NCBI GenBank assembly: GCA_000004695.1
Contig: CM000153.2
Location: 4,128,001 to 4,192,000 of the forward strand
DNA length: 64,000 nucleotides
Origin: Dictyostelium discoideum
Lineage: Eukaryota
Direction of reading: 5' to 3'
Part shown: in pieces, positions 1 through 64,000 of the stretch
Numbering within the stretch: position 1 is the first letter of the stretch
How the letters are laid out: every line of letters starts with the position of its first letter
Made by a program: the position numbers and the translations under genes
The notes under the pieces: generated by a model
Told to the model about the DNA's origin: nothing
Database searches by the model: none
The model's input: the letters and a program-made list of their open reading frames with translations, nothing else

Positions 1-1789
1 TCTCTTTAAGGTTATTAAATTCTCAATAATTATTGATTAATTTTTAACAGTTTTTTTAAAAAGAAAATAAAAAAAAGGCATCAAAATAAAAAAATAAAAA
101 TAAAAGTCGATGTTAAATAAAATAAAAAAAAGATATATCTCAGATGTGAAAATAAAAAAAAAAAAAAAAAAAAAAAAAAATTATTTTAATAATTTTTTTT
201 ATAAAAAGTGGATAAATTTTTAATTAATTGAAATTATTTCCAACTTTATAACTGATTATTATTATAAACAATGAAAGAAATAAAATTTAAAGGAGGTTGG
301 TTATTTATTATTATTTTTATTTATTTATTTTTTTTTTTTAAAAACAACTATATATTTGTTTAAATATATAACTAAAAATAGTTCAAAATGATAGTTTGAT
401 TAATTCTATTTATATCATTTTTTTTTATGATTAAAAAAAAATTTAACATAATTTATAATAATATTATTGAAATATATTAAAATAATATACGAAAAAAAAA
501 AAAAAAAAAAAAAAAATAATAAATAATAAAAAAAAAAAAAAATTAATTTAACACTATTATAACAACAACAAAAAAAAAAAAAAAAAAAAAAAACGGTTTA
601 TTTCAAACAATTATTTCAACAATAATTAAATTAACCCAATCAACTGGTGGTTCATCAAATTATTTGGATTTTTAATTTTAATTAAATTTTTATTTTTTTT
701 TTTATTTTTTTTTTTTTTAATTCAAATTGGATTTTCAAAATAAATTTAATTTTAATTTAATTTTATTTTTAAAACATTTCAATTTATTTATTTTTATAAA
801 TTTATTTTCTTTGTTTATCTCACAAATATTTATAAAAAACAAAACCCAAAAAAAGTAAAAAATTTTAATAATTGTTTATTTCATTTTTTATTTTTAATTG
901 TTTTTTTTTTTTTTTTTTATTTTAATTTTTTTTTTTTTTTTAATAAAATTATAAAACAGATTAATCTTTGTTCGTTGTTAGTTTTTTTTTTCCCAAAAAA
1001 AATTTTAAATTGCTAATTAAAATTTTTTATTCTTTCATTTTATTATTTTCAAAACAATTGTATACTAGTAATAATATTAATAATAATAATAACAACAACT
1101 ATATTTTTTTTATATTTTTTTCTCGACAATCTTAGATTTCAAATTTCCAATTATATTAAAATTAATTTAAAGCAATAATAATAGATCATTAATAATTTTA
1201 TTTTCTATTTGTTTGTTGATAATTATAAAAACAAATACACATAATAACCAATTATTTAAATTTAATATTTTTTTTTTAAAAAAAAAATAAAAAAAAAAAA
1301 AAAAAAACTTTTAAACAAATAAATTGTTGTTTTAATTTTATTAATATTAATAACATATTCATTAAAATAATAGCAAACAAATTTTATTTATTTATTTATT
1401 TATTTTTTTTTTTTTCATACCAACAACCAATTAACAACATTTTTTTAATTACCAAAGAGAAAATAAAATAATAATATACAAATATTTAAATAATAACAAA
1501 TATATATTTATCACACACAAACCAATATTTTTTTTTTTTTTAAAAAAATTTTTAATTTTTTAATTTAAATTACTACAATACATATCATTTTTTTTTTTTT
1601 TTTTTCATTTTTTTTTTTTTATTAACACACCACCCAGGTAATTATTTTTAGACACACTCATACAAATTCATTATAAATTACTATAAAAAAAATCAATAAT
1701 CTATACTTATTTATTGGTTATTTAGGCAAATTAATTAATTTAAACCTCTGGGGTTAATTTTTTTAAAAAAAAAAAAATTAAAAAAAACC

Positions 1790-1822
<33 letters not shown>

Positions 1823-2108
1823 AAAAAAAATTAAACCATTATTAATTAAATAATAAACAATAAATAAATAAATATAATAAAATAAATAATCAACCACAAT
1901 TTCAAACATTTTCATTTATTAAAAATTACAATAACTCTTATCTTTTTGTATAAAATTAAATAATTTAATAACTTAAAAATATATTTATAAATAAACAGAA
2001 TTCATATAAATAAATTATTTTAAATTAAATATAAATTAATAAATTAATTATTTTTTTATTTCAAAAAAAAAAAGAAATATTTAAAAATAATAATAATAAT
2101 TATAATAA

Positions 2109-3316
2109 ATGGATGAATGTACACAAATTTCAAATGTACCAGATCAAGAATCAATTGAAAAGGTTGTAACACAAATTTCACCTCATCAAAAAACAATGGA
2201 CCCATCTTCAGTGGGCTTTGTTTATCATTGGATGTTTTCAATGATGGCATCAGCATTAAACCTCAATAAATTACCAAACATAAATAATGAAAATAATTTA
2301 ATAATCGATAATAATAATAGTAATAGTATTAATAATAATAATATTTTAAAAAATAAAAAAATAAAATCAGAAAATGACAGTAATAATAATAATAATAATA
2401 TTAATGAAAATAGTACAAATAAAGATGGTGAAAGTTGCATTCAATCTTTAAATGAAATCATTTTATCATCACCAGAGTGTTCATCATCATCATCCTCCTC
2501 CTCATCATTATCATCATCATTAAATATTGAAGAATCCGAAAAAATTAAAAATTGTGTAGATGATTGTGACCATAATCAACATCAAAATGAAAAACAAGAA
2601 AAATGTATTAACCAAGATAATAATCAAAATAATAATAATAATAATACTAGTACAATTCAACATTTTAATGAAATTAACTCTTTAAATATTCAAAATTTAA
2701 ATCAACCAAAGAAAACATTAATTTTAGATTTGGATGAAACTTTAGTTCATTCAACATTAAAACCAGTAACACATCATCAAATTACAGTTAAAGTTTTAAT
2801 TGAAGATATGGATTGTACATTTTATGTTATTAAAAGACCACATGTTGATTACTTTTTGGAAAAGGTTTCACAATGGTACGATATAGTAATTTTCACTGCC
2901 AGTATGCAACAATATGCCGATCCATTACTCGATCAATTAGATACTCATAAAGTTTTCAAAAAAAGATTATTTAGAGATGTATGTATTAATTAATTATAAT
3001 TTTTTTTAAAAATGAATTTTATTTTAACTCTTTATTTTTTTATTTTTTTTATTTTTAGTCTTGTTTAGAAAAACATGGAAATTTCGTAAAAGATTTATCG
3101 ATGATTGATCAAGATTTAACTTCAACTATTATTATTGATAATTCACCAATTGCATACTCGAATAACCTTGAAAATGCTTTACCAATTGATAATTGGATGG
3201 GTGATAATCCATCTGATACTTCTTTGTTATCATTGTTACCATTCTTGGAAATGATTAGACATGTTCAAGATGTTAGAAGTATCCTCTCTTTGAGGTTAAT
3301 TAATAATATGCAATAA
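2109..3316 (+). CDS. CTD small phosphatase-like protein (FCP1-homology/NIF domain). Two exons: join(2109..2978,3059..3316).
   Basis: Seen: ORF 2109..2993 contains the DxDxT phosphatase motif 'LILDLDETLVHS' and 'YVIKRPHVDYFLEKVSQWYDIVIFTAS'. A GTATGT donor sits at 2979, and a T-rich intron ends at AG 3057-3058. Exon 2, 'SCLEKHGNFVKDLSMIDQDLTSTIIIDNSPIAYS...NWMGDNPSDTSLLSLLPFLE', reads in phase and completes the NIF domain (FRD|SCL resembles SCP1 FRESCV). The N-terminus carries a poly-N/S low-complexity insert. Inference: family assignment rests on the SCP1/NIF motifs. Confidence 0.8.
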
Positions 3317-3444
3317 AATAAAAATAATAAAATAATAAAAAATAATAAAAATATAATTATATAAAGTATTAATAATAATGATAAAAATAATAATAATAAT
3401 AATAATAATAATTCTTTTTTTTAATTTATTTATTTATTTATCTA

Positions 3445-3477
<33 letters not shown>

Positions 3478-4036
3478 TTAAATAAAAACTTTTTTATTGA
3501 TCATCACACTTCTTACGGTTGCTTTTTTTTGTTGTGTTTTTATTTATAAAATATAAAAGATTGGATAATGTGTCATTCTTTGACATTTTTCGTTTAATGA
3601 TCAATATTTCTTTTAATATTAAAAAATAACATTTATCTTTTTTTTATTTAATTTATTTATTTATTTATTTTTAATTTATTAATATTTTTTATTTAGGGGT
3701 ACCTTTCATTTGAATTAAAATAAAATGAAACCCTTTTCCAAATTTGGTAATTGTCCAAAACTAAAAACTAAAATATAAAAATTGGGAAAATTTCATTGAT
3801 TAAAAGCTGTTATATTTTTAAAAATGAAATATTAGATTTGTAATTAAAAAAGCATAATACTAAATTGAATATTAAGTTTTAAGGAAAAAAAAAAAAAAAA
3901 AAAAAAAAAAAATGAAAAAAAAAAAAAAAAAAAAAAAATGAAAAATTGAAAAAATTTTGGTTTATTGCATAACTTTAAAATAAAAAACTATAATTAGTTG
4001 AACGTTTAAAAAGATAAACGAGTTTTTTTGTACATA

Positions 4037-4572
4037 ATGTCTTCAACTAAAGCACCAGTTCCACCAACACAAGCTGAAATTCAACAAATTCAAGATCAAT
4101 TAATAAAAGCAAGAGATGCATTTCAAGTTCATGAAACAGGTAATGATTGTTTAATAATAGTGTATTTTAGGAAATACCAAATATTTGATGTGTGATCGCT
4201 ATAACAACAATTGTTATTGTTTATATTCAACAATTAATATATATCAATATATTTCACACAGTTAACTAATATATAGAATATATTTATATTAAATTTAATA
4301 TATATAGAATTACAAAAACTTTCAGCATCAAGATCTAAACTTTTAACTCAATTAAATGAAAATGAAATGGTAAAAAAAGAATTTGATTTATTAGAAAGTG
4401 AAGCTAAAATTTATAAACTTAATGGACCAGTACTTTTTAAACAAACAAAAGAAGAAGCAGAAAATACTATTACTTCTCGTTTAGATATTATAAATAATAA
4501 TTTGTAAGAATCAAATTTATCATATATATATATATACTTTTTTCTTAACTTTTAACACTGACATTATTATTA

Positions 4573-4641
<69 letters not shown>

Positions 4642-4766
4642 GAAAAACAATTGAAACTAATTTTAAAGATATTGAAAAGAAAGCAATGGAACAAAGAAAT
4701 AAAATTTTTGAATATCAAAATAAAATTAGAAGTTTAACAGCACCACCACCACCACAAGCACAATAA
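4037..4766 (+). CDS. pfdn6: Prefoldin subunit 6. Three exons: join(4037..4139,4308..4503,4643..4766).
   Basis: Seen: ATG at 4037, GTAATG donor at 4140 and AG acceptor at 4306-07. Exon 2, 'ELQKLSASRSKLLTQLNENEMVKKEFDLLESEAKIYKLNGPVLFKQTKEEAENTITSRLDIINNN', matches the prefoldin-beta motif and is 'LLGPVLVKQ'-like. A GTAAGA donor lies at 4504; intron 2 holds a (TTA)n microsatellite at 4575-4640. Exon 3 is 'KTIETNFKDIEKKAMEQRNKIFEYQNKIRSLTAPPPPQAQ*'. I checked the phases by hand. Confidence 0.85.
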
Positions 4767-4916
4767 AAGTAATAAAAAATATATATAAAAACAAACAAAA
4801 AAAAAAAAGATTATTATTTTAATTATACAATTTTAAAATTGTGGTTGTTTTTGATTTTGATTTTGGTTTTATTTTTTTATTTTTATTTTTTTTATTTTTT
4901 TATTTTTTTTTAATTT

Positions 4917-6165
4917 TTATTCTAAATCAGATTTAATAATATCTAATTTTGTAAATTGTTCAAAATATTTTTGAATTAAATTAATACCATGAGTGATATC
5001 AGCAACACCACAAGTTTCACGAATTGAATGCATTGATAATTGTGGATTACCAATATCTACAGTTCTAATACCATAAGTACCAGAAATGATTGGACCAATT
5101 GTTGAACCACATGGTGAATCATTTTTGACGAGGAATTCTTGAATTGGGATACCATTCTTTTTACAGATATCCAAGATAACAAAACTAGTTGGACCATTTG
5201 AAGCATAACGTAAATTTGCATTATATTTGATTACTGGACCTTTATTAAGAGCTGGTCTATGAAGTGGTTCATGATTTGCTGTGTAATTTGGATGAATAGC
5301 ATGTGCCATATCAGCAGAGATTAAGAAACTATTTCTTAAAGTTAAATCAATGAAATTGTTTAATTCATGTGGTTTACAAGTGGATGCAAACATTGAGCTA
5401 TTGACACGACTAATGGTATCATTGATCAATGGTGCACATGCACCTTGTGGTGAACTTGAGCCAACCTCTTCATTATCGAATAATATCACATTCAATACAT
5501 TCTCCTCTTGTGCCAATGTTGATTCTTTGACATTCAATAAACCAATCATTGCGCAATATGACATACCCAAATTATCACAACGTGGTGAGAAAATGAATTC
5601 ATCAAGTGCACCACCGATTGCAGCTGGTTGAGTATCGCAAACTGATAAATCAAAGTTTTGAATATCACCAACTGAACAACCCAATTCCTTACTTAACAAT
5701 TCCAAAAGTACTGCATGATGTTTAGTAGTACTTGAATTAACATCTTGTGGGTCACTTGTTTTTGGTGATTCAGTGGTGGTGGTGGTGGTGGTTGATTTAC
5801 TTTCTACTGGTTCTGATAATTTACTTGCAATCATTGGTACTAAATGATTTTGAGTATTATATTTAAATCCATCAGTGTTTACTGAACGATCGAGATGAAT
5901 TGCTAATGATGGAATTCTAAGAATTGGTTTCTTTATGTGAACTAATTTACTCTCATAACTACCATCACCTGATTTAACAATGACTCTACCTGCAACGGTT
6001 AAATCACGATCAAACCATGTATACCATAATCCACCACCATATGTTTCAACACCAACTTGTTGATATCCAACTGATTCAACTTTTGATACTGGTCTAACTT
6101 TAAAATTTGGACTATCAGTATGTGCTGCTGCAATATTAAAACCATTACCTGGTTTCTATTTATTA

Positions 6166-6222
<57 letters not shown>

Positions 6223-6488
6223 TTTATTTTTTTTTAAAATTTTTTTTTTTTTTTTAAAAAATAATTACATACATATTTACCACCAACTGCAAAAGCAGAA
6301 ATACATGATTGATTACGAGTAAAGAAATATTTTTTATTTGGTTGAATATCCCACATTTGTTTCTCTGATAAATGAATGAAACCTTTACTCTTTAAAATCT
6401 CTGAAAAGTATTGAACTGCATGATATGGTGATGGTGATTTATCAATAAATGAAATAAATTCCTTAGCTTGTGGTAAGTATTGTTCCAT
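4917..6488 (-). CDS. dnpep: Aspartyl aminopeptidase (peptidase M18, DNPEP-like). join(4917..6155,6273..6488) on the minus strand.
   Basis: Seen: the N-terminal exon 'MEQYLPQAKEFISFIDKSPSPYHAV...AFAVGGKY' ends at a GTATGT donor (plus-strand coordinates 6272..6267). The intron spans a poly(A/T) tract, and the acceptor AG lies at 6157..6156. Exon 2 begins 'KPGNGFNIAAAHTDSPNFKV...' and runs through '...HSIRETCGVADITHGINLIQKYF' to a stop at 4917. Established knowledge: these are M18 signature blocks (GNGF..AHTDSP, SPCGSTIGP). There is a Dictyostelium-style poly-T insert ('ESKSTTTTTTTESPKT'). Confidence 0.85.
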
Positions 6489-6649
6489 ATTTCTAATATT
6501 ACTTTTTGTTGAATAATTAAATTGAATTGACTATATTAAAAAAAAAAAAAAAAATAAAAAAATAAAAAAAAAAAAAGTTAAAATAAATTACTTTAATTTG
6601 TTTTAATTTGTTTAAAAAAAAAATAAAAAAATAAAAAATAAATAAATAC

Positions 6650-6760
6650 TCTTGATTTTGACACTAATGAAGTTTGGACGGGTAATTTAAAAAAAATTTT
6701 GAACATGTGATTTAAAAAAAATTAAAAAATTTTGGACATGTAATTTAAAAAAAATAAAAA
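6650..6760. promoter_or_regulatory. Direct repeats in the divergent intergenic region between dnpep (minus strand) and the sugar transporter (plus strand).
   Basis: Seen: near-identical copies of 'tttt(g)gaacatgtgatttaaaaaaaa' and 'ttttggacatgtaatttaaaaaaaa' occur at about 6680-6750. A second repeat pair, 'aatatctaattttgggttgcctttg' and 'aatatctaattttaatttgcctttt', occurs at about 7055-7130. Confidence 0.3.
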
Positions 6761-7482
6761 AAAAAATTAAAATTGGAAAATTAGAAAAAAAATAAAAAAA
6801 AATAAAAAAAATAAAAAAATAAAAATAAAAAAAAAATAAAAAAAAATAAAAAAAAAGTTGATGCTGGGAATTTATTTATAAAACTTGGAATCAATCCTAT
6901 GGAAAAGAATTAATCAGATATTAAAATAAGCATTAAAATTTTATTTAAATGAACTTAATCTTAATTTTTTTTTAATTTTTCTATTTTAATTTTTTAATTT
7001 TTTATTTTCATTTTTAAATTTATTTATTTTTTTTTAAAACAATAATATCTAATTTTGGGTTGCCTTTGTAATTTTATTTATTTTTTTTTTATCACAATAT
7101 CTAATTTTAATTTGCCTTTTTTAAAATAGGTGATCTTTAAATTAATTTTTTTTTTTAAAAAATAAAGTATAAAATATTTTTTATGAGTTTTTTTATTTTT
7201 TTATTTTTTTTTTATTTTTTTATTTTTTTATTTTTTTATTTTTATTTTTATTTTTATTTTTTTTTTCATCATTGTCCTAATTTTGTATTGCAGTACAAAC
7301 AAATAATAAAAAAATAAAAAAATAATGTATGAATTCTCTCTCTTTTTTTTTTTTTTTTTTTTTCATTTTTTTCAAAGTTTCTAATAAATTAACACTATAA
7401 TAATAATAATTATAATAATAATAATTATAATAATAATAATAATAATAATAATATAATAATAATAATAATAATAATTATAAAG

Positions 7483-8835
7483 GGATCCAATTAGTGAAAG
7501 ACAATCACTAATACCAAACTCTGGTAAGGGTAAAAATAGTGGTGGTATACCATCAGAACCAATATCAGCATCACAATCAACTAGATCATCAATTATTAAA
7601 TTATCATTAGTCAACATATCAGGTGGTTTAATTTTTGGATATAATACAGGTGTAATCTCACCAGTGTTAACATTGTTACCATTCACCAATTATACAGAGA
7701 TCAATCGTGGTTTACTAACATGTTCAATTTTAGTTGGTGCAATGATTGGTTCAATCGTTGGTGGTATCATTAGTGAAAGATTAGGTAGAAAATTATCAAT
7801 GCTAGTCATTTCAATCCTAACTCTCATCGGTACAATTGGTTCATCATTAGTACCACCAATGTGGTGGACTATGGCTTTTAGAGCTATCTTGGGTATTGGT
7901 GTTGGTATGTCTGCTATAGTTTGTCCAACTTATGTAGGTGAAATGTCACCAATGGAAAAAAAAGGAACATTAGGTACAATTTTTCAGGTATCTATTAAAA
8001 TTATATTATTTATTATTATTTTCATAACTATAATTTTATTAACCATATATATATTTTATATAATAGCTTGCAATTACATTTGGTATTTTCATAAGTAATG
8101 TATTTGGATTTGCACTTAAAAATGAAAAATATAATTTTAGAATATTGTTTGCAATTGGTGCAGCACCAGGAATATTCCTTTTAATTACATTCTTTTTCAT
8201 TCAAGAATCAACTAAATGGTTAAATAGAGTACAAGCAAAGAAATCAAATACAACTACTCTTTTAATTAATGTAATTATTTATTTATTATTTCCCCCTCTC
8301 CCTCCATCATTCTTTTTTTATATTTTTTTTTTATATAATTATTATTTTTTACTAATTTTTTATTATTTATAATTATTTTTTATAGCAAAAGAAAATTAAT
8401 AATAAAGTTGGAATTAAAGGTATTTTAACAAAACCAATTGGAAGATTTTCATTATTTATTGGTGTTATTTTAGCAGTTAATAATCAATTGACAGGTATAA
8501 ATGCATTTATGTTTTTCTCGCCATCAATTTTTGCAGCAGCTGGTATTAAGAATGGTAATGATCCAATGATTGCAACAATTTTATTGATGGCTTGGAATGT
8601 TGTTACAACTTTTATTGCAACTTTCTTAATCGATAGATTGGGTAGAAGAAAATTAATGTTGGTTGGTACATTGGTTATGACTTTATCTTGTATAGTATCT
8701 GCTATCTTAAATCTTACAATCAGTGGCACAACATTGGGTGTATTATCTGTAGTTTTCTTATTCATGTTTGTTGCAGCTTTTGAAGGTTCTGCAGGTCCAT
8801 TGGTAAGTCAAAAAAAAAAAAAAAAAAAAAATTTA

Positions 8836-8881
<46 letters not shown>

Positions 8882-9154
8882 AGTATATTAATATTTTATT
8901 TTTGTTATTAGTTTTGGATATTAGTTATAGAAATTTTCCCAGAAGATATTAGAGATGTTGGATCAACAATTTTAAATTCAGTTCAATGGAGTTTTAATAT
9001 TGCATTATCATTTAGTTTCCTTTCATTAGCAAATCTTATTGGAAATAATACATTTTTCATTTTTGGTGGATTTGGTATAATTTGTTTAGTCATTATGTAT
9101 ATCTATTTACCAGAAACAAAGAATGATGACGACGATGATGAAGATGAACAATAA
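7483..9154 (+). CDS. MFS sugar transporter (GLUT/HXT-like), 5' exon unresolved. Exons resolved: 7483..7987 (phase-2 start), 8067..8270, 8386..8802, 8912..9154.
   Basis: Seen: TM1 'GGLIFGYNTGVISPV' and a 'GRKLSMLVISILTLIGT' block. Exon A ends 'GTLGTIFQ' at a GTATCT donor (7988). Exon B, 'LAITFGIFISNVFGF...QESTKWLNRVQAKKSNTTTLLIN', ends at a GTAATT donor (8271). Exon C, 'QKKINNKVGIKG...GINAFMFFSPSIF...LIDRLGRRKLML...AAFEGSAGPL', ends at a GTAAGT donor (8803). Exon D is 'FWILVIEIFPEDIRDVG...LPETKNDDDDDEDEQ*'. The reading frame is closed by TAA at 7478, and no in-frame ATG is present, so a short 5' exon carrying the start codon is missing from my model. ATG 7325 is one possibility, but I could not support it with a donor site. 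Confidence 0.7.
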
Positions 9155-9164
9155 TCGAATCAAA

Positions 9165-9225
<61 letters not shown>

Positions 9226-9344
9226 TTACTTGTATTTTATTTTCTATATAATTTATAGATATATAATATCATAATATCAATCATTCATAATATCAATCAC
9301 TCATAATATCAAAATCAAATAGAATTAATAATTAAATTAATTAC

Positions 9345-9377
<33 letters not shown>

Positions 9378-9386
9378 TTATATTTA

Positions 9387-9420
<34 letters not shown>

Positions 9421-9732
9421 GTAATAATAAATTACCAAACAATCAGTAGAGTCGATACCAATCCAGATTCACACTTTTTTTTTATTTTTATTTTTTTTTA
9501 AAATTAATATGTGACAACCCATTTTTTTTTTTTTTTTTTTTTTCTTAAAAATTTAAGGTTAATTGATTATAACATTTTCTTTTTTTAAGTTTTTTTGTTT
9601 TTTTTTTTTTAAATTTTTAATTTTTTTTTTATAATTGTATAAATTCAAAATTAGGAAATAATTATTTTGTTTTAATAAATAAATAATTAAATAAATAAAA
9701 TAAATAATAAAATATATTAAATATAATAAATA

Positions 9733-12501
9733 ATGGAAGACTTGAAAAAAGAATTAGATAAATTATCAGGACTTGGAAATCAAGTTGAAAATGATGAAAT
9801 ATTTGTTGATAATGTTTCAAATAGTAAAATTTTAACATACAGTTGGGAAGAATTTTATAGTAAATGTAAACAATTTGAAAATGGTGAAGAATTATTATTA
9901 TTATTATTAACATGGGTTGAAATAATAATTAAATTTCAATCAATAATATCAAAGGACAATAATAATATTAATCAATTAAAATTACATAATTCTTGGTTTG
10001 AAAAAAAAAGATTTATTTTAAATAAATTATCAATTTTATCAACATCTGGTAATACATTAATTCAATTTTGTAAAATTTTAAATATTACATCAAATGATTT
10101 AAATAATACTAAAAATGAAGATGAAAATCAAGATGAAAATGAAATTTCAATATCACATTTAATAATTGAATTATCAAAAATGAATAATGAAATTAAAATT
10201 GATCAAATTAAACAACTTTTTAAATTTGGTCTAAATGTTAATCAAATTTATAAATTTAAAACACCATTGGATTGTGCCGCAGAACAAAAGAATATTGAAT
10301 TATTTAAAGAATTGATTGAATTGGGTTGTGGTGAATTTTCATCACATTGTATAATAAATAAATTATTTTATAAACAATTATCGTATGAACAAAAAGTTGA
10401 ATTAAAACCATACATGATGAAATTGTTTAATAGAAATCCAAAACTATCATTCAGAATTTGTTTTGACCAATTATTCCCATCAGAGAAAAATGTGAATGAA
10501 ATTTCATATAAATTTGAAACTTCAACAATGGGTCAAAGATATATAAGTGATGAAATATTTCAAAAGATTTTTCAATTTGGTATAGATTTTAAAAATCAAC
10601 CATCAAATTACTCACGTAGACCAGTTGCATCAGTTGAAGATGAAGTATTGGGGTTAAAATTATATGTTGAATTTGAGCCTGTTGCACCATCAATGACAAA
10701 GGCCTCAACAAGATTCTCACAACATTTATTGCAAATCGATAATTTACCAGATACAGAATTCTCTATAATCACTTTAAATAATGGTACAACCTATCCTTTA
10801 TTAATAATGCAAAATGTTTATAATGCTGAAAGTTTATTAAAATTATTACAATCAAAAACACAAAATGATTTACAAAAAATTGAAAATATTGACCCATTAA
10901 GTATCTCAAAATTAATTACATCAACAATTTTAATAAATCCAAGTGGTGGTTCATTATCTGATTATTTAATTTCACCAATTTTAAAAAATGATCAACAGCA
11001 ACAAAAGTATAATATTATACCAATTAATACAGATCAACCATTTGTTGAATCATCAAATGTTAGTATTGGTTTGTTCTTTTTAAATCAAATGAATGATCAA
11101 GTTCATCCACATTTAATTAAATTAATTAAATCAATTGATATACATCAATTTTTAACAGAATGGAGATTAACATTAAAACAACTTCATGAATTTTCAGTTG
11201 ATTTAATTTATAATAAAAATATTGAAAAATTAAATAATGGTATTGATGGTGGCAGTGGTGGTGGTGGTAATGGTGGTGATAATGGTGATTTAACAAAATT
11301 AAGATATGCTGGTATTATACCTGGTACTATTTTAACAATGTATTCAAAATTAATTACATTAAAGAATGAATTATTAAAAGAAAGAAAAAAACCAATAACT
11401 CATTGGAAATTATTATCAATTTTAGAACCAAAAGTTGCAGCTCGTTATTCCCAATTCATTATTGAACAACAAATTTCAACCAATTCTTCAATTATTCAAA
11501 GTTATCAAAATTTTAATCAAAAATCAATTTTTTCAATTTTTACTGAAACTTTTAAATTTAACAATCAACAACAACAACAACCATTGGAAATTGATGTAAA
11601 TCGTGAAATTGAAAATGAAGAATTAATATTTTTAAAATTTATTAATACAAAACATATAATTAATGAAGATATTTTAAAAATTTCAAAATTAACACCAGCA
11701 ACAATTCAAAAAATTATAAAAACTTTAGATTTTTCAAATTATGATAATAAAATTATAAATTGTTTATTTAAAAATATTTTACAACAAAATGGTTCAATTA
11801 AAGAATTATTTATAAAGAATTGTAAATCGTTAACTTTTGAAACATTAAAATCATTTTCAATATTTCAAGAGTTATATATTGGATCAATTAGAAAATTATC
11901 AATTATTGGGTGTTCAAAAATTTATGAAATCTCTGAAAAAGGTGTTTTTAATAGTTTATTTGGTACAACTAAACAATTAACAATGAATTCATTAGTTAAA
12001 TTAGAAGTTGATAGATGTAGTAGTTTAACCACTTTAAAATTAAATACACCAAATTTATTAACTCTTAGTGCAATTGATTGCTCCCAATTAAGGGTTTTTG
12101 ATGTTTTTGCACCAAAATTAAAAAAATTAAGAATTCAAGCTAATAAAGTTGGTTTAGAAACTTTTAATGTAATTTCAACATTTTCAAATTTAGAGTATTT
12201 AGATATTAGTAGAATTGTATCACCATCAACAAATGATTCAATCATTTCATTAGATTTGGATTTATGGAAGAATATTGAAATTTTAATATCAAAAGATGTT
12301 TTATCAATTGATAAAGTTATCATATCAAAATTAGAAAAATTAAAAACTTTAGATTTTACTGGTTGTTCTTCATTAAGAGAATTTGAAATTAAAAATGAAA
12401 CAATAATTATCAATAATTGTCCAAATTTAAAAACTTTATCTTTAAAAGGTACATTGATTAATAATGATCAAAAATATCATTTATTACAAACAATTTCCTA
12501 A
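9733..12501 (+). CDS. Large (922 aa) protein with ankyrin-like N-terminal repeats and C-terminal cysteine-containing leucine-rich repeats (F-box/LRR-like). This is paralog A of a tandem pair.
   Basis: Seen: one uninterrupted ORF. Motifs shared with the downstream paralog are 'PSGGSLSDY', 'IPINTDQPF' and 'KKRKKPITHWKLLSILEP'. The C-terminus has 'NCKSLTFETL..IIGCSKIYEIS..VDRCSSLTTLKLNTPNLLTLSAIDCSQLRVFDV...YLDISRIVSP..DFTGCSSLREFEI..NNCPNLKTLSLKG', the LRR_cc pattern. Family and function are inferred and otherwise unknown. Confidence 0.8.
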   Translation: MEDLKKELDKLSGLGNQVENDEIFVDNVSNSKILTYSWEEFYSKCKQFENGEELLLLLLTWVEIIIKFQSIISKDNNNINQLKLHNSWFEKKRFILNKLSILSTSGNTLIQFCKILNITSNDLNNTKNEDENQDENEISISHLIIELSKMNNEIKIDQIKQLFKFGLNVNQIYKFKTPLDCAAEQKNIELFKELIELGCGEFSSHCIINKLFYKQLSYEQKVELKPYMMKLFNRNPKLSFRICFDQLFPSEKNVNEISYKFETSTMGQRYISDEIFQKIFQFGIDFKNQPSNYSRRPVASVEDEVLGLKLYVEFEPVAPSMTKASTRFSQHLLQIDNLPDTEFSIITLNNGTTYPLLIMQNVYNAESLLKLLQSKTQNDLQKIENIDPLSISKLITSTILINPSGGSLSDYLISPILKNDQQQQKYNIIPINTDQPFVESSNVSIGLFFLNQMNDQVHPHLIKLIKSIDIHQFLTEWRLTLKQLHEFSVDLIYNKNIEKLNNGIDGGSGGGGNGGDNGDLTKLRYAGIIPGTILTMYSKLITLKNELLKERKKPITHWKLLSILEPKVAARYSQFIIEQQISTNSSIIQSYQNFNQKSIFSIFTETFKFNNQQQQQPLEIDVNREIENEELIFLKFINTKHIINEDILKISKLTPATIQKIIKTLDFSNYDNKIINCLFKNILQQNGSIKELFIKNCKSLTFETLKSFSIFQELYIGSIRKLSIIGCSKIYEISEKGVFNSLFGTTKQLTMNSLVKLEVDRCSSLTTLKLNTPNLLTLSAIDCSQLRVFDVFAPKLKKLRIQANKVGLETFNVISTFSNLEYLDISRIVSPSTNDSIISLDLDLWKNIEILISKDVLSIDKVIISKLEKLKTLDFTGCSSLREFEIKNETIIINNCPNLKTLSLKGTLINNDQKYHLLQTIS

Positions 12502-12636
12502 AAAATAAATAAAATAAAATAAAATAAAATAAAATAAAATAAAATTTCTTTTTTTTAAAATAAATAAATATAAATTCTTAATTATTATTATTATTTTTTT
12601 TTTTTATGAGATTTATTTAAAGACATAATATTTTTA

Positions 12637-12672
12637 AAAAAATCCCACTTAATATTTTAAGTGGGATTTTTT
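12637..12672. other. Perfect inverted repeat (hairpin) in the 3' flank of paralog A.
   Basis: Seen: 'aaaaatcccactta' + 'atattt' + 'taagtgggattttt'. This gives a 12-14 bp perfect stem with a 6-nt loop, about 140 bp after the paralog A stop codon. Confidence 0.5.
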
Positions 12673-12755
12673 ATTTTTTTAATTTTTTTTTTTTTTTTTA
12701 TCTGATCAGAATATTTTAATTTTTATTTTTTTTATTATACTTTAAATTTTGTTTA

Positions 12756-15233
12756 ATGGAGAAAGTAAAGATATTAAAAGAATACCTTGAAAATAATAAT
12801 TATACAATTATTAAAGAGCAAGTTGGACAATTAGTAAAAGATGTTCATGAAGTTGGTAGAATTCTTTATTATTTAGAATTGGATACTATTTTAATAGAAG
12901 GTGATAGTAAGCTATTAGAATGGGTGGAAATTATGTGCCCTTTACACTTTTTAATTGAAGATATTTTAAAAAACAATGATGATAGTCTTATTCAAGAAAT
13001 TCCAAGGTTAACATATCATAGTTCTTGGTTTCCAAATGGTAAATTGATTTTAAATAAACTTGCAAATCTTCCAACACCAGGTATTGTGTTGTCACAATTT
13101 TGTAATATTTTCAAAATAACTCTAAGAGAATTAAATTCTGTAAAAGAGAAAGACGAGGAATCAAATACTGAATCAGTTTTACATTTAATTGTAAATTCGA
13201 ATAATACCAAAACCGATATGAAAATCGATCAAATTAGAGAATTAGTAATGATTGGAACAAATATTAATATCATGGAGTATAATGGTATTGAACAATACAC
13301 AATTTTAGATTGTGCGGCATCAAAAAAGAATATAGAATTATTTAAAGCGTTAATTGATATGGGTGCAGGTGAAAACGCTGCTCGTTCAAATAATTTCCAA
13401 TTTTATAAAGAATTATCATATGAAACTAAAATACATATTAAACCATACATGAAGAAATTATTACAAAGAAATTTAATGGTATATAATAAACTTTGTTTTG
13501 AACAATTATTCCCAAATATTAATTATAAAATTAAAACTGCATCATATGGTATTAGATCAATTACCCATAATCAATTCAAATTATTATTTTCTGACAATAA
13601 TAATTTTCCATTTGGTAGTACAACAACAACAACAACAACTTCTACGAATACAAATAATAAATTAAAATTAATTGAAGATGAAAAATTAGGTTTAGCTATG
13701 ATAGTTGAATTTGAACCAAAATTTCCAACAATTGATAAACTAAAAAATAGATTAATTCAAGGAATTTTAGGACTTGATATTTTCTTGGAATCAGAGTTTT
13801 CATTAATTAAATTTAATAAAACAACTATTTACCCAATTTTAATTAAAGAGCATCAAGGTAGTACCAAAAATAATTTAATTTTACATGATTTAATTTTATC
13901 CAATGATACAGATAAATTGAATAATTTAGATTCTTCAAGTATTTCAAAATTAATTGTTTCCTCAATTGTAGTTAATCCAAGTGGCGGAACATTATCTGAT
14001 TTTATAGTTTCACTAATTGGTGATGAAAATAATAAACATGCTCAAAAATATAAATTAATTCCAATTAATACAGGTTCAGCATTTTCAGCAGCTGATAAGG
14101 TTGGTACATTTTTATACTTTTTAAAAGAAATGAATGATACAGTTCATTCTGATGTTATAGATAAAATTGAAAAATTAGATGTACATGAGTTCTTATCAAA
14201 ATGGTTTGGCGCAATTCCCACTTATAATTTATTATCACAAAATTTAGTTTCAAATAAGAAAATATATAATATTGAGCAAGGACAAAATGAATACTATGTT
14301 GGTGCTCAATTTCAACCAGATGAAATAAGATCTTTATATTCAAAATTATTTAAATTAAAGAGTTCATTATTAAAGAAAAGAAAAAAACCAATCACTCATT
14401 GGAAATTATTAGAAATACTTGAACCTATAACCTATTACATATATAAAAAACATATTGAAAAAACATCAAATCAATCACTTATCAAAAGGTGTGAAGAATT
14501 CTACCAAAAACAAAATGTTCTACCACAACTAAGGAATTATAACCCAAATTTACAAGTTGATTATCAGATGGAAATAGATAAAATCAAAAATGAAGAAAAT
14601 TTAATTAAGAATTTAAAATCAAAATTTCCACAAAATTTAGAAAATAAGTTTTTATTTAATCAATTAACTTATATAAATGCTGAAAAGTTATTTAAATCTT
14701 TAGATTTTTCAAAATTATCAAAAGATCAATTCCCAAATTATATAAAGAATTTATTTGAAAATCAAGATGAAATTAGAAAATTCCAAATTTTAAATTGTAA
14801 ATTTTTTACAACAGATAATTTATTAAATTCAAAATTTTTAAATAGTATTACAAAGTTATCAATAGTAAATTGTTCATCTTTCAAAGGATTACATGGAAAA
14901 TCTACATATTTATTTGCCAAACTATCAACTTCTTCGGAATTTTTGAAATTGAAATCATTGGTTGAATTGAAAATTATAGGTTGTAAAGAATTTATAACTT
15001 TAAAAATTGATACACCAAATTTAAAATATCTATCAACTCGCAATTGTCCAAATTTATCTGATTTTGATGTTAAATCACCAAAATTAAAGAAATTAGAAAT
15101 TCAAGGTAATATGGTGGGTAAAATTATGTTTGATGTAATTTCAAATTTTAAAAAATTAAAATATTTAGATATTAGTAGAATTATACCACCAAAATCAAAT
15201 ATAGCAGATAATAAACCTTTAAAAAAAAATTAG
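12756..15233 (+). CDS. Paralog B of the large LRR protein. The 825-aa ORF terminates inside an A9 homopolymer, and the true product probably continues to 16792 (next feature).
   Basis: Seen: the ORF is colinear with paralog A (shared 'VVNPSGGTLSDF', 'YKLIPINTGSAF', 'KKRKKPITHWKLLEILEP', and the CxxL LRRs 'VNCSSFKGL..IIGCKEFITLKIDTPNLKYLSTRNCPNLSDFDV..YLDISRIIPP'). It ends 'NKPLKKN*' with TAG at 15231-33, immediately after the A9 run at 15221..15229. Confidence 0.75.
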   Translation: MEKVKILKEYLENNNYTIIKEQVGQLVKDVHEVGRILYYLELDTILIEGDSKLLEWVEIMCPLHFLIEDILKNNDDSLIQEIPRLTYHSSWFPNGKLILNKLANLPTPGIVLSQFCNIFKITLRELNSVKEKDEESNTESVLHLIVNSNNTKTDMKIDQIRELVMIGTNINIMEYNGIEQYTILDCAASKKNIELFKALIDMGAGENAARSNNFQFYKELSYETKIHIKPYMKKLLQRNLMVYNKLCFEQLFPNINYKIKTASYGIRSITHNQFKLLFSDNNNFPFGSTTTTTTTSTNTNNKLKLIEDEKLGLAMIVEFEPKFPTIDKLKNRLIQGILGLDIFLESEFSLIKFNKTTIYPILIKEHQGSTKNNLILHDLILSNDTDKLNNLDSSSISKLIVSSIVVNPSGGTLSDFIVSLIGDENNKHAQKYKLIPINTGSAFSAADKVGTFLYFLKEMNDTVHSDVIDKIEKLDVHEFLSKWFGAIPTYNLLSQNLVSNKKIYNIEQGQNEYYVGAQFQPDEIRSLYSKLFKLKSSLLKKRKKPITHWKLLEILEPITYYIYKKHIEKTSNQSLIKRCEEFYQKQNVLPQLRNYNPNLQVDYQMEIDKIKNEENLIKNLKSKFPQNLENKFLFNQLTYINAEKLFKSLDFSKLSKDQFPNYIKNLFENQDEIRKFQILNCKFFTTDNLLNSKFLNSITKLSIVNCSSFKGLHGKSTYLFAKLSTSSEFLKLKSLVELKIIGCKEFITLKIDTPNLKYLSTRNCPNLSDFDVKSPKLKKLEIQGNMVGKIMFDVISNFKKLKYLDISRIIPPKSNIADNKPLKKN

Positions 15234-16792
15234 ATTTAAGAAATTGGGAATTCCTTGAAATTTTAATAGCAAATAATGTAACGGCAATTGAAAAAATTAA
15301 AATTTCAAATAATAAAAAGTTAAAAGTTTTAGATTTAGATGGTTGTTCTTCATTATCAAAAATTTCAAGTGATTGTTGTTGTAATGTTTTAGAAACATTA
15401 AAAACGAATAATACAATTATTAAAAATGATAATACTCAACTATTAACAGAATTAAATAATAGTAAAACGATATTTATCTATGGTGATTGTAATACTAAAA
15501 ATCAATTAAAATCAATAATTATTAAAAAAACACAACAATATTTAATTATAAATGAAAAACTTTATAAATTAAAATTTGAATGTGAAAATTATGATAATCA
15601 AACTATTCCAAAATCAAATGATTCAATCTTATTTTTAATTGATGAAAGCATTCCAATAATTGATGCCAAAAATCAAATTTTTAAACTAACAAAAGAAATC
15701 AATCAATCATCAATTGTTAATGTAATCTATTTTGGTAATGATCAATCATATATAATGGTATTAGATAGTGAGGAAGTAAAAGGTGAACCTAAAATAAATA
15801 TTACTAAATTCAGTGAAAAATATGGTAAATACAAAATTCAATGCTTAAAAGAAATTATCGAGTGTTTCCTAAATAAAAAACAATTTCAACAACAATGTAT
15901 AAATATTGAACAAACTTTAACTGGAAAAATAGATAAAGAATTAAATGAAATTTATTCATCATTTGAATTAAATGAATTAAAAGTTGTTGAAATACTTAAT
16001 AAATTAGAAGGTTGGGATTACAATGAACTTTTTAAATTTTTAAATATTAAAATTAATAATATTAATATTAAAATTAATAGTAATAATAATAACAATTTAA
16101 TTATAAACTTAAAGAAATTTTATTTCATTTGTAAAATTCAAGATGGTGATAAAGTTGATTTTTCAAAAATATTAAAAGAATTAGATAGACAATTCCCTCA
16201 AATAAATAATGAAGTACTAAAGTGTAGTGAAAATGAAGGATTAATTAATTTTCAATTCACATCTACAATATTATTAACTAGAATAATTGAATCAGGTTGT
16301 TTATCATCATTTTATTGGTTTGTTAAAAGAAATCCTTTACTTTTGGATGACATTTCTTTAGATGTTGATAAAGAATTTCAGCGTGATGGAAGTCCAATCT
16401 GTTTCTTGGTTAGATATAATTGTATGGAAATAATTAGATGGTTAAAACGAAATGGTTATTTAAATGAATTAATGTTAAAAGCAGCAATATTGAAATCATG
16501 TAGTCTTGGTAAAATGAAAATAACTCAACTTTTATTAGATTTAGGTGCAGACTATACCTTTATATATAGTGATGAAGATAATTTACCATTATCACCAATT
16601 TTCTTTGCTTTAAATAGTAATAATAAAGCATTGGTAATATTACTAGTTGAAAAGTCAAAAGAAAATGGTGATCCATTATTTAAATTAAAAAATTCAAGAG
16701 GGGAATTAATCACTCTAACCTCAAAAAATCCTGAAATTAATCAATACATTTCTTTACAACAAAATAATTTTAATAGAAATAAAAATATTTAA
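15234..16792 (+). CDS. Probable C-terminal continuation of paralog B in the +1 frame, including ankyrin repeats. This is a frameshifted gene or pseudogene.
   Basis: Seen: with one extra A in the 15221-15229 run, the translation reads 'PLKKKLDLRNWEFLEILIANNV...', colinear with paralog A's 'SLDLDLWKNIEILISKDV'. It continues through ORF 15755..16792, which carries ankyrin-like repeats ('LLDLGADYTFIYSDEDNLPLSPIFFALNSNNKALVILLV', 'ICFLVRYNCMEIIRWLKRNGYLNELMLKAAILKSCSLGKMKITQLLLDLGAD'). The frame switch falls inside aligned conserved sequence, and no GT..AG intron fits. Confidence 0.6.
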
Positions 16793-17337
16793 AAATTTAA
16801 AAAACTAAAATAATAATAAAGAGTTTTTTTTTTTTTTTTTTTATAAAATCAATGATAAAATTTATAAAAAAATAAACATTTTATAAAAAAAAAAAAAAAT
16901 ATCTTTTGTAATTATTTAAATAATTCAAAAAAATGTTTTTTTTTTTTTTTTTTTTATAAAATAATGATATAGTGCGTTTTGAGCAAATTAATCATAAAAA
17001 AAAAAATTAAAAAAACTCACTCAAGTCAAACAAAAAAAAAAAAAAAAAAAAAAAAAAATAAAAAAAGGGTTTAAACTCGCTATAAAATATTAAAAAACTT
17101 TCTAAGTTAATTATTATGAATATTTTTTTTTTTATTTTAAAAATTTAAAACTATACAATAAAAATATTTTATACTAAAATTTTTTTGGAAATAAAATAAA
17201 TTGAATTTTATTTATTTATTTATTTTTATTATTATTATTATTATTATTAATATTATTATTATTATTATTTTTAAAATAAAAAAAAAATTAAAAAAGTTAT
17301 CTTTGTTTTGATAAAAGATTTTATTTTTATTTTATTT

Positions 17338-17437
17338 TATTTTTCTTTTTTTAATTTAAAAAAAAGTGGGGGAAAATATCTCCAACTATTTTTCTTTTTT
17401 TAATTTAAAAAAAAGTGGGGGAAATGTTTCACAGTTA
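17338..17437. repeat. Tandem direct repeat, 2 x ~49 bp.
   Basis: Seen: 'tttttcttttttttaatttaaaaaaaagtgggggaaaatatctccaacta' is followed by 'tttttcttttttttaatttaaaaaaaagtgggggaaatgtttcacagtt'. The G-rich core is unusual in this AT-rich context. It lies about 480 bp upstream of the transposase ATG and may be a sub-terminal repeat of the mobile element. Confidence 0.6.
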
Positions 17438-17629
17438 AAAAAAAAAAATTCACTCATTATTTTAACCAACTATAAATAAAATGAAATACAATTGGCCATA
17501 GTTTTTATAATAATAAACCATCACATCTACATTTTTGGTTAAAATGATCATTTTTTATTTTAAATAAAAAAACCACTTGCAGTTTATAATAATAAAAACA
17601 ATTAAAAAAACATAATTAATAAAACCAAA

Positions 17630-17915
17630 ATAATAATATAATTAATTATATTTATAATTGTAATAGAAATAGAAATAGAAATAGAAATAGAAATATTAAT
17701 AGCAATAGCTATATAGTAGTAATGGTAATAGTAATAGCAATAGAAATATAGTAGTAATAATTGTAATAATTGTAATAATTGTAATAATAGTAATAACAGT
17801 AATAGCAATAGAAATATAGTGGTAATAGTAATAATAGTAATAGCAATATAGTAGTAATAATAGTAACAATAGTGATAGCAATAGCAATATAGTAGTAATA
17901 ATAGTAATAATAATC
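17630..17915. repeat. Complex tandem minisatellite of AATAG(A/C/T) units.
   Basis: Seen: 'aatagaaatagaaatagaaatag...gtaataattgtaataattgtaataattgtaataatagtaataacagtaatagcaatag...'. The repeat lies directly upstream of the transposase start at 17918. It generates the spurious minus-strand ORFs at 17602..17887. Confidence 0.7.
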
Positions 17916-17917
17916 TA

Positions 17918-18646
17918 ATGAAACCTAAAAGAAGTTTAACTCACTTAATTGAGCATACTGAGAGAATATACAATGCATTAGAATATGGGGTTAGAATCGG
18001 TAATATAAGTAGAGCTGCTCGTGAAAATGGTTTGACCAGAAATCAACTCAATTATTACCGTAGAGATATCAAAGATAATAGAATTAGACAATCCCATGGC
18101 GGCTCCAGATCTCCAAGTACATTTACTACAGAACAGTATGAACTCTTGGTGGCAACTGTGGTAGCAATGGTTAATGTCCGACCTAATCTCACAATGAGGG
18201 AGATCGCCCAAGAAATTAACTCAGATCAAAATAGTATTTTTTATAAAAAGGTCAACAAATCGAGGATATGTTCAATATTCAAAGAATTAAAATGGAATTA
18301 CCACTCTCCAACCTATAAACAAGTAAGTAAAAAAGTTTTAATATATTAAATTACCAACTATTTGTTAATTTTTTTTTTTTTTTTTTAGGAAAATAAATAC
18401 AAAATTGAAAATTTATTAAAATTATTTTATTTTAATACAATAATTTACAATACTGATTGGAAAAACATTTATTTTTTAGATGAATGCTCATTTTCTTCTA
18501 GAGGTATTATATTTTATTATTTTAGATTGAATATAAATATTTATACTAATTTTTTTTTTTTTTTTTTTTAAAAAATATTTTTAATTAAATAATTGTCTTT
18601 CTTTCCATCCATTCTGAATTCCACTATTAACATTATAAGGTAATTA

Positions 18647-18701
<55 letters not shown>

Positions 18702-19268
18702 TACAAAATAAATAATTAAAACTAATAAGGTTTTTTATTAGGATTAAGGAGATCTAAAGCTGTTGGACCGATTGGAGAGCCGGTTTATGTTACCAATAGC
18801 ACCAGCATTTCTGAGACCTACAATGGGTTTTTCACCATCAGTTTGGATGATTGTTTGTATAAAATCCGTGATAAAACCAATAATACTGAAGACTTCTTTC
18901 AATATGTTAGAGAACTTTTGGAAAGTGGATTTTGCAAGCCTGGTTCATTATTGGTAATGGACAATGCTCCAATTCACGGTGGTATCGAAGCTTTAAATGC
19001 ACTATTTGAATTGTTTAATCAATATTCGGTTCAATTGATATTTCTTCCTTCCTATTCTCCAGAGTTGAATCCCATTGAGCGTTTCTTTGGCCATATCAAG
19101 AACCATTTCTACCGAGAACGTAATTCCCATGGGTCCTTCCTTGATGAGATTATTGACACCATCGATAATTCTCTAATTAAAAACAAAGAACTGTTCATTG
19201 GATTTTATCGCCAAAGCCTAAACTTCTGGTCTGAAAAAAAAAGAAATCAATACCAAAGAAAAAGGTGA
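17918..19268 (+). mobile_element. Tc1/mariner-superfamily DNA transposon transposase gene (DDE_3 type, DDT-like). CDS join(17918..18322,18389..18503,18742..19268), 348 aa. Element termini not defined.
   Basis: Seen: exon 1 encodes an HTH/paired-like N-terminus ('RAARENGLTRNQLNYYRRDIKDN...LTMREIAQEIN'), with a GTAAGT donor at 18323. Exon 2, 'ENKYKIENLLKLFYFNTIIYNTDWKNIYFLDECSFSSR', carries the first catalytic D in the 'FLDECSF' block (compare Tc1 'FSDESKF'). A GT donor lies at 18504 and the acceptor AG at 18740-41. Exon 3, 'GLRRSKAVGPIGEPVYV...LLVMDNAPIHGG...IFLPSYSPELNPIERFFGHIKN', provides the second D and the E of the DDE triad in the classic 'DNAPIH' and 'YSP(D/E)LNPIE' motifs. The 3' flank (19270-19620) has direct sub-repeats ('ttattgggataataacaaaagatattttt' twice; 'tgtttgatttg(a/g)a' twice). 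I could not identify the TIRs or a TA target-site duplication by eye. Confidence 0.8.
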
Positions 19269-19649
19269 AAAAAGAAAAATAATAAAAAAAAAAAAATAAT
19301 AAAAAAAAAAAAACAAATAAAAAAAAAAAAAAAAAAAAAAAAAAAGTGTTTGATTTGAAAAATTTAAAAAAAAAAATTAAAAAATGTTTGATTTGGATAA
19401 TCCGCACAATAAAATTATAAAAAAAAAATAAAAAAAATAAAAAAAAAACATTGTTTTGAATTATTGGGATAATAACAAAAGATATTTTTTTTTTTTACCC
19501 AGATATTTATTGGATTATTGAGATAATAGCAAAAGATATTTTTTTTTTTTTTTTTTTTTATTTATAAAAGTTGAAGGTTTTTTTTTTTTTTTTCATTCCC
19601 ATTATTTTTTTTTTACACTTAAGATTATAAAATAAATTTACACACAAAT

Positions 19650-20310
19650 AATAATAATTATGTAGATGAAAATCTATTTTGGAAAGTTTATAAAAATTTG
19701 TTTATTAGAGATTTAATATTTGATAAAATCATTTCAACAACAGTCATTTATAAATATGATGATGATAGTCTTAGTGGTGGTAAATTTATTGTACCTACTG
19801 ATAGAGCACAATATTTTAAAATATAATTTCTTTATCATGGATGATTAAAAGAAATTTATGGTCATTATTAAAGTATAAATTAATTCATAATGAAGAATTA
19901 ATTATAAAGAAAAAAGCAGTAGAATTACTATTACAAGAATGTAAACATGATAAAGATTTATTAAAATTATTCTATCAAAACAAGTATTATCAAATGAATC
20001 AAATTGATTTAATTTTAAATTCAATTAAACATTCAAATTTAATGGCATTAAAATTATTCATTGAAAAATATAATTACCAACAGATAATAATTCAATGGAT
20101 ATGGCACTAGAAATTACAAGTAGACAATATTATAGAAATGAAGAAGAACAAAAACAATCATTTGAAATTTTCCAATATTTTTGGGAAAAGAAAAAAGATA
20201 CTGTTCAATGCACTCAATCAGAGTTATTCAATCCAAATAGAAATTATAATACATATATGTTACAATTAATTTTAAATAATCCAAGTTTATATGGTGAATC
20301 TTCACAATCA

Positions 20311-20370
<60 letters not shown>

Positions 20371-22879
20371 ATTGGTTTAATGACATCAAGACAATTTTTT
20401 AATCTTGCAATTATGTCAGTAATACCTGAAAAAATTAAAATTGAATTACTTAATAGAGGATTTGTTAAAAATGAAAAAAGTATATATCGTGATGGTGATT
20501 ATATTGCTAAAACAATTCAAAAGCAATCACCATATCTTCCACAATCAGTTTATAGTTATTTAGAAAAGAGTTATCATTTGAATGAATTATATGAAAATCA
20601 TACCATTTCAGTTTTTTATTTTTTTAAAATATTAATTGAATATCCTGAAAAAGAAGATTCTCTTTCAATTTTAAAAAATTTCGTTAATGTAGCACACAAA
20701 TTTACAGATTTAGAAATTAAATCATATAAAACATTATCAATTAATCCAAAAAGTTATAAACCAAGTCAAAAAGTAGAAATTTTACAAGCTATTTCAAGTT
20801 TTCATTTTACATTGAAAATTAAGATAATAGAATCACTATTTCCGATTGATTCATTAACATTAAAATCTACACGATTCATTTTTGATAAATTAAAATATTC
20901 AATTGATAATGTTGGAACAATAGAACATGTTCCAAATGCAGAATTAATTCCACAAAGTTTTTATCATTTGAATATTATAAAAACAGCAGATGTAGATTTA
21001 CTTGACCAATTTTTAAATGAATTTCATTCAGATGCTGAAAGAAATTTAATATTTAGAATATATGATGAAAATCCATTAAATAAAGATTATTTCAAAGATT
21101 GTTCAATTCAAGATAGTGAAAAGATATCAAAACTCATCGATAGACTATCAAGTGTTAAAGAATTCAATTCAAATTCAAATTCATTTTTAAAATTGTTTAA
21201 AATCAAAACTTTTACCAATTTCGAGTGAATTATATATTTCAAGTTTATTAAAATTTAAAGAAACATCACGTAAACAAACATATATACACGCTAAAGTTTT
21301 AGACCAAGCATTATGTGATTTCTTTTCAGAAAAGAATAATTTAACATCAAATTTAACATCATTCATTAAATTCATTAATTTTAGAACTCTTGCAATTACA
21401 TATCTCATTGAAAAAGTTTTAAATTCCAATGATTTAGAACTTACAGAATTATTATTAAATACAATATGTAATAATAATAACAATAATAATAATAATGGTG
21501 CAGGTATTATAATGGCTCCAGTTTCTTTTAAAACATCCAATCCTGACATAATTAAATTAATCATTTCAAAAAGTAATTGTCATAAATTATTTGATTTTGA
21601 AGGTTTAATTGATACAGTTATTAGCGCCAGCAATGTTTGTAATATTAGTAATCCAAATACTGATTCTCAAACCATTGAATTAATTGAAATTGTTATTGAT
21701 TTTTTACATTCAAATAAAATTTATCAAAGAAATTCAAAAGAAGGATTTGGATTTGGATTTGGATTTGGATTTGGATTTGGAACAACGAATCAACAAGCTG
21801 AAAAAACAATAATTTCCAACGATGCAACAAAGATTGCACTTTTAAAGAAGAAATCCATTGAAATTTTACAACTTTTATTTAAATATAAAAACCTGTTTCA
21901 TTGGGATTCACAATTATTTCCAAAACTTCCAAAATTACCAACTATTCAATTGGATGATGAAATACTTCCAAAATCAGATAAACCAATAATGTCAATTTAT
22001 GAACACCAAGATTTAGAAGACCAAGATATATATCAATGTAGAAGAAGAAAGCCAAAAAATAAACATGGTGGTGGAAGTGGTAGAAGAAGAATTGATACCT
22101 ATGATGACACTGATTATGATGGCACCAATAACAACATTCCCTATATTGGTAGTATTGGTGGTAGTGTTTTTGCAAGTACTGAAGATTCAGTCAATGGTGG
22201 TCTTAGTAGTAGTAATAACAATAATAATGAATTAGGTAGTAATCAAAGTCAATTTATTCTTGGTGGTAATTTTACAGGTTTTAGTGTAAATTATCAGAGT
22301 AAAGATAAAAATAAGATTAGAAATCTATACAATACCAATTTCCTTGATAAATTTAAAACTCATCAAGCTCAATCAATATTTGATTCAATGGATCAATTCA
22401 ATAGAAATAATATGTTTTCATTTATACACTCGAGTAGTAGTGTTTTTCAAGATTCAATATATCATTCAATAAAGAATAGAAGAATAGATGTAATTGAAAA
22501 ATTAATAACTATTCAGATGTTTACAGATGATCATGCAAAATTAATTTATTCAGATTTTTTAAAAAGAATTATTAGAAAAGATGATGGTGTTGATTTAATA
22601 GCTTTTAAATACCTTTTTTCACATAGATTCCTCAAGATATTCAGTACAGAGTTTTTACAAACAATGTCACAAGAATTATTAATTTGTGCTGTTTCAGAAT
22701 GTTGTTTTCATCTTTGTCATTGGTTATTGTCAACAGATAATCCATGCAATGTATATGTTGAATTCTTGCCATTTAAAACAACCTATATTTTGAATGTCGA
22801 GAAAAAATTATCACATTGCGAATCACCAGTTTTCAAAGAATATATGATGAAAAAATTAAAACCTTTTATTAAATACTAA
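19650..22879 (+). pseudogene. Frame-disrupted locus encoding a Dictyostelium-specific protein. Segments: ~19650..19829, 19838..20110, 20095..21228, 21230..22879. Probable pseudogene, possibly unannotated short introns.
   Basis: Seen: four consecutive ORF pieces lie on the same strand, with neighbours always in different frames. Each junction overlaps or abuts by 40 nt or less. At the 20071-20108 junction no GT dinucleotide exists, so no intron can rescue it. At 21190-21228 only a 49-nt GTTTAA..CAAG 'intron' (21195..21243) would restore frame; it has the right length modulo 3 but is atypically short with a weak donor. The pieces include poly-N runs and a (GF)6 repeat 'EGFGFGFGFGFGFGTT'. The locus lies immediately 3' of the transposon. 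Confidence 0.5.
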
Positions 22880-23187
22880 ATAACAAAATAAAAAATAAAT
22901 CATAAAATAAAAATAAATCATAAATAAAAAAATTAAATAAATTAAAAATACACTCAATAATATCCTCATATATTCCTTTTTTTTTTTTTTTTTTTTGTTT
23001 TAAATAAATATCTATAGCAAAAAAATACGCTTTATTATTTTAGTTTTTTAAATTTTTATATATCAACTGTTTTTTAAAAAAATTAATTAAAATAAAAAAA
23101 ATAAAAAAAAATAAAAAAAAAGAAAAAATAGTGGGGTTTGGGAATTTATAATTTATAAATAGTTTTTTTTTTTTTTTTCCCAATTAA

Positions 23188-23864
23188 TTAATTAAACTTT
23201 GCATTTGAAAAATCCATATCTGGGTGTTCATTTTTAAAAGTTTCAAATATTCTTTGTTTTTCTTCTTCATCAGTTGTTGGTAAACCTTGTGCTTTTCTAT
23301 TTTGATTATATAACATTTTTTCTACCATTGCTCTAGTTTCACCATCGAAATCTGATAAAGATGAATTTTGTGGTTTAATTTGTGTAACATCAATCTCTGA
23401 TTCGCCTTGAATAATACAACTCCACCATTCTTGTCCTTTTAATTTAAATAATTCAATTTCTAAATTTTTACCACTTTCTAAATAAAAAAATAAAAATAAA
23501 AATAAAAATAAAAATAAAATAAAAATAAATGTAAGAGAGTGTTTGAAAGAGTTGTTTATTGAAAATAAAAAAAAAATAAATAAAATAAAATAAAAAAATA
23601 AAATAAAATAAAAATAAAAATAAAAATAAAATACATACCTAAAGTCCAATTACAATCTGATTTTTTAACATTTTTATATAATTTACCATCAATAATTGTA
23701 TCATTTGTTATTAGATTCTTTACTGTGAGATGGTCATTGTCAATTTTAATAAATAAATCTTTTGATTTGACTGGATTTTCCAATTTGATTGACAATGTAC
23801 AATCGTTTAATGTTTGAGACCAAGTATATCTATCACATTTATTTACTTGAGATTCTTTACTCAT
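23188..23864 (-). CDS. NudC-family CS-domain protein (171 aa). join(23188..23477,23639..23864) on the minus strand.
   Basis: Seen: exon 1 'MSKESQVNKCDRYTWSQTLNDCTLSIKLENPVKSKDLFIKIDNDHLTVKNL...KLYKNVKKSDCNWTL' is CS/p23-like. A GTATGT donor sits at 23638..23633 on the plus strand, with a phase-1 boundary. Exon 2 is '...ESGKNLEIELFKLKGQEWWSCIIQGE...MVEKMLYNQNRKAQGLPTTDEEEKQRIFETFKNEHPDMDFSNAKFN*'. Established knowledge: the C-terminal 'HP(E/D)MDFSxAKFN' is the NudC signature. Confidence 0.8.
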
Positions 23865-23908
23865 TTTTTTTATATTTTTCGTGTAATGTGAGAGTGTTTG
23901 CTTTTCTG

Positions 23909-23949
<41 letters not shown>

Positions 23950-24138
23950 TTTTAATTTTAATTTTATTTTTTTTTTTTTTTTTTTTTTATTTAATTAAGT
24001 TTGACAAAATGTGTACAAAAATCGTTGTTAAATAAAATTTTTTTTTTTTTTTTTTTATTTTTATTTTATTTTATTTTACACACACTCACATAAATATACA
24101 TATTTAAATAATAATAATAAATAAAAAAAAATAAAAAA

Positions 24139-25407
24139 ATGAAAAAACAAATATTTTTTATTATTTTACTTTTTACATTTTTATTTTTTATTAATAATAT
24201 AGAATCAAAGAATAATAGTGTACTTGGAAATTGTGAAAAGAATCAAACTGCAAAATATAAAAAGATATCATCCAAATATGGTAATGAAGAAATTAAAGAG
24301 ATTACAACCAATCAATTAAGCAAAGATCAACTTGAAAAACATGAAATGTTTATGAAGATTGCATTGGAAATAGCAATTAAAAGTAAAGTTAAATTCGTTT
24401 CCATCATTGTATCACCAGATGATCGTGTACTTTGTTCAGGTATCTTCTCAAAAGAGAATGCCATTCTTCATAGTGAATTGGTTGCCATTACAAATTGCAG
24501 TTCGTCCCATAAAATGGTAACTTTTGAAAATCATACAATCTATAGTACTGCCGAACCAGATTCATTGTCTTCTTCTGCCATCGTATGGGCACGTTTCAAA
24601 CAAGTTGTCTATGGCTCTTCAATTAAACATCTCTATTGTAATGCTTGCTTCTCAAGTTTACCAATTGATTCAACTTATATTTTCTCAAGAGGTTATGGTA
24701 TTGGAGTTGAAAATATCCAATTGGTTGCTGGTGTTTTACAAGATCAAACCGATGCAAACTTTGGTTCCTATTGTAATTCGTCAATATCTTCAGTTTATAA
24801 AACAAATCCACAATGTAAATGTAAAAATCCAAAATTATCAAAAGAAAATACCAACAACAACGATGATGGTGATGATGATAACAAAAACCATCATCGTCGT
24901 CATAGTCAAAATAATGAAATTGATGTTGATACTAAAAATGAAAGAAATCAACACCACCATGACAAAGATGATAGTATTGATAACTTTTTCGATGAAATAA
25001 AATCTGATGATGATTTTGATAAAAGAATTGAATCAGGTAAACAAGCTGAAAAGTCAAAGAATAAAGAAAAAAAGAAACATCATTCTCACCATCACTCTCA
25101 CACTAGTAAAGATGGTCGTAGTAGAACAAGTACAAGTACAAGTATTTCAGGTAATGGTCATGCAACTGCTTCTGCCTCTGCTTCTTCTTCTTCTTCTTCT
25201 ACTTCTTTCTCTCATTCTTCCTCTTCAAATGATCATCACCATAAAAAGGATAAATCAAATAAAAACAAAGACAACAAAGAAAAAGGTGATAAAAAAGATA
25301 AAAAAGATAAAAAAGAAAAGAAAGATAAGAAAAAAGATAAAAAAGATAAATCAACCTCTGTAGAAGAAGAAATCAATACCTTAAAAGTCGAAAAGAATTC
25401 AATTTAA
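24139..25407 (+). CDS. Secreted cytidine/deoxycytidylate-deaminase-like protein with degenerate zinc-binding site and a His/Ser/Lys-Asp-rich tail (422 aa, single exon).
   Basis: Seen: the signal peptide 'MKKQIFFIILLFTFLFFINNIES'. The CDA-fold block 'HSELVAITNCSS...TIYSTAEPDSLSSSAIVWARFKQVVYGS' aligns to the canonical 'HAE...PCxxC...AxxxxxIxRVVyG'. The conserved H and E are retained, but both Cys ligands are replaced (PDSLSS). The C-terminus is low complexity: 'HHSHHHSHTSK', poly-Ser, and 'KKDKKDKKEKKDKKKDKKDK'. Confidence 0.65.
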   Translation: MKKQIFFIILLFTFLFFINNIESKNNSVLGNCEKNQTAKYKKISSKYGNEEIKEITTNQLSKDQLEKHEMFMKIALEIAIKSKVKFVSIIVSPDDRVLCSGIFSKENAILHSELVAITNCSSSHKMVTFENHTIYSTAEPDSLSSSAIVWARFKQVVYGSSIKHLYCNACFSSLPIDSTYIFSRGYGIGVENIQLVAGVLQDQTDANFGSYCNSSISSVYKTNPQCKCKNPKLSKENTNNNDDGDDDNKNHHRRHSQNNEIDVDTKNERNQHHHDKDDSIDNFFDEIKSDDDFDKRIESGKQAEKSKNKEKKKHHSHHHSHTSKDGRSRTSTSTSISGNGHATASASASSSSSSTSFSHSSSSNDHHHKKDKSNKNKDNKEKGDKKDKKDKKEKKDKKKDKKDKSTSVEEEINTLKVEKNSI

Positions 25408-25622
25408 AATTTTATTAAAATAAATTTAAAAGTATTTTTTATTAAAAAAAAAAAAAAAAATATATATATATATTTATTTTTTTTATTTGGTTATTTATTT
25501 ATTTATTTATTTTAATAAAACAATATATTTAAAAAAATTTAAAATTTTTATTTTTAATGTTATATAATATATTATTTTATTTATTTAACAATTTATATAA
25601 TTATTTTTTTTTTATTTTTTTT

Positions 25623-27652
25623 TTAAATATTTAATATTTTAATTGAATCAGGTATTATACCAGGTTGAATTTGATTATTAACACCTTTAAATAGATACAT
25701 TTCTTTTACAGTTGAAGGGACACTACCTTTGGTAATAGGTGGTTTAAAGCTATATATTATTAAACGTGAAACATTTGATGGAATAGTCTTTGGATGAATT
25801 ATATGAGAGAAACCATTTCCTAATTGTAATTCTTTGACAGTGTTTGGAATTGAATAAGGACTTAGAGGATATTTAATATTATAAAAGAATAAAGATTCAA
25901 CAGAGGAGGGTATGATATCAGAGGTTATAGGTTGATCGAAACCATTACCGAAATGAATTTCTTTAATACCAAATGGGATAGAACCTTGATTTAGTTGTTG
26001 TTTTACGTCGCCAATATACAAAAGTTTAAGAGAATGAGGTATGATACTTGGAGTGATTGGATGATTGAAACCACTTCTTAAATAAAGTTCACGCAAAGTA
26101 CTAGGAATACAACCAGAGAGTAATGGTTGTTTAATTTCATAGAGGTATAGTTTCTCAATTGAGTCTGGTATTATATTTGGTAGAATAAATTGATTGAAAC
26201 CATTATTTAAATGTAATTCTGTCACACCATTGGCAATACTTCCAGGTTGTAATGGTTGTTTAATATCGTACAATACAACTTTGCTAACGGTACTTGGTAT
26301 AACATTTGGCGCAATAGTATGAGAGAATCCACTACAAAAATGAACTTCTTTGACTGTCGATGGTATACTATTAGTCTTTAATGGTTGTGCAATATCATAG
26401 AAAAATAATTTTTGAATTCCTTTTGGTAAAACATGACTTTCAAATTGATGATTAAATCCATTTAAAAAGTGAATCTCTTTAATTGTTTCCGGTATTCTTA
26501 ATTCATTAAACTTTATTTTATTTGATAAACCTAATGATGAAATATCACTTGGAATTGGTTCACCATGTGTAACATAATAATTAAAATTACCACCTAATAA
26601 AAAAAAAAAAAATTATTAGTATTATTTTATTTTTTATTTTTTATTTTTTTAAATGAAAACTTACATTTTGCTAATTTATTAATTAATAAATATTGATTAT
26701 CTTTATCTTTAAATTCTTTTGATTCAATATTATAAAAATTACCAATTGATTCAGTGAAAACATCTTCTAAATCTTGATCAAAATGAATTGTATTATCAGA
26801 GAAAGGTTGAAAACGATTTGATTTTTTCTTTTCAACTAATTGATTACAAATTTCAGTATCTTTTATTATTGAAAGTAATTGTTTTTCTTTTTGTTGATCG
26901 TACATATCGAATATATCATAATTTTCTAAACAATGGTTATGTCTACTTATTACAGCATCTATAAGGTCGGAATCTTGTTGTAGTTGATTTTTAATTTTTG
27001 TATATAACTCTTCGTTGTCCGCATGGTTGGACTCCAGTATCATTGAAACGTTTGATTCTAAATCCAAAAGGACTTGATGTAATTGTTTAAACTTTTGATG
27101 AATTTTAATTAGATTCTCTTGATGGCGTGATTCAACTAAACCAAAGCAATGATCGACTGCATTCGATACCACTTTATCACTCTCTCTGTATGCCATTATA
27201 TTTGGGAGTTGATTGGCTTTAAAACTTTCTACTATATATTGACCATTCATTTTATTGATCTCTGATATCTTGTGGCCGGCGTGGTTTTCATCTATACAAA
27301 TTGGGCATACTCCACTAAGACAATCTTCACAAACTGATGTTAAGTCTAATTGATTATGTTTTAAACATTTTATATCTACATTTAAATTAAATTCATCTTG
27401 ATGTTGAAAATATTTATTATTACTACTACTAGCATTATTCGTTATATTTGTATTTTTATTATTACTATTATTATTAATATTAATATTAATATTATTATTA
27501 TTATTTTCTATATGATTGGTTTTTTGTGGTGATTGATTAAGTCTTCCTAATTTCGATTGAAATAAGGCGACTTTATTATTACTTTGATAATAATTCTGAA
27601 AAGAAGCTTTATCTTGTAAATAATTTAAATCTTGATTATTATTTGAAATCAT
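25623..27652 (-). CDS. B-box zinc-finger + coiled-coil + FNIP-repeat protein (~652 aa). join(25623..26593,26665..27652) on the minus strand.
   Basis: Seen: exon 1 carries a B-box-type motif 'CEDCLSGVCPICIDENHAGHKI' and a coiled-coil region. A GTAAGT donor sits at plus-strand 26664..26659 (phase 1), and the acceptor AG lies at 26595..26594. Exon 2 is open from 26593. It has repeated ~22-aa units 'GNGF(N/D/S)QxIxPxxIPxSVxxLxxxxIKQPLxxGSIP', the Dictyostelium FNIP repeat, ending 'IKILNI*'. The ORF track shows only a 216-aa piece because it starts at an internal TTG codon. Confidence 0.75.
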
Positions 27653-27714
27653 TTTATTTATTTTATTTTATTTTATTTATTTATTTTATTATTTATTTCA
27701 ATTTATGTTATTTT

Positions 27715-27830
27715 ATTTAATTTTATTTTATTTTATTTTATTTTATTTTATTTTATTTTATTTTATTTTATTTTATTTTATTTTATTTTATTTTATTTTA
27801 TTTTATTTTATTTTATTTTATTTATTTATT
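27715..27830. repeat. (ATTTT)n microsatellite, ~23 units.
   Basis: Seen: 'ttttattttattttatttt...' lies in the 5' flank of the FNIP gene. Confidence 0.9.
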
Positions 27831-28304
27831 TATTTTATTAATCTTTTTTTTTTTTTTATGTTTTATTATTTTTTTTTTTTTTTATGTATCTTTGTTTTAT
27901 ATAATGAGAGAAATTAAATATTTGTTTTATATTTTTTTTTAACAATAAACAAAAAAATTTGAGTTGATAAATATTTAATGGGCTAAAAAAAGAAAAGAAA
28001 AAAGTATAAAAAAAAAAAAAAAAATTTATCATTGCGTACTTTTTTTTTATTATTATTAAAAATAATAATAAAAAAAAAAGAAAAAAAAAATGGCTATTTC
28101 TTGTGAATTCAAGATATCACTGACTTAGTTCGCTGAGATTTTTTTTTTTTTTTTTTCATTCAATTTAAATTTATTTTTTTTTATTTTATTTTTCTTTTTT
28201 TTTTTTTTTTTTTTGTGCTGATCAAAAATATTTTCGGTCAAAGGATATTTTCTTAAAAAAAAAAAATAATCAAAAACAAAAAAAATCATTTTTTTTATTT
28301 ATTT

Positions 28305-28336
<32 letters not shown>

Positions 28337-28409
28337 CATCCATTTTTTTTCCCTTTCAGCCAATCAAAACCTTTTTTTTTTAAAATTGTCCAATGGCAAG
28401 TCCCATTCT

Positions 28410-28446
<37 letters not shown>

Positions 28447-29568
28447 AAATCACACTTTCCAAACTTTTTTTTTTTGACCAAGCCACAAACAAAAAAAAAA
28501 AAAAAAAAAATTGTTTGGATGTATCAATATTATTTTAATTTATTTATTTATTTTTTTTTTTTTACATTTTTATTATCTATTTATTTTTTAATTTTTTTTT
28601 TTTAATTTATTTAATATAAATTTTAATAAAGCATAGCTAGCTGGTCACCATATATATATATGTCGACAGTTGGGTTTTTTTTTTTTAATTTTTTAAAAAA
28701 AAAAATCTTTAAGGATTAAGAAAAGCCATCCTTTTTTTTTTAATTTTTTTAATTTTTTTTTTTTTTTTTTTTCCTTTGATTTGCAGTTTTCGAACCAATT
28801 AAATTTTATCTGAAAAGCTTGGGTCCCTCTTTAAAAATAAAAAAAAAAAAAAAATTTCATCATCAAAGATATTAATTAACCAATTTTCTCAATTCTCTTT
28901 ATAATCATTTATTTATTTTAATTTTCTTTTTTTTTTTTTAAAAAAAAAAAAAATAAAAAAAAAAAAAAAAAAAAAAATTCCAAGAAAAAAAAAAAAATAA
29001 AAATAAAAATAAAAATAAAACAATTAAAAAAAATTTATAATCGCTTGTTTATGCAAGATTTTGTTTTTTTAGAATATTATTGGTTTTATTATGATTTTTT
29101 TTTTTTTTTTATTATTCAAGATGTTGATTATTTTTTTTTTTTTGATTATTTAAGAATTTCCTGAAATTGAACCATCCCCAAGAATTTCCTCTTCCTTTTT
29201 CTTGAAAAATAATATTACCTATACCAAAATAGTTAATTTTGAAGAACTTAACATTTTAGTATTGTTTTAAATTCAAATAAAATTTATTTTCCTCTTTTTA
29301 ATAGGAATTGAGGGATATAAAACCCACCTTTTTTTTTTTCCTTTTTTCTTGAAAGTCGGTTATTTCTAGATGTTAAAAAAAAAAAAGAAGAATTAAAAAT
29401 AAAAAAAAGAATTTAAAAAAAAAAAGAATTAAAAAAAAAAAAAAAGAATTAAAAAAAAAAAAAAAAAAAAGATAGGTTGATTATTCAATATTTAGATTTT
29501 ATTATTAACATTATTATTACAGTGTAATTTTTTTATTTTTTTTTATTTATCTATTTTATTATTATAAT

Positions 29569-30198
29569 TTATAATTTTGCTTTTTTATTTACAATAAATT
29601 TTGTATGAGAACCTTTTGCAATAACTATACCACTATCTTCAGAATCTAAATAAATGGTTGTTTCAGTGAAAGCTAAATTTCTACCTGACTTATAAACTGA
29701 TGATACAATGAAAATTTTTCTGTCGACTGGTGCAGGATTAGAATAAACCATTGAAATCTCCACAGAAACACTTGGCACAATAGCGTCTAAGTTTGTTGTT
29801 AATATTGCTATACTTGAGATTACATCTGTTAATGTTGCTATTGCTCCACCATGTAAATTCGATAAAACATTACAATACTATTTTTTTTCATTTTAAAAAT
29901 AAAAAAAAAAAAAAAAAAAATTGACTTGTTAATCAAATTTTATTTTTGTTTTTAAAAAAAAAAAAAAAAAATAAAATAAAATAAAATAAAAAATAATAAT
30001 AATATTAAAAATAAAAATTATAATTACTTTTTCATCTACAGTCATTGACATTACAACTTTACCCTTTTCAAGTTTTTCACAGGTACAAAGCTCTAAAAAT
30101 TGTTTATCAAAACCTTCAAATTTAGTCCATTTATTTAATAAATCTGCTAATTGATTTTTCAATTTTTCATCATTTGATTTTATAATCATATTTGCCAT
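29569..30198 (-). CDS. Hotdog-fold acyl-CoA thioesterase (PaaI/THEM2 family, 159 aa). join(29569..29877,30028..30198) on the minus strand.
   Basis: Seen: exon 1 'MANMIIKSNDEKLKNQLADLLNKWTKFEGFDKQFLELCTCEKLEKGKVVMSMTVDEK' ends at a GTAATT donor (phase 0). The acceptor AG is at plus-strand 29879..29878. Exon 2 'YCNVLSNLHGGAIATLTDVISSIAILTT...' carries the 'HGG' thioesterase motif and ends '...KFIVNKKAKL*'. Confidence 0.8.
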
Positions 30199-30601
30199 TT
30201 TCTGATAATGTATATATATAAATATTGTTGGTGGTTGTTGTTATTACCAACCTAAATTTCTTTATAAATTACATTTTTTTATTTTCGCTGTGGTCATATT
30301 ATAAAAAAAATATAAAAAAAAATAAAATAAAATGAAAAAAAAAAAAATTAAAAAAAATTAAAATTCTTTTTTTGGAGGATTATTGTGATGAATTTTTTTT
30401 TTTTTTTTTTTTTTTTTTCGTTTCGTTTTATGATGGAAACAATTTTTTTGATTTTTTTTGATTTTTTTTTTTTGGTGAAAGTCAAGACAACTGTTTTTTT
30501 TTTTTTTTTTTTGATTTATTTTTAATTATATAAACATATATTTTTTTTATTTTTTTTTATTTTTTATTTTTAATTTTATTATTATTATTTTTTTTTTTTT
30601 T

Positions 30602-31795
<1,194 letters not shown>

Positions 31796-32390
31796 TCTAT
31801 CTCTTTTTTTTTTTTTTATTGTTTTTTTTATTTTATATTATTTTTTTATATTCTTTTTATACAGTTTTTTTTTGAACCTGTTTATATATATATTATTCGC
31901 TTTCCCTGTTTTTGTTTTATTTATTTGTTCGTTCACTATTTATTTAATATTACAATTTTTATATATATACACAAGAACCAAAATCAATAAAAAAAAAAAA
32001 AAAAAAAACCAAAAAAAAAAAAAAAAAAAAAAAAATCAAAATTTAAATAAAATTTTTTTTTTTTTTTTTTTAAGCGACTCACATTCATACATTTCCATTT
32101 TTATTATTTTTTTATTTTTTTATTTCTTTTTATTTTTGAATATACTGATTAAATCAAAAATCAATTGAAAACAACTTTTAAAATATTGATACTTGGAAAA
32201 GAAATAAATAAAAAAATTAATATTTTCATTTCATTTTTTTTTTTTGTTAACAATTATTTAATTTTATTTATTTTTAATATGGATTTACTATATAAAAATA
32301 GAGCTTTCAAAAAATACACACACAATGATATATAATATAAATTAAAAATGAATGAAATATTGGTAATTGGTTTAATTAATCCTTAAAGAT

Positions 32391-32692
32391 TTAAATATGG
32401 GCAACAGCAGCAGCAGTTAATAAACCTGGAATTACAACGAGTGCAGCAGCATCTAAGAGAGCAGCATTATTGTTAGATTGAGTGCTTCCTACTGAAATTG
32501 AAGAAATTTGATTCTTTTGGACTGAGCTAACACTTGAGATTGATTGTAATGATTCTAAAATAATTATTATTATTTTTAAAAAAATAAAAATAATTTTATA
32601 AAATTAATTAATAATTTTATAAAATTAATTAATAATTTTATCATATTTTTTTTTTTTTTTTTTTTTATATTTTAATACTTACTGAATAACAT
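32391..32692 (-). CDS. Small serine-rich secreted/hydrophobic-tail protein (57 aa), HssA/2C/7E-family-like. join(32391..32554,32683..32692) on the minus strand.
   Basis: Seen: the minus-strand ATG is followed after 10 nt by a consensus GTAAGT donor ('ATGTTATTCA|GTAAGT'). A ~128-nt AT-rich intron ends at '...ttattttag'. Exon 2 reads 'KSLQSISSVSSVQKNQISSISVGSTQSNNNAALLDAAALVVIPGLLTAAAVAHI*'. Inference: the N-terminus 'MLFKSLQSISSVSS' resembles the 'MTLFSSISSMS...' start of Dictyostelium hssA-like small genes. Confidence 0.45.
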
Positions 32693-33179
32693 TTTAGAAT
32701 TTAGTTTAATAGTACAAAATATATTATAATTTAATGATTAGTTAAAAAAAAAAAAATATATCCTTTTATACTTTTTTTTTTTTTTCAAAATTTTTTTTTT
32801 TTTTTTTTTTTTATATATTTTTTTTTATTTATTATTAATAATAATAGATTATTAAAAGAAATCAAAAAACAGTTTATTACTTGATCTGTCATTTCAAAAT
32901 CTTTAAGTATTTATCAAAAATTTTTTGATAAATTAAAAAAAAAAAAACCAATCTTTTTTTTTATCTCTTAATACTGTTTTTTATTAACAGATATTATTTA
33001 TTTATTGTTTATATTAAAAAAAAAAAATTTAATTTTCTTTTTTATTTTTTTTTTTATTAAATTTAATAAATAATTATTGATAATTAATAAATATTAAATA
33101 GAAAAATAATTATTAAATTTATTGATTTTTGTTGTCATTATTATTAAATTTTTTTAATTTTTTTTTTTTTTTATTATCA

Positions 33180-34133
33180 TTATTGTGGAATTTTATAAGA
33201 AACAAAAGCTTCTACTGCTTCAAATTCGGTTAAACCTAAATTATCATAAATTTTAGCGGTTTCACGATTTCTACATTCAGCACGAACCCAAAATTCTCTT
33301 TTATCAGTTCCAGGAAAAGCTGGAACATCTTTTTGAGATTGATGTTTAAAGATTGACATACGTTTTCTCATCAATTCGAAAGGAGACATTGGTACGGCCA
33401 TTTCTATTCTTTCAGGTTCCCATTCTTGCCAAGCTCCACGATATAACCAAACTTGACATTCTTTCATCCAATCTTGAGTTTTCAAACGATCGATAGCCGA
33501 TAGAATAGCTTTCAAACAAACTCTATGAGTACCATGTGGATCTGATAAATCACCAGCGGCGAAAATGATCTCTGGTTTGATTGATTCTAAAAACTGAACC
33601 ATGATTTCAATGTCTTCCTCACCCAATGGTTTCTTTTTGACAGCACCAGTTTCGTAGAATGGTAAATCCAAGAAATGAATTCTATCAGGAGCCACACCAG
33701 CATAACGGGCACCAGCACGAGCCTCAGTTTTACGTATTAACCCTTTAATTAATTGAATCTCCTTTGAATCTGGTTGACCTGGTTTCTTGGTTTTAATGAA
33801 TTCATTGACATTCTTTTCAATGGTATTCGATCTCTCCACTGATTCATTACCCAATGAAAAAAGTTTACTAAATTCACTAGCGAAATTTGCAAATCTAACA
33901 GCATCATCATCCCAAACTGCAATATTACCACTGGTTTGATATGCAACATGAACCTTATGACCTTGATCACATAAACGAATGAATGTACCACCCATACTAA
34001 TCACATCATCATCTGGATGTGGTGAAAATACAATTACTCTCTTTGAAACTGGTTTAATATTACTATCATAATCCCACATTTCATTAATAATATTAATTTG
34101 TTCAAAACTACTATTATCATGATGTTGATGTTG

Positions 34134-34198
<65 letters not shown>

Positions 34199-35021
34199 TA
34201 CTATTATCACTACTATTTGTTTTTGGTGAAGTTGGTGAAGTTGGATGATGTTGATTTGGTCTACCTCCTGGCCAACCATTAATAGTTGATTGTAAATATC
34301 TAAAAACTTTAAGATTTAAATTATGACATGGACCAAATACTTTAAGTAATGAGGATAGGTTATGGTCATGGTATTCCTCTTCCTCAAGTTTTAATATTGG
34401 TTTACCCAATTTCAATGATAACCAAATCACAGCTTTTCTAGCCAACAATGGTGACCACTTAATTGTAAGAGTTGTTCCAGTGGAATGAATAACCCATGGT
34501 TGTTTACAACGTGTAATCTCTACAGCTGCAGCCTCATCAATTATCAACTGACACTTTTGATGACGTTGAAAAATGGTTGATGGTATAGCAGGAGTGATCT
34601 CACCCTCGGTTGTCTTCTGAACTATCGATGCCTTACCCTCGGAGAAAGCCATCAATATAATTCTCTTAGAGTTAAACATTGTTGATAAACCCATTGTCAA
34701 TGCATGATGTGGAACATGTTCAGTACCAAAGAAATCACTTGCTGCATCGATTCTTGTATTTTGCTCCAAATCAACCAAACGTGTCTTTGTATTAGCCAAT
34801 GACCCCGACTCATTAAATCCAATTCTTTTTCCAATTGGAATTAACATTAAATCAATACCACCAACTTGTTCAATCTTTTCTTCATATTCTTTTAAATGTT
34901 TATCAATTTCATTCTCTGAAATTTCACCATTTAAAAAATTTATATTTTCTTTTTTAATATCAATTAATTCAAATAAATTTTCTTGCATATATCTAGTTAA
35001 AATAAAATTATGTTAATATTT

Positions 35022-35062
<41 letters not shown>

Positions 35063-35443
35063 TTTATATATATTTATTTACCTATAAAAACTTTGAATTC
35101 TATTTCTTTCAATTGGATAATATTCATCAACATTAAAAGTGATAACATTTTTAAATGAAACTTTATTTTCTTTATATAATTTAACCAATTGATCATAAAC
35201 ACCTGATGGAGTTGAACCACATGTTAAACCTAATACAAAAGGTTTTCCATTTGAATTTGAAATTTCAATAGCCTTAACAATCTCTGATGCAATGAAAACA
35301 TTAACTTGCTCTGGATCTTGATAAACAAGTGTTTCTAATTTTTCTTTACTTTTAAATTCTTCATTACATTCAAATAATCCTGTTTCTGAATTAATTTTAT
35401 TTACTCCTGAATATTGTTGTTGTTGTTGTTGTTGTGTGGACAT
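33180..35443 (-). CDS. Glucosamine-6-phosphate deaminase/isomerase (NagB) domain fused to a C-terminal LmbE/PIG-L-family (GlcNAc-deacetylase-like) domain, 724 aa. join(33180..34992,35082..35443) on the minus strand.
   Basis: Seen: exon 1 '...GKPFVLGLTCGSTPSGVYDQLVKLYKENKVSFKNVITFNVDEYY...SFY' aligns with E. coli NagB ('RPFVLGLPTGGTP..VSFKHVVTFNMDEY'). A GTAAAT donor sits at plus-strand 35081..35076 (phase 2), with the acceptor at 'ttttaactag' (AG 34994..34993). Exon 2 is 'RYMQENLFELIDIKKENINFLNG...' (NagB 'ENINLLNG'). After a poly-N linker it continues '...VIVFSPHPDDDVISMGGTFIRLCDQGHKVHVAYQTSG...FAAGDLSDPHGTHR', which has the PIG-L/LmbE signature 'HPDDD'. The poly-N(23) insert is typical of Dictyostelium. 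Confidence 0.8.
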
Positions 35444-35531
35444 TTTAATTTTATTTTACAAAATATGTATAAAAACACTAATTACTAATATATAATTTTT
35501 TATTTTTTTTTTATTTGTATTTATTTATTTA

Positions 35532-35568
<37 letters not shown>

Positions 35569-35853
35569 AAGATTAATGTGTTTGAATATTTCTTAATTTA
35601 CAAAAAAAAAAAAATAAATGAAAAAAAAAATTAAAAAAAAAAAAAAAAGGTGAAAATCAAAAAAAAATAAAAAAATAAAAAAATAAAAAAAAAATAAAAA
35701 AATAAAAAAATTAAAATTTTGATATCACCAGGATTTTAAAATGGGAAAATTGGTATCGAAAAAATATAAAATATCAAATCCCAATACCATTTTGGCATTA
35801 TTTCGAATTTTTTTTTTTTTTTTTTTGTTTTTTTTTTCTTTTTAAATTTAATA

Positions 35854-35887
<34 letters not shown>

Positions 35888-36496
35888 TCACTAAAAATAT
35901 AATTTTAAAATAATAATCAAAAATTTAAATATTTGTTAGTTAAATAATTTATTTTCGTTTTAAATATTTTACCACAACTTTTTTAATAAGAAGAAAAAAT
36001 GATCATACAAAAAAAAAAAAAAAAAAAAAAATAAAATTATTAAAAAAAAAAAAAAAATAAAATAAAAAAAAAAAAATTAAATAAAGTTAGGAAATAAAAA
36101 AAGTAAAAAGGAAGAAATAAAAAAAGTAAAAAAGAAAAAAATGTAAAAAAATTTATGCTTTAGGTTTTTATTATTTTTATTACACTAAAAACACAATGTG
36201 AATGTGTAATCCCTAAAGAACTTCACCAATCACTGCAATTGTTGTTGTCATCGTTTCACTTTTTTTTTTTATATTCTTTTCGCCTTTCGAATAAAAAACA
36301 AAATAAAAAAATAAAAAACAAAATAAAAAATAAAAAATAAAATAAAAAAATAAAAAAAATATCTAATTTTTCAGAAGAAAAGTTTTTTTTTTTTTTTTTA
36401 TAGTTTTGATAACAAAATTTTATTTTATTTTGTTTTTTTTTTTTTTTTTTATTTTATTTTTTCATTCTCAACAGTTGACAACTATAAACAATAAAA

Positions 36497-38135
36497 ATGA
36501 ATAAAATTATTACATTTTTATTTGTAATATTAGTTTTAAATGTATCATTAATCAATTGTCAATATGGTACACCAACTTTTAAAATTGATAATTCACCAAC
36601 TCTCCAATTAGTTAAACAATAGTAAGTAAATATATATTTTTTTTTTTTTTTTAACACATTTAAAATATTAATATTTTTAATTTTTTTTAATTTTTTTCTT
36701 TAGTAATCAAAGTCAAATTTATTCTTTATCATCAAGTGGATATGAAAAACCAATTATTATTGCAAATTTAACAGGTACTCATTATGAAATGGGATTTGCA
36801 GCAGGTTATTTAATGGCACAAGAAGCTTATGAAAATTATAATGTTATGGTTGGAGCAGTTTTACCAAAAACTTGGGAAAAGGATGCATTTGAGAAATTCC
36901 TTGATTGGCAATGGAATGATTATTTAAGTAAACAAATTACTCAAAATTATTTAGATGAAATCCAAGGTTACTCCGATGGTGCAATAGCAAGTGGTTTCAC
37001 TCAATTAGGTAAAACCATTGAACGTGGTGTTGTCATTAGTAGTTTTCCAGGTGACCCAACCGAAAATATTGAATATTTATTAAGAAATGAATTATTAGGT
37101 GGTTTCTCTGACTATTTAATTAGAATCGATAGATTGGATGTTTTATCAAAAATTAAAGAAATCATTTCCAATCAAGAAGAGGAAGATACTACTAGATCTT
37201 CAAAAGGATTACAATGCTCACATTTCTCAACTTGGGGTGATAAAACTTTTAATGGTGATATGTTTAATGGTAGAAATTTAGATTGGTTAAATGGATCAGG
37301 TATTAGTAATAATAAATTGATTACATTCTATAATCCAGTTGGTCAATATTCACATGCCGCTATTGGATTTGCAGGTTTAATTGGTGCAATCGTTGGTATT
37401 AGTTCCAAGGGTATTTTCGTAGCTGAATCTGATAATGACTCTGTAAAGGTTACTTTTGATGGTTTTGCATGGTCAATGAGATTACGTTACATCATGGAGA
37501 ATGCAGCCAACATCGAGGAGGCAGTATCACTATGGGAGTCCACTAACAATACAATGGGCATGTGCCACAGTCTTGCAAGTGCAACTGAGGCATCAACCGC
37601 TGAGCATCCAGCATTCGCTTTGGAAACTATGAAGGGATACACCGCATTCTTCTCTGACAACGATCCAAACGAACATTACATTTACACTGATCCAAAGACC
37701 GGTGAACAAACTCAAATGGGTTACCCATTAGACAACGCAGTCTATCGTACAAATCATGGTTATGATGAAACTATTCGTCAAAATGAATGGGAGCCAGCCA
37801 TCCCAAATGGCGATTCATGGACTCGTTACATGCTCTTCTATAACACCTTTTCTTATTACACCGCATCCAACACCACAATCTCTGAACTCCAAGCCATCAA
37901 CATCACCTCTATCCTTGGTAACAAACATAGCATCCAAGATATCTACTCTTCACCAGCTCCATTCTACGATTGTACTAACGCTTGGATGGGTTACAACATC
38001 ATCTCTTCAACTTTCCATTTTGCATCAAATAAAATGTTTGTAGCTTTTGAAGAAGGTTTTGGTCAACAAAGAATTTGTGCTGCTTGTGGTACTTATGTTG
38101 AAGTTGATTTAACACCATTTTTTGGTCCATTTTAA
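36497..38135 (+). CDS. Secreted N-terminal-nucleophile (Ntn) hydrolase-like protein (~518 aa), possibly peptidase C45 / acyl-CoA:6-APA acyltransferase-like or phospholipase-B-like. join(36497..36621,36704..38135).
   Basis: Seen: the signal peptide 'MNKIITFLFVILVLNVSLINCQ'. The exon 1 donor is GTAAGT at 36622 (phase 2), and the acceptor AG lies at 36702-03. The long exon 2 contains 'SSKGLQ|CSHFSTWGDKTFNGDMFNGRNLDW', a candidate autoprocessing site that would expose a Cys nucleophile, and ends '...AACGTYVEVDLTPFFGPF*'. The family call is inference from the general pattern, so confidence is low on the subfamily. Confidence 0.55.
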
Positions 38136-38228
38136 AAAATAGAAAAAAAATAAAAAATAAAAAAATTAAAAAATAAACACATATAAATTTATACATATAT
38201 ATATACACATTAAAAATTTATTTTATTT

Positions 38229-39686
38229 TTATTTTTTAAAATGTTCATTTAAAAATTGATCATAATCTATATTTTCACCATCATCATCATCATCAAGATC
38301 AATATCATCAATATTATAAGATTTATTATTATTATTTTGTTGATGATATTGATTTTTTAATTGATCTTGATCAATAATATCTTTATTTTCTAATTTCTTT
38401 TGTTTTAATAAATCAATTTTTTCTTTCTTTTCTAATGCTTCTTTTAATTGATATTTATAAGAATCTAATAGACTATTATTAATTTCTTCTTCTTCTTCTT
38501 CCTTTTCATTATCAATTTTATCTTCAAGATCAAATTTAGTTAAATTTTGAATTTCAATTTCTTGTTTTTCAAAATTTTCTTTTAATTCTTGTTTTTCTTT
38601 TTCTCTTTGTTCTTTTTTTAGTTTTTTTTCTTCAAGAATTAATTCTTGTTTTTTCTTTTCTTTTTCAATTCTTGTATTAATTTTATTTACTCTTTCTTTA
38701 AGTTTTTCTTCTTTTCTTTTAGTTTTACCATCATTTTCAAATTCTAAATGATCAATTGCAATTTTATTTGGAAATTCTATATAACGATTAGTGATTTTAA
38801 CAAATTGTTCAATTTGTAAATTTTGAGTTCTAATTTTTGGATCGATATCATCACCCAATAATGATTCAGCATCTTTACCAAGTGTTTTAATTGTATTTGA
38901 TAGTTTTTTACGTCTTTGAGAGAATAATTCTCTACATACAAATTCGAAATAATGATGATCTTTAACTGGTTCATCACCCAATGGTGAAATTCTTGGTTCA
39001 ATTGCAACCACTGATGCATCAACTTTTGGTGGTGGTACAAATGCGGTACCTGGTATTGAATATACTATAGAGGGTTGACACATTTGTTGTACCATAACTG
39101 ATAGACGTGAATATTCTTCTGAGCCTACTTGTGCACAGATTCTATCAGATAACTCCTTTTGAAACATTAAATACATTGGTACTCTACCAAATTCATATAG
39201 TCCTTGACGTGGAGCAATTTGACGAATCCATTTCAACATTAAATGTGTACCAACGTTGAATGGAAGATTACCAATGATTTTCACTTTGGATTTGTCTTTC
39301 CAATTTGTGGTTTCTGCACCTGCATCTCTTAATAGTTTAGCTTCATCAACATCCATCATGTTGGCCATAATTAATGACATTCTACCTCCACTTGATTCTT
39401 CTAACATTTTCAATGCTGGATAAAATCTTGGATCCATCTCTACTGCTATTACTTTTTTCGCTCCACTTGTTAATAAACTTCTTGTTAATCCACCTGGTCC
39501 TGCACCAACTTCTATAACTGTACAATCATCAAATCCACCTGATTTCTTACAAATTTTATCCGTTATATTTTTATCAATTAAAAAGTTTTGTGATAATTGT
39601 TGTTTTGCACTTAATCCAAAAATTCTAATAATTTCTTGAATTTTTGGCATTGGTGGTAATGATGTTGTTAAATTTTTAATTGTCAT
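38229..39686 (-). CDS. tfb1m: Mitochondrial rRNA adenine N6-dimethyltransferase / transcription factor B1 (KsgA-Dim1 family) with a long Glu/Lys coiled-coil C-terminal extension (485 aa, single exon).
   Basis: Seen: 'LPPMPKIQEIIRIFGLSAKQQLSQNFLIDKNITDKICKK...VIEVGAGPGGLTRSLL...IIGNLPFNVGTHLMLKW...FVPPPKVDASVV'. Established knowledge: the SAM-binding 'EVGxGxGxLT' and the 'NLPF/Y' motifs identify the KsgA/Dim1 fold, and the N-terminal block matches the human TFB1M motif 'AAKQLSQNFLLDLRLTDKIV' in the TFB1M branch. Confidence 0.85.
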   Translation of the reverse strand: MTIKNLTTSLPPMPKIQEIIRIFGLSAKQQLSQNFLIDKNITDKICKKSGGFDDCTVIEVGAGPGGLTRSLLTSGAKKVIAVEMDPRFYPALKMLEESSGGRMSLIMANMMDVDEAKLLRDAGAETTNWKDKSKVKIIGNLPFNVGTHLMLKWIRQIAPRQGLYEFGRVPMYLMFQKELSDRICAQVGSEEYSRLSVMVQQMCQPSIVYSIPGTAFVPPPKVDASVVAIEPRISPLGDEPVKDHHYFEFVCRELFSQRRKKLSNTIKTLGKDAESLLGDDIDPKIRTQNLQIEQFVKITNRYIEFPNKIAIDHLEFENDGKTKRKEEKLKERVNKINTRIEKEKKKQELILEEKKLKKEQREKEKQELKENFEKQEIEIQNLTKFDLEDKIDNEKEEEEEEINNSLLDSYKYQLKEALEKKEKIDLLKQKKLENKDIIDQDQLKNQYHQQNNNNKSYNIDDIDLDDDDDGENIDYDQFLNEHFKK

Positions 39687-39774
39687 TTTTTTTTTTTTTT
39701 TTTTTTTAAAAATAATAATATATTAATCTATATACAAATGTTTGTTAAAAAAAAAAAAAAAAAAAAATATATTA

Positions 39775-39786
39775 ATCACTATTGGA

Positions 39787-39834
<48 letters not shown>

Positions 39835-39935
39835 AAACGATTGTTGGTTCGTTTTTTAATTTTTTCATTTTTTATTTTTTATTTTTTTAATTTTTTTTTT
39901 TTTTTTTTATAATAACTTGTCCAATGGTGATTATT
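39775..39935. promoter_or_regulatory. 19-bp inverted repeat pair carrying a CCAAT-box-like core, upstream of the 2OG-oxygenase array.
   Basis: Seen: 'atcactattggacaagttat' at 39775-39794 and its reverse complement 'ataacttgtccaatggtgat' at 39913-39932, separated by ~120 bp of poly(A/T). The same 'CTTGTCCAAT(A/G)G(C/T)GATTATTTTT' element recurs at 41545-41570 and, degenerated to 'CTTGCTCAATAGTGATTATTTTT', at 43393-43416. Each copy sits ~270-300 bp 5' of an oxygenase gene copy. Confidence 0.5.
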
Positions 39936-40228
39936 TTTTTTTTTTTTTTTTCAGGTATTTAAAAAACAAGTTTCCTGTTAACTTTAAAAGAAAATAGTGA
40001 ATATTAATATTTATACAAATGTAAAATTCAAAATAAATTATTGTTTCTATTTTTATTTTAAATAAATAATTATTTTTATTTTTTATTTTTTTGTGTTAAA
40101 TAATTATTATTTTTTAATTTTTTGTGTTAAAAAAAATAATTAATTATTTGATTATTTAATTTTTTTATTTTTTTTTTTATTCACATATATAAATAATAAT
40201 AATAAAAAAAAAAAAAAAAAAAAAAAAA

Positions 40229-41290
40229 AGATATTACCAACAATAACAACAACAAATGAAATTGAAAGTATACCATGTATTGATTTTTCAATATTAAAAA
40301 ATAATGGTAATGATAATAAAAATGCTTAAGAATTTATTTCAAAAGAAATTAAAAAAGCTTTTATAGAATATGGCTTCTTTTATATTTTAAATCACAGTAT
40401 TGAACAATCTTTAATTGATAGATTAATGGAATTATCAAAAAAGTTTTTTTCATTACCATTAGATGTTAAAATGAAATATAAAATTAATATTGGTGAAAGT
40501 GAATCTAATTTAGGTTATTTTTCACTTGGTCAACATGGAACAGATTATAAAGAGGGTACCTTTTTTAAATTTAGAGACTAATAATAATAATAAAAAAAAT
40601 AATAATACATCAAAAAGAATATCAGAATTATATCCAACAAAAGAAGAAGAAGAGCTATATGATATTGTAGGATTTAAAGATACTTGTGAAACTTTTATGA
40701 AATGTTTAAATCGATTTAGTATTGAGTTGATGGGATTGATCACAATAAATTTAAATTTACCAGAAGATTATTTTAATGATTTATATTTAAATCATCCACA
40801 TTTTAATTTAGGTTTATTAAAATATATGTCATTTGATGATGATGGTAATGGTAATGGTAAAATTACTAAATTTGGTAATGAACCTCATTGTGATTGGGGT
40901 TTATTTACATTACTTTATCAAGATGATGTTGGTGGTTTACAAGCTTTATCAAAATCAACTGGTCATTGGATAAATGTCAAACCAATTAGTGGTTCACTCA
41001 TTTTCAATATTGGTAATGTGATGGAAATCATTACAAGAGGTTATTACATTTCAATGTTTCATCAAGTAATTTATAATACATCTGGTAGAGATCGTTATTC
41101 ATTCCCATTCTTTTTTAATCCTCAACTTGGTAAACCAATAGTTCCAATAAATAATTTAGAAACAACAACGACAACAACAATAACAAAAATTGGAAATTAT
41201 ATAAAAGATCCAAATATATTAAATTTCAAAGGAACTTATAATGATTATCATAACATTGAAATGAATAAATTGTTTAAAAAACAAAATTAA
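40229..41290 (+). pseudogene. 2OG-Fe(II) oxygenase gene copy A, pseudogene.
   Basis: Seen: it is colinear with intact copy B, but ATG is replaced ('aaaaagatatt' versus 'aaaaATGatat'). There is an in-frame TAA ('NDNKNA*', 'gcttaagaattt' versus B 'ggtaaagaaatt'). A +1 frameshift and stop occur at 'ggtaccttttttaaatttagagactaataa' versus B 'ggtacctttttagatttagagactaat'. The 3' two-thirds (ORF 40526..41290) remains open and retains HxD...H ('HCDWGLFTLL','FHQV'). Confidence 0.75.
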
Positions 41291-41820
41291 TAAAAAAAAA
41301 AAAAAAAAGTTAACTAACAATTAATTGCCATTTTTGGTGTTTTGTTTTTTTTTTTTTTTTTTTTTTTTGAAAAACTTAAAATTTAACATTTTAAAAAAAA
41401 TTAGAAAAAAGGGGTAAAGATTTCTTATTTTATAAAAGAAATTGCGACTGTAAACAAAAAATTACTTAATATCTGAAAAAATTTATCTGACCAACCTTTT
41501 TAAAAAATTTTTTTTAAACAGCGATTTTTTTTTTTTTTTAAAACATCTTGTCCAATAGCGATTATTTTTGATATTTAAAAAACAAATTTCGTTAATATTA
41601 ATTTTAAAAGGAAATATTAAATATTAATTTTAAATATTTAATACAAATGTAAAACTAATATATAAATTCTAATTTATTGTTTTTAATTTTTTAATTTTTT
41701 GTTTATTAAATAATTATTAATTTTTTTATTTCCATTCACACAAACAATAATTTTTCATTTTTTTAATTGTGTTAATTGAATACTCTTGTGTGGAAAAAAA
41801 AAAAAAAAAAAAAAAAAAAA

Positions 41821-42846
41821 ATGATATCACCACCAACAACAACAAATGAAATAGAAAGTATACCATGTATTGATTTTTCAATATTAAAAAATAATGCCAA
41901 TGATAATATAAATGGTAAAGAAATTATTTCAAAAGAAATTAAAAAAGCTTGTATAGAATATGGCTTCTTTTATATTTTAAATCACAGTATTGAACAATCT
42001 TTAATTGATAGATTAATGGAATTATCAAAAAAGTTTTTTTCATTACCATTAGATGTTAAAATGAAATATAAAATTAATATTGGTGAAAGTGAATCTAATT
42101 TAGGTTATTTTTCAATTGACCGACATTATACAGATTATAAAGAGGGTACCTTTTTAGATTTAGAGACTAATATTAATAATGCATCAAATGGAATATCAGA
42201 ATTATATCCAACAAAAGAAGAAGAAGAGCTATATGATATTGTAGGATTTAAAGATACTTGTGAAACTTTTATGAAATGTTTAAAACAATTTAGTATTGAG
42301 TTGATGGGATTGATCGCAATAAGTTTAAATTTACCAGAAGATTATTTTAATGATTTGTATTTACAAAATCCAAATTTTATTTTAGGTTTATTAAAATATA
42401 TGTCATTCGATGATGACGGTAGTGATGATAAAACCACCAAATTTGGTAATGAATCTCATTGTGATTGGAGTTTATTTACATTACTTTATCAAGATGATGT
42501 TGGTGGTTTACAAGCTTTATCAAAATCAACTGGTAATTGGATAAATGTCAAACCAATTAGTGGTTCATTCATTTTCAATATTGGAGATATGTTGGAAATC
42601 ATTACAAAAGGTTATTATACTTCAATGTTTCATCAAGTAATTTATAATACATCTGGTAGAGATCGTTATTCATTCCCATTCTTTTTTAATCCTCAACTTG
42701 ATAAACAACTAATTCCGATAAACAATTTAGAAACAACAACAACATCCAAAATTGGAAATTTTGTAAAGGATCCAAATATATTAAATTTCAAAGGAACTTA
42801 TAATGATTATCATATTATTCAAATGGAAAAATCATTTAATAAATAA
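41821..42846 (+). CDS. 2-oxoglutarate/Fe(II)-dependent dioxygenase (flavonol-synthase/IPNS-like), intact copy B, 341 aa, single exon.
   Basis: Seen: ATG at 41821 (the ORF track starts earlier at an alternative codon inside poly-A). Established knowledge: the 2OG-FeII_Oxy facial triad and 2OG-binding residues are present: 'HCDWSLFTLL' (H-x-D), 'FHQVIYN' (second H) and 'RDRYSFPFF' (R-x-S). The N-terminal DIOX_N-like block is 'IPCIDFSIL...EIKKACIEYGFFYILNHSI'. Confidence 0.85.
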   Translation: MISPPTTTNEIESIPCIDFSILKNNANDNINGKEIISKEIKKACIEYGFFYILNHSIEQSLIDRLMELSKKFFSLPLDVKMKYKINIGESESNLGYFSIDRHYTDYKEGTFLDLETNINNASNGISELYPTKEEEELYDIVGFKDTCETFMKCLKQFSIELMGLIAISLNLPEDYFNDLYLQNPNFILGLLKYMSFDDDGSDDKTTKFGNESHCDWSLFTLLYQDDVGGLQALSKSTGNWINVKPISGSFIFNIGDMLEIITKGYYTSMFHQVIYNTSGRDRYSFPFFFNPQLDKQLIPINNLETTTTSKIGNFVKDPNILNFKGTYNDYHIIQMEKSFNK

Positions 42847-43133
42847 AATTAATTTTTTTTTTTTTTTAAATTTCAAACAATTATAAAGGAGAAAAGATAG
42901 CTTTTTTTATAAAATTAAAATTGAGAGTGATCTATCGCATTTTTATTTTAAAAAAAGTATTTTCACTTAAAAAAACGAATTTATTTATTTAAATGAAAAT
43001 AATTTCAAATAAAATGAAATTATGAAAAAAAAAAATAAAAAAAATAAAATAAAATAAAGTTATTAAATTTTTTATAAAATAAAAGAACATTAAAAAATTA
43101 AATTATAAGAAAATAGTTAATTTTATTGATTAG

Positions 43134-43200
43134 ATTTCAAAGGAACTTATAATGATTATTATAACATTGAAATGAACTAATTATTTAAAAAACAAAATTA
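43134..43200 (+). pseudogene. Isolated 3' fragment of an oxygenase copy (A-like terminus).
   Basis: Seen: 'atttcaaaggaacttataatgattattataacattgaaatgaactaattatttaaaaaacaaaattaag' matches the last ~70 nt of copy A. It is followed by the same 3'-flank block ('ttaattgccatttttggtgtt...gaaaaacttaaaatttaacatttt') that follows copy A at 41315-41400. Confidence 0.6.
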
Positions 43201-43262
43201 AGAAAAAAAATCAAAAAAAAAAAGTTATCAAACAAACCATTAATTGCCATTTTTGGTGTTAT

Positions 43263-43297
<35 letters not shown>

Positions 43298-43540
43298 AAA
43301 AACTTAAAATTTAACATTTTCAAAAACAATTGGAAAAAAGGGGTAAAGATTCCTTTCTTTATTAAAAAAATTATTTTATCCGACCTTAAAAACATCTTGC
43401 TCAATAGTGATTATTTTTAGGATATCTAAAAACCAAGTTCATTAATATTAATTTTAAAAGAAAATAGTATAAATAAATGTAAAATTAATATGTAAATTCT
43501 AATTTATTTTATTTAATTTTTATTTTTTAATTTTTTGTGT

Positions 43541-44350
43541 TAAATCATAGTATTGAACAATCTTTAATTGATAGATTAATGGAATTATAAAGAGGGTACT
43601 TTTTTTAGATTTAGAGACTAATTATAATAAAAAATCAAATGGAATATCAGAATTATATCCAACAAAAGAAGAAGAAGAGCTATATGATATTGTAGGATTT
43701 AAAGATACTTGTGAAACTTTTATGAAATGTTTAAAACAATTAAGTATTGAATTGATGGGATTTATTGCAATAAGTTTAAATTTACCAGAAGATTATTTTA
43801 ATGATTTATGAATCATTTTTACAAATCCAAATTTTAATTTAGGTTTATTAAAATATATGTCATTTGATGATGATGATGATGATGATGATGATAAAATTAC
43901 TAAATTCGGTATTAACCTCATTGTGATTGGAGTTTATTTACATTACTTTATCAAGATGATGTTGGTGGTTTACAAGCTTTCTCAAAATCAACTGGTAATT
44001 GGATAAATGTCAAACCAATTTGTGGTTCATTCGTTTTCAATATTGGAGATATGTTGGAAATCATTACAAAAGGTTATTATACTTCAATGTTTCATCAAGT
44101 AATTTATAATACATCTGGTAGAGATCGTTATTCATTCCCATTCTTTTTTAATTCTCAATTCGATAAACCAATAATTTAGAAACAACAACAACAACATCAA
44201 CAACAAAAATTGGAAATTATGAAAAAGATCCAAATAATTCCTATAAATAATTTAGAAACAACACCAACAACCACAACAAAAATTGGAAATTATGAAAAAG
44301 ATCCAAATATATTAAATTTCAAAGGAACTTATAAATAATGATTATCATAT
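43541..44350 (+). pseudogene. 2OG-Fe(II) oxygenase copy C, degraded pseudogene.
   Basis: Seen: it begins mid-gene ('cacagtattgaacaatctttaattgatagattaatggaattat'). There is an internal deletion straight into 'aagagggtac'. Multiple frameshifts or stops occur at 'gatttatgaatcattttt', a (GAT)8 expansion and 'ggtattaacctcattgtg'. The terminal 'aataatttagaaacaaca..aaaattggaaattatgaaaaagatccaaata' segment is duplicated. Confidence 0.7.
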
Positions 44351-44639
44351 TATTCAAATGAAAAAATCATTTAAATAAAATTAAGTTTTTTTTTTTTCTA
44401 AACAATCTAAAATTATCCAAGATTTTTTTTTTTTCTTCTCAGGCAATCTAGATACCATTTTCGTGTTTTTTTTTTTTTTTTTGAAACTTAAATTTCAACA
44501 CTGTCAAAAACAATTAGAAATGAGAAAAGATTGCTTTTTTTTATAATTAAAATTGATCGCTTTTTTATTTTAAAAAATGTATTTTCACTTAAAAAAAAGA
44601 ATTTATTTATTTAATAATTTCAAATAAAGTAAAATTATG

Positions 44640-44707
<68 letters not shown>

Positions 44708-44906
44708 AAAAAATAAAATAAAATAAAATAAAATAAAATAAAAAAAATAAAATAAAAATATAATTAAAATAAAAGAACAATAAAAAATTAAATCATAAAG
44801 AGTAAATAGTAAATTTTATTGACTAAATTCTTAAAATTTAAAGAAAAATATTAATTTTATTTATTTATTTATTTATTTATTTTTTTTTTTTTTTTCTTTT
44901 TTCTTA

Positions 44907-44959
<53 letters not shown>

Positions 44960-45357
44960 CACCCAAACATCATATTATAATCGGATTTTTTTTTTCCCAA
45001 CCAACAAAAGTTTTCTATACAAATTTTCTTCACGGGGCATTTTTTTCTTGAGAATTGAGGAAATTGCGCCATCATTCATTTTCTAAGTAAAAATTAATTT
45101 TTTACAGAAAATTTTTTTTTTCTTTTTAAAACACACACTCCCCAAACCTTTTTTTTTTTTTAATTTTTTTAATTTTTTTCTTCTTGCAAACATAGCAATA
45201 TTTATAAACAATAATAAAATTTTTAGATAACATAAAAAATAATATTTTATATAAATCCTTATTTATTAATTAACTCAAAAATAATATTTGTAAATAATTT
45301 TTTTTTTATTCTAAAACACAAATTTTAAAAAAAAAAAAAAAAAAATAAATATTTAAA

Positions 45358-46823
45358 ATGTCTCATCACCATCATCATCATCACCGTAGAAGTAGTAGTG
45401 TTTCATCACCATCATCACATAACAACTATTACAGTGGGCATCAACAACAAACACAACCACAACAATATAATAATTATTCACTTGACCAAAATTATGATCA
45501 AATGAAAAATGAATATAATAATTTATCAGAACTTGTACATAACATATATAATTCATTAAATTCATATTGTAATTCAATAAAAGGTAAACATATCTAATAT
45601 CTATTATATATATATATTTATAAATATTAAATAATAAACTAATTTAATTTATTTATTATTATTATTATATAAATAGATATTTATTTAAATTCAAATAGTT
45701 TTATGAATAATGTTTCAAAATTATTTGGTAATGAACATCCATTATCAAAATATGGTAATGGTGTTTTAATGATGGCAGATGAAAGTTTTAAAGATTGGAT
45801 GGATAATCAATCACCAAACTTTCAAATGTTGGGTGACTATTGTTATGATTTAAATATTGTAAAATCTAAAATCGATAAAGTCGATCAACTATCATTAGAG
45901 TTATCCCATCAAAATTTAGATGAATACATTCAATTAAAGGATGAAGTTTTTAGAGATGTTTCAAATCAATTTCAAGCAAGAGTAACAAGATTCGATATAC
46001 CTTTAATCAATACTCAATTCTCTCTCCCAAGTTTATATCAATGTTTAAATTCAATACATGAAACAAATGGTACTGAACAATTACAACAATCAATTGAAAT
46101 TGCTAATCCTGTAATCTCTTTATCACCTGATAATACAATTGCAATTAATACTGTAAATGATAATAATAATAATGATAATAATAGTAATAATAGTACACCT
46201 GAAATTATGACACGTGTTGGTATACCACCACAATCACAAGCACAACAACCACAAGCACAACAACAACCACCACAACAACAACAAAGAGTTAATACAGCAT
46301 CAACATTTTCAAGTCCAACAATGTTTTTATCTAAACCTGTAAAAACAGAGGTTACATATGCTGCACCACCAAAAACTTTACAAAAATTACCTGGTTCAAG
46401 AGAGTATACTAGACAATCTGTACCAACACCACAACAACAATCACCTTTAAAACCTATAGCTAGACCAAATTCTTTACCAAATAATAATAATATCAACACT
46501 ACAGCAACACAACCACCATTAAGACCAACACCAGTACCAACACCAGCACCAGTTGTTGAGCAACCAACACCAAGTGCACCACCACCTCAAAATCAACCAC
46601 CAATTATAATGGGTAGACAAGTTTTACCTCATAATCCAAATAGTAGTAATAATAATAATTCAATGGATAGTGGTAGTGGAGTTATTTCACAACCACTAAG
46701 ACCAGTACCCCATAAAAGTATTCAAAAAGGCTTCGTAGCTAGTAATGTTAATAAACCTCCTTTATCACCTTCTACTTCAACTCCAAATTTACAACAATAT
46801 CAACCACCACAACAATCACAATC

Positions 46824-46869
<46 letters not shown>

Positions 46870-47148
46870 CCTTTATCACTATCAAATTCAACTCCAAATT
46901 TATATCAAACACAACAACAACAACAACAACAACAATCACCTCTACCTCCAAAACCAAGACCATCTGTACAATTATCATCATCAACATCTACTTCACAACC
47001 ATTAAGACCTCAACCACCAATTTCTCAACAACAAGAGCAACCACCATCTAGACCAAGATCATTATCACTATCTCAACAACAAACACCAACCCAATCATTT
47101 GCAAGACCTTTACCAACAGCATTAAACAATAACAATAATAATAATTAA
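45358..47148 (+). CDS. P/Q-rich protein family member 1 (565 aa). join(45358..45583,45677..47148).
   Basis: Seen: exon 1 'MSHHHHHHHRRSSS...YDQMKNEYNNLSELVHNIYNSLNSYCNSIK' ends at a GTAAAC donor (phase 1). The acceptor AG lies at 45675-76. Exon 2 is 'DIYLNSNSFMNNVSKLFGNEHPLSKYGNGVLMMADESFKDWMDNQSP...FDIPLINTQFSLPSLYQCLNS...', followed by a long Pro/Gln/Ser/Thr-rich tail with poly-Q runs. The two ORFs in the track (45358..45597 and 45703..47148) are its exons. Confidence 0.7.
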
Positions 47149-47430
47149 GGGAAAAAACACTTAATATTAATATAATATAAAATATACCCCCAAGTACGTT
47201 AAAATTTAAAATTATAATAAAATTAATTTTTTTTTTCATTATTTTTTTTTTATTTTTTTTTAATTTTATTTTATTTCTTTGTTGTGGTGTGTTTAAACCA
47301 AAAAAAGAATTTTCATTAAGAGTAATTAAAATTAAAAAGTCTAAAATTTAAAAGGTTTTTCTTTTTTTTTTTCTTTGAGACTATTTACTTTTTAACAATA
47401 AATTTTTTTTTTTTATTTTTAGTCCAAACA

Positions 47431-48466
47431 ATGTCACCTATAGAAAATATAAATAATAATAATTTCATTTCAAAAGATTTTAATTTTCAAATTATAAAAA
47501 ATGAATTTAGTTTTCATTATGATAAAATTATTTTAATTTATAAATTAATTAATAATCAAGAAATTTCAAATAAAGGTATAACTTTTATTTAAAAAAAAAA
47601 AAAAAAGTTTTTTATAACCCATTTTTCATAATTAATTAATTAAATTTTTTTTTTTTTTTTTTTTTTGCCCATAAAATAAAGAATATATTAAAAATATTAT
47701 AAATTATTATGAAAAGGATAATTCTTGTACAAATTCATTAATTTATAATTATATTTCAATAATATCAAATGATATTGAAAGTTGTTTTGCTAATTGGAGA
47801 AATAGTTTAAAGAATGAATTTCAAATTATTAATAAATATTGTTTAGAATTAAATGTATTAAATGAAAAATTTGAAAATTTTTGTCAATTAGAGATTAAAT
47901 TATTAAATTCTATTTCAAGACAACAACAACAACAACCACCTATTGGATTTACTAAAAATGAATATTTTATTTTAAAATCTGAAATATTTAAAATGGTAAG
48001 AATATTATTAGAAAAAAGAAATTTAAATTTTGATGAACCATTAAAAAATATTCAAATTTCATTACCAATTTTATATGAAAATTTAAAATTAATTCATTTA
48101 AATTCACATAAATTAATTAATAAAGAAAAACAACAGTTAAATGAAAATGAAAATGAAAATATATCATTACATAATCAATATATAAATTCATTATCACCTG
48201 ATAATTCATTTTTAAAAATTAAACAATTGGATGGTGCTTCGTCTTTGTCTTCTGCCATTTTTAAACCATTACCACCATTACCGCAACCAAAACAATTACC
48301 ATCAATACCAATTTCACAAATAACTTCACCACAAAAAGAACCACAACAACAATTAAAAAAATTAAGACCTGCACCAATTCCAAAAGAACTTGAAAATAAC
48401 TATGTAATTTCTGTAACTCCAACTTCATCACAGGTTACAAACAATTTTTCTAACCAAAATGTCTAA
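47431..48466 (+). CDS. P/Q-rich protein family member 3 (309 aa). join(47431..47575,47682..48466).
   Basis: Seen: exon 1 'MSPIENINNNNFISKDFNFQIIKNEFSFHYDKIILIYKLINNQEISNK' ends at a GTATAA donor (phase 1). The acceptor AG lies at 47680-81. Exon 2 is 'EYIKNIINYYEKDNSCTNSL...CQLEIKLLNSISRQQQQQPPIGF...PLPPLPQPKQLPSIPISQITSPQKEPQQQ...'. The two-exon architecture and the conserved '(K/Q)NE(F/Y)..IY(N/K)(S/L)(L/I)N...KG' exon-1 end are shared with members 1 and 2. Confidence 0.6.
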
Positions 48467-48725
48467 AAATTAAAAATATAAATTAAAAAAAAAAAAAGTA
48501 GATCCCGATTCGTTATAGATATTTTCACATAAAAAAAAAAATTTATTTTTAATTTTTTAAATTTTTTTTTTAATTTATTTTTTTTTTTATTTTTTTTTTT
48601 ATTTTTTTGTGTTTGTTAAATTATAAGAAACAAATAAAAATAAAAAAAATAATTCACATTGCGCCTGAAAAAAAAAAAAAAAAAAAAACATTTAATTTTT
48701 TATATATATAAAAAAAATTAAAGAA

Positions 48726-48875
48726 ATGATAAAAAATACAGCTCCCAACAAATTTGTAGGCAATAATAAAATAGTTGACCCAAATTATGAAACATTAAAA
48801 AATGAATTTTTCAAATTATCTCAAAATATATTAACAATTTATAATTCATTAAATAATAATAATAAAACTATGAAA

Positions 48876-48923
<48 letters not shown>

Positions 48924-50160
48924 ATTTATTATTTCACATTGAATTTATTTATTAAAAATATGTTTTAATTATTATTATTATTAATATTTAGATATTTACT
49001 TAAATTCAAATAGTTTTTTAAATAATTTATCAAATTATTATCATAATAGTAATAATAATAATAATAATAATAATGGGTATGGGACGACTACTGAACAACA
49101 TCCATTAGGTGATTATAGTAATCAAATTTTAATAAATGTTAATAAAACATTCGAAGAATGGGAATTTAATCAATCTAGTCATTTTCAATCATTGAATGAT
49201 TATTGTAATCAAATTGAACAAATCAAATCAAAGATTGAAAGATTAGATAAACAAATGAACACAGAATCACAAGAATATCAAACTTTAAAAAATCAAATAT
49301 TTAAAGATGTTCAACAACTTTTCGATTCCAGAGTTAATCAATTTGATATACCATTAATTAATATACAATTCTCATTCAATAGTTGTTTACAATCTTTAAA
49401 TTCAAATCATAATGATTCTTCATTCTTACTTCAACAACCAATTAATTTTAATAATCCCGTACAATCATTACAACCATTAAATAATAATAGTGGTGTTACA
49501 CCATTAAGACATGCACCACCTGTAAATAATCATCTACAACAAATACCAAGACCAACCACTTCATATACACCACCAAAACAATATGTACCATCACCTCAAC
49601 AAAAACATCATCAATATACACCACCTCAACCATATACACCACCTCAACAACAACAACAACAACACCAATATACACCACCTCAACCATATAATCCACAACC
49701 ACAACAATATCAAGAACAAATGTATGAAAAATCACAAGAACAACCACCAGAACAACCACCAAATTCAGGACCAAGAAAAGGAAAATCACAATTGAAACAA
49801 ATTGAAAGACCCACTCAAATAGAGCTACCTGATAAATCAGTGATTGAACCAAATCTAAAGAGAAAGCCAGGTGACTTTTTAAGAGATCCTAATGCTCCAC
49901 GTTTTGTTCCTGCTTCATCTCAACAGCAGCAACAACAACAACAACAACAACAACAACATAGTAATAAACCTTCAATGGAACATCATTCAATGTCATTAAG
50001 TGAATCTTATAAACAAAAGGTTGTACTTTCAAATGATATAAATGAGCATGGATCACAAGGAAGTGATAATCATTCCAACACCACTTCTAAACCACCTGTG
50101 AGAAAATTAGATAATACAATAAGAACACCACCATCAAGACCTACTCCTTTACCAAAATAA
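48726..50160 (+). CDS. P/Q-rich protein family member 2 (439 aa). join(48726..48876,48992..50160).
   Basis: Seen: exon 1 'MIKNTAPNKFVGNNKIVDPNYETLKNEFFKLSQNILTIYNSLNNNNKTMK' ends at a GTAAAA donor (phase 1); a poly-A tract follows. The acceptor AG lies at 48990-91. Exon 2 'DIYLNSNSFLNNLSNYYH...' starts identically to member 1's exon 2 ('DIYLNSNSFMNN...'). It continues 'FDIPLINIQFSFNSCLQSLNS' (member 1: 'FDIPLINTQFSLPSLYQCLNS') and then a Pro/Gln-rich tail with 'YTPPQPY' repeats. Confidence 0.7.
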
Positions 50161-50266
50161 TAATAAATTGGAAACACATGCGCACTTTATCGTCTCCTTA
50201 AATATTTATATATTTTAATTGGGATTCTAATTTCATTTTATTTATTTTTTTTTAATTATTTTACCA

Positions 50267-50299
<33 letters not shown>

Positions 50300-50617
50300 T
50301 TTGCATTTATTATTTAAAAATTAAAAAAAAAAAAAATATATAATAAAATTTAAAAATATTAATTTTCGACCTCGTTATTGATTAATGGGCACTCTCGAAA
50401 ATTTAACCAATAAAATAATATCTCCCTTTTCATTGGACGCTTCTAAATTTTTTTTTTTTTTTTCATGGCTATTTGGTGTCATTTGCAGAATATTTTTTTT
50501 TTTTTTTTTTTTTTTATAATAAAATTTTTTTTTTTTTTTTTTTTTTTTTATTCGTGATCTATTTTTTTTATATTAAGAATAATATTTTATTTCTTTTTTT
50601 TTTTTTTTTTAATATAT

Positions 50618-51111
50618 ATGTTTTTCATTAAAAATAGAGTAGTTATTTTGATTTTCTTTTTATTTATTTGTTTCAAATTGAATCAAAGCCTAATTCAATC
50701 AGAATGTAGATATTTTAAAAATATTTTTATTTTTTTAAATTTTTTTTTTTTTGGGATTTGTTTTTAACCACTTTTTTTTTTTTTTCATTTTTTCATTTTT
50801 TTCACGGTCAAACAAAGATGAATGTTCATTTAATTTATTAAGTAAAATATTAAATGTTTCGCTTGAATACAGTAGGGATTCAAAAAATAGATATGATTTT
50901 TGTGGTTCAAGTAAAAAAGGTTTTGTATCGATGGTATGTGATGGGGAAAATGATTTCATTTCATCTATATCATTAGGTAGTAATAGAAGTACAATATTAT
51001 CATCTTCCGATTTTAATTGTTTTTCTTCGATTAGTATTATGTTTGTATTTAAATTTTTTAATTGTCATTATTATTATCATTCTTATTATTATTTTTTTAC
51101 AAATTATTAAT

Positions 51112-51148
<37 letters not shown>

Positions 51149-51580
51149 CAATTATATCTTAATTATAAATTTGAAAAAAATTTTTTATATGGATTTTCAA
51201 AAATAATTCCACACTTTTTATCATATTCTACAGATGAATCATTATTTGATTTGGATTTTAATATTGATAAAATGATATTAATAGATAGATTAGTTATTAA
51301 AAAATTAAAAATAAAAAAAAATTATAATCTTTATTTTTCAAGTTTAAAAAATGTCAGTATTTTCGAACTTGAATATGGACCATCAAATTTTCAAATTAAT
51401 TATATAAATGATTTATTTGAATTTAAAAATTTCATATCAATAAATATTTTTTCAAGTAGTATACCTTCAATGAATAATATAAATATTCTAGAATTGTAAG
51501 TAAAAATAATTTTATTTTTTTTTTATTTTTCAAATTAATAATAATAATAATAGTAATAAAAATTATTAATTAATGATAAA

Positions 51581-51656
<76 letters not shown>

Positions 51657-53976
51657 GTAGAGTTTTAAATTTATTACCAAGTTTTAATTTAAAATCATTT
51701 TCCAACTTTTCAACATTTTCAAATGTTGAGTCTATAAATTTAAATCCTACAAATCCATCAATGATTTTCCCATTCCCAATAGGATTGTGTAATCTTAATT
51801 TTAATAATAGTTTGGGAAGTTTGTAAGTTTTCTTTCTTTTTTTTTTTTTTTTTTTTTAATTTTTTTATTCTAATAATTTTGATAAAATCCACATTCTAAT
51901 ATAAATTATAAAGAGAAATAAACTACCAAATAGATAAACCATTAGATTTTATAGACCTTTCAGCATTGGGAAATTTATTTTTATTGTAAGTTTTTTTACT
52001 AATATTCATTATCATTACATTTTCTTTAATTTATTAATTAATTTATTATTATTTTTTTTTTTTAAAAAATAAAGTTTAATGCCAAATGTGGGACCTTTAT
52101 TTAATGTGGATGGTGAATTTCCTTTTATTAATATGATTAATAGATTTTATATAAGATTGTAAGTGTTTTTTTATATTGGTGAAAAACATTTACATTTAGA
52201 TTTTAATTATTTTAAATTTAATTAATTTTTTTTTTTTTTTTTTTTTAAATTAGTGAATTTTCAAATGGAAGAATTAATAGTTTTAATTTTATAAATGCAA
52301 CAACATTGACAATGGAAAATAATGGTATGGCAGGTACGATACCAACAGCTTTTCCTGGTGATAGGAACATTAATCTAAAGGGTAATAAGTTGGTAGGAGA
52401 AATTGATGAAAGTTGGTGTGGTAATTTATTTGATATTAGTGATAACTATATAAGTGGTGAGCTTCCATCATGTTTTAAATGTCATTATTTACAACCATTA
52501 ATTAGTTCAACACTATCTGGTAATAGATTTAAAAATTTCGATCCAAATAATTTAGAACCATGTTTAGATTTAGAATTAAATTTAGAATATAATCATTCTT
52601 TCAACAGATCATTAACATTATATGGTAAAAATCTTGGTCCATTTGATAATTCATTAAGAATTTATGATATAGATAATATTGGACCTATTACTATTATAGC
52701 ATGCAAAGAATATAAGATTAGAAAGTTTACTTGGGTACCGGGAGATGCACCAAAAGCAATTAATTTAACTTTTCCTTTTTTACCACAAGGCCCAAGAACA
52801 TTTGAAATCTCTGCATATAATGAATTTTTACCACATATCGATAGTATAATTAGATATTCAGATTATTTTATTATTAGTGGTAAATACTTTGCATATAATA
52901 AGAGTGTTATTAATGTTTTAATTTCAAATCATTCATGTTCAATTATAACAAGTAATTTCAATGAAATTCAATGTTATCTTTCAAATTCAAATCAAATAAT
53001 AAATAGTAATAGCAATAAATTAATTGCAAGTATTATTCAAGTTATGAATGTTTCAAGTACATTTAATTTCACAGCGAATCAAGCATGTAATGGTAATAAT
53101 TGTCCAATCGCAGATTGTAATAAATATGGTGAATATAATTATGAAAGTGGTGTTTGTGATTGTTATTCAAATGAATGGAGAGGCTATTCATGTGAATTAA
53201 AATCATTAAATTGTTTAAGTAATGATTGTAGCGGTAATGGCTATTGTAATAGTATCATTGGTAAATGTCAATGTAATAAAAATAGAGCATTCGATGATTG
53301 TAGTGGTATATTATGCAATGATGGTAATGGTTGTTTTAATGGAGGTAATTGTAATTTTCAAATTGGGGTTTGCAATTGTTCATCCAAATGGATTGAAAGT
53401 TCAGGATGTGCAACACCCAAACAATCAATTGATTCACAACAATTAGTACAAACAAAAAACAATCAAATATTAACATTAATTGGTTGGTTTGGTAATATTA
53501 ATATATTTTTAACAGTATTAATCGATGGTAAAATTTGTGACATCACTTCAAATAATAATGAAACCATTCAATGTATTCCACCAAATTATCATTGTGATTT
53601 CATAAAGACCTCATCATTAGAATTATCAGTTTCTCAAAATAATTACATATGGAATGGAGTTTATAATCCAATATTTATTAATGGCTGTAGTAATAGCAAT
53701 GAAGGCAGTAGTGGTATCAATAACAGTTATAGTAATAGCAATGAAAAAGAAAATTCATCATTATCATACAAAAATCAATCTTTAGTTTTAATCCTATCAA
53801 TTGTGTTATCTTTAATTTTATTAGGTTTATTAGGTTTAGTTTTCTTTAAAAAATTAGTCATAAAAAATAATTATTTAAATATAAATAATATTGAAAATAA
53901 AATAAGACCGAGTGAATATGATAATGATCAACCAGATGAATTTTTAAAAAATAAAATTAAATTAATTGACCTTTAG
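50618..53976 (+). CDS. LRR + EGF-like + single-TM surface protein, tandem family unit 1 (899 aa, 7 exons). join(50618..50705,50818..51040,51148..51495,51661..51822,51914..51985,52075..52158,52254..53976).
   Basis: Seen: a signal peptide 'MFFIKNRVVILIFFLFICFKLNQSLIQSE'. All seven phases are consistent (1,2,2,2,2,2). Exon 7 carries plant-type LRR motifs ('MENNGMAGTIPTAF..LKGNKLVGEIDESW..ISDNYISGELPSCF'). It then has four Cys-rich EGF/tenascin-like repeats ('CNGNNCPIADCNKYGEYNYESGVCDCYSNEWRGYSCE','CLSNDCSGNGYCNSIIGKCQCN','CNDGNGCFNGGNCNFQIGVCNC'). A TM helix 'LVLILSIVLSLILLGLLGLVFF' and a short cytoplasmic tail '...QPDEFLKNKIKLIDL*' follow. Confidence 0.75.
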
Positions 53977-54504
53977 AGGCAATACCCCAAATTAAAAAAA
54001 AAAAAAAAAAAAACAGGTTCCCTTAGAGATACTCCAATTAGTTGGGTGGGTTGTTTTATTTCTCAAATTTAATTGTTTTTTTTTTTTTTTTTTTTAGTTG
54101 CTTCATTTTTACAAATAAATAATAAAAAATTTTATTCAAAAAAAAAAAAAAATTAATTAGTCAACCCTTAAAAAATATATGAATTCAAGGTGAATCTAAC
54201 ATATTTTAATATTTATATGGTCGCAAAATAAAAAAAAGGCAGAGGGATTTCACTGAAAGTTTTGGTGCATTTTTTAAAAAAAATAAAAAATAAAAAAAAA
54301 AAAAATTTAAAAAAAAATCTTAAAAGCGATAAAACTTTTCTTAGGATGAAAATTTTTTTATTTTTTTATTTTTTTTTTTTTTTTATTTTTTTTTTTTTCG
54401 AATTTAAAAATATCTCAAATGATTTAACAAGTGCGGGCAAAACAAAATTGATTTTTTTTTTTTTTTGTTTTTTTTTTTTTTTTTTTTTTAAAAAATCAAA
54501 AGGG

Positions 54505-55560
54505 ATGAAAATGAAAAGTAGAGGGTTCATATTATTTTTTATAATCATACTTTCAAATTTAAGCCAAGCAACTCTAGTTGAATCAGAATGTAAAAATAAT
54601 AGAATTTTAATAACACAAATAAATAAATAAATATTAATTCTTTTATTTTTATTTCTTATATTAGATAAATGTTTATATAATTTATTAAGTAAAATTTTAA
54701 AAGTATCAAAAAACTTTTATAAAGAATCTAATAATAGATATGCATTTTGTCAGACTGCTGATAAATCAGATTTTCTTTGGGCACAATGTTCTGAAGGTTC
54801 AGTTGAAAATATTTTTTTAGGTTCCAATAATAAAAGTACAATTTTTTCAAACAATGATTTTAATTGTTTTTCTTCTTTGCAAAATATGTAAGTCCTAACA
54901 ATAACAATAATAATAAATATCATTTTATTAATACTTTTTTTTTTTAAAAATAAAAAATAAAAAAAAGAGAAATATTTTTTAAATACAAATTTGAAAGAAA
55001 TTTTTTATTTGGGTTTTCAAGTAATTTATTTAATTTTAAATCACATTCTTCAGATGAATCATTAATTGATATGGATGTCAATGCTAACAAAACAATTTCA
55101 ATTAAATATTTATATATTAATCAATTAATAATTAAAAGAGATTTTAATATTTATTTTTCAAATTTTGTTAATGTCCGAAATTTTGAAATTGACACACTCC
55201 AATCAAACTACCAAATTAATTATATAAATGATTTGGTTAGTTTTAAATGTAATTTTGATACAATTTCATTTTCTTCAAATAATATACCATCAATGAATAA
55301 TATACTAGTAAATAATTTGTAAGTTTTTATTATTCTATTCTTTTTTTTTTTTTTTTTTTTAATATGAAATAATACTAAATTAATTAATCTATATTTATAT
55401 AATAGATATATAAAACTACTTTCAAATTTTAATATTGATTCATTTTTCAACTTTTCAACAAATACAAACATTGGTACTATAAAATTAAATTCATCAGATC
55501 CATCAATGCTTTTTCCATTTCCACCCCCTTCTTCTGTTCAATCATTGTAATTATTAATTA

Positions 55561-55648
<88 letters not shown>

Positions 55649-57732
55649 AACTATTATATTATTATAAATAAGAGTAATAAATTATCTAATAGAGAAGCCA
55701 TTGAATTTTATTGATTTATCTAAATTTGAAAAATTAATTTATTTGTAAGTATTTTTTTATATTTTAAAATGTTTCTTTTCTAAACTTTTCACTAACTTTT
55801 TTTTATAATTTATAATTATTAAAAGAAAAATTCCAAATGTTGGAGTTTTATTTAATGTAGATGGTGAATTACCATTCATTAATATGCAAAATATTTATAA
55901 TTTGTAAGTATTTTTTTTTTTTTTTTTTTTTTTTTTCAGAATTTAATGATGATGATATTTAACTATTTTACATATTTTTAATTAGCGAGTTTTCAAATGG
56001 GAAAATCAATTATTTAAATTGGACAAAATTACCAACCGAAGTGGGATATTTAACAATGGAAAATAATGGTATGACAGGTACGATACCAACAAAGTATCCA
56101 GATTATTTATCCTACCTTTATGTAAAGGGGAATAAGTTGACAGGAGAAATTGATGAAAGTTGGTATGGTAAATTATTTGATATTAGTGATAACTATATTA
56201 GTGGTGAGCTTCCATCATGTTTTAAATGTCATTATTTACAACCATCAATTAGCTCAACACTATCTGGTAATAGATTTAAAAATTTCGATCCAAATAATTT
56301 AGAACCATGTTTAGATCTAGAATTAAATTTAGAATATAATCATTCTTTCAACAGATCATTAACATTATATGGTAAAAATCTTGGTCTATTTTTTAATTCA
56401 TTTAGTATTAGCAGTGTTAATAATGCTTTACAACCTTTGCCTATTGATATATGCAAAGAATATAAGATTAGAATGCGACCTACAGAACCAGGTGATGCAC
56501 CAAAAGCAATTAATTTAACTTTTCCTTTTTTACCACAGGGTTCAAAAACATTTCAAATCTCTGCATATAATGAATTTTTACCACAAATCGATAGTATAGT
56601 TAGATATTCAGATTATTTTATTATCAGTGGTAAATACTTTGCATACAATCAGAGTGTAACTACTGTTTTAATTTCAAATCATTCATGTTCAATTATAACA
56701 AGTAATTTCAATGAAATTCAATGTTATCTTTCAAATTCAAATCAAATCATTAATAATGAAGAATTAATTACAAGTATTATTCAAGTTATGAATGTTTCAA
56801 GTAAATTTAATTTCAGAGTGAATCAAGCATGTAATGGTAATAATTGTCCAATTGCAGATTGTAATAAATATGGTGAATATAATTATGAAAGTGGTGTTTG
56901 TGATTGTTATTCAAATGAATGGAGAGGCTATTCATGTCAATTAAAATCATTAAATTGTTTAAGTAATGATTGTAGCGGTAATGGTTATTGTAATAATATC
57001 ATTGGTAAATGTGAATGTAATACAAATAGAGTATTCGATGATTGTAGTGGTATATTATGTAATAATGGTCATGGTTGTTTTAATGGAGGTAATTGTAATT
57101 TTCAAAATGGAGTTTGCAATTGTTCATCCAAATGGATTGAAAGTTCAGGATGTGCAACACCCAAACAATCAATTGATTCACAACAATTAGTACAAACAAA
57201 AAACGATCAAATATTAACATTAATTGGTTGGTTTGGTAATATTAATATATTTTTAACAGTATTAATCGATGGTAAAATTTGTGATATCATTTCAAATAAT
57301 AATGAAACCATTCAATGTATTCCACCAAATTATCATTGTGATTCCATAAAGACCTCATCATTAGAATTATCAGTTTCTCAAAATAATTACATATGGAATG
57401 GAACTTATAATCCAATATTTATTAATGGCTGTAGTAATAGTAATGAAGGCAGTAGTGGTATCAATAACAGTTATAGTAGTAATAGTAATGAAAACAATCA
57501 AAAAGAAAATTCATCATTATCACCCAAAAATCAAATTCTAGTAATAATCATATCAATTATATTATCTTTAATTTTATTAGGTTTATTAGGTTTAATTTCC
57601 TTTAAAAAATTAATCAAAAAAAATAATTATTTGCATTTAAATAATATTGAAAATAAAATAAGGCCGAATAAAGATGATAGTGGTCAACCAGATGAATTTT
57701 CAAAGAATAAAATTAAACTAATTAACCTTTAG
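54505..57732 (+). CDS. LRR + EGF-like + TM surface protein, family unit 2 (898 aa). join(54505..54589,54665..54887,54968..55318,55406..55546,55673..55744,55826..55903,55986..57732).
   Basis: Seen: 'MKMKSRGFILFFIIILSNLSQATLVESE' ends at a GTAAAA donor. Exon 2 is 'YKCLYNLLSKILKVSKNFYKESNNRYAFCQ...FNCFSSLQN' with a GTAAGT donor. Exon 3 '...SDESLIDMDVNANKTISIKYLYINQLIIKRDFNIYFSNFVNVRNFEID...SMNNILVNN' ends at 'tt|GTAAGT'. Exons 4-6 are short (141, 72 and 78 nt), all phase 2. Exon 7 is 'FSNGKINYLNWTKLPTEVGYLTMENNGMTGTIPTKYP...', then EGF repeats, a TM 'LVIIISIILSLILLGLLGLISF' and '...QPDEFSKNKIKLINL*'. Exon sizes and phases match unit 1. Introns 4-5 contain long (ATT)n runs (55561-55650). Confidence 0.75.
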
Positions 57733-58250
57733 AGGTAAAATCCCAAAAAAACAGAAAAAAAAAAAATAAAAAAAATAAAAAAAATAAAAAAAAAAAAAAA
57801 AAAATTTGAAATTATCTATATCTGTGGGTCTTGATAATATCCATTATTTTATTCACAATAATCATTTTTTTTTTTTTTTTTTAATTTTGGGTTTTTTTTT
57901 AATTTATTTTTAGATTTTTTTTTTTTTTTTTTGGCTTTTTTTTTTTAATGGGCTCAAAAAAAAAAAAAAAAATTAAAATAAAATAAAATAAAACCCAAAA
58001 ATAAACTTTTTTAAATAAACAAATAAATAGGACACATAATCAAACTCCAAAATTTTTATTTTTAATTTTTTTTTGTTTAAGCATATTTTATTATTAGGAG
58101 CCGCATAAAAATAAAAAAAATAAAAGTAAAAAAAAAAGAGGCGACAAACCCACCAGCGCCCATAAAATTACTTTTCACCACTTTAATGTGAAGTGAACAA
58201 AAAAAAAAAATTGTTTTGTTTTTTTTTTTTTTAAACTCAAAATCTTTGTG

Positions 58251-59300
58251 ATGAAAAGAAGAGGGTTTATTCTATTTTTCTTTTTATTCATATTTTTTGA
58301 ATTAAACCAAACAACTATTGTTGGATCAGAATGTAACTATATTAAATTTATTTATTTATTATTAAAATTCTAATTATTATTTTTTTTTTTATTAGATAAA
58401 TGTTTATATAATTTATTAAGTAAAATATTAAACGTATCAAAAAACTTTTATAAAGAATCTAAAAATAGATATGCACTTTGTCAGACTGTTGATAAATCCG
58501 ATTTTATTTGGGCATATTGTAATGAAGAAGGTTTAGTTAATGATATTGTGTTGCGTGGTGATAATAAAAGTACAATATTTTCAAACAATGATTTTAATTG
58601 TTTTTCTTCTTTGCGAAGTATGTAAGTAATAAAAAATAAAATTAATTATAGTTTATTATAATTTATTATTATTATAATTTTAATACTTAATTATATCATT
58701 TTATTTATATTTTTCAAATAAAGAGACATATTTTTTAATTATAAATTTAAAAGAAATTTTTTACTTGGATTTTCAAATAATATAGTTAATTTCAAATCAC
58801 GTTCTTCAGACGAATCATTAATTGATATGGATGTCAATATTAACAAAACAATAGCAATTCAAATTTTAAATATTAATCAATTAATAATTAAAAGAGATTT
58901 TAATGTTTATTTTTCAAAATTTGTTAATGTCCGAAATTTTGAAATTTACACACTACGATCAAAACATCAAATTAATTATATAAATGATTTGGTTAATTTA
59001 GGATGTAATTTTGATATAGTTTCGTTTTCTTCGAATAATATACCATCAATGAAAAATATACAATCAAATACATTGTAAGTTTTTATTTTATTTTATTTTA
59101 TATTAAATAATATTAAATTAATAACCTAAATTTATTAAATAGAAATATAAATTTAAATTCAAATTTTAATATTGATTCATTTTCCAACTTTTCAACATAC
59201 ACAAAAATAGGTGCTATAGAATTAACTCCATCAAATCCATCAATGATTTTCCCATTCCCACCCCCATCTTGTGTTAATGTTTTGTATTTATTATTTATTA

Positions 59301-59361
<61 letters not shown>

Positions 59362-61097
59362 CATTATTATTATTATCATTATTATTATCATTGTTTTTTA
59401 TTATTTATTATTGACTATTGATTTATTTTTAACTATTGTTATTATATAAAGAAAAATAAATTATCAAATAGATAAACCATTGGATTTTATTGATTTATCT
59501 AAATTTGAAAATCTGTATGATTTGTGGGTATTTTTTATTTTTAAATAATTTTTGTTTTCTAAACTTTTCACTAATTTTATTTTTATAATTTTTAATTATT
59601 AAAAGAAAAATACCAAATGTTGGAGTTTTATTTAATGTAGATGGTGAATTACCATTCATTAATATGCATGTTATGGATACTAGTATTTTGTAAGTTTTTT
59701 TTTATTATTTATATTCTTGTTTTCATTGTAATTATGGTACGATACCAACAAAGTTTCCAGATAAATTATCAATTCTTTATTTAAATGGTAATAAGTTGAT
59801 AGGAGAATTCAATGGAAATTGGTATGGTGAAGATTTTGATATTAGCGATAACTATATTGATATTTATCTTCCATCATGTTTTAAATGTCACTATTTACAA
59901 CCATCAATTAGCAGACCAATATCTGGTAATAGATTTAAAAATTTCGACCCAAATAACTTAGAACCATGTTTAAGCATAGATTTAAATCTTTCATATAATA
60001 ACTCCACTGATCAATTACTATTGTATGGTAGTGATCTTGGATTTCCAACATCAATCATGATATTAGATAACCCAATTTTAGTATTTGATTATGGTGAAAA
60101 ATGTAAGGAAATTAGAATTTTAAAGCCTAGATGGAAGATAGGAGAAGTACCAAAAGCAATTAATGTTACATTTCCTTTTTTACCACAAGGTCCAAGAACA
60201 TTTGAAATCTCTGCATATAATGAATTTTTACCACAAATCGATAGTATAGTTAGATATTCAGATTATTTTATTATCAGTGGTAAATACTTTGCATACAATC
60301 AGAGTGTAACTACTGTTTTAATTTCAAATCATTCATGTTCAATTATAACAAGTAATTTCAATGAAATTCAATGTTATCTTTCAAATTCAAATCAAATCAT
60401 TAATAATGAAGAATTAATTACAAGTATTATTCAAGTTATGAATGTTTCAAGTAAATTTAATTTCAGAGTGAATCAAGCATGTAATGGTAATAATTGTCCA
60501 ATTGCAGATTGTAATAAATATGGTGAATATAATTATGAAAGTGGTGTTTGTGATTGTTATTCAAATGAATGGAGAGGCTATTCATGTCAATTAAAATCAT
60601 TAAATTGTTTAAGTAATGATTGTAGCGGTAATGGTTATTGTAATAGTATTATTGGTAAATGTCAATGTAATACAAATAAAATATTCGATGATTGTAGTGG
60701 TATATTATGTAATAATGGTAATGGTTGTTATAATGGTGGTAATTGTAATTTTCAAAATGGAATTTGTAATTGTTCATCCGAATGGATCGAAAGTTCAGGA
60801 TGTGCAACACCCAAACAATCAATTGATTCACAACAATTAGAACAAACAAAAAATGATCAAATACTAACATTAATTGGTTGGTTTGGTAATATTAATATAT
60901 TTTTAACAATACTAATCGATGGTAAAATTTGTGATATCACTTCAAATAATAATGAAACCATTCAATGTATTCCACCAAATTATCCGTGTGATTTCATAAA
61001 AAACTCATCATTAAAATTATCAGTTTCTCAAAATAATTACATATGGGATGGGATTTATAATCCAATATTTATCAATGGTTGTAGTAGTAGTGAAGAC

Positions 61098-61191
<94 letters not shown>

Positions 61192-61457
61192 ATAGTAATA
61201 GTAGTAGTAATAGTGGTAGTAATGAAAACAAAAAAGAAAAAGAAAATTCATCATCTAAAAAATTAATTATAATAAGTTTATCAATTTTATTTTCTTTAAT
61301 TTTATTAGGTTTATTAGGTTTTGGTTTCTATAAAAAAACAATTAAAAATAATTATTTAAATTTAAATTATATAAAAATTAAAATAAACTCGAATGAATAT
61401 GATGATGACCAACGAGATAATTTTTCAAAAAATAATATAAATTTAGTTAACCTTTAA
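58251..61457 (+). pseudogene. LRR + EGF-like + TM family unit 3, pseudogene. Exon-like blocks: 58251..58332, 58396..58621, 58724..59074, 59143..59284, 59452..59523, 59606..59689, then a remnant ORF 59796..61457.
   Basis: Seen: exons 1-3 are intact and in phase ('MKRRGFILFFLFIFFELNQTTIVGSE', '...MDVNINKTIAIQILNINQLIIKRDFNVYFSKFVNVRNFEIYTLRSKHQ...'). Exon 4 has a 1-nt insertion, 'ggtgctatagaAattaactcc', where unit 4 has 'ggtactatagaattaactcc'. This creates a frameshift and an in-frame TAA at 59276-78. Relative to unit 4, ~110 nt are deleted at the exon 7 acceptor and start ('ttttcattgtaatta[...]tggtacgataccaacaaag'). No in-phase acceptor remains, and every candidate AG gives an immediate stop. 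The remnant exon 7 ORF also carries an (AGT)~35 poly-Ser expansion (61090-61200) that the other units lack. Confidence 0.65.
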
Positions 61458-61883
61458 AGTAAAAAAAAAATAAAAAATAAAAATAAAAAAAGAATAAAAT
61501 TCTTTTTTTTGTGGGTTTGAATCTATATCTGCCTTATATCTATGGGTCTTTGATAATATCTCTTTTTTTTTTTTTTTTTAATTATCTAACTAAATGCATA
61601 GACAACCTTCAAAACACAACCACTTAAATGTGGTTTTTGTTTTTTTTCGAAATTGTGGAGATATTTTTTTTTACGAAAAAAAAAAAGAAAAAAAGAAAAA
61701 AAAAAAAAAAAATTTTTTAATATGACAATCACTCCTAAGGTTTCCATTAAAAAAGGACTTTTTTTTTTTTTTTGTTTCCAATCACATATAGTTTATTATA
61801 AACAGTGTTTTATTTTTATCTTTTATCTTCCCAACGCAAAACAATTTTTTTTTTTTTTTTTTTAAAAACTCAAAATCTTTATA

Positions 61884-62717
61884 ATGAAAAGAAGAGGTTT
61901 TATACTGTTTTTCTTTTTATTCATATTTTTAAAGTTAAACCAAACAACTATGGTTGAATCAGAATGTAATATTTTAAATTTATTTATTTATTATTTTATT
62001 ATTAAAATTCTAATTATTATTTTTTTTTTTTTTTTATTAGATAAATGTTTATATAATTTATTAAGTAAAATATTAAACGTATCAAAAAACTTTTATAAAG
62101 AATCTAAAAATAGATATGCACTTTGTCAGACTGAAGATAAATTCAATTCTAAATGGGCAGAGTGTTCTAATGGTTTGGTTGGATTTATTTATTTGGGTGG
62201 TAATAATAAAAGTACAATATTTTCAAACAATGATTTTAATTGTTTTTCTTCTTTGCATTTTATGTAAGTAATAATAATAATAATAAAAATAAAAATAATT
62301 ATAAAAATAATTTTAATACTTAATAAATATCATTTTATTAATATTTTTCAAAAAGAGAAATATTTTTTAATTATAAATTTGAAAGAAATTTTTTATTTGG
62401 ACTCCCAAATAATTTAGTTAGTTTAAAATCACATTCTTCAGATGGATCATTAATTGATATGGATGTCAATGCTAACAAAACAATATCATTTAATTTTTTA
62501 TATATTTATCAATTAACAATTAAAAGAGATTTTAATATTTATTTTTCAAATTTTGTTAATATTGTAGATTTTGAAATTGAAACCCTCGAATCAAACTATC
62601 AAATTAATTATATAAATGATTTGGTAAAGTTTAAAATTTTTAATCATGTTTCATTTTCTTCAAATAATATACCATCAATGAATTATATACAAACATATAT
62701 GTTGTAAGTTTTTAATA

Positions 62718-62749
<32 letters not shown>

Positions 62750-62938
62750 TTAAATAATACTAAATTAATAATCTAAATTTTATTAAATAGAAATATAAAT
62801 TTAAATTCAAATTTTAATATGGAATCATTTTCCAACTTTTCAACATACACAAAAATAGGTACTATAGAATTAACTCCATCAGATCCATCAATGATTTTCC
62901 CATTTCCATTCCTTCCTTCTATTCAATCATTGTATTTA

Positions 62939-63030
<92 letters not shown>

Positions 63031-64000
63031 GACTTTTGATTTATTTTATTATTATAATTATTATAATATAAAGAACAATAAATTATCAAATAGATAAACC
63101 ATCGGATTTTATTGATTTATCTAAATTTGAAATTTTAACGACTTTGTAGGTATTTATTATATTTAAAATGTTACTTTTCTAAACTTTTCTCTAACTTTTT
63201 TTAATAATTATTAATATAATTTAAAAGAAAATTGACAAATGTTGGAGTTTTATTTAATATAGATGGTGAATTACCATTCATTAATACGCAGAATATTTAT
63301 AATTTGTAAGTTTTTTTTATTTATTTATATTTTAGTTTTCATTGTAATTAAAGTATTAATTTTATCTACATCCTTTTTTCAATTAGAGAGTTTTCAAATG
63401 GGAAAATCAATTATTTAAATTATACAAATTTACCACCCAATTTACGTTATTTAACAATGGAAAATGATGGTATGACAGGTACGATACCAACAAAGTATCC
63501 AGATAATTTTTTAACCCTTTTTTTAATGGGTAATAAGTTGACAGGAGAACTCGATGAAAGTTGGTTTGATAAAATCTATGATTTTGATATTAGCGATAAC
63601 TATATTGATATTTATCTTCCATCATGTTTTAAATGTCATTATTTACAACCATCAATTAGCAGACCAATATCTGGCAATAGATTTAAAAATTTCGACCCAA
63701 ATAATTTAGAACCATGTTTAAGCATAGAATTAAATCTTTCATATAATAATTCCACTGATGAATTACTATTGTATGGTAGTGATCTTGGAGATTCAATGTC
63801 AATGAAGATATTAGATAACCCAATTTTAGTAATTGTTTATGGTGAACTATGTAAAGAATATAGAATTTTTAAACTTGCATGGAAGATAGGAGAAGTACCA
63901 AAAGCAATTAATTTAACATTTCCTTTTTTACCACAAGGTCAAAGAACGTTTGAAATCTCTGCATATAATGAATTTTTACCACAAATCGATAGTATAATTA
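61884..64000 (+). CDS. LRR + EGF-like + TM family unit 4, 3'-partial (runs off the window). join(61884..61965,62041..62263,62356..62703,62791..62931,63074..63145,63228..63305,63387..>64000).
   Basis: Seen: 'MKRRGFILFFFLFIFLKLNQTTMVESE' ends at a GTAATA donor. Exon 2 is 223 nt, like units 1 and 2. Exon 3 is '...MDVNANKTISFNFLYIYQLTIKRDFNIYFSNFVNIVDFEIETLESNYQINYINDLVKFKIFNHVSF...'. Exon 4 is 'LNINLNSNFNMESFSNFSTYTKIGTIELTPSDPSMIFPFPFLPSIQS' (141 nt); it ends at a non-consensus GTATTT donor, followed by a (TTA)n-rich intron. Exons 5 and 6 are 72 and 78 nt. Exon 7 is 'LEFSNGKINYLNYTNLPPNLRYLTMENDGMTGTIPTKYP...', still open at 64000. Confidence 0.7.

Follow-up and report, generated by a model that had tools for sequence, protein, structure and literature searches.

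A probable recent one-base deletion as the source of the interrupted frame of DDB_G0286155 in laboratory Dictyostelium discoideum

On chromosome 4 of D. discoideum the gene DDB_G0286155, hereafter gene B, stops at a run of nine adenines, and a second open frame continues beyond the stop. Why does the frame break at this point? A first-pass annotation of the window (the whole stretch of 64,000 nucleotides that was analysed) had described a single gene that a one-base change in the A run breaks in two and had listed three causes: a homopolymer sequencing error, a fresh pseudogenising mutation or, less likely, programmed frameshifting. We compared the locus with its paralogs, with other strains and assemblies and with the public gene models, and weighed these causes together with a real intron.

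A frame interrupted at a run of nine adenines

The A run is exactly nine bases long when read directly from the sequence, and the local codons of the zero frame are AAT AAA CCT TTA AAA AAA AAT TAG. The open reading frames listed here have 922, 825 and 345 aa, the last at 15755..16792 (Table 1); both the sequence and this list agree with the original description of an upstream frame ending at a TAG right after the A run. Translation of the second frame (codon starts at 2 mod 3) showed that it is open from 15215 to 16792, coding past 15233 for peptides such as LDLRNWEFLEILIANNVTAIEK. Since the two open frames overlap over 19 nt only (15215-15233), the frame switch is confined to this segment, inside which the A run lies. 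Not one stop occurs in the 520 downstream codons, compared to a mean of 55 and a minimum of 34 in 2000 shuffles (from composition, P ~7e-26); the remaining five frames hold 25-103 stops. Inserting one A gives gene B a 1345-aa ORF, for a protein of ~155 kDa. The break had been termed a +1 frameshift; a frame break at the A run is indeed present, but it is the -1 frame that continues downstream, and "+1" fits the repair only. Because the genome is short of one A, read-through would require a -1 slip.

Table 1. Coordinates of gene B, its tandem paralog and the segments treated as introns in public models (positions in the window)
Feature	Position	Strand	Remarks
Tandem paralog A (DDB_G0286153, Q54M68)	9733..12501	+	922 aa, colinear with gene B residues 53-892
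Gene B, upstream frame (DDB_G0286155 / ACTFIT_005521)	12756..15233	+	825 codons, ends at the premature TAG; from the ORF list
Proposed in-frame intron near the N-terminus, AX4 model	12907..12960	+	54 nt; recovered by brute force from the AX4 model protein (P0003)
Proposed intron, AX4 model	15118..15233	+	116 nt, GTAAAA..TTAG; excision from the window gives P0003 exactly
Proposed intron, ACTFIT_005521 model	15175..15233	+	59 nt, GTAGAA..TTAG; excision from the window gives the ACTFIT_005521 protein (P0001) exactly
A9 homopolymer	15221..15229	+	Probable one-base deletion site; intact alleles have A10, encoding Lys-Lys-Lys
Gene B, continuation in the -1 frame	15230..16792	+	520 codons, still fully open; from translation
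Premature TAG stop	15231..15233	+	Product of the frame change; doubles as the AG acceptor of the bridging introns in both public models

Family and domain organisation of gene B

Aligned by BLASTP with the A added, gene B is 39% identical to paralog A over 885 residues (E 1e-171), straight across the junction, as had been claimed for the ~1345-aa protein that the added A yields. A D. citrinum paralog (P0008, 1632 aa, single exon) is colinear with gene B residues 55-1315. Neither alignment has a gap at the junction, and in a five-sequence alignment invariant residues flank it on both sides (YLDISRI..P before, L.L..W...E.LI after). The family members are single-exon genes. These two colinear paralogs, together with the intact A10 alleles described below, bear out the first-pass reading that a one-base change in the A run divides a single gene. 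Paralog A, which has an A9 run of its own at 10001-10009, ends at about the end of the gene B LRR region, and as its alignment stops at about residue 900, it lacks some 445 C-terminal residues of gene B; the C-terminal module previously noted as missing from this paralog is thus absent from it, but its size is ~445 residues and not ~520, since the alignment reaches ~900.

The wider family was searched for in several ways. A word-indexed protein search with the full-length query returned two clusters only, low-complexity words swamping the candidate list; for the same reason, a word-indexed search with the C-terminal 520 aa returned no match and missed even the identical public protein. An exhaustive search of representatives with the C-terminal part recovered the D. 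citrinum paralog as the only true relative, the rest being generic ankyrin proteins. Exact look-up showed that the 825-aa ORF, the 345-aa ORF and the AX4-haplotype A10 protein are absent from a collection that also lacks the called ortholog from the ACTFIW assembly (see below), which makes this absence uninformative. A literature search on the gene identifiers of the locus and on the locus-tag prefix gave nothing relevant.

In the upstream frame, an ankyrin-like region at the N-terminus is followed by a conserved central region and the greater part of the LRR domain; the downstream frame supplies the remaining LRRs, a helical linker and the ankyrin repeats of the C-terminus. Pfam LRR_At1g61320_AtMIF1 (PF23622) matched residues 668-804 (E 2.3e-7, 31 bits for a cut-off of 26.9), and an AlphaFold model displays a regular β-strand ladder at 675-809 with pLDDT of ~65-80. 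The gene B LRRs contain cysteine. For the ankyrin repeats, gene B alone scored 19 bits, under the Pfam threshold of 27.3. A profile of the five family members searched against the PDB matched ankyrin-1 and DARPins at profile positions 1235-1365 (E 1e-13 to 1e-9), and the D. citrinum paralog reached 68 bits on Ank_2. Sequence and profile searches of the PDB returned ankyrin repeats only. Structure prediction of the 825-aa part from a 4-row alignment gave a mean pLDDT of 51.9, with the conserved central region (240-524) below 50. By these profile matches, the assignment of gene B as an LRR protein with C-terminal ankyrin repeats, the latter absent from paralog A, holds at the family level, as the first-pass annotation had proposed.

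Alleles in other strains, gene models and alternative readings

A comparison with other D. discoideum strains, suggested along with the original description, whose guess of this species was correct, revealed A10 and an intact ORF in two sources. The first consists of contigs assembled in Logan from public read sets of two run series (SRR26869256-66 and SRR28564540; contigs L001-L005), which may be genomic or transcript. All five carry A10 and an uninterrupted 1345-aa ORF, are 0.1% diverged from the window with four SNPs in common and are unspliced over the proposed introns; their source is an A10 strain, whether the molecules were genomic or transcript. The second is the ACTFIW assembly (L007), from a ~5% diverged isolate (94.9% identity to the window over the coding sequence), with A10 at the run and an intact 1334-aa single-exon ORF. 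The other five coding indels between ACTFIW and the window measure 3, 39, 3, 3 and 3 nt, so that the A run is the only site of a 1-nt difference. With ACTFIW as outgroup the polarity is from A10 to A9, and A10 is on this comparison the ancestral state. Between ACTFIW and the window, dN/dS is 0.43 for the upstream half (p 8e-6) and 0.52 for the downstream half (Fisher p 0.024); these ratios show purifying selection between strains on both halves of gene B.

A further assembly, ACTFIT (L006), has A9 as in the window. The two differ by no substitution over 24.1 kb and by 12 homopolymer disagreements in 24 kb, all of them in A/T runs of at least ~17 nt, the short runs being identical; these length differences inside long A/T runs indicate that they are separate assemblies. 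Paper PMC12745789 describes de novo Nanopore plus Illumina assemblies. From this description and the indel differences we infer that the ACTFIT assembly is independent of the AX4 reference; the identities of the strains behind ACTFIT and ACTFIW are likewise deduced, the ACTFIT locus tag presumably belonging to AX2-214. The ACTFIT and ACTFIW locus-tag prefixes are adjacent, and both assemblies probably belong to the same submission. As ACTFIW, with this adjacent prefix, reads A10 at the site, A10 is within the resolving power of these assemblies. The AX4 protein model, for its part, is reproducible from A9-type sequence only.

Since relatives have A10, two assemblies have A9 and the remaining coding indels all have lengths divisible by three, A9 is very probably a real, recent and strain-specific one-base deletion that truncated gene B in the AX4/AX2-type lineage, rather than an error, an intron or a recoding site. 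Of the three causes listed at the outset, the fresh pseudogenising mutation is the one favoured, because A10 alleles are intact in other strains and two assemblies concur on A9. The ancestral gene would have been a single exon of ~1335-1345 codons, coding for a protein that begins with ankyrin-like sequence, passes through the conserved central region to LRRs with cysteines and closes with a C-terminal module whose final part consists of ankyrin repeats. In the laboratory-strain lineage, represented by the AX4 reference and by ACTFIT as an AX2-type assembly, its coding A10 (Lys-Lys-Lys) would have become A9, most likely through replication slippage. Translation would then stop two codons further on, at the TAG, yielding an expected product of 825 residues from which the two or three final LRRs and all of the C-terminal module are missing, 39% of the protein. 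The mRNA may in addition be destabilised by its long untranslated tail, and loss of function of gene B would be the likely outcome. The downstream 520 codons have no further lesion and one derived amino-acid change only, which argues that the deletion is young; an intact downstream frame would be equally expected if it were still read at a low level.

Such low-level reading would leave A9 real and supply some full-length protein, either by RNA polymerase II slippage adding an A or by a ribosomal -1 slip on A_AAA_AAA. We regard it as unlikely; it could coexist with the truncating deletion, its selected, programmed version being a separate and stronger claim. The zero-frame TTA AAA AAA AAT holds a canonical X_XXY_YYZ heptamer, in register at 15221-15227, with a stop two codons past it and no secondary lesions in the downstream frame, and A runs are known slippage sites (PMC5009743, PMC6908487). 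However, stalling and frameshifting have been placed at 12 or more consecutive A (PMC6908487), and the run here has 9. Nor does a stimulatory structure follow: the 101-nt fold (15230-15330) has -10.3 kcal/mol and z = -0.45, and 55 of 200 shuffles were at least as stable. The yield of such a rescue is probably, as an estimate, a few per cent at most. Moreover, the orthologous alleles lie in one frame with A10. As the two-frame arrangement is thus not conserved, a frameshift of the programmed, selected kind is ruled out, and with relatives simply in frame and no downstream structure we rejected programmed -1 frameshifting, already the least favoured cause in the first-pass annotation.

It is highly improbable that the laboratory strain is truly A10 and that the run was miscounted in the reference. 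Errors are classically found at homopolymers, and the window and ACTFIT do differ at 12 of them, but, as described above, none of these lies in a short run. Two assemblies agree on A9, the AX4 model needs A9 and ACTFIW reads A10; the agreement in particular makes a sequencing or assembly error, one of the causes first listed, unlikely. In addition, the four frame-breaking indels of the neighbouring gene are identical in both assemblies and do not lie at long homopolymers, indicating that real frame-breaking mutations do occur at this locus.

The public records present gene B differently, as 1288 aa in the AX4 model and 1325 aa in the ACTFIT_005521 model. Each bridges the break with a segment that has GT..AG ends and whose removal restores the frame; the donors differ between the two, but the AG within the premature TAG serves as acceptor in both. 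The AX4 segment (83.6% AT, compared to 78% for the gene and 90-92% for flanking intergenic DNA) codes for the family-invariant Y803, L804, D805, I806, S807, R808, I809 and P812, and excision of the ACTFIT_005521 segment (78% AT) deletes SRIIPPKSNIADNKPLKKKLD, including the invariant S807, R808, I809 and P812. That one of them is a real short intron joining the frames and leaving the gene intact in AX4 is barely credible and was rejected: two annotation efforts did choose such introns, but their models conflict, the segments have near-coding composition and residues invariant across five family members, the same nucleotides lie in frame inside an uninterrupted ORF in A10 strains, family members are single-exon genes, and the GTAGAA donor is unlike the usual GTAAGT-like donor of Dictyostelium. 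The earlier assertion that no GT..AG intron is possible was therefore too strong, as such introns are formally possible and in public use, yet none of them is credible. Judged by what they encode, both segments are spurious introns, annotation devices over the frameshift, and the 1288-aa and 1325-aa products probably exist in no strain. The additional intron that the AX4 model places close to the N-terminus (67% AT) is doubtful as well: its excision would lose the family-invariant W56 and V57, and the ACTFIT model does not use it.

Local setting, significance and known systems

A Tc1/mariner transposon insertion lies 96 nt downstream of gene B, and the gene adjoining gene B, with its four frame-breaking indels, is an older pseudogene. 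The transposon and this neighbour show local gene decay. The locus thus offers a clean, dated example of early gene decay in Dictyostelium, a one-base homopolymer deletion, the frame beyond it untouched, beside an older pseudogene and a transposon. The value of the finding is mainly practical, in that it corrects the annotation of DDB_G0286155: in the reference strain of this major model organism the allele is a truncating one, and two public annotations disguise it as an intron-containing gene. Those knocking out, tagging or expressing DDB_G0286155 in AX2/AX4 would be misled, as would users of UniProt Q54M67 and anyone who tallies introns or members of the family. Natural isolates in which the allele is intact provide a ready comparison for the function of this uncharacterised LRR-ankyrin family.

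The case of gene B is an ordinary one, a young strain-specific truncating mutation of a known type. It resembles other strain-specific homopolymer-slippage frameshift alleles (nascent unitary pseudogenes or truncation polymorphisms) in the one-unit change in a coding mononucleotide run, the intact allele in relatives, the undecayed downstream frame and the other indels in multiples of three. Nothing essential sets it apart, except that here the reference laboratory lineage is affected and the truncated or null allele became the database "gene". With programmed -1 frameshifting and transcriptional slippage, for which dnaX A_AAA_AAG and potyvirus GAAAAAA are A-rich slippery examples (PMC5009743), gene B shares an in-frame A_AAA_AAA, an immediate zero-frame stop and a long -1 ORF. 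Unlike these systems, it has no downstream stimulator, its layout is not conserved and nothing points to a need for two products. Frameshift-bridging pseudo-introns of automated eukaryotic gene models, short GT..AG segments that keep a model open, are artefacts of annotation and no biological system, and are how gene B appears in public records. By analogy with bacterial contingency loci (phase variation), the A9/A10 run might be a reversible mutational on/off switch, with the laboratory lineage "off" or rescued at a low level by slippage, and might matter for an interaction phenotype such as recognition or defence. We hold this very unlikely; if true, it would be a eukaryotic analogue of a contingency locus in a fast-evolving, Dictyostelium-restricted LRR-ankyrin family. 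The likeness lies in a coding homopolymer whose length sets on or off and in a fast-evolving repeat-protein family, but gene B belongs to a eukaryote, displays two states only, each fixed within its lineage, and gives no evidence of reversible switching or selected mutability.

A reading frame broken at an A run

Gene B (DDB_G0286155, Q54M67 in AX4), the LRR/ankyrin gene following its tandem copy paralog A (DDB_G0286153; 9733..12501), is interrupted at a run of nine adenines (A9). Its upstream ORF stops right after this run, as the first-pass annotation had reported and as both the sequence and the ORF list agree. From 15215 to 16792 no stop interrupts the -1 frame (codon starts = 2 mod 3); ORF 15755..16792 is merely its post-first-ATG portion. 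Because the upstream ORF ends at 15233, the two frames overlap by just 19 nt, and the A9 run lies within this overlap. Stops are absent from the 520 downstream codons, compared with a mean of 55 (minimum 34) after shuffling, a composition-based probability of ~7e-26; the remaining five frames over this stretch contain 25-103 stops, and window G+C is ~20% throughout. Inserting one A gives an ORF of 1345 codons. The break had been called a +1 frameshift: the break stands, the wording does not, since the genome is one A short and the downstream part is thus in the -1 frame.

Features of the gene B region (window coordinates)
Feature	Position	Strand	Remarks
In-frame A9 run of paralog A	10001-10009	+
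Upstream ORF of gene B	12756..15233	+	825 codons; stop at 15231-15233
Second AX4-model 'intron'	12907..12960	+	54 nt, in frame; rebuilt from window
In-frame insertion vs ACTFIW	13611-13649		39 nt; poly-threonine tract FGSTTTTTTTSTN
AX4-model 'intron'	15118..15233	+	116 nt, GTAAAA..TTAG; rebuilt from window
ACTFIT-model 'intron'	15175..15233	+	59 nt, GTAGAA..TTAG; rebuilt from window
Junction sequence	15210-15233	+	AAT AAA CCT TTA AAA AAA AAT TAG
A9 run of gene B	15221-15229	+	direct sequence reading
Tc1/mariner-type DNA transposon	16888-19496		inverted repeats and DDE_3 transposase
Inverted repeat	16888-16954 / 19430-19496		67 nt, 91% complementary
Split transposon ORF	17918..18349		HTH-like
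Split transposon ORF	18843..19268		Pfam DDE_3 transposase, E 3.6e-15
Gene downstream of gene B	19632-22884	+	counterpart 17355-20624 in L007 (ACTFIW sequence)

The rebuilt gene B protein aligned with paralog A across the unbroken junction (39% identity over 885 residues, E 1e-171), in line with the colinearity first claimed for the one-A repair. In a five-member alignment, invariant residues were found both before the A run (Y803, L804, D805, I806, S807, R808, I809 and P812) and after it (L826, L828, W831, E835, L837 and I838). When the C-terminal part was searched exhaustively, one true relative came up: the 1632-residue D. citrinum protein ACTFIV_005013. Its single-exon gene lies at a non-syntenic locus, and the protein is colinear with gene B residues 55-1315. 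These alignments indicate that the broken ORFs belong to one gene, not two. Paralog A indeed lacks the C-terminal module, but since it terminates near gene B residue 900 it is short by ~445 residues, instead of the ~520 first given. The LRR match of gene B was above the Pfam threshold. The C-terminal ankyrin repeats were below it for gene B alone; they became clear with a family profile against ankyrin-1 (E 1e-13) and in ACTFIV_005013 as well, which bears out their initial identification. The conserved central region (about 240-620) gave no match in Pfam or PDB sequence/profile searches and a poor structure model.

Two public gene B products, of 1288 aa (AX4) and 1325 aa (ACTFIT_005521, assembly GCA_054883475.1), were both reproduced exactly by splicing the window sequence. 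Each model bridges the break with an 'intron' whose acceptor is the AG of the premature TAG. Real bridging introns were rejected: their A+T content is coding-like (78-84%, with 78% for gene B and 90-92% for flanking non-coding DNA) and they take out the invariant YLDISRI..P block. Judged from sequence, they appear to be devices to keep the model open, and the public models to mask the deletion with spurious introns. The earlier statement that no GT..AG intron is possible was too strong in wording and right in substance. The 54-nt AX4 'intron' (67% A+T), which deletes SKLLEWVEIMCPLHFLIED including the family-invariant W56 and V57 and is unused in the ACTFIT model, is probably spurious too.

Intact alleles in other strains

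Five Logan contigs assembled from public reads (4.17-4.21 kb; runs SRR26869256, -57, -58, -66 and SRR28564540, from two SRA series) were colinear with 12672..16884. All carried A10, giving a single uninterrupted gene B ORF, and shared four substitutions relative to the window (12724, 14426, 15449 and 15782); a 1345-residue Logan-derived member fell within the 90% cluster of the gene B protein. In the more distant isolate ACTFIW (GCA_054859355.1; 94.9% identity in the coding sequence), gene B also has A10 and is intact, with 1334 codons in a single exon immediately 3' of paralog A. Apart from the A run, the sole non-multiple of three, coding indels relative to ACTFIW measured 3, 39, 3, 3 and 3 nt. 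Triplet-repeat indels of 3-24 nt were seen elsewhere in both genes; these and the poly-threonine indel are typical Dictyostelium coding-repeat length variation. Because ACTFIW, as outgroup, carries A10, this state is ancestral; derived in the window lineage are A9 and two substitutions, of which one is silent and the other replaces Lys by Glu. The dN/dS between window and ACTFIW was 0.43 before the break (p 8e-6) and 0.52 after it (p 0.024), both below 1, so the C-terminal module is constrained coding sequence in the species.

We consider it highly probable that A9 arose by a genuine and recent loss of one base from a coding A10 run, confined to the AX4/AX2-type lineage. This agrees with the fresh pseudogenising mutation listed among the causes in the first-pass annotation, A10 being ancestral and two assemblies reading A9. 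The deletion would truncate an otherwise conserved single-exon LRR-ankyrin gene. Such an event is of an ordinary kind; its interest lies in the annotation correction and in a natural intact/truncated allele pair.

Surroundings of gene B

The first inverted-repeat arm of the transposon starts 96 nt past the gene B stop, and the element separates the 3' end of gene B from the start of a decayed neighbouring gene. This 2.5-kb segment is missing from ACTFIW, where all that is kept is direct copies of the repeat motif, to the right of the site. The neighbour, a single intact ORF of 1089 codons in ACTFIW, falls into four frame segments in the window, with indels at 19811 (+2), 20073 (-1), 21189 (+1) and 22864 (+1); a TAA at 19817 possibly splits it as well. 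ACTFIT is identical to the window at all these break sites, and its annotation joins the gene to pieces of the transposase in one model of 1310 aa. The dN/dS of the neighbour against ACTFIW is 0.58. It has the appearance of a pseudogene hit several times in the laboratory lineage. Its four indels and the transposon segment point to a laboratory-lineage stretch of chromosome 4 gathering inactivating changes, of which the gene B deletion is the latest and mildest.

The 254-nt spacer between paralog A and gene B contains a perfect 11-bp-stem hairpin at 12642-12667 (ATCCCACTTAA TATT TTAAGTGGGAT, with A7 and T6 flanks). Each of the five Logan contigs starts no more than about 20 nt beyond this hairpin, which could be either a terminator-like element working in both directions or just a place where the assembler broke off.

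Slippage, miscounting and recoding

Leaky rescue, by small read-through of A9 through transcriptional or ribosomal slippage, seems unlikely: the run has 9 A, whereas stalling and frameshifting occur at 12 or more consecutive A (PMC6908487). In ~28 kb of long ORFs in the window, A9 runs were found only in gene B and paralog A, the latter another potential slippage hot spot; an A28 at 41794 completes the list of runs of at least 9 A or T.

Less credible still is a homopolymer miscount in the reference, the laboratory strain really having A10. Over 24.1 kb (window 2726-26826 against L009, the ACTFIT sequence) there were 0 substitutions and 12 indels, all 12 within A/T runs of ~17 nt or more (for example at 3905, 8837, 16824, 18657 and 23909). 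Short runs agree between these assemblies; the lengths of long homopolymers are unreliable or hypervariable. ACTFIT thus represents essentially the window's genotype, assembled separately, and likewise has A9; the AX4 protein model fits the A9 frame only, and ACTFIW, of adjacent locus-tag prefix, reads A10 at the same site. Since AX2 and AX4 descend from NC4 by separate derivations, an A9 found in both would be as old as the laboratory ancestor they share, or older. Holland et al. (PMC12745789) describe AX2-214 and wild isolates assembled de novo from Nanopore plus Illumina data and deposited in August 2025; the ACTFIT, ACTFIV and ACTFIW records fit this set, with ACTFIT plausibly AX2-214 by an inferred link.

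Programmed recoding, already ranked as less likely at first reading, is excluded. Gene B resembles a programmed -1 frameshift site in its slippery heptamer (in-register A_AAA_AAA) and nearby stop, two codons on. It differs in that folding found no stimulatory structure downstream of the run (z -0.45), and in that the orthologous A10 alleles are simply in frame, which argues against selection for two-frame reading.

What the first reader, a model, noticed from the sequence alone, without database searches (positions are those of the whole stretch)
17338..19620. Tc1/mariner-type DNA transposon with a three-exon DDE transposase, with unusual repeats on both sides
The spliced 348-aa product has the N-terminal HTH/paired-like DNA-binding region and the DDE_3 catalytic motifs ('FLDECSF', 'LLVMDNAPIHGG', 'LPSYSPELNPIERFF'). 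These are characteristic of Tc1/mariner/IS630 transposases, the superfamily to which the Dictyostelium DDT elements belong. All three catalytic positions are present, so this copy could be active. Upstream lie a 2 x 49-bp direct repeat with a GGGGG core (17338-17437) and a ~280-bp AATAG(N) minisatellite (17630-17915). Downstream (19270-19620) are paired sub-repeats. I could not recognise terminal inverted repeats or a TA duplication, so the element boundaries, and whether the neighbouring disrupted locus at 19.65-22.9 kb is cargo or an insertion victim, remain open.
Basis: partly seen in the sequence, partly recalled or inferred. Interest (0 to 1): 0.6.

Follow-up and report, generated by a model that had tools for sequence, protein, structure and literature searches.

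The report
Low-copy Tc1/mariner transposon in Dictyostelium
This is a real 2.44-kb cut-and-paste (Tc1/mariner-type) DNA transposon in the Dictyostelium discoideum AX4 genome, with identifiable ends, a TA duplication and an intact transposase gene; it sits at different places in different strains, so it moved recently, but it is an ordinary kind of element and not one of the classical DDT transposons.

Summary
The three-exon, 348-aa ORF is gene DDB_G0286157 of D. discoideum AX4. It matches Pfam DDE_3 (E=4e-19), and its predicted fold best matches the Mos1 and Sleeping Beauty transposases.

The element spans window 16970-19409 (2,440 bp). It has imperfect 26-nt terminal inverted repeats (T[A/T]GTGCG...CAAAT..A..CA) and TA on each side. 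Seven copies in three genomes, at six independent insertion sites, all show TA-TIR...TIR-TA. Homology to the copies at other sites stops within a few bases of these ends. The orthologous site in a divergent strain is empty.

The GGGGG-core repeat, the AATAG minisatellite and one downstream repeat pair lie inside the element. The other downstream repeat pair, and its inverted partner upstream, are flanking target DNA.

This copy is an internal-deletion derivative. It has lost a second, orphan gene (ORF2) that longer relatives carry. The same deleted form occurs at a second locus, so it transposed after the deletion.

The four RNA-derived contigs available show only intron-1 retention or a distal acceptor, which predict a 143-146-aa protein carrying only the DNA-binding region. 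They match the other 2.4-kb copy better than this one. The downstream locus is a pseudogene outside the element, not cargo. The link to DDT elements is unsupported.

The parts
16968..16969 (.). Left TA of the target-site duplication.
   Evidence: TA immediately precedes the left end in all 7 copies compared, which occupy 6 independent insertion sites.
16970..16995 (+). Left terminal inverted repeat: TAGTGCGTTTTGAGCAAATTAATCAT.
   Evidence: It is the best + strand match in the whole 64-kb window to the 25-nt TIR of the D. cf. discoideum element (19/25). It is identical in the L009 and L006 copies, which sit at other loci. Homology to L006 starts at 16968 and to L009 at 16966.
17022..17032 (+). 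Inner subterminal repeat CAAGTCAAACA, 53 nt from the left end. It is a candidate second transposase-binding site.
   Evidence: CAARTCAAACA occurs only 3 times in the window, all in the element ends and in mirror orientation. It is conserved in L001, L006 and L009.
17273..17274 (.). Junction of the internal deletion that removed ORF2.
   Evidence: Element positions 1-304 align to L006 element positions 1-302. The next 1,664 bp of L006, which hold the ORF2 homologue, are absent here. The L009 copy has the same structure.
17338..17424 (+). Two 38-nt identical direct repeats with a GTGGGGGAAA core, 49 nt apart. They are internal, about 500-580 bp upstream of the ATG, and may be a promoter element (inferred).
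   Evidence: D19. The motif AAAAGTGGGGGAAA is also present inside the L001, L006, L007 and L009 copies and absent from the D. cf. discoideum copies.
17629..17914 (+). AATAG-type minisatellite. It is internal, lies directly upstream of the start codon, and is partly transcribed as 5' UTR.
   Evidence: TRF. It is shorter in L001. RNA-derived contigs begin at window-equivalent 17724-17881.
17918..18322 (+). Transposase exon 1 (aa 1-135): two helix-turn-helix bundles.
   Evidence: The structure model gives helices 7-52 and 71-123. The donor at 18322|18323 is used in two RNA contigs.
18323..18388 (+). Intron 1 (66 nt) as required for the full-length protein. An alternative distal acceptor lies at 18479|18480.
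   Evidence: GT-AG boundaries. The proximal acceptor was not seen in any of the 4 RNA contigs. The distal acceptor is used in L010 and L011, and the intron is retained in L012 and L013.
18389..18503 (+). Transposase exon 2 (16.5% GC). It encodes the first catalytic Asp (FLDECSF).
   Evidence: The exon-2 peptide is conserved in the 63-64%-identical subfamily (P0004).
18504..18741 (+). Intron 2 (238 nt). An alternative acceptor 12 nt upstream (18729|18730) is the one used by the database annotation.
   Evidence: The 18503 donor and the 18742 acceptor appear in 3 RNA contigs, and the 18730 acceptor in 1. The annotated 352-aa P0001 carries the extra residues FLLG.
18742..19268 (+). Transposase exon 3, with the second Asp (VMDNAPIH), the Glu (NPIE) and the stop codon.
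19347..19357 (-). Inner subterminal repeat CAAATCAAACA, 53 nt from the right end.
19384..19409 (-). Right terminal inverted repeat (read on the - strand: TTGTGCGGATTATCCAAATCAAACAT). It contains the outer CAAATCAAACA site.
   Evidence: It is the best - strand match in the window to the reference TIR (18/25). Homology to L006 ends at 19412; the alignment to L009 runs on to 19423 through similar A/T-rich flank, with the L009 right TIR ending at the position equivalent to 19409.
19410..19411 (.). Right TA of the target-site duplication.
16899..16928 (-). NOT part of the element: flanking 30-nt near-palindromic motif, in inverted orientation.
   Evidence: It is absent from the flanks of the copies at other loci. 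The empty orthologous site has a single copy.
19456..19539 (+). NOT part of the element: two flanking copies of the same 30-nt motif (19456-19485 and 19510-19539).

Best explanation
Window 16970-19409 is a non-domesticated, low-copy Tc1/mariner (IS630-Tc1-mariner) cut-and-paste DNA transposon of Dictyostelium discoideum. It is bounded by imperfect 26-nt terminal inverted repeats and a TA target-site duplication.

Its single gene (DDB_G0286157, three exons) encodes a 348-aa transposase. The protein has a bipartite helix-turn-helix DNA-binding region and an RNase-H-fold DDE domain with D166, D247 and E286, a DD38E spacing.

By analogy with Tc1, Mos1 and Sleeping Beauty (inferred, not shown here), the transposase would bind the outer site in each TIR. 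It probably also binds an inner copy of CAARTCAAACA 53 nt from each end. It would then pair the ends, excise the element and reinsert it at a TA.

This copy is an internal-deletion derivative. Longer relatives (3.4-3.5 kb) carry a second, divergently oriented orphan gene (ORF2) between the left end and the transposase gene. The deleted 2.4-kb form has itself moved, because the same form sits at a second locus.

The chr4 insertion landed in an A/T-rich intergenic spacer, 222 bp upstream of a gene that is now a pseudogene in AX4. The available transcripts would produce mainly a truncated protein carrying only the DNA-binding region, so output of full-length transposase may be limited by splicing (inferred).
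For: Protein identity: Pfam DDE_3 E=4e-19. The DDE residues are invariant in an alignment with Mucorales Tc1-like proteins. The AlphaFold model has pLDDT 74, two helical bundles and an RNase H fold. The top Foldseek PDB hits are Mos1 (E=1e-8), the Sleeping Beauty catalytic domain and SETMAR.

Ends: in D. cf. discoideum a 63-64%-identical transposase lies in a 3.46-kb element. It is 99% identical across 3 independent loci plus one segmental duplicate, with 34-35-nt near-perfect TIRs (one mismatch) and TA/TA. The best matches to that TIR in the whole window are at 16970 (+) and 19409 (-). Copies in two other D. discoideum assemblies lie at different loci (L001, L006, L009). Homology to the window begins at 16966-16968; it ends at 19412 in L006 and at 19423 in L009, where it extends through similar A/T-rich flank. 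All 7 copies are flanked by TA-TA.

Empty site: the orthologous locus in GCA_054859385.1 aligns up to 16961 and resumes at 19511, with no element between.

Deletion derivative that moved.

Second AX4 copy: DDB_G0272288 differs by 3 aa.

Constraint: dN/dS among copies is 0.11-0.5.

Subterminal repeats.

Transcripts.
Against: The two TIRs of this copy match each other at only 18 of 26 positions, so a TIR finder alone does not pick them out. Activity is inferred from copies at different loci, not demonstrated.

None of the four RNA contigs uses the proximal intron-1 acceptor needed for the full-length protein. All four match the chr2-type copy (99.6-100%) better than this copy (98.6-99.6%). Expression of this copy and of full-length transposase is therefore unproven.

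The empty-site junction cannot be resolved to the nucleotide. The strains differ by about 7% there, and AX4 has a local ~110-bp duplication.

The AX4 chr2 copy was seen only as a protein and through the near-identical strain GCA_054883475.1, not as AX4 DNA. The two 2.4-kb copies differ so little (dS 0.005) that their intact ORFs could reflect youth rather than selection.
Confidence: 0.9

Rival explanations
1. It is a domesticated transposase: a host gene derived from a transposon, fixed in place and kept for a cellular function.
For: The ORF is intact, dN/dS is below 1 among copies, copy number is low, and the gene is annotated as an ordinary protein-coding gene.
Against: TIRs and the TA duplication are retained. 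The same element lies at different loci in different strains. The orthologous site is empty in GCA_054859385.1. A near-identical second copy exists on another chromosome.
Confidence: 0.03
2. It is an immobile relic. It is a recent but now dead copy whose intact ORF reflects only its youth, and it makes no functional transposase.
For: The TIRs are imperfect (18/26). The observed mRNAs retain intron 1 or use a frameshifting acceptor. ORF2 is lost. The two 2.4-kb copies differ by only 3 nt in the CDS, so there has been little time for decay.
Against: The same TIR variant (TAGTGCG...) is found on three copies at three loci, so it has been mobilised. The ORF2-less form itself transposed. Comparisons with more distant copies show purifying selection (dN/dS 0.11-0.18 against L001). 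The exon-2 peptide is conserved in the 63-64%-identical subfamily.
Confidence: 0.3
3. It is a member of the DDT (DDT-A/B/S) group of Dictyostelium DNA transposons.
For: None from the tools.
Against: PMC5633606 states that none of the Tdd, DDT or thug transposases resemble known transposases, whereas this protein is a clear DDE_3 match. Tdd-4 and Tdd-5 are integrase-like Ginger2 elements (PMC2836005). As I recall it, the original DDT description (Glockner 2001) calls DDT a new class; that paper was not held. No DDT-named protein appeared among the named hits. The large HMMER library carries no names.
Confidence: 0.04
4. The inverted repeat at 16888-16954 / 19430-19496 marks the true, longer termini, or the ends of a foldback or MITE-like element into which the transposon inserted.
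For: The arms are 67 nt and 91% complementary, and they bracket the element (I3). The 30-nt core occurs only at these three places in the window.
Against: The copies at other loci do not share these flanks; homology stops at or within about 14 bases of the TIR/TA. The empty orthologous site still has one copy of the motif. AX4 carries an uninterrupted paralogue of the target (…CAATGATAAAATTT…, 16843-16870) about 110 bp upstream. That fits a local tandem duplication of a near-palindromic spacer unit.
Confidence: 0.08

Closest known systems
Tc1/mariner (IS630-Tc1-mariner) superfamily, Tc1-like DD34E branch, with Mos1 and Sleeping Beauty as structural references
   Same: It shares the DDE_3 catalytic domain, the RNase H fold and the bipartite N-terminal HTH region. 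It also shares the short TIRs, the TA target-site duplication and a 2-3.5 kb size.
   Different: Sequence similarity to solved transposases is marginal (SB E=1). The second Asp to Glu spacing is 38 residues, because of a 4-residue insertion relative to the Mucorales DD34E relatives. The gene has two introns. Full-length relatives carry a second orphan gene.
Tc1-like DDE_3 elements of Mucorales fungi (Rhizopus, Rhizomucor)
   Same: They are the closest named non-Dictyostelium homologues. The DDE region has the same domain order, and the motif PSYSPELNPIE is identical.
   Different: Identity is only 22-25% over the whole alignment and 28-32% locally. The fungal proteins have a ~20-residue insertion between the catalytic strands and a DD34E spacing. 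There is no evidence of recent transfer. Several Dictyostelium lineages at 35-44% identity show that the family has long been resident in this species group.
IR-DR type Tc1 elements (Sleeping Beauty, Tc3)
   Same: There are two copies of a candidate binding motif per end, an outer one at nt 15-25 and an inner one at nt 53-63.
   Different: The ends are much shorter than the ~230-bp IR-DR. The left outer site is degenerate. The D. cf. discoideum subfamily lacks the inner copy. Binding has not been tested.
Classical D. discoideum DNA transposons (DDT-A/B/S, Tdd-4/5, thug)
   Same: They share the host genome and are all class II elements.
   Different: The literature describes their transposases as unlike known transposases (DDT, thug) or integrase-like with 5-bp duplications (Tdd). 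This element is a standard DDE_3/TA element present in only 2-4 copies.
P element truncated-repressor splicing (functional analogy only)
   Same: The observed mRNAs would encode only the N-terminal DNA-binding part of the transposase, through intron retention or an alternative acceptor.
   Different: The transposase family is unrelated. No repressor activity or regulated switch has been shown. The pattern may simply reflect poor recognition of an exon with 16.5% GC.

Membership tests
Tc1/mariner (IS630-Tc1-mariner) superfamily | DDE/D catalytic domain of the DDE_3 / RNase H type with all three acidic residues. | tested here: met
   Pfam DDE_3 at 69.3 bits against a 28.6-bit cut-off. D166, D251 and E290 (P0001 numbering) are invariant or nearly so across 18 sequences. 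The fold matches Mos1, SB and SETMAR.
Tc1/mariner (IS630-Tc1-mariner) superfamily | N-terminal bipartite (paired-like) helix-turn-helix DNA-binding region. | tested here: met
   The AlphaFold model has two three-helix bundles (7-52 and 71-123, pLDDT 82-92) joined by a disordered basic linker. Full-length Mos1 aligns over about 350 columns. Pfam gives only a weak HTH_8 hit (E=0.039). DNA binding was not tested.
Tc1/mariner (IS630-Tc1-mariner) superfamily | TA target-site duplication. | tested here: met
   All 7 copies, at 6 independent insertion sites, have TA on both sides.
Tc1/mariner (IS630-Tc1-mariner) superfamily | Terminal inverted repeats at which homology between copies ends. | tested here: met
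   The TIRs are near-perfect over 34-35 nt (one mismatch) in the D. cf. discoideum subfamily and match at 18/26 positions in this copy.
Tc1/mariner (IS630-Tc1-mariner) superfamily | Mobility: the same element at non-orthologous sites, and an empty orthologous site. | tested here: met
   L001, L006 and L009 lie at other loci. The site is empty in L008.
DD38E / Intruder family of Tc1-like elements (animals) | 38 residues between the second Asp and the Glu. | tested here: met
   D247 and E286 in the 348-aa model.
DD38E / Intruder family of Tc1-like elements (animals) | Phylogenetic grouping with Intruder transposases. | not tested
   No Intruder sequences were available. The nearest named relatives are DD34E-spaced Mucorales proteins. 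The spacing here is explained by a lineage-specific 4-residue insertion, so convergence is more likely.
Dictyostelium DDT elements | Sequence similarity of the transposase or termini to DDT-A, DDT-B or DDT-S. | not testable with these tools
   No DDT sequences were accessible. The literature statement that DDT transposases resemble no known transposase conflicts with a clear DDE_3 match.
Domesticated transposase gene | Fixed orthologous position with loss of TIRs and of mobility. | tested here: not met
   The TIRs and TA are retained. The site is empty in another strain. Copies occur at other loci.

The most novel reading that the evidence does not exclude
D. discoideum may harbour a currently active native cut-and-paste transposon family that limits its own activity by splicing. 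Under this reading the default mRNAs (intron-1 retention or the distal acceptor) make a 143-146-aa protein with only the DNA-binding region, and this protein competes for the ends. Use of the proximal acceptor, perhaps stage-specific, would yield transposase. The ancestral two-gene form would carry a previously undescribed accessory protein (ORF2: a Cys/His cluster, a ~120-residue coiled coil and a Cys-containing C-terminal domain) that is dispensable in cis.
Probability: 0.15. Interest if true: 0.6.

Novelty: new member of a known kind. Interest (0 to 1): 0.35.

Why it matters
The published D. discoideum transposon catalogue lists Tdd, DDT and thug as its DNA transposons and describes their transposases as unlike known ones. 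A conventional Tc1/mariner element therefore adds a missing, well-understood class to this model organism. It is present in only 2-4 copies, which may explain why repeat-based surveys missed it.

Its placement at different sites in different strains, together with an intact transposase, makes it a candidate native tool for insertional mutagenesis and a marker for strain history. It also corrects the gene annotation: DDB_G0286157 and DDB_G0272288 are transposon genes, not host genes.

The splicing pattern and the orphan ORF2 are modest leads for transposon regulation. Otherwise the element is ordinary.

Tried and rejected
- A direct TIR search on 16-21 kb returned only low-complexity pairs and the flanking 67-nt inverted repeat, not the real ends. 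Comparison with other copies was needed.
- I considered the 67-nt inverted repeat as the true terminus and rejected it.
- The exact-protein look-up of P0001 found nothing. The same was true for the upstream 345-aa ORF and for the 825-aa ORF.
The orthologous loci were reached through the deaminase gene and cluster members.
- Glockner 2001 and the genome paper are not held in the paper library. The gene identifiers appear in no paper.
- ORF2 has no Pfam match and no homologues outside D. cf. discoideum apart from a 35%-identical frame in L006. Its structure model was too poor (pLDDT 48.7) for a fold search.
- A TIR-like sequence at L006:20971 proved to be a chance match.
- I considered recent horizontal transfer because GC3 is 0.31 against 0.08-0.18 in neighbouring genes. 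It is not favoured, because lineages at 35-44% identity exist across the D. discoideum species group.
- Sequence search of PDB gave only a marginal Sleeping Beauty hit (E=1). The fold search was decisive instead.
Full report
**What the sequence is.** The window is about 21% G+C. The spliced product is 99% identical to D. discoideum AX4 protein DDB_G0286157, on a 5.45-Mb record, chromosome 4.

It matches Pfam DDE_3 at E=4.1e-19, well above the curated cut-off. The database model is 352 aa because it uses an acceptor 12 nt upstream in intron 2.

**Protein class.** In an alignment with its Dictyostelium relatives and Mucorales Tc1-like proteins, the second Asp and the Glu are invariant. The first Asp lies in a conserved FLDE motif. 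In the 348-aa model the triad is D166, D247 and E286, which puts 38 residues between the last two. The fungal relatives have 34, and the difference is a 4-residue insertion.

An AlphaFold model (pLDDT 74) shows two N-terminal three-helix bundles separated by a disordered basic linker, followed by an RNase H fold. Its best matches among solved structures are the full-length Mos1 mariner transposase (E=1e-8), the Sleeping Beauty catalytic domain and the SETMAR transposase domain. Sequence similarity alone to solved structures is marginal. The Tc1/mariner assignment is sound.

**Finding the ends.** A direct inverted-repeat search did not reveal the termini. Related copies did.

In D. cf. discoideum (GCA_054859205.1), a 63-64%-identical transposase (P0004) is encoded at four places. 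These share a block of about 3.46 kb at 99% identity, and the homology stops sharply. Two of the four places lie in one segmental duplication, so they represent three independent insertions. The block ends in near-perfect 34-35-nt inverted repeats with one mismatch (TTGTGCGTTTTGGACAAATCACCCAA...). It is flanked by TA on each side at the three independent loci.

I scanned the whole 64-kb window with the first 25 nt of that repeat. The best + strand hit is at 16970 (19/25) and the best - strand hit at 19409 (18/25). They bracket the transposase gene in the correct orientation, and each abuts a TA.

**Independent confirmation from other strains.** Three other D. discoideum copies lie at different genomic sites:
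- L001 (GCA_054859385.1), 3,393 bp.
- L006 (GCA_054883475.1), 3,404 bp.
- L009 (GCA_054883475.1), 2,406 bp.

Their similarity to the window starts at 16966-16968. It ends at 19412 in L006. In L009 the alignment runs on to 19423 through similar A/T-rich flank, but the L009 right TIR ends at the position equivalent to 19409.

A table of seven copies shows TA-T(T/A)GTGCG...CGCACAA-TA in every case. An alignment of ten termini gives the conserved core.

The orthologous chromosome-4 locus was recovered from two strains. In GCA_054883475.1 (99.7% identical to the window over 21 kb) the element is present. In GCA_054859385.1 (about 93% identical flanks) the alignment runs to 16961 and resumes at 19511, so that site is empty.

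The element is therefore 16970-19409 (2,440 bp) with a TA duplication. It is an insertion polymorphism, not a fixed gene.

**What the repeats are.**
- The 38-nt identical repeats with the GGGGG core (17338-17424) and the AATAG minisatellite (17629-17914) lie inside the element, upstream of the start codon. They recur in the copies at other loci.
- The 38-nt tandem pair at 19320-19395 is also internal. It duplicates the inner part of the right TIR.
- The motif CAARTCAAACA occurs only three times in the window. One copy is 53 nt from the left end. The others are 15 and 53 nt from the right end, in mirror orientation. This resembles the two-sites-per-end layout of IR-DR Tc1 elements. Binding is inferred, not tested.
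- The 30-nt motif at 19456-19485 and 19510-19539, and its inverted copy at 16899-16928, lie outside the TIRs. They are absent from the flanks of other copies. The empty site has one copy.
- AX4 carries a local ~110-bp duplication of this near-palindromic spacer. An uninterrupted paralogue of the target (...CAATGATAAAATTT...) survives at 16843-16870. These repeats are target DNA, not termini.

**A deletion derivative that has moved.** The longer copies carry a second gene on the opposite strand, between the left end and the transposase gene. In D. cf. discoideum it encodes 384 aa from two exons. Its features are:
- a conserved N-terminal Cys/His cluster, a ~120-residue coiled coil and a Cys-containing C-terminal domain;
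- no Pfam match;
- no homologues beyond this transposon family.

The window copy lacks this region. Element nt 1-304 and 1009-2440 align to L006, and the 1,664 bp in between are missing.

Each copy has its own deletions. L001 lacks the transposase 5' end. L006 lacks the upstream region and the first 20 codons. The window copy and L009 are the only ones seen with a complete transposase ORF.

L009 has the same 2.4-kb structure as the window copy (97.3% identity over 2,467 bp) but sits between actin genes. Its protein matches the second AX4 gene, DDB_G0272288, on the 8.48-Mb chromosome. So the ORF2-less form transposed after the deletion. ORF2 is either dispensable or supplied in trans.

dN/dS among copies is 0.11-0.5 on small counts.

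**Transcripts.** Four short contigs assembled from sequencing runs SRR24091725, SRR24091727, SRR24091728 and SRR24091729 are spliced, so they derive from RNA.
- Intron 2 is removed in all four. The donor is at 18503; the acceptor is 18742 in three contigs and 18730 in one.
- Intron 1 is retained in two contigs. In the other two it is spliced from 18322 to a distal acceptor at 18479|18480, which shifts the frame.
- None uses the proximal acceptor at 18388|18389 that the 348-aa protein needs.

All four predict a 143-146-aa product consisting of the two HTH bundles. They match the L009-type copy at 99.6-100% and the window copy at 98.6-99.6%, so expression of the window copy itself is not shown.

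The exon-2 peptide is conserved in the 63-64%-identical subfamily, so the three-exon model remains the likely functional message. Its abundance is unknown. This could be self-limitation by a truncated DNA-binding protein, or merely weak recognition of an exon with 16.5% GC.

**Neighbouring locus.** In GCA_054859385.1 the downstream gene is an intact, intronless 1,105-aa ORF. In AX4 its start codon is ATA (19632-19634) and at least three frameshifts follow. It lies outside the right TIR, so it is not cargo. The insertion is 222 bp upstream of the former start, in what was probably its promoter. A causal link is possible but untested.

**Relation to known families.** The element meets every defining feature of Tc1/mariner that I could test.

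A review states that the Tdd, DDT and thug transposases resemble no known transposases. Tdd-4 and Tdd-5 are integrase-like. I could not obtain DDT sequences, so a direct test is still missing.

An exhaustive HMMER search found 2,604 relatives. The closest hits that carry names are further Dictyostelium lineages at 35-44% identity, from D. discoideum, D. cf. discoideum and D. dimigraforme. Unnamed metagenome and Logan-assembly proteins (about 31-32% identity) and Mucorales proteins (28-32% locally) follow. The family is therefore old in this species group, even though its GC3 (0.31) is far above that of neighbouring genes (0.08-0.18).

I found no paper that mentions either gene identifier.

**Verdict.** This is a genuine, conventional Tc1/mariner transposon whose boundaries are now defined. 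It is an ORF2-less deletion derivative with an intact transposase gene, it was recently mobile, and it is polymorphic between strains. It is new as a described element of D. discoideum, but it is a new member of a very well-known kind.

Noticed in passing
window 19632-22879: The downstream neighbour is a pseudogene in AX4. Its start codon ATG has become ATA at 19632-19634, and at least three frameshifts follow. The orthologue in strain GCA_054859385.1 (L008 10889-14206, minus strand) is an intact, intronless 1,105-aa ORF, and that strain has no transposon at this site. The insertion lies 222 bp upstream of the former start.
   Followed up: partly
window 16800-16969 and 19412-19560: AX4 has a local ~110-bp tandem duplication of the intergenic spacer, containing a near-palindromic 30-nt motif (TTGAATTATTNNNATAATNACAAAAGATAT). 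There are three copies in AX4 and one in the empty site of the other strain. An uninterrupted paralogue of the insertion target survives at 16843-16870.
   Followed up: partly
L002 8200-9422 (minus); L006 8639-9058 (minus): Full-length relatives of the element carry a second, orphan gene (384 aa). It has an N-terminal Cys/His cluster, a ~120-residue coiled coil and a Cys-containing C-terminal domain. It has no Pfam match and no homologues outside this transposon family. It is absent from the window copy.
   Followed up: partly
window 18323-18503; loci L010-L013: RNA-derived contigs show intron-1 retention or a distal acceptor at 18479|18480, and never the proximal acceptor. They predict a 143-146-aa protein with only the HTH region. 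The contigs match the chr2-type copy better than the window copy.
   Followed up: partly
window 18729-18742: The database protein (352 aa) uses an intron-2 acceptor 12 nt upstream of the one used in three of four RNA contigs. This adds four residues (FLLG) inside the catalytic domain that the related subfamily lacks.
   Followed up: yes
window 17918-19268: The transposase coding sequence has GC3 of 0.31, against 0.08-0.18 in seven neighbouring ORFs. Exon 2 alone is only 16.5% GC.
   Followed up: partly
L003 and L004 (D. cf. discoideum): Two of the four D. cf. discoideum copies lie inside a segmental duplication of more than 12 kb that also carries TgrO1-type Ig-domain genes. So the four loci represent three independent insertions.
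   Followed up: no
L007 3616-8751: In strain GCA_054883475.1 the automatic annotation fuses the transposase and the downstream pseudogene into one 1,310-aa gene model. In L009 it fuses the transposase with an actin gene (596 aa). Both are annotation artefacts.
   Followed up: no
window 52306-61457: There are three tandem paralogous ORFs (553-563 aa) with ComC-like beta-sandwich, TIG and teneurin-type EGF domains. Elsewhere there are ordinary host genes: PIG-L at 33180-34988, an AAT-family gene at 36789-38135, and an rRNA adenine dimethylase at 38229-39686. No tRNA genes occur in the window.
   Followed up: partly
window 45703-47148 and 49192-50160: Two ORFs (481 and 322 aa) sit in relatively GC-rich bins with strongly negative GC skew (-0.52 and -0.39). 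Neither has a Pfam match. They were not examined further.
   Followed up: no

Follow-up and report, generated by a model that had tools for sequence, protein, structure and literature searches.

A probable catalytically dead pseudo-deaminase of the Dictyostelium discoideum secretory pathway

ADAT3/Tad3, the inactive partner of the tRNA adenosine deaminase ADAT2, is a selected inactive TadA-like paralog that acts as a non-catalytic binding subunit. It is nucleocytoplasmic and has kept its zinc ligands, having lost only the catalytic Glu. Inactive APOBEC3 domains also generally retain their zinc ligands. Among active enzymes, B. subtilis GuaD (1wkq/1tiy), Nitrosomonas NE0047 and plant guanosine deaminase are cytosolic zinc enzymes, and the H-x-E/PCxxC/Asn architecture is common to them and the intact relatives discussed below. 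They possess no leader, extra disulfide cysteines or tail. Secreted AID/APOBEC-like deaminases (SNADs and the dictyosteliid AADs; PMC5889660) form another branch of the superfamily. The main text of Krishnan et al. 2018 (PMC5889660) describes AADs with signal peptides and a C-terminal four-cysteine region in C. fasciculata, T. lacteum and Acytostelium, and states that inactive AAD copies arise repeatedly.

The D. discoideum protein DDB_G0286161 differs from each of these. ADAT3 chains are found among its sequence matches, but the losses are different: DDB_G0286161 keeps the Glu and has lost the zinc cysteines and the Asn. Unlike ADAT3 it carries a signal peptide and a long low-complexity tail, and any heterodimer is putative. 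GuaD, NE0047 and plant guanosine deaminase are among its top structural matches, but its identity to guanine/guanosine deaminases is only ~15-21% and it lacks the zinc site. Unlike inactive APOBEC3 domains it has lost both zinc cysteines, and no APOBEC-type model matches it.

Gene layout and predicted fold

The gene lies in a 64-kb window (the whole stretch of DNA analysed). All coordinates given here are those of the window, and all features are on the + strand. The complete single-exon CDS (24139..25407) encodes 422 aa plus a stop, from ATG to TAA, without the need for an intron. An exact-sequence look-up identified it as DDB_G0286161 (XP_637885.1, Q54M63) of D. discoideum AX4. The flanks are AT-rich, as is typical of Dictyostelium, and a tRNA scan found 0 tRNA genes in the 64-kb window. 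In a literature search the DDB_G and UniProt identifiers of the gene and its paralogs were not mentioned in article main texts. A preliminary description of the locus listed a leader, a deaminase core, an HSE motif, a lost PCxxC motif and a low-complexity tail, and all of these lie where it placed them.

The signal peptide (aa 1-23, 24139..24207) was recognized by hydropathy. It consists of MKK, a 14-residue hydrophobic core (IFFIILLFTFLFFI) and NNIES, with a predicted cleavage site before the following Lys (NNIES|K). These features of the sequence agree with the leader proposed previously, and 22/22 intact dictyostelid relatives carry a comparable leader. The core is the sole hydrophobic segment of the protein and, at 14 residues, is too short for a membrane span. 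The mature N-terminal linker (aa 24-65, 24208..24333) has low pLDDT in the AlphaFold2 (AF2) model and contains two N-x-S/T sequons (N25, N35) and Cys32, which is kept in 21/22 intact dictyostelid family members. The protein ends in ...EKNSI, and hydropathy and sequence heuristics detected no membrane span, GPI-like tail or KDEL/HDEL. DDB_G0286161 would enter the ER through a cleaved signal peptide and, lacking these retention and anchoring features, would be either released or delivered to endolysosomal/phagosomal lumina.

The CDA-fold domain (TadA/guanine-deaminase-like, aa 66-230, 24334..24828) is supported by Pfam, AF2, Foldseek and dN/dS. Pfam PF00383 (dCMP_cyt_deam_1) matches aa 66-159 with E=3.5e-11 and 43.3 bits against a gathering cutoff of 25, well above chance level, and the match spans profile positions 2-101 of 102. 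The cytidine-deaminase fold, which had been claimed from motifs, is therefore upheld by a significant HMM match. In the AF2 model pLDDT is 93-99 across aa 54-163 (pTM 0.79), and the top Foldseek matches of this model are TadA, guanosine deaminase and guanine deaminase (E~1e-9, probability 1.00). The core is accordingly modelled as a three-layer alpha/beta/alpha CDA fold. More specific models do not place the protein. The NCBIfam TadA equivalog NF008113 gives 28.1 bits (30-49 bits in intact relatives) where 150 are required, and no NCBIfam equivalog matches DDB_G0286161, its paralogs or the bacterial relatives. The MafB19-like toxin deaminase model (PF14437) scores 26.0 bits, just under its cutoff of 27, and overlaps the stronger PF00383 match. 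The APOBEC/AID/SNAD/NAD-type Pfam models match neither DDB_G0286161 (E<=10) nor 9 relatives (E<=0.01).

The C-terminal tail (aa 231-422, 24829..25404) was defined by composition, and its length and termini are conserved across 8 orthologs. It is new: ~190 aa replace the short or GPI-like ends of relatives. An acidic/Asn stretch is followed by a conserved DDSIDNFFDEIKS...KEKKK segment, a His-rich part, a Ser/Thr-rich part, K/D repeats and the conserved end STSVEEEINTLKVEKNSI. The approximately 193 aa after CKCK include 38 Lys, 32 Ser, 26 Asp and 17 His. Composition and tandem repeats in the DNA both bear out the earlier account of a His-rich, poly-Ser and Lys/Asp low-complexity tail. The His-rich block HHSHHHSH (aa 314-321, 25078..25101) is visible in the translation and as a TRF period-12 repeat (CATCACTCTCAC). 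The poly-Ser block (25169..25226) corresponds to CTTCTT repeats of period 6/9, and the (K/D/E)-rich repeats KKDKKDKKEKKDKKKDKKDK (25241..25350) to periods 9/30/48 with scores up to 123. No Pfam family was found in the tail at E<=10, and a full-length AF2 model built with 7 close orthologs is uninformative about it (mean pLDDT 33). The tail dN/dS is 0.26-0.34. Judging by its composition, the charged His/Ser-rich tail would tether DDB_G0286161 to extracellular polyanions, metals or matrix.

Loss of the zinc site

In a phmmer alignment to S. pyogenes TadA (2nx8), 'lHSElvAI' is placed on 'mHAEmmAI' and 'EPDSLSS' on 'EPCVMCS'. The reading of HSELVAI as the H-x-E motif is borne out by this alignment (H111-S112-E113, 24469..24477, on the HAE of TadA). 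Glu113 is present in 6/6 zinc-less orthologs and in 99% of intact relatives. His111 is replaced by Arg in the D. purpureum ortholog (LRSE), which is a partial gene model (DICPUDRAFT_19901), so that its Arg111 rests on one assembly. The replacement of PCxxC by EPDSLSSS was likewise recovered: in the degenerate PCxMC remnant (P140-D141-S142-L143-S144, 24556..24570) both zinc cysteines are gone, with Asp141 and Ser144 in their columns. Both columns are Cys in 98% of 243 intact relatives. In the zinc-less orthologs Asp141 is found in 6/6 and Ser144 in 5/6, with Ala in D. purpureum; four species use the codons GAT and TCT/TCA.

The position of the substrate-binding Asn is occupied by Phe103 (codon 24445..24447) in the family alignment. 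Asn stands here in 22/22 intact members of the dictyostelid family and in 87% of the bacterial relatives, against F/F/F/Y/Y/D in the zinc-less clade. Met143 and Gln173 were also lost in this clade, which retains the fold core, Glu113, Glu139 and five extra cysteines. With the zinc cysteines, Asn103, Met143 and Gln173 lost, canonical zinc-activated hydrolytic deamination by DDB_G0286161 should be impossible.

No alternative Cys or His ligands align at the metal site, and the ortholog and family alignments contain no conserved Cys/His exclusive to the zinc-less clade. The family-wide CxxC (C167-N-A-C170, 24637..24648) is a predicted pair of structural disulfide cysteines. Both are Cys in 22/22 intact dictyostelid members, whose PCxMC is likewise retained, but in only 2/221 bacterial relatives, and the conservation of C212 and C226 follows this pattern. 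Because C167xxC170 is conserved in all intact members, it was ruled out as a replacement zinc ligand. As a third metal ligand, H124 and H164 were ruled out by their variability among orthologs, and H132 (which precedes D141 by nine residues and opens the strand leading to the EP motif) by its presence in intact members. Asp141 probably forms, together with Glu113 and His111 (Arg in D. purpureum), a polar/salt-bridge network that occupies the former metal site and probably holds the two active-site helices together.

The dictyostelid family and conservation of the locus

The family was found by an exhaustive HMMER search; a first indexed homology search gave close orthologs only. All 22 other members of the dictyostelid signal-peptide CDA family keep H-x-E and C-x-x-C. 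They include Cavenderia DFA_04368, Tieghemostelium DLAC_03059 and the four D. discoideum paralogs DDB_G0272442, DDB_G0282171, DDB_G0272030 and Q8T1Z7, making this a five-gene family in D. discoideum. These proteins are homologs of DDB_G0286161 (30-51% identity) with the same leader, five extra cysteines and domain boundaries. DDB_G0286161 belongs to the family by its signal peptide, Cys32, Cys167-x-x-Cys170, Cys212, Cys226 and phylogenetic nesting. In contrast to it, the intact members (22/22) have H-x-E, Asn and C-x-M-C, their ends are short or GPI-like, and none carries a 190-aa charged tail.

Bacterial relatives annotated as 'nucleoside deaminase' are abundant, with about 1100 matches at E<=1e-8 in a profile search (~25-35% identity, same domain). 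Their leaders are Sec-like in 86/213 and twin-arginine-like in 71/213. Unlike DDB_G0286161 they have an intact zinc site, and they lack the eukaryote-specific cysteines and the tail. In the PDB, the family profile matches B. subtilis GuaD best (E=1e-18). The preliminary view of secreted deaminase-like proteins as uncommon fails for dictyostelids. D. discoideum alone has four more signal-peptide paralogs with intact sites, signal-peptide deaminases occur in all dictyostelid groups, many bacterial relatives have export leaders, and secreted AID/APOBEC-like deaminases had already been published (PMC5889660). In the wider family, the protein P0025 has a zinc-less domain (HGL...EPSVLS) fused to an intact one (HSE...EPCCMC), a precedent for dead/live pairing.

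The zinc-less clade is monophyletic (100/100 bootstraps) and nested inside subfamily C (74/100), the intact members of which come from Cavenderia, Tieghemostelium and one further species. By this phylogeny, DDB_G0286161 descended from an intact, signal-peptide-bearing dictyostelid deaminase of subfamily C. The zinc site was lost a single time, together with Asn103, Met143 and Gln173, on the stem lineage of Dictyostelium sensu stricto, and the D. purpureum His111 later.

The deaminase-fold domain is under strong purifying selection (dN/dS 0.07-0.12 at dS 0.26-0.51; whole gene ~0.23). ORFs are intact in D. discoideum strains, D. cf. discoideum, D. citrinum, D. dimigraforme and D. firmibasis, and the D. 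purpureum model is partial. The same substitutions are found in independent assemblies of six species/lineages, and synteny is conserved: in three other species the neighbours are again CS-domain and FNIP/B-box genes. Over the distance to D. purpureum the domain is 56% identical versus 67-73% for intact paralogs, which suggests some relaxation.

In published expression data (PMC9686302 supplement) DDB_G0286161 has a baseMean of ~2556 normalised counts, and two of the intact paralogs have 547 and 331. On exposure to B. subtilis the gene is induced ~6-fold (log2FC +2.61, adj.P 3.7e-16; PMC7078664 Table S2). K. pneumoniae induces it weakly. Regulation thus differs within the family, as two intact D. 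discoideum paralogs are repressed by folate.

Competing readings and the folate deaminase lead

Since the zinc site is gone and the gene is nonetheless expressed and conserved, DDB_G0286161 is most likely a non-catalytic relative of the intact secreted deaminases. It is probably a functional gene for a secretory-pathway, catalytically dead pseudo-deaminase retained as a binding or partner module. The most likely mode is that the dead domain was kept for binding. The protein may be a dimer partner of itself or of the intact secreted paralogs, given that TadA-like deaminases are dimers and that ADAT2/ADAT3 is a precedent for a live/dead pair. Alternatively, it may bind a small ligand without hydrolysing it.

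The preliminary description had left two options, a dead deaminase fold and an enzyme with an unusual metal site. The former is favoured, and the loss of Asn103 and of the D. purpureum His opposes the latter. An enzyme that carries out deamination or another hydrolysis with a non-canonical metal or a metal-free site (His111, Asp141, Glu113 and water) is improbable. The residues His111, Glu113 and Asp141 do not vary among D. discoideum, D. cf. discoideum, D. citrinum, D. dimigraforme and D. firmibasis, codons 113 and 144 show synonymous variation, and Asp can ligate zinc, making a weak two-ligand site conceivable in these five close species. The presence of the catalytic Glu in 6/6 orthologs and the selection on the domain also fit an enzyme. 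However, only two candidate protein ligands are left, as Ser144 would ligate a metal poorly and D. purpureum has Ala there, along with Arg in place of His111. The Asn found in 22/22 intact dictyostelid members has given way to variable F/Y/D, and the clade has no conserved extra His/Cys of its own. A pseudogene in decay, or an artefact of annotation or assembly, in either case without function, would account for the lost canonical catalytic residues and for tail indels between strains (protein length 404-429 aa). This reading is effectively refuted by the low dN/dS of the domain and the whole gene, the shared substitutions and synteny, and the expression data: transcripts are abundant and significantly regulated by bacteria, and mis-mapping from paralogs is unlikely at <=40% protein identity.

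The two remaining readings concern location and affiliation. A pseudo-deaminase of the endolysosomal/phagosomal system, for example in the handling of Gram-positive prey, that is not released to the medium or matrix is possible, though on balance doubtful. Many Dictyostelium lysosomal proteins are soluble glycoproteins with a signal peptide. The signal peptide of DDB_G0286161 points to ER entry only, and the strong B. subtilis and weak K. pneumoniae responses fit such a role. Against it, there is no recognisable sorting signal, and the product was not found in the Francisella-vacuole proteome, one of two proteome supplements searched that both lack it. Family members with GPI-like ends in other species suggest that the ancestral location was the cell surface or the outside of the cell. 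A Batten-disease secretion review does not mention the protein. It is very unlikely that DDB_G0286161 is one of the published secreted dictyosteliid AID/APOBEC-like deaminases, acting or serving as a decoy in nucleic-acid-directed immunity. The AADs described in the main text of PMC5889660 resemble this family in their C-terminal four-cysteine region and recurrent inactive copies; the dictyostelid CDA family likewise carries four additional cysteines in its C-terminal part and has undergone tandem expansion in individual lineages. Identity with them was judged unlikely from the Pfam matches and the locus. The family matches dCMP_cyt_deam_1, MafB19 and Bd3614 and no APOBEC, AID, SNAD or NAD model, and among solved structures guanine deaminase and TadA are closest to it. 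In T. lacteum the copies sit on LODT01000037.1 and lack MACPF/peroxidase neighbours, while the locus given in the main text of the paper is on LODT01000051.1; that text also lists no AADs in D. discoideum, which has five members of the present family.

As of 2021 the folate deaminase responsible for self-generated gradients was 'yet to be cloned' (PMC8616412). Folate represses only 26 genes, and these include pdsA and two of the intact paralogs. On this circumstantial evidence the intact paralogs are testable candidates for that enzyme. DDB_G0286161, having no zinc site, is not itself a candidate. It is a long shot that the four intact paralogs are the secreted or cell-surface folate/pterin deaminase shaping these gradients and DDB_G0286161 the non-catalytic member of the system, as a subunit/tether or a folate/pterin binder. 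The zinc-less subunit would then heterodimerise with the active enzymes and its charged tail would tether them, or else it would bind folate/pterin without hydrolysis and buffer the attractant. If this is true, the system would be a secreted counterpart of the ADAT2/ADAT3 live/dead pairing, in chemoattractant clearance.

Known inactive deaminase folds (ADAT3, APOBEC3 domains) generally retain the zinc site, and DDB_G0286161 is a cleaner case. Its fold is held at dN/dS ~0.1, and it is transcribed above its live paralogs despite the lost ligands and Asn. It is therefore a good system, in a genetically tractable organism, for asking why a dead CDA fold persists. The uncharacterised five-gene D. 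discoideum family of signal-peptide, guanine-deaminase-like proteins may matter more than DDB_G0286161 alone, and its intact members provide a short, directly testable list of candidates for the folate deaminase gene.

Fold and architecture of DDB_G0286161

DDB_G0286161 (window 24139-25407, + strand) is a single open reading frame, unbroken over 422 codons and flanked by AT-rich DNA, in a window of about 22% G+C with Dictyostelium-type features. Upstream lies a CS-domain (NudC-like) gene (23188-23864, - strand) split by a short AT-rich intron, and downstream a B-box zinc finger gene with 7 FNIP repeats (25623-27652, - strand; 188 bits), which comprises two ORFs apparently parted by an intron. 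Within the promoter region common to the CS-domain gene and DDB_G0286161 are a poly(A) run of ~38 nt (23909-23946) and long stretches of poly(T). Two further + strand ORFs, of 455 aa (21512-22879, with a (GF)n repeat and an Asn run) and 377 aa (20095-21228), have no Pfam match.

Residues 66-159 match the Pfam model dCMP_cyt_deam_1 with 43.3 bits (cutoff 25, E=3.5e-11). MafB19-deam scored slightly under its cutoff (26.0 bits, cutoff 27) and the TadA equivalog model far under (28 bits, cutoff 150). An AF2 model of residues 24-244, built from a 119-sequence alignment, adopts the cytidine-deaminase (CDA) fold with a pTM of 0.79 and a pLDDT of 93-99 over residues 54-163. Its Foldseek matches in the PDB are TadA, plant guanosine deaminase, Nitrosomonas guanine deaminase NE0047, and ADAT2 (E~1e-9 to 1e-7). 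Among PDB sequences, the family profile found B. subtilis guanine deaminase as the top hit (1e-18), followed closely by TadA and cytosine deaminase. These rankings place the family in the TadA/free-base-deaminase branch.

The deaminase fold proposed in the preliminary description is thus upheld by both profile and structure prediction. Its reading of the motifs also holds: in alignment with S. pyogenes TadA, HSE corresponds to HAE (H-x-E) and EPDSLSS replaces EPCVMCS (PCxxC). The signal peptide and low-complexity tail that it described are likewise present. The N-terminus (MKK, a 14-residue hydrophobic core and NNIES) is the sole hydrophobic segment and qualifies as a secretory leader by sequence criteria. 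The mature protein contains 8 Cys and 5 N-x-S/T sequons.

An exported family and a single loss of the zinc site

A word-indexed search returned close orthologs only, and an exhaustive HMMER search uncovered a wider family (272 matches at E<=1e-3, including 39 at E<=1e-10). The nearest relatives are ~210-330 aa long and come from dictyostelids: Cavenderia, Tieghemostelium, Heterostelium, Acytostelium, Synstelium, Polysphondylium violaceum, D. purpureum, and the D. discoideum group. D. discoideum AX4 possesses four paralogs, DDB_G0272442, DDB_G0282171, DDB_G0272030, and Q8T1Z7 (P0275, P0281, P0294, and P0291), all with a signal peptide and intact HGE/EPCPMC motifs. A signal-peptide-like N-terminus, H-[GAS]-E, the upstream Asn, and C-x-M-C are found in all 22 intact dictyostelid members tabulated, and a GPI-like hydrophobic C-terminal tail in 8 of the 22. 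Five extra cysteines (query positions 32, 167, 170, 212, and 226) are each present in 21-22 of these members and nearly absent among 221 bacterial relatives.

The bacterial relatives (~25-35% identity) are named 'nucleoside deaminase' or auto-named TadA. Their leaders are Sec-like in 86/213 and twin-arginine-like in 71/213 (e.g. P0028, P0029, P0031), and no NCBIfam equivalog was found for the exported proteins, which points to a large family of bacterial CDA-fold deaminases, exported and so far uncharacterised. Because leaders occur in dictyostelid and many bacterial relatives, export looks ancestral to the branch holding both. Secreted deaminase-like proteins, previously described as uncommon, are therefore not rare in this lineage. 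In one metagenomic protein of bacterial type (P0005, 145 aa, 30% identity) degeneration went the opposite way: PCPMC is kept, but the catalytic Glu is lost (HDV replaces H-x-E). In T. lacteum four intact members form a tandem array (LODT01000037.1, L004 8519-13729), the first gene model of which lacks a leader and has a poly-Ser tail; the array shows a lineage-specific expansion, distinct from the published AAD (AID/APOBEC-like deaminase)/MACPF/peroxidase locus.

Cysteine loss is confined to the orthologs of DDB_G0286161 (D. discoideum strains, D. cf. discoideum, D. citrinum, D. dimigraforme, D. firmibasis, and D. purpureum). In a neighbour-joining tree (159 columns) this zinc-less clade is monophyletic (100/100 bootstraps) and nested (74/100) within a subfamily whose remaining members, Cavenderia DFA_04368, Tieghemostelium DLAC_03059, and the homolog P0010, are intact. 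The zinc site was therefore lost a single time, before D. discoideum and D. purpureum diverged. At columns at least 80% conserved, comparison with 243 intact relatives uncovered Cys141→Asp (6/6), Cys144→Ser (5/6) or Ala, Asn103→Phe/Tyr/Asp, Met143→Leu, Gly112→Ser, and Gln173→Ser/Asn/His, with His111→Arg in D. purpureum only. Glu113, Glu139, Pro140, and fold-core residues such as M72, Y135, T137, and W150 are retained. The substitutions cluster around the catalytic centre, with the scaffold preserved.

Intact paralogs and folate deaminase

The pterin ring (2-amino-4-oxo) is guanine-like, and of all solved structures a guanine deaminase matches the intact paralogs' family best in sequence. The pterin deaminases known so far come from the amidohydrolase superfamily, which is unrelated. 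In 2021 the Dictyostelium folate deaminase was 'identified biochemically but is yet to be cloned' (PMC8616412, PMC4794234); a literature search found no later cloning. Folate represses only 26 of 8,553 detected genes, including DDB_G0272030 (log2FC -4.13, the strongest), DDB_G0282171 (-2.91), and pdsA (-2.16) (PMC7078664 Table S2). By our rough estimate, the chance of two of four paralogs falling among 27 of 8,553 genes is about 6e-5; as the paralogs may be co-regulated, this is an association, nothing stronger. According to Bernstein et al. 1981, as cited in PMC2117037, folate deaminase and cAMP phosphodiesterase are jointly regulated by cAMP and folate. The four exported paralogs, whose genes lie outside the window, are on this circumstantial evidence candidates for folate deaminase.

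Constraint, C-terminal tail and probable role

The loci of D. firmibasis, D. citrinum, and D. dimigraforme are syntenic, with the same CS-domain and FNIP/B-box neighbours. In codon alignments with these species dN/dS is 0.07-0.12 in the CDA domain (dS 0.26-0.51), 0.21-0.40 in the leader and linker, and 0.26-0.34 in the tail. Against close species the domain is 87-92% identical, much as the intact paralogs are (88-98%). At D. purpureum distance the figures are 56% for the domain against 67-73%, indicating modest acceleration with constraint still clear. Expression is high relative to two intact paralogs (baseMean ~2556 normalised counts vs 547 and 331; PMC9686302, RNA-seq table), and the gene is induced by B. 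subtilis (log2FC 2.61, adj.P 3.7e-16) and slightly by K. pneumoniae (+0.88) (PMC7078664). DDB_G0286161 thus combines a CDA fold and a destroyed zinc and substrate site with purifying selection and expression.

The C-terminus consists of ~193 low-complexity residues (38 K, 32 S, 26 D, 17 H), encoded in part by tandem DNA repeats and matching no Pfam family. Eight orthologs keep its length (187-207 aa), composition, an internal DDSIDNFFDEIKS...KEKKK segment, His-rich and Ser-rich blocks, K/D repeats, and the terminus STSVEEEINTLK(V/I)EKNSI. Small indels separate strains (P0001, 419 aa, and P0007, 404 aa, in D. discoideum; P0008, 429 aa, in D. cf. discoideum). The gene model P0004 (254 aa, a D. 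discoideum strain) differs at the N-terminus and is truncated at the C-terminus, probably owing to gene calling or assembly. In the intact relatives, short or GPI-like ends take the place of this tail. A full-length AF2 model from 7 orthologs was uninformative (pLDDT 33). Judging by composition, the tail may bind polyanions or metals.

Pseudogenization could account for a destroyed active site, but the low dN/dS of the domain, synteny, transcript counts, and B. subtilis induction effectively rule it out. A non-canonical enzyme is improbable. C167-N-A-C170, ~25 residues downstream of the lost cysteines, is not compensatory because it accompanies PCxMC in every intact dictyostelid member, and His124 and His164 vary among orthologs, so the site has no aligned substitute Cys or His ligands. 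Only His111 and Asp141 are left as plausible ligands, and the D. purpureum ortholog has Arg at 111 and Ala at 144. Asp141, His/Arg111, and Glu113 probably form a polar network in the metal's place. Membership of the AID/APOBEC-like set is more doubtful still. Secreted dictyosteliid deaminases of that set were described by Krishnan et al. 2018 (PMC5889660), but no family member tested matched Pfam APOBEC-type models; by model matches, and by the locus and species distribution described in that paper, the two families appear distinct.

DDB_G0286161 would thus perform no canonical deamination. It would be released or delivered to the lumen; an endolysosomal rather than extracellular location is possible, though the less likely of the two. 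Most likely the CDA domain has been kept for binding or dimerisation, and the tail would supply tethering. TadA-like enzymes are dimers, and the live/dead pair ADAT2/ADAT3 is a precedent for such dimerisation. In P0025 (391 aa, from the exhaustive search) a zinc-less N-terminal CDA domain (HGL...EPSVLS, Glu also lost) is fused to an intact C-terminal one (HSE...EPCCMC), by its motifs an independent dead-plus-live pairing within the same broad family. Neither DDB_G0286161 nor its paralogs were found named in the main texts of papers; database entries exist. Inactive paralogs with a deaminase fold are known from elsewhere; new in DDB_G0286161 is a predicted secreted form in which both zinc cysteines are gone and a long charged tail has been added.

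Follow-up and report, generated by a model that had tools for sequence, protein, structure and literature searches.

Gene structure and domain organization

On its minus strand, the window, a stretch of 64,000 nucleotides of Dictyostelium discoideum DNA, carries a gene of two exons between positions 35443 and 33180 (Table 1). Its two component open reading frames (ORFs), both on that strand (602 aa at 33180..34988 and 121 aa at 35078..35443), are joined across a single intron into a spliced coding sequence of 2175 nt, which encodes 724 aa, exactly the size of the single NagB plus LmbE/PIG-L protein claimed in the original prediction; the ORF is continuous, with no stop codon between the NagB and LmbE halves. 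The spliced junction gives "...SFYRYMQENLF..." and aligns without gaps with bacterial homologs, and the D. firmibasis ortholog has an intron of 106 nt at the same position and in the same phase. The intron is spliceosomal, the codon usage of the gene is AT-rich, and the flanking genes (RrnaAD, AAT-like, and B-box/FNIP) are syntenic with those of D. firmibasis. The exact 724-aa product was absent from the protein collection searched, in which the nearest entry is a protein of 706 aa from another D. discoideum isolate (KAM9958011.1; 97% identity).

Table 1. Features of the D. discoideum long-form nagB gene and its product (positions are those of the window)
Feature	Residues	Position	Strand	Basis and remarks
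Whole gene	1-724	33180..35443	minus	ATG at 35443, stop codon 33182..33180
Exon 1		35082..35443	minus	362 nt (codons 1-120 + 2 nt); N-terminal poly-Q (35414..35434); NagB blocks PFVLGLTCGSTP and TFNVDEY (the latter with Asp106)
Intron		34993..35081	minus	89 nt, GTAAAT...CTAG (GT..AG), phase 2, AT-rich
Exon 2		33180..34992	minus	1813 nt, stop codon included
NagB-fold (Glucosamine_iso) domain	~40-280	34515..35326	minus	Pfam, PDB sequence search, Foldseek; intron falls inside
Altered catalytic loop IGKRIGFNE	174-182	34809..34835	minus	Alignments; Glu182 (E. coli Glu148) kept
Arg at E. coli His143 position	177	34824..34826	minus	Within the altered loop
Conserved helical middle domain	281-365	34260..34514	minus	KPILKL..., TI.GWPGG.P; alignment, AF2
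Disordered low-complexity insert	366-429	34068..34259	minus	AF2, alignment; dN/dS 0.35
Poly-N run	387-407	34134..34196	minus	Inside the disordered insert
LmbE/PIG-L-fold deacetylase domain	430-724	33183..34067	minus	Pfam, PDB searches, conservation
HPDDD motif	446-450	34005..34019	minus	Alignment to HPDD of Dac
HGTH motif	607-610	33525..33536	minus	Aligns with HPDH of BC1534

In an AF2 model of the protein (pLDDT 84, pTM 0.79), the NagB and LmbE folds flank a helical connector, and the disordered insert lies between this connector and the LmbE fold. Pfam searches with the spliced product, proposed earlier as a check, recovered both Glucosamine_iso (residues 43 to 265; E = 4e-14; 53.4 bits against a gathering cutoff of 27) and PIG-L (residues 441 to 620; E = 3e-18; 67.1 bits against 28.2). 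Pfam, the NCBIfam model NF002557, and fold comparison thus agree with the domain assignments of the original prediction; the motifs on which these had been based (PFVLGLTCGSTP, VSFKNVITFNVDEY, ENINFLNG, and HPDDD) are all present in the protein, and the putative zinc-site residues of the LmbE half (His/Asp/Asp...HxxH) are all kept.

The poly-N/Q linker that had been placed between the two domains proved to be only part of what lies there. A poly-N tract is present, but it is accompanied by a conserved helical domain of ~85 residues (pLDDT >90), which is also found in bacterial homologs and has a dN/dS of 0.017; a middle region that is a mere linker was rejected on these grounds. The disordered insert that follows is missing from the bacterial homologs and differs in length among D. 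discoideum isolates, and the poly-N tract is, judging from the alignments, a Dictyostelium-specific insert.

Family membership and evolutionary origin

The full-length product matches NF002557, the "glucosamine-6-phosphate deaminase-like protein" model, with 885 bits (cutoff, 384), reaching position 651 of the 653 in the profile, and the gene represents the known "long-form NagB" family (NF002557/PRK02122) in D. discoideum. It shares with the other members the architecture of three conserved parts, namely, a module with the NagB fold of sugar-phosphate aldose-ketose isomerases/deaminases, the small helical connector, and a module of the metal-dependent LmbE/PIG-L de-N-acetylases, as well as identical LmbE catalytic motifs and the lid motif AASDFF; the dictyostelid proteins differ from the rest in a His143-to-Arg replacement beside a two-residue deletion (see below), the lineage-specific poly-N insert, and the intron. 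Identity to proteins of Bacteroidota and Planctomycetota is ~50% over the whole length and collinear in all three conserved regions. Searches of GTDB species genomes recovered at least 597 matches, mostly from these two phyla, in keeping with the earlier suggestion of a mainly bacterial (Bacteroidetes) architecture. Every dictyostelid sampled has an ortholog, as do Physarum and Clastostelium, both with full-length transcripts.

The presence of the long form in an amoebozoan, implied to be novel in the original prediction, is already in the literature: both the D. discoideum long form and its lateral-transfer origin have been known since 2006, when Andersson et al. (PMC1484493) described long nagB genes in Bacteroidetes, Rhodopirellula, Entamoeba, Mastigamoeba, Dictyostelium, ciliates, and Trichomonas, with the D. 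discoideum gene itself in the data set; the same organism has a second, short nagB. In our phylogenetic analysis, the eukaryote-like long forms constitute one clade with 100% bootstrap against 64 bacterial sequences. Of the two origins suggested earlier, horizontal acquisition from bacteria is supported, and convergent fusion is, on these sequence comparisons, excluded because of the collinear ~50% identity across three regions and the single fully supported clade. The whole fused gene passed long ago from bacteria to an ancestor of the amoebozoan lineage, was inherited vertically thereafter, and gained its intron, AT-rich codons, and poly-N insert after the transfer. That the gene is instead an artefact, whether two genes joined by mistake, a bacterial contaminant, or a fusion that arose independently (convergently) in amoebae, is so improbable that we give it practically no weight: we found nothing in its support, and it was rejected on the continuous ORF, the conserved spliceosomal intron, the AT-rich codons, the synteny with D. 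firmibasis, the full-length Physarum and Clastostelium transcripts, and a three-part collinear homology that includes the connector.

An altered catalytic loop in the NagB-fold module

Foldseek comparisons of the N-terminal domain with NagB structures gave target-normalised TM-scores of 0.86 to 0.96. The domain has the same fold as the short NagB/GNPDA enzymes (E. coli, 1dea; Bacillus subtilis, 2bkv; human GNPDA1, 1ne7), at an rmsd of 1.1 to 2 Å and 32 to 36% identity, and has in common with them Asp106 (equivalent to the base Asp72 of E. coli), Glu182 (Glu148), Lys241 (Lys208), and the G-S/G-T phosphate loop, which is GST here. Unlike these enzymes, the D. discoideum protein has Arg in place of His143, Asp at the Arg172 position, one extra lid residue, and a conserved C-terminal extension of ~440 residues, and it scores below the cutoff of the TIGR00502 nagB equivalog model (223.7 against 236.9 bits), a shortfall that we count against the explanation preferred below.

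The loop that reads GIGRTGHIGFNE in canonical NagB is "IGK--RIGFNE" in the D. discoideum protein, with Arg177 at the position of E. coli His143 and a two-residue deletion adjoining it. Both the replacement and the deletion are present in 10 of 10 dictyostelid sequences, and Clastostelium has Gln at this position. The histidine of the GxGxDGH loop that characterizes NagB/GlcN-6-P deaminases, described as catalytic (PMC4008608, PMC3009595), is therefore absent from the D. discoideum protein. This non-canonical loop did not figure in the original prediction.

The NagB domain is under strong purifying selection in Dictyostelia (dN/dS 0.075), a value on which the statement that it is decaying in Dictyostelium was rejected. 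Since the His is lost while the equivalents of Asp72, Glu148, and Lys208 are kept and selection is purifying, the deaminase step in Dictyostelia has probably been slowed or altered rather than discarded. Deamination of GlcN-6-P by the D. discoideum protein is nevertheless uncertain, and this second step may be absent from it, because Arg replaces the His143 equivalent throughout the Dictyostelia. The pairing of the two modules may, as the original prediction allowed, be regulatory instead. At the position of E. coli Arg172, which we take to be an active-site phosphate ligand, every long-form sequence has Asp, within the AASDFF motif; a literature search on the role of this Arg returned no matches. 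The Asp, which also counts against our preferred explanation, raises the prospect that the NagB module of the long forms may bind a different ligand.

A conserved LmbE/PIG-L deacetylase module

Within the protein, conservation is highest in the LmbE domain, for which dN/dS is 0.042. Foldseek matched it to the diacetylchitobiose deacetylase 8bgo (E = 7e-10) and to BC1534 (2ixd), and it shares the Rossmann-like fold and HPDD...HxxH motifs of the LmbE-like de-N-acetylases (Dac, 8bgo/3we7; BC1534; MshB; BshB; and PIG-L). It is only ~20% identical to the solved members, spans ~295 residues with extra helices, and is set apart from them by a conserved C-terminal segment (WLYRGAWQEW, FKHQSQKD, and REFWxRAExRN) and by the fused or adjacent NagB module.

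The metal-ligand and base residues of the LmbE/PIG-L fold are found at His446, Asp448, Asp449, His607, and His610. By homology, His446 and Asp449 would be metal ligands and Asp448 the general base, and the second His of the HGTH motif (His610) would be the third metal ligand. The roles of the HPDD ligands are established for MshB and PIG-L as well. Ligand roles in LmbE proteins were taken from the review PMC4101496, in which a NagB-LmbE fusion is not mentioned. Across 87 aligned sequences, HPDD and HxxH are invariant, and among 36 divergent cluster representatives, 32 keep the H-D-D-H set of metal ligands and base complete; together with the low dN/dS, this supports the prediction that the LmbE module is catalytic.

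Gene neighborhoods of bacterial long forms

We surveyed the neighborhoods of 89 bacterial loci within 6 kb of the long-form gene. Recurrent neighbors include MurQ-like etherases (16 loci), whose product is GlcNAc-6-P, SusC (14 loci) and SusD-type proteins (7 and 6 loci in two clusters), AnmK and GHL10 (13 loci each), DeoR regulators (12 loci), NagZ-type GH3 enzymes (9 loci), ROK kinases and MFS permeases (7 loci each), and GH20 enzymes (4 loci). A gene of the Exo_endo_phos family adjoins the long form in 8 loci, and GSCFA lies nearby in 9. No NagA-like ORF was present within 6 kb in any of the 89 neighborhoods; the long-form genes take the place in which one would look for a nagA-nagB pair. 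In Flavobacteriaceae, an operon of the order DeoR-longNagB-MurQ-GHL10-AnmK-GH3-MFS encodes no other enzyme fit for the NagA or NagB step. A split version, in which an ORF for NagB plus connector ends 7 bp ahead of a separate LmbE ORF, shows a functional link between the two parts. Roughly half of the bacterial loci have no informative neighbors, which counts against the explanation that we prefer.

The association with MurQ, AnmK, NagZ-type GH3, ROK, and GH20 genes, and the lack of a NagA-like gene beside them, suggests that the LmbE domain acts as an analog of NagA in the deacetylation of GlcNAc-6-P. The analogy, proposed from gene context, is one of pathway step only (between MurQ/NagK and NagB): there is no relationship to NagA in sequence or fold, and neither Pfam nor NCBIfam searches found an Amidohydro family or Amidohydro_1 match in the D. 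discoideum protein.

Proposed function and competing explanations

Taken as a whole, the explanation that we favor, with moderate confidence, is that of a long-form NagB of bacterial origin in which deacetylation of GlcNAc-6-P by the LmbE module precedes the NagB step, with an altered deaminase in dictyostelids. The LmbE module, by means of its His446/Asp449/His610 metal site and Asp448 base, would hydrolyze the N-acetyl group of GlcNAc-6-phosphate, a reaction that is normally the job of the unrelated amidohydrolase NagA. The GlcN-6-phosphate produced would then be bound by the adjacent NagB module, which in canonical family members would turn it into fructose-6-phosphate and ammonia. By way of the protein, GlcNAc and MurNAc derived from chitin or from the digested walls of bacteria would thereby enter glycolysis. 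In the dictyostelid module, where Arg177 stands in place of the ring-opening His, the step would be altered and kept under selection. Literature searches yielded no biochemical data on any long-form member, nothing relevant on an LmbE-type GlcNAc-6-P deacetylase, and nothing useful on a D. discoideum NagA.

Further observations count against this explanation. Flavobacterium johnsoniae and Bacteroides thetaiotaomicron, whose Fjoh_4557 and BT_0258 we take to be long-form members, have canonical NagA genes elsewhere in their genomes, so that the LmbE module is not needed there as a substitute for NagA. Expression of the NagB of the F. johnsoniae ChiUL failed, and deleting it had no phenotypic effect (PMC5127042). 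The substrate of the closest solved LmbE relatives is unphosphorylated diacetylchitobiose/GlcNAc rather than GlcNAc-6-P.

Some of the evidence would also fit a dictyostelid NagB module that has ceased to catalyze deamination and instead binds sugar phosphates or has a role in regulation or oligomerisation, the LmbE deacetylase being monofunctional and the short NagB deaminating GlcN-6-P. We regard this as possible but somewhat unlikely. It accords with the altered loop of the dictyostelids and Clastostelium; with the location in the NagB domain of 12 of the 14 positions that have changed in Dictyostelia despite conservation of at least 97% elsewhere; with a rate of evolution in that domain about twice that of the LmbE domain within Dictyostelia (p-distance ratio 2.17, against 1.21 among bacteria); with a NagB catalytic triad that is altered in 17 of the 34 complete sequences among divergent family representatives, in which the LmbE motif is kept; and with the second, short nagB of D. 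discoideum (PMC1484493). The retained Asp106, Glu182, Lys241, and phosphate loop and the strong constraint on the domain argue the other way. Loss of His143 also need not abolish activity, since the residue is assigned to ring opening, which can be spontaneous too. A family-wide reading, which we hold just as tentatively, would make the long form an LmbE-type GlcNAc-6-P deacetylase, a non-orthologous analog of NagA, whose NagB accessory has repeatedly decayed to a sugar-phosphate binder; the dictyostelid protein would be one such pseudo-deaminase, and the name "deaminase/isomerase" would be misleading.

Were the LmbE module to act instead on free GlcNAc or chitobiose (as archaeal Dac does), a muropeptide, or a GlcNAc-lipid or GlcNAc-inositol conjugate, its obligate physical or genetic tie to a sugar-6-phosphate-binding fold would be hard to reconcile with such a substrate, as would the adjoining MurQ and sugar kinases (ROK and AnmK) and the many invariant Arg/Lys residues of the C-terminal domain (in KKKP, HGTHR, YRGAW, FKHQSQKD, and REFWxRAExRN), which we infer to suit an anionic substrate. 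We rate such an activity as rather improbable, even with archaeal diacetylchitobiose deacetylases as the closest solved relatives, Exo_endo_phos and GSCFA neighbors whose roles are unexplained, and degenerate family members that PGAP names "PIG-L family deacetylase." A biosynthetic role, in which Fru-6-P and NH3 would yield GlcN-6-P for wall or spore-coat amino sugars, as proposed for the "glucosamine-6-phosphate isomerase" of Giardia and Entamoeba in encystation, seems to us quite unlikely. Knock-down of the single Gln6Pi gene of E. histolytica blocked the formation of cyst-like structures (PMC3581238), and Entamoeba has the long form according to Andersson et al. (PMC1484493), but the Entamoeba evidence is weak, the anti-human antibody used having revealed a 37-kDa band that is unfit for a long form (PMC3581238). 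The anabolic direction, moreover, needs no deacetylase module, the bacterial neighborhoods are catabolic or recycling in character, and the NagB loop of Dictyostelium is degenerate.

Implications

As a documented bacterium-to-protist transfer of a curated family, the gene leaves current understanding unchanged. New are the dictyostelid replacement of His143 by Arg beside a two-residue deletion in a NagB domain under purifying selection, the contrasting tallies of NagB triads and LmbE motifs in the family, and the bacterial neighborhoods. Their residual value lies in a concrete and cheap hypothesis for amino-sugar metabolism. In Bacteroidota and Planctomycetota, thousands of genomes carry the protein with no annotation other than that of a deaminase, as do several protist lineages, despite which the most conserved, indispensable part of the long form is the LmbE deacetylase. 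If this module is a GlcNAc-6-P deacetylase, reconstructions of chitin, mucin, and peptidoglycan-recycling pathways, which now take nagA as the marker gene, would need correction, and the enzyme would have been identified by which bacterivorous amoebae pass amino sugars from the cell walls of their prey on to glycolysis.

Domain architecture and gene model

The gene encodes a fusion of NagB and LmbE/PIG-L domains in a single polypeptide, as the original prediction held. The 724-aa product scored above the Pfam gathering thresholds for both Glucosamine_iso (residues 43 to 265; E = 4e-14) and PIG-L (residues 441 to 620; E = 3e-18), and in NCBIfam the whole protein falls in the long-form NagB family NF002557 (PRK02122, "glucosamine-6-phosphate deaminase-like protein"; 885 bits, cutoff 384) and narrowly misses the strict nagB equivalog TIGR00502 (223.7 versus a cutoff of 236.9). 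Among PDB sequences, the N-terminal half resembles NagB enzymes (3hn6; E = 2e-44), and the C-terminal half has weak matches to archaeal diacetylchitobiose deacetylases and to B. cereus BC1534. An AlphaFold2 model built with 87 homologues on P0001, a 97%-identical D. discoideum isolate protein (pLDDT 84, pTM 0.79), comprises a NagB fold, a helical connector predicted with confidence (approximately 277 to 353 in P0001 numbering), and an LmbE-type fold; its disordered part falls on the poly-N tract. In Foldseek comparisons the N-terminal domain reached target-normalized TM-scores of 0.86 to 0.96 with NagB structures and the C-terminal domain matched 8bgo and 2ixd; no solved structure contained both domains together.

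The domains had been thought to be separated by a poly-N/Q linker. The poly-N tract is indeed there, but a conserved connector (residues 281 to 365) also intervenes; it carries the motifs KPILKL and TI(T/N)GWPGG(K/R)P, is found in the bacterial proteins too, and shows a dN/dS of 0.017 (D. discoideum versus D. firmibasis), below that of any other part of the protein. The adjoining low-complexity segment (residues 366 to 429) is an insertion that is missing in bacteria and evolves fast (dN/dS of 0.35 between the same species).

Two ORFs are joined by removal of an 89-nt intron, nearly all A+T (GT at 35081, AG ending at 34993, as read from the sequence), to give a 2,175-nt coding sequence and exactly the predicted length of 724 aa. 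Because the resulting junction ('...IQSFYRYMQENLF...') aligns gaplessly with 'LQSYVRFMNEHLF' of bacterial homologues, the D. firmibasis orthologue has an intron at the identical position and phase, and GC is 0.3 to 0.4 in coding versus 0.1 to 0.15 in intergenic DNA, the two-exon gene model is sound. Isolates of D. discoideum differ in homopolymer length: KAM9958011.1 has 706 aa, with approximately six substitutions besides the tract-length differences, and the exact 724-aa sequence has no entry in a collection of 15 billion proteins.

The order of the neighboring AAT-like, rRNA adenine dimethylase, and B-box/FNIP genes is identical in D. firmibasis, and no amino-sugar gene cluster surrounds the gene, as expected of a eukaryote. 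Further along, two ORFs with 2OG-Fe(II) oxygenase domains appear to be a tandem pair or else exons from paralogous genes.

Coordinates of the gene, its neighbors in the window, and selected genes at bacterial long-form loci
Feature	Location	Strand	Remarks
ORF covering exon 1	35078..35443	-	121 aa
ORF within exon 2	33180..34988	-	602 aa
N-terminal poly-Q	35414-35434		shorter in KAM9958011.1 than in the window product
Poly-N tract	34134-34196		residues 387-407; 14-residue gap in KAM9958011.1 relative to the window product
AAT-like protein	36789..38135	+	448-aa ORF; weak AAT (acyl-CoA:6-APA acyltransferase/peptidase C45-like) domain; divergent upstream neighbor; D. firmibasis counterpart at contig L009, 3172-4864
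rRNA adenine dimethylase	38229..39686	-	
B-box/FNIP-repeat ORFs	25623..27652	-	
2OG-Fe(II) oxygenase ORFs	40526-41290 and 41776-42846	+	second also DIOX_N
Cytidine/deoxycytidylate deaminase zinc-binding domain	24139-25407	+	422-aa ORF; E = 3.5e-11
Loci of the Exo_endo_phos/GSCFA observation	L002 11984-12769; L007 10137-10913; L011 9211-9969; L014 12048-12815; others		
GHL10 genes near the long-form gene	L003 5907-7991; L006 2550-4613; L005 10757-12340		

Phyletic distribution and origin

Protein searches recovered orthologues from every dictyostelid sampled (D. firmibasis, D. purpureum, D. citrinum, Polysphondylium violaceum, Cavenderia, Tieghemostelium, Heterostelium, and Acytostelium) and also from Physarum polycephalum and the protosteloid Clastostelium recurvatum. 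The next matches, in keeping with the mainly bacterial (Bacteroidetes) architecture suggested at the outset, are thousands of bacterial proteins of 630 to 665 aa and 49 to 53% identity, mainly from Bacteroidota and Planctomycetota, to which a scan of GTDB species genomes (at least 597 hits) added Balneolaceae, Ignavibacteria, and Gemmatimonadales. In a neighbor-joining tree of 87 sequences, 23 eukaryote-like sequences are monophyletic (100% bootstrap). Horizontal acquisition and convergent fusion had both been offered as explanations; independent fusion in amoebae is excluded because homology to the bacterial proteins is collinear over NagB, connector, and LmbE, and the monophyletic group sides with acquisition. 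Such a transfer, from a prokaryote to an amoebozoan ancestor, is already published: the nagB section of Andersson et al. (2006; PMC1484493) presents a "long version" of the gene, extended at the C terminus by a conserved segment, that is shared by Entamoeba, Mastigamoeba, Dictyostelium discoideum, ciliates, Trichomonas, and several eubacteria. It assigns a separate prokaryotic origin to the D. discoideum short nagB and leaves the extension without the name LmbE/PIG-L, which Pfam and NCBIfam now give it. The literature and curated family databases already contain the architecture, its occurrence in D. discoideum, and its lateral origin; the observation stands with an essentially right interpretation. 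Long forms also occur in Heterolobosea sp. BB2, Barthelona sp., Kipferlia bialata, and the streptophyte alga Chlorokybus atmophyticus (proteins P0174, P0235, P0246, and P0161), which are not among the lineages named in that section.

One protein, P0021 (790 aa, from a 3,247-bp ENA contig), has the connector and LmbE start duplicated internally (alignment A1, columns 395 to 500), probably through an assembly artifact or recent tandem duplication, and was excluded from the larger alignment.

Bacterial gene contexts

We collected 89 bacterial loci (nine on pre-annotated contigs and 80 from GTDB species genomes), clustered the ORFs within 6 kb of the long-form gene, and named representatives of recurrent clusters with Pfam. 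The neighbors include a MurQ-like SIS etherase (16 of 89 loci), SusC (14), AnmK (13), GHL10 (13), a DeoR regulator (12; median of 200 bp upstream), GSCFA (9), GH3 (9), Exo_endo_phos (8), ROK kinase (7), MFS permease (7), two SusD types (7 and 6), DUF5009 (6), an SSF transporter (5), GH20 (4), and GlcNAc 2-epimerase (3); 50 of the 89 had no informative neighbor.

In peptidoglycan recycling, muropeptides are imported by an AmpG-type permease, GlcNAc is released by NagZ (GH3), MurNAc-6-P is made by AnmK, and MurQ converts it to GlcNAc-6-P. Several Flavobacteriaceae have the cluster DeoR-longNagB-MurQ-GHL10-AnmK-GH3-MFS (L055, L061, L064, L067, and L080), which is without only the NagA and NagB steps, so that the long-form gene is the sole candidate for them there; it would supply both after MurQ. 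A Fulvivirga locus (SusC-SusD-ROK kinase-longNagB-GH20) makes the identical argument for GlcNAc glycans. Neither the recurrent clusters within 6 kb at the 89 loci nor the full set of 775 neighboring ORFs, scanned for motifs, contained a NagA-like ORF. On a 1.6-kb metagenomic contig (L010) the protein is split: an ORF with the NagB C terminus and connector (2 to 250) ends 7 bp before a stand-alone 274-aa LmbE ORF of the same subfamily (257 to 1081; P0231). This gene context supports the predicted pairing of two consecutive amino-sugar steps in one protein. Canonical nagA is also present in some species with the long-form family (F. johnsoniae; PMC5127042), and for F. johnsoniae ChiUL NagB expression failed and deletion gave no phenotype (PMC5127042); the literature searched held no enzymology of long-form NagB.

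Other neighbors have no obvious fit to an amino-sugar pathway: an Exo_endo_phos gene (approximately 255 aa) directly adjoins the long-form gene in eight Bacteroidota loci of different families, and a divergently oriented GSCFA gene lies upstream in nine. GHL10, a DUF187-type glycoside hydrolase-like protein, spans Phycisphaerae and Bacteroidota in its 13 loci.

Divergence of the NagB module

In E. coli NagB, His143 is assigned to sugar ring opening. We aligned this loop in 120 homologues with the E. coli, B. subtilis, and human enzymes and found the canonical 'GIGRTGHIGFNEPGS' in bacterial long forms, Physarum, and related environmental transcripts; all 10 dictyostelid sequences read 'LPIGK--RIGFNE', with a two-residue deletion and, beside it, Arg177 at the position of the histidine that PMC4008608 and PMC3009595 call catalytic in the E. 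coli enzyme. Clastostelium, which groups with Dictyostelia in the 87-sequence neighbor-joining tree (81% bootstrap), has Gln there without the deletion. The 724-aa product keeps Asp106 (Asp72 in E. coli), Glu182 (Glu148), Lys241 (Lys208), and the G-S-T loop. Among positions changed in every dictyostelid and at least 97% conserved in non-dictyostelids, 12 of 14 are in the NagB domain, five of them (170, 173, 176, 177, and 183) within or directly beside the catalytic loop. Within Dictyostelia this domain has diverged approximately twice as much as the LmbE domain (p-distance ratio of 2.17, versus 1.21 among bacteria). Decay of the domain in Dictyostelium is rejected by its dN/dS of 0.075 (D. discoideum versus D. 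firmibasis); it is therefore maintained, clearly under purifying selection. As far as the searchable literature shows, such dictyostelid-specific remodeling of this loop, in a domain under purifying selection, has not been described before.

Arg172 is an active-site phosphate ligand of E. coli NagB, and every long-form sequence aligned has Asp at this position ('AASDFF'). A search of 1.84 billion cluster representatives with the C-terminal domain gave 229 clusters at E < 1e-30, and the best 150 of these included 36 full-length (≥560 aa) representatives. Among these 36, the whole LmbE H-D-D-H set is kept by 32 and H-D-D taken alone by 35; the NagB Asp72/His143/Glu148 triad is intact in 17, altered in 17, and N-terminally incomplete in 2. 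The altered fraction of 17 of 34 complete representatives (P0153 to P0254) is rough because 50%-identity clustering over-represents divergent lineages and the most divergent sequences aligned approximately. Altered members include an Omnitrophota MAG protein named "PIG-L family deacetylase," a 663-aa protein common in gut Bacteroidales metagenomes, and the protists Barthelona and Kipferlia. The reverse case, an intact NagB triad with the LmbE motif lost, is seen in protein P0255.

Judged by these motifs, there is a clear tendency for the LmbE deacetylase module to be constant and the NagB module to be frequently degenerate, an asymmetry that likewise seems to have gone unreported in the literature searchable here. 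The family-wide asymmetry and the dictyostelid loop remodeling are of moderate, specialist interest; together they lead to the testable hypothesis that the LmbE module may be a NagA-analogous deacetylase.

Follow-up and report, generated by a model that had tools for sequence, protein, structure and literature searches.

Known relatives

The closest characterised relative of the oxygenases described here is acoA (DDB_G0277497), an ACC-oxidase homologue implicated in ethylene synthesis, and DDB_G0286203 and DDB_G0286201 are listed as its uncharacterised potential ACO paralogues (PMC11211550). Both of the latter genes are located in the window, a 64-kb stretch of Dictyostelium discoideum AX4 chromosome 4. 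DDB_G0286203 (copy B below) is 43% identical to acoA over 97% of the length, and both contain the PF14226 and PF03171 domains and the HxD...H and RxS residues. However, acoA is a paralogue on another chromosome rather than an orthologue, nothing is conserved in common between the two promoters, and acoA is a single-copy gene in the loci fetched, whereas B belongs to an array.

The best matches of B among solved structures are two bacterial proteins of the IPNS family ("iron-ascorbate oxidoreductase"), 9ovh_A and 6jyv_A (E = 2e-53 and 2e-48, respectively). Although they come from a different kingdom, they align with B over the full length, including the metal and carboxylate ligands; metagenomic bacterial homologues are 33–36% identical to B. 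None of the NCBIfam equivalog models matches B. Plant 2OG oxygenases of the DOXC class (ACC oxidase 1w9y, anthocyanidin synthase 1gp4, F6'H 4xae, T6ODM 5o7y) and fungal isopenicillin N synthase (1bk0) share the superfamily and the fold signature with B, although the plant enzymes score 76–100 bits and IPNS 49 bits, far below 9ovh (185 bits). Hence the description of the enzyme as flavonol-synthase/IPNS-like, given in the first-pass annotation, holds as a superfamily label but not as a functional assignment, the nearest characterised relative being acoA.

Another point of comparison is provided by birth-and-death tandem families and reciprocal resolution of duplicates. The locus shares with them lineage-specific duplication, lesions, neutral dN/dS in the dead copies and differing survivors, but on a very small scale, as only one of its four units survives. 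We consider it, with a probability of about 85%, to be nothing more unusual than a recent tandem amplification of a single iron oxygenase gene of the ACC-oxidase/IPNS family, in which B is the only intact AX4 copy. The content of the locus is largely annotated already.

Organization of the array

The locus was compared in AX4, a second D. discoideum genome (L001), two D. cf. discoideum genomes (L002 and L003) and Dictyostelium citrinum (L004). The first-pass annotation described 2OG-Fe(II)/IPNS-family oxygenase genes arranged in tandem, one of them intact and two or three decayed, and its features were recovered to within a few bases. Upstream of the array lies an ORF encoding a RrnaAD/TFB1M-like rRNA adenine dimethylase (38229..39686, minus strand; Pfam PF00398, E=1.5e-54). 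It is transcribed divergently from copy A, the common intergenic region being 542 bp, and this neighbour is syntenic at all five Dictyostelium loci compared.

According to self-BLAST, the A unit (40204–41291) is 90.8% identical to the B unit (41796–42853), and copy C is nearer to B (91.1%, 42134–42782 versus 43584–44239) than to A (87.9%). The two alternating types of 3' flank suggested initially are real. Flanks of type alpha occupy 41291..41524 (plus strand), after A, and, as seen by self-BLAST, 43202..43385 (plus strand), after fragment D, the 3' end of A with its flank (41218–41443) matching D with its flank (43129–43372) at 86%. Flanks of type beta occupy 42847..43128 (plus strand), after B, and 44380..44830 (plus strand), between C and the downstream gene (self-BLAST and comparison with L001 and L002), with 83% identity between 42875–43058 and 44508–44673. 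In L002, the single-copy gene is followed by a 3' flank homologous to the latter type (11118–11350 there versus 42875–43127). Promoter unit 2 occupies 41525..41820 on the plus strand (self-BLAST, motif match and comparison of promoter units), and promoter unit 3, whose 3' part is truncated, 43386..43542 on the same strand (self-BLAST and motif match).

The intact copy

Copy B (41821..42846, plus strand) is 100% identical to DDB_G0286203. Its reading as an intact 341-aa dioxygenase with the HxD...H and RxS motifs agrees with the Pfam domains, PF14226 (DIOX_N) and PF03171 (2OG-FeII_Oxy), and with the alignment to 9ovh and 6jyv, which assigns HxD to H213/D215, the distal histidine to H271 and RxS to R282/S284. 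The dN/dS ratio of B versus its orthologues is 0.27–0.35, and among the intact copies it is 0.23–0.40. Judged by these two features, the open frame and purifying selection, B is probably the working gene of AX4. The protein would bind Fe(II) via H213/D215/H271, R282/S284 would hold a carboxylate belonging either to 2-oxoglutarate or to an ACC-like substrate, and the enzyme would oxidise a small molecule. The B-type copies have a derived loop, with IDRHY replacing LGQHG, which is the sole sign of functional diversification.

The decayed copies

Copy A (40228..41290, plus strand), annotated as DDB_G0286201, is an A-type pseudogene by its lesions and dN/dS. The loss of the start, the stop and the frameshift noted earlier are all present: AAG replaces ATG at 40228–40230, an in-frame TAA occupies codon 33 (40327–40329), and an additional T at about 40561, within a T-run, leads to a stop at 40579–40581. 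L001_c1 has the AAG start in common with AX4_A, as well as a +3 insertion at codon 5.

Copy C (43531..44379, plus strand), a B-type pseudogene by self-BLAST, lesions and the gene tree, has no start codon, and its first ~50 codons are missing. Consistent with its description as an internally deleted, frameshifted remnant, it is disrupted by an internal deletion of 113 nt, nine or more frameshifting indels and an in-frame TAA, the total coding loss being about 260 nt. It also contains an internal tandem duplication of about 70 bp (44170–44239 and 44246–44313). The isolated 3' fragment of a fourth unit is located at 43129..43201 (plus strand; self-BLAST). This 73-bp stub, fragment D, comprises the ~24 terminal codons of an A-type copy, the remainder of which has been deleted, and has a flank of type alpha; it is 86% identical to A with the flank included and 84.9% identical to B over 73 nt. 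It is also found in L001 (8858–8976). The dN/dS ratio is 0.94 for A–C and 0.72 for A–B, supporting near-neutral evolution of the pseudogenes, as compared to the intact copies.

The upstream motif and the palindrome

The promoter motif was initially described as CTTGTCCAAT(A/G)G(C/T)GATTATTTTT; its core is the 14-mer TCCAATAGTGATTA. The 64-kb window contains four matches, at 39768–39790 (minus strand), 39916–39938, 41547–41569 and 43396–43418 (all plus strand), versus none in 100 shuffles. The motif of unit 1, CTTGTCCAATGGTGATTATTTTT (39911..39938, plus strand; motif match and inverted-pair alignment), is at the same time the right arm of a palindrome. That of unit 2 is CTTGTCCAATAGCGATTATTTTT (41547–41569), and that of unit 3, CTTGCTCAATAGTGATTATTTTT (43396–43418), is degenerate, with two mismatches, CCAAT reading CTCAAT. 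The motif is situated 291–313 nt upstream of the former start of A and 252–274 nt upstream of the start of B (~270–300 bp was proposed for every unit); C has no start codon from which to count.

The palindrome (39755..39951, 197 bp), located in the intergenic region between A and the dimethylase gene, is imperfect and consists of an A-run, a central element and a T-run, the outer arms being formed by the motif. Its 83-nt arms, 39755–39837 and 39869–39951, are 86% complementary, and the predicted DNA fold has the energy of −59.8 kcal/mol (z = −10.95 versus shuffles). The inverted pair of motifs, previously given as 19 bp, is slightly longer, 23 nt with one mismatch (39773–39795 and 39911–39933). 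The left arm, TAATCACTATTGGACAAGTTATT (39773..39795, minus strand), lies 87–109 bp upstream of the RrnaAD ATG; its 14-mer is perfect in AX4 and at the corresponding site of both L001 and L002. The central element AAAAAACGATTGTTGGTTCGTTTTTT (39832..39857), recognised by its conservation, is the sole part of the palindrome retained in all five genomes. It is formed by a 9-bp stem, AAAAAACGA/TCGTTTTTT, with a variable loop of 8–9 nt.

The motif is present in L001 and L002, degenerate in L003 (CTTTCCCAAAAGTAAAT, no CCAAT) and absent from the orthologous promoter of L004. Neither the D. purpureum homologue nor acoA has it in the upstream region. The motif is real, and its absence from orthologous promoters, named beforehand as evidence against a conserved promoter element, was observed in part: two of the three orthologous single-copy promoters have it degenerate or lack it. 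Divergence from the consensus is about 3% for the motif and no higher for two other promoter blocks or for the coding sequence, and the blocks TTAAYTTTAAAAGRAAAT and ATACAAATGTAAAA are conserved more widely. The CCAAT pentamer itself occurs here about 3.5 times per kb. Homology between the promoters of the units begins at ~39894/41525, some 20 bp 5' of the motif; hence each unit has the motif because the duplicated units start just upstream of it. As far as can be judged from the sequences, recurrence of the motif is mainly inheritance with duplication, not independent conservation. The duplication units would begin in the T-run of the palindromic bidirectional promoter region. The motif may nevertheless act as a transcription-factor site, in either orientation.

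Alternative explanations

The motif could instead be a CCAAT-type promoter box driving transcription of the dioxygenase genes, which selection maintains in each unit. This is possible, although we consider it doubtful. The number of matches (four versus zero expected in the window) and the perfect 14-mer in six of nine instances from three genomes agree with it, as does the motif being a G/C-containing island amid 85–90% A+T. However, at the identity of 96.8% between AX4 and L001 and 93.2% between AX4 and L002 survival of a 14-mer is expected by default. The motif is degenerate in L003 and missing in L004, the gene there being nonetheless intact and under purifying selection, it is lacking near the D. 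purpureum homologue and acoA, and other promoter blocks are conserved more widely. As the motif borders the duplicated unit, it is inherited by descent. Besides, the NF-Y consensus is RRCCAATSR, and the flanks in TGT-CCAAT-AG fit it poorly. On the other hand, in L001 one instance has been inverted in place and is still perfect (9742–9755), and in three genomes (AX4, L001 and L002) an inverted pair surrounds the conserved centre; this retention hints at a function beyond simple inheritance.

The 23-nt arms with their single mismatch, present together in AX4, L001 and L002 and both absent or degenerate in L003 and L004, as well as the strong fold potential, resemble terminal inverted repeats of a small foldback or MITE-like element inserted between the two genes in the common ancestor of the former three genomes. 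But L003 and L004, in which the arms are lacking, have the sequence between them conserved, including the central element and the A- and T-runs, so the arms do not bound an insertion; the sequence shows no target-site duplication, and no further copy of the 13-mer is found in ~170 kb of Dictyostelium DNA outside the locus. Such an origin, with one arm later carried along by the gene duplications, is improbable. Less probable still is that A and C are functional and their lesions are introns or sequencing errors, as implied by the DDB_G0286201 model. The databases do contain this 281-aa protein-coding model, A retains HxD, H and RxS, and its frameshift falls in a T-run. However, the protein is reproduced only with an internal Met (40426) as the start and a 19-nt GT..AG gap (40556–40574) removed as an intron, and it lacks the first ~64 residues of DIOX_N, this domain then scoring 23.2 bits, below the cutoff of 27.3 bits. 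The ATG-to-AAG change and TAA are substitutions, not homopolymer errors, the independent L001 genome has the same AAG, dN/dS is close to 1, and C has the coding losses and frameshifts listed above.

History of the array

Tandem amplification of a single gene also agrees with the other genomes. At the syntenic site, L002, L003 and L004 carry a single gene, while L001 has the same array as AX4 with the other B-type copy intact: L001_c2 carries four frameshifts, three of them outside homopolymers, and L001_c3 is intact. In the gene tree, the A-type clade (AX4_A and L001_c1, 92%) and the B-type clade (AX4_B, AX4_C, L001_c2 and L001_c3, 96.5% bootstrap) are nested inside the single-copy orthologues. 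Orthology of C and L001_c3 is suggested by position and flanks, its bootstrap being only 45%. Synonymous distances within AX4 (A–B 0.092, B–C 0.085; 11–25 synonymous differences underlie such estimates) are not larger than that between the genomes (B–c2 0.143), and hence gene conversion or sampling error could blur the order of events.

The flanks and the gene tree indicate a path from a single gene to an A/B pair and then to A-B-D-C. The ancestral gene, a non-haem iron oxygenase of the ACC-oxidase/IPNS family adjacent to the divergent rRNA adenine dimethylase, would have been amplified in the D. discoideum lineage, yielding a B-type copy and an A-type one that stayed in the original place and kept the ancestral promoter. 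Block duplication of this pair would produce A-B-A'-B'. Before the split of the two D. discoideum genomes, A' would have been cut to stub D and A would have lost its ATG. After the split, A would have accumulated more lesions in AX4 and B' would have been destroyed, becoming C, while in L001 A would have been truncated, B frameshifted and B' kept.

The birth-and-death dynamics suggested at the outset is borne out by the single-copy sisters, the near-neutral pseudogenes and the different intact copy in L001. Very probably, each of the two D. discoideum genomes has retained exactly one working gene, that of AX4 being B, and the decay of the duplicates has been reciprocal.

Organization of the dioxygenase array

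The window has a G+C content of about 20%; its A/T runs are long, and poly-Q/N tracts occur in the coding sequence. The repeat structure was established by self-BLAST of the 39.6–45.0 kb region, which yielded four matches. The unit of copy A (40204–41291) matches that of copy B (41796–42853) at 90.8%, and a segment of copy B (42134–42782) matches copy C (43584–44239) at 91.1%. The 3' end of copy A with its flank (41218–41443) matches 43129–43372 at 86%, the latter interval including fragment D (43129–43201), an A-type copy reduced to its final ~24 codons. The flank of copy B (42875–43058) matches that of copy C (44508–44673) at 83%. Hence two flavours of 3' flank alternate along the array, alpha after the A-type units and beta after the B-type ones, as proposed in the first-pass annotation.

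The open reading frame of copy B (41821–42846) is intact and its product is 100% identical to DDB_G0286203 of D. discoideum AX4, which places the window on chromosome 4 of this finished and annotated reference genome. Copy A has AAG at 40228–40230 where ATG is expected, a premature TAA at codon 33 (40327–40329), and a T inserted near 40561, after which the frame runs into a stop at 40579–40581. Copy C has lost the first ~50 codons and, by an internal deletion, a further 113 nt; what is left is disrupted by an in-frame TAA and by at least nine indels that shift the frame, and it includes a tandem duplication of about 70 bp inside the copy. Every feature listed for the tandem cluster in the first-pass annotation was found, that is, one intact copy, the start, stop and frameshift lesions of copy A, the internally deleted and frameshifted copy C, and an isolated 3' fragment of a fourth unit.

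Copies A, C and D are homologous to the functional paralogue, flanks and promoter included. The dN/dS ratio is 0.94 for A and C, 0.72 for A and B, and 0.55 for B and C, as compared with 0.23–0.40 for intact genes, all these values coming from small counts. Paralogue homology, disabling lesions and relaxed selection characterize A, C and D, at the level of sequence, as unprocessed (duplication-derived) pseudogenes. The mismatch-free run between A and B spans 163 nt. Gene conversion was considered as its source, but the runs of two copies from the second D. discoideum genome, L001_c1 and L001_c3, are comparably long across that segment, so the run probably marks a slowly evolving segment and is no clear evidence of conversion.

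Copy A is annotated as the gene DDB_G0286201. Its 281-aa protein is exactly reproduced only when translation starts at an internal Met at 40426 and 40556–40574 is spliced out. This “intron” is a 19-nt GT..AG interval that bypasses the frameshift of copy A; real Dictyostelium introns average about 150 nt, and 19 nt is far shorter. The model is devoid of the first ~64 residues, and its PF14226 score, 23.2 bits, is under the gathering cutoff of 27.3. The lost start, the premature stop and the dN/dS ratios of A relative to B and C make this copy a pseudogene. Hence DDB_G0286201 is almost certainly a pseudogene held up by a 19-nt pseudo-intron, and its gene model looks like an artefact of annotation. 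Both DDB_G0286203 and DDB_G0286201 have been named as uncharacterised “potential ACO enzymes” (PMC11211550), the only publication on these gene identifiers that our literature search returned. Given the pseudogene status of DDB_G0286201, it is DDB_G0286203 alone that matters for knockouts directed at the ethylene synthesis remaining in acoA-null cells.

History of the duplications

The syntenic locus was compared in four further genomes: a second D. discoideum genome (L001), two D. cf. discoideum genomes (L002 and L003) and D. citrinum (L004). The gene order is the same in all four: an AAT-family gene (+), the rRNA adenine dimethylase (RrnaAD) gene (−), the dioxygenase (+) and a downstream gene (+). 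There is one dioxygenase copy in each of L002, L003 and L004; L001 has three and a D-like stub. In L003, an extra gene of 678 aa without a Pfam match (11144–13180, −) is situated between the dioxygenase and the downstream gene, and it is not there in the other four genomes.

In the NJ tree, AX4_A clusters with L001_c1 (92%), and AX4_B, AX4_C, L001_c2 and L001_c3 form one group (96.5%), both groups being nested within the single-copy orthologues. The beta flank is the ancestral 3' flank, positions 11118–11350 of L002 matching 42875–43127. Taken together, the tree and the alternating flanks point to a single ancestral gene that would have given rise to an A/B pair, which would then have been block-duplicated to A-B-A'-B'. 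AX4_A and L001_c1 share the AAG start as well as a +3 insertion at codon 5, and both genomes have the D stub; hence the loss of the ATG of A and of most of A' (left as D) would be older than the divergence of AX4 and L001. AX4 has an intact copy at position 2 (B) and a destroyed one at position 4 (C). L001 shows the opposite: c2, at position 2, carries four frameshifts, of which three lie outside homopolymers, and c3 (355 aa), at position 4, is intact. Each genome thus retains one apparently working copy, at different positions, the pattern of reciprocal decay in which, after the split, AX4 would have destroyed position 4 and L001 position 2. The birth-and-death cluster suggested earlier is not only borne out but extended, by a lineage-specific amplification and a reciprocal pattern of decay.

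The protein encoded by copy B

Copy B scores 77.7 bits with DIOX_N (PF14226; cutoff 27.3) and 81.2 bits with 2OG-FeII_Oxy (PF03171; cutoff 23). Its best solved relatives are bacterial IPNS-family proteins, 9ovh_A (E = 2e-53, 185 bits) and 6jyv_A (E = 2e-48), aligned over the full length. In these alignments H213, D215 and H271, as well as R282 and S284, fall on the metal and carboxylate ligands of 9ovh and 6jyv, and thus the HxD...H and RxS motifs noted earlier are in place. Judged by its sequence, with E about 1e-53 to solved structures, copy B unambiguously belongs to the 2OG-Fe(II) oxygenase superfamily and has the DIOX_N + 2OG-FeII_Oxy (IPNS/ACCO/DOXC-like) architecture. From family membership, it is predicted to oxidise a small molecule by an Fe(II)-dependent mechanism.

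A narrower assignment did not follow. The plant DOXC enzymes score 76–100 bits against B, the plant ACCO 1w9y 86 bits versus 185 for the bacterial homologue, and the closest characterised relative, the D. discoideum paralogue acoA (DDB_G0277497), is 43% identical and has orthologues of its own at a different locus. Hence no orthology of B to a characterised ACC oxidase was found. The IPNS 1bk0 yields 48.8 bits (E = 6.7e-12), far under many other family members, so there is no IPNS-specific similarity above the rest of the superfamily. Of the flavonol-synthase/IPNS-like class proposed at first, the superfamily domains and ligands stand, whereas the resemblance to IPNS in particular does not. 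The NCBIfam search returned no specific family for B, and an exact-sequence look-up of the protein gave no record from additional strains.

The loop at 42109–42129 (B codons ~97–103) reads FSIDRHYT or IDKHCT in B-type copies, a derived state; the equivalent segment (40519–40539 in A) is FSLGQHG(T/P/S) in the A-type copies and in every single-copy orthologue. No other cluster of amino-acid changes separates the surviving duplicates from the ancestral type.

The upstream motif

The CCAAT-containing upstream motif has four matches in the window and none in 100 shuffles, and it is indeed shared by the units. Of nine instances of its 14-mer core TCCAATAGTGATTA, six are perfect, and the three AX4 promoter copies each differ by one or two mismatches. 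The CCAAT pentamer is present in three of the four AX4 motif copies, unit 3 reading CTCAAT; at a density of about 3.5 per kb in the sequence, the pentamer by itself is uninformative.

Two explanations of the recurrence have to be weighed. The homology between the promoter units starts at about 39894/41525, just ~20 bp upstream of the motif, and hence the motif was necessarily carried in every duplication. At the orthologous identity of 93–97% (AX4 versus L001 and L002) the 14-mer survives by default, and it is lost at the next level of divergence: L001 and L002 have the motif, L003 a degenerate form of it (the aligned position reads CTTTCCCAAAAGTAAAT), and D. citrinum lacks it, despite the dioxygenase genes of the latter two being intact and constrained. 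The promoter blocks TTAAYTTTAAAAGRAAAT and ATACAAATGTAAAA are conserved more widely. Alternatively, the motif may be a real factor-binding site active in either orientation. In L001, the motif upstream of the intact copy has been inverted in place (9731–9759, ~29 bp) with the 14-mer (9742–9755) perfectly kept, and the inverted motif pair is present in three genomes. We regard such a site as possible but somewhat doubtful; the recurrence would mainly reflect inheritance. The conserved promoter element proposed earlier is supported in part: as a CCAAT box of the NF-Y type, it is retained in the orthologous promoters of L001 and L002 but not in those of L003 and L004.

The acoA promoter contains ACTATTGG, the reverse complement of CCAATAGT, ~350 bp upstream of the ATG. 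The background frequency of the 8-mer of this box is about 1 per 34 kb; the D. citrinum aco promoter, alignable at 76% identity over 660 bp, does not conserve the box, and a shared aco promoter box was dismissed as chance. Directly 3' of the motif, L002 has a GC-richer insertion of ~115 bp (9594–9710) with a GGGGTCGC...GCGACCC inverted repeat, which has no match in Rfam and does not recur in the fetched loci.

The palindrome upstream of copy A

The inverted motif pair at copy A, described earlier as 19 bp, is real and measures 23 nt with one mismatch (39773–39795 and 39911–39933). Both arms lie within an imperfect palindrome of 197 bp (39755–39951; 83-nt arms, 86% complementary), whose fold has z = −10.95 versus shuffles. 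The centre, AAAAAACGATTGTTGGTTCGTTTTTT (39832–39857), is a 9-bp inverted repeat AAAAAACGA-loop-TCGTTTTTT with a variable loop of 8–9 nt, that is, AAAAAACGAN(8-9)TCGTTTTTT, and contains two rare CG dinucleotides. It is the only part of the palindrome conserved in all five genomes, D. citrinum included; the CCAAT arms are not. For a putative bidirectional promoter of the dioxygenase and the divergent RrnaAD gene (38229..39686, −), AAAAAACGATTGTTGGTTCGTTTTTT is the best candidate core, and promoter dissection is best begun at this CG-containing core, not at the CCAAT arms.

Downstream of copy C, a second big A-run/T-run palindrome (44635–44959, ~320 bp, 78%) consists of a 66-nt poly-A followed by T-rich runs and resembles the one upstream of copy A. 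Thus the cluster is bracketed by cruciform-prone sequence.

A mobile-element origin of the arms is unlikely, since the sequence between them is ancestral. Rfam gave no match for the whole window at the gathering threshold or for the L002 intergenic region at E ≤ 1, and ARAGORN found no tRNA; hence neither a known RNA gene nor a tRNA-linked element accounts for the motif and palindrome. In the literature on Dictyostelium bidirectional intergenic promoters we found no paper on this element.

The tandem duplications start within the T-run of the palindrome. One could imagine TCCAATAGTGATTA as a young orientation-independent cis-regulatory module of the D. discoideum clade coupling a mitochondrial-type rRNA dimethylase gene to an oxygenase, its inverted pair surrounding a deeply conserved hairpin-like centre and the cruciform-prone palindrome serving as the breakpoint of tandem duplication. 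We consider this combination improbable; if true, the locus would owe its regulation and its instability alike to one structure.

Genomic neighbourhood and implications

The upstream neighbour (36789–38135, +) matches PF03417 (27.5 bits), the acyl-CoA:6-aminopenicillanic acid acyltransferase / peptidase C45 family. In all five genomes it lies one gene away from the “IPNS-family” oxygenase, an arrangement that recalls pcbC-penDE. However, the similarity of B to IPNS is only distant, and in D. purpureum the homologue has a different context; the proximity is probably a coincidence. The gene at 52306–53976 (+) and the downstream genes in L001–L004 are ComC-like (LRR_ComC / TIG / EGF_TEN); they form tandem pairs in some other genomes, and thus represent another locally duplicated family nearby.

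The genes considered here had been annotated and cited in publications before, and the phenomenon is an ordinary one. The results are of modest practical value and leave the knowledge of 2OG oxygenases and of gene-family evolution unchanged. Two by-products are useful: the promoter core that is truly conserved has been identified, and DDB_G0286201, listed among potential ACO enzymes, has been recognized as almost certainly a pseudogene. The locus itself is a compact, well-resolved case of reciprocal loss of tandem duplicates in two D. discoideum lineages.
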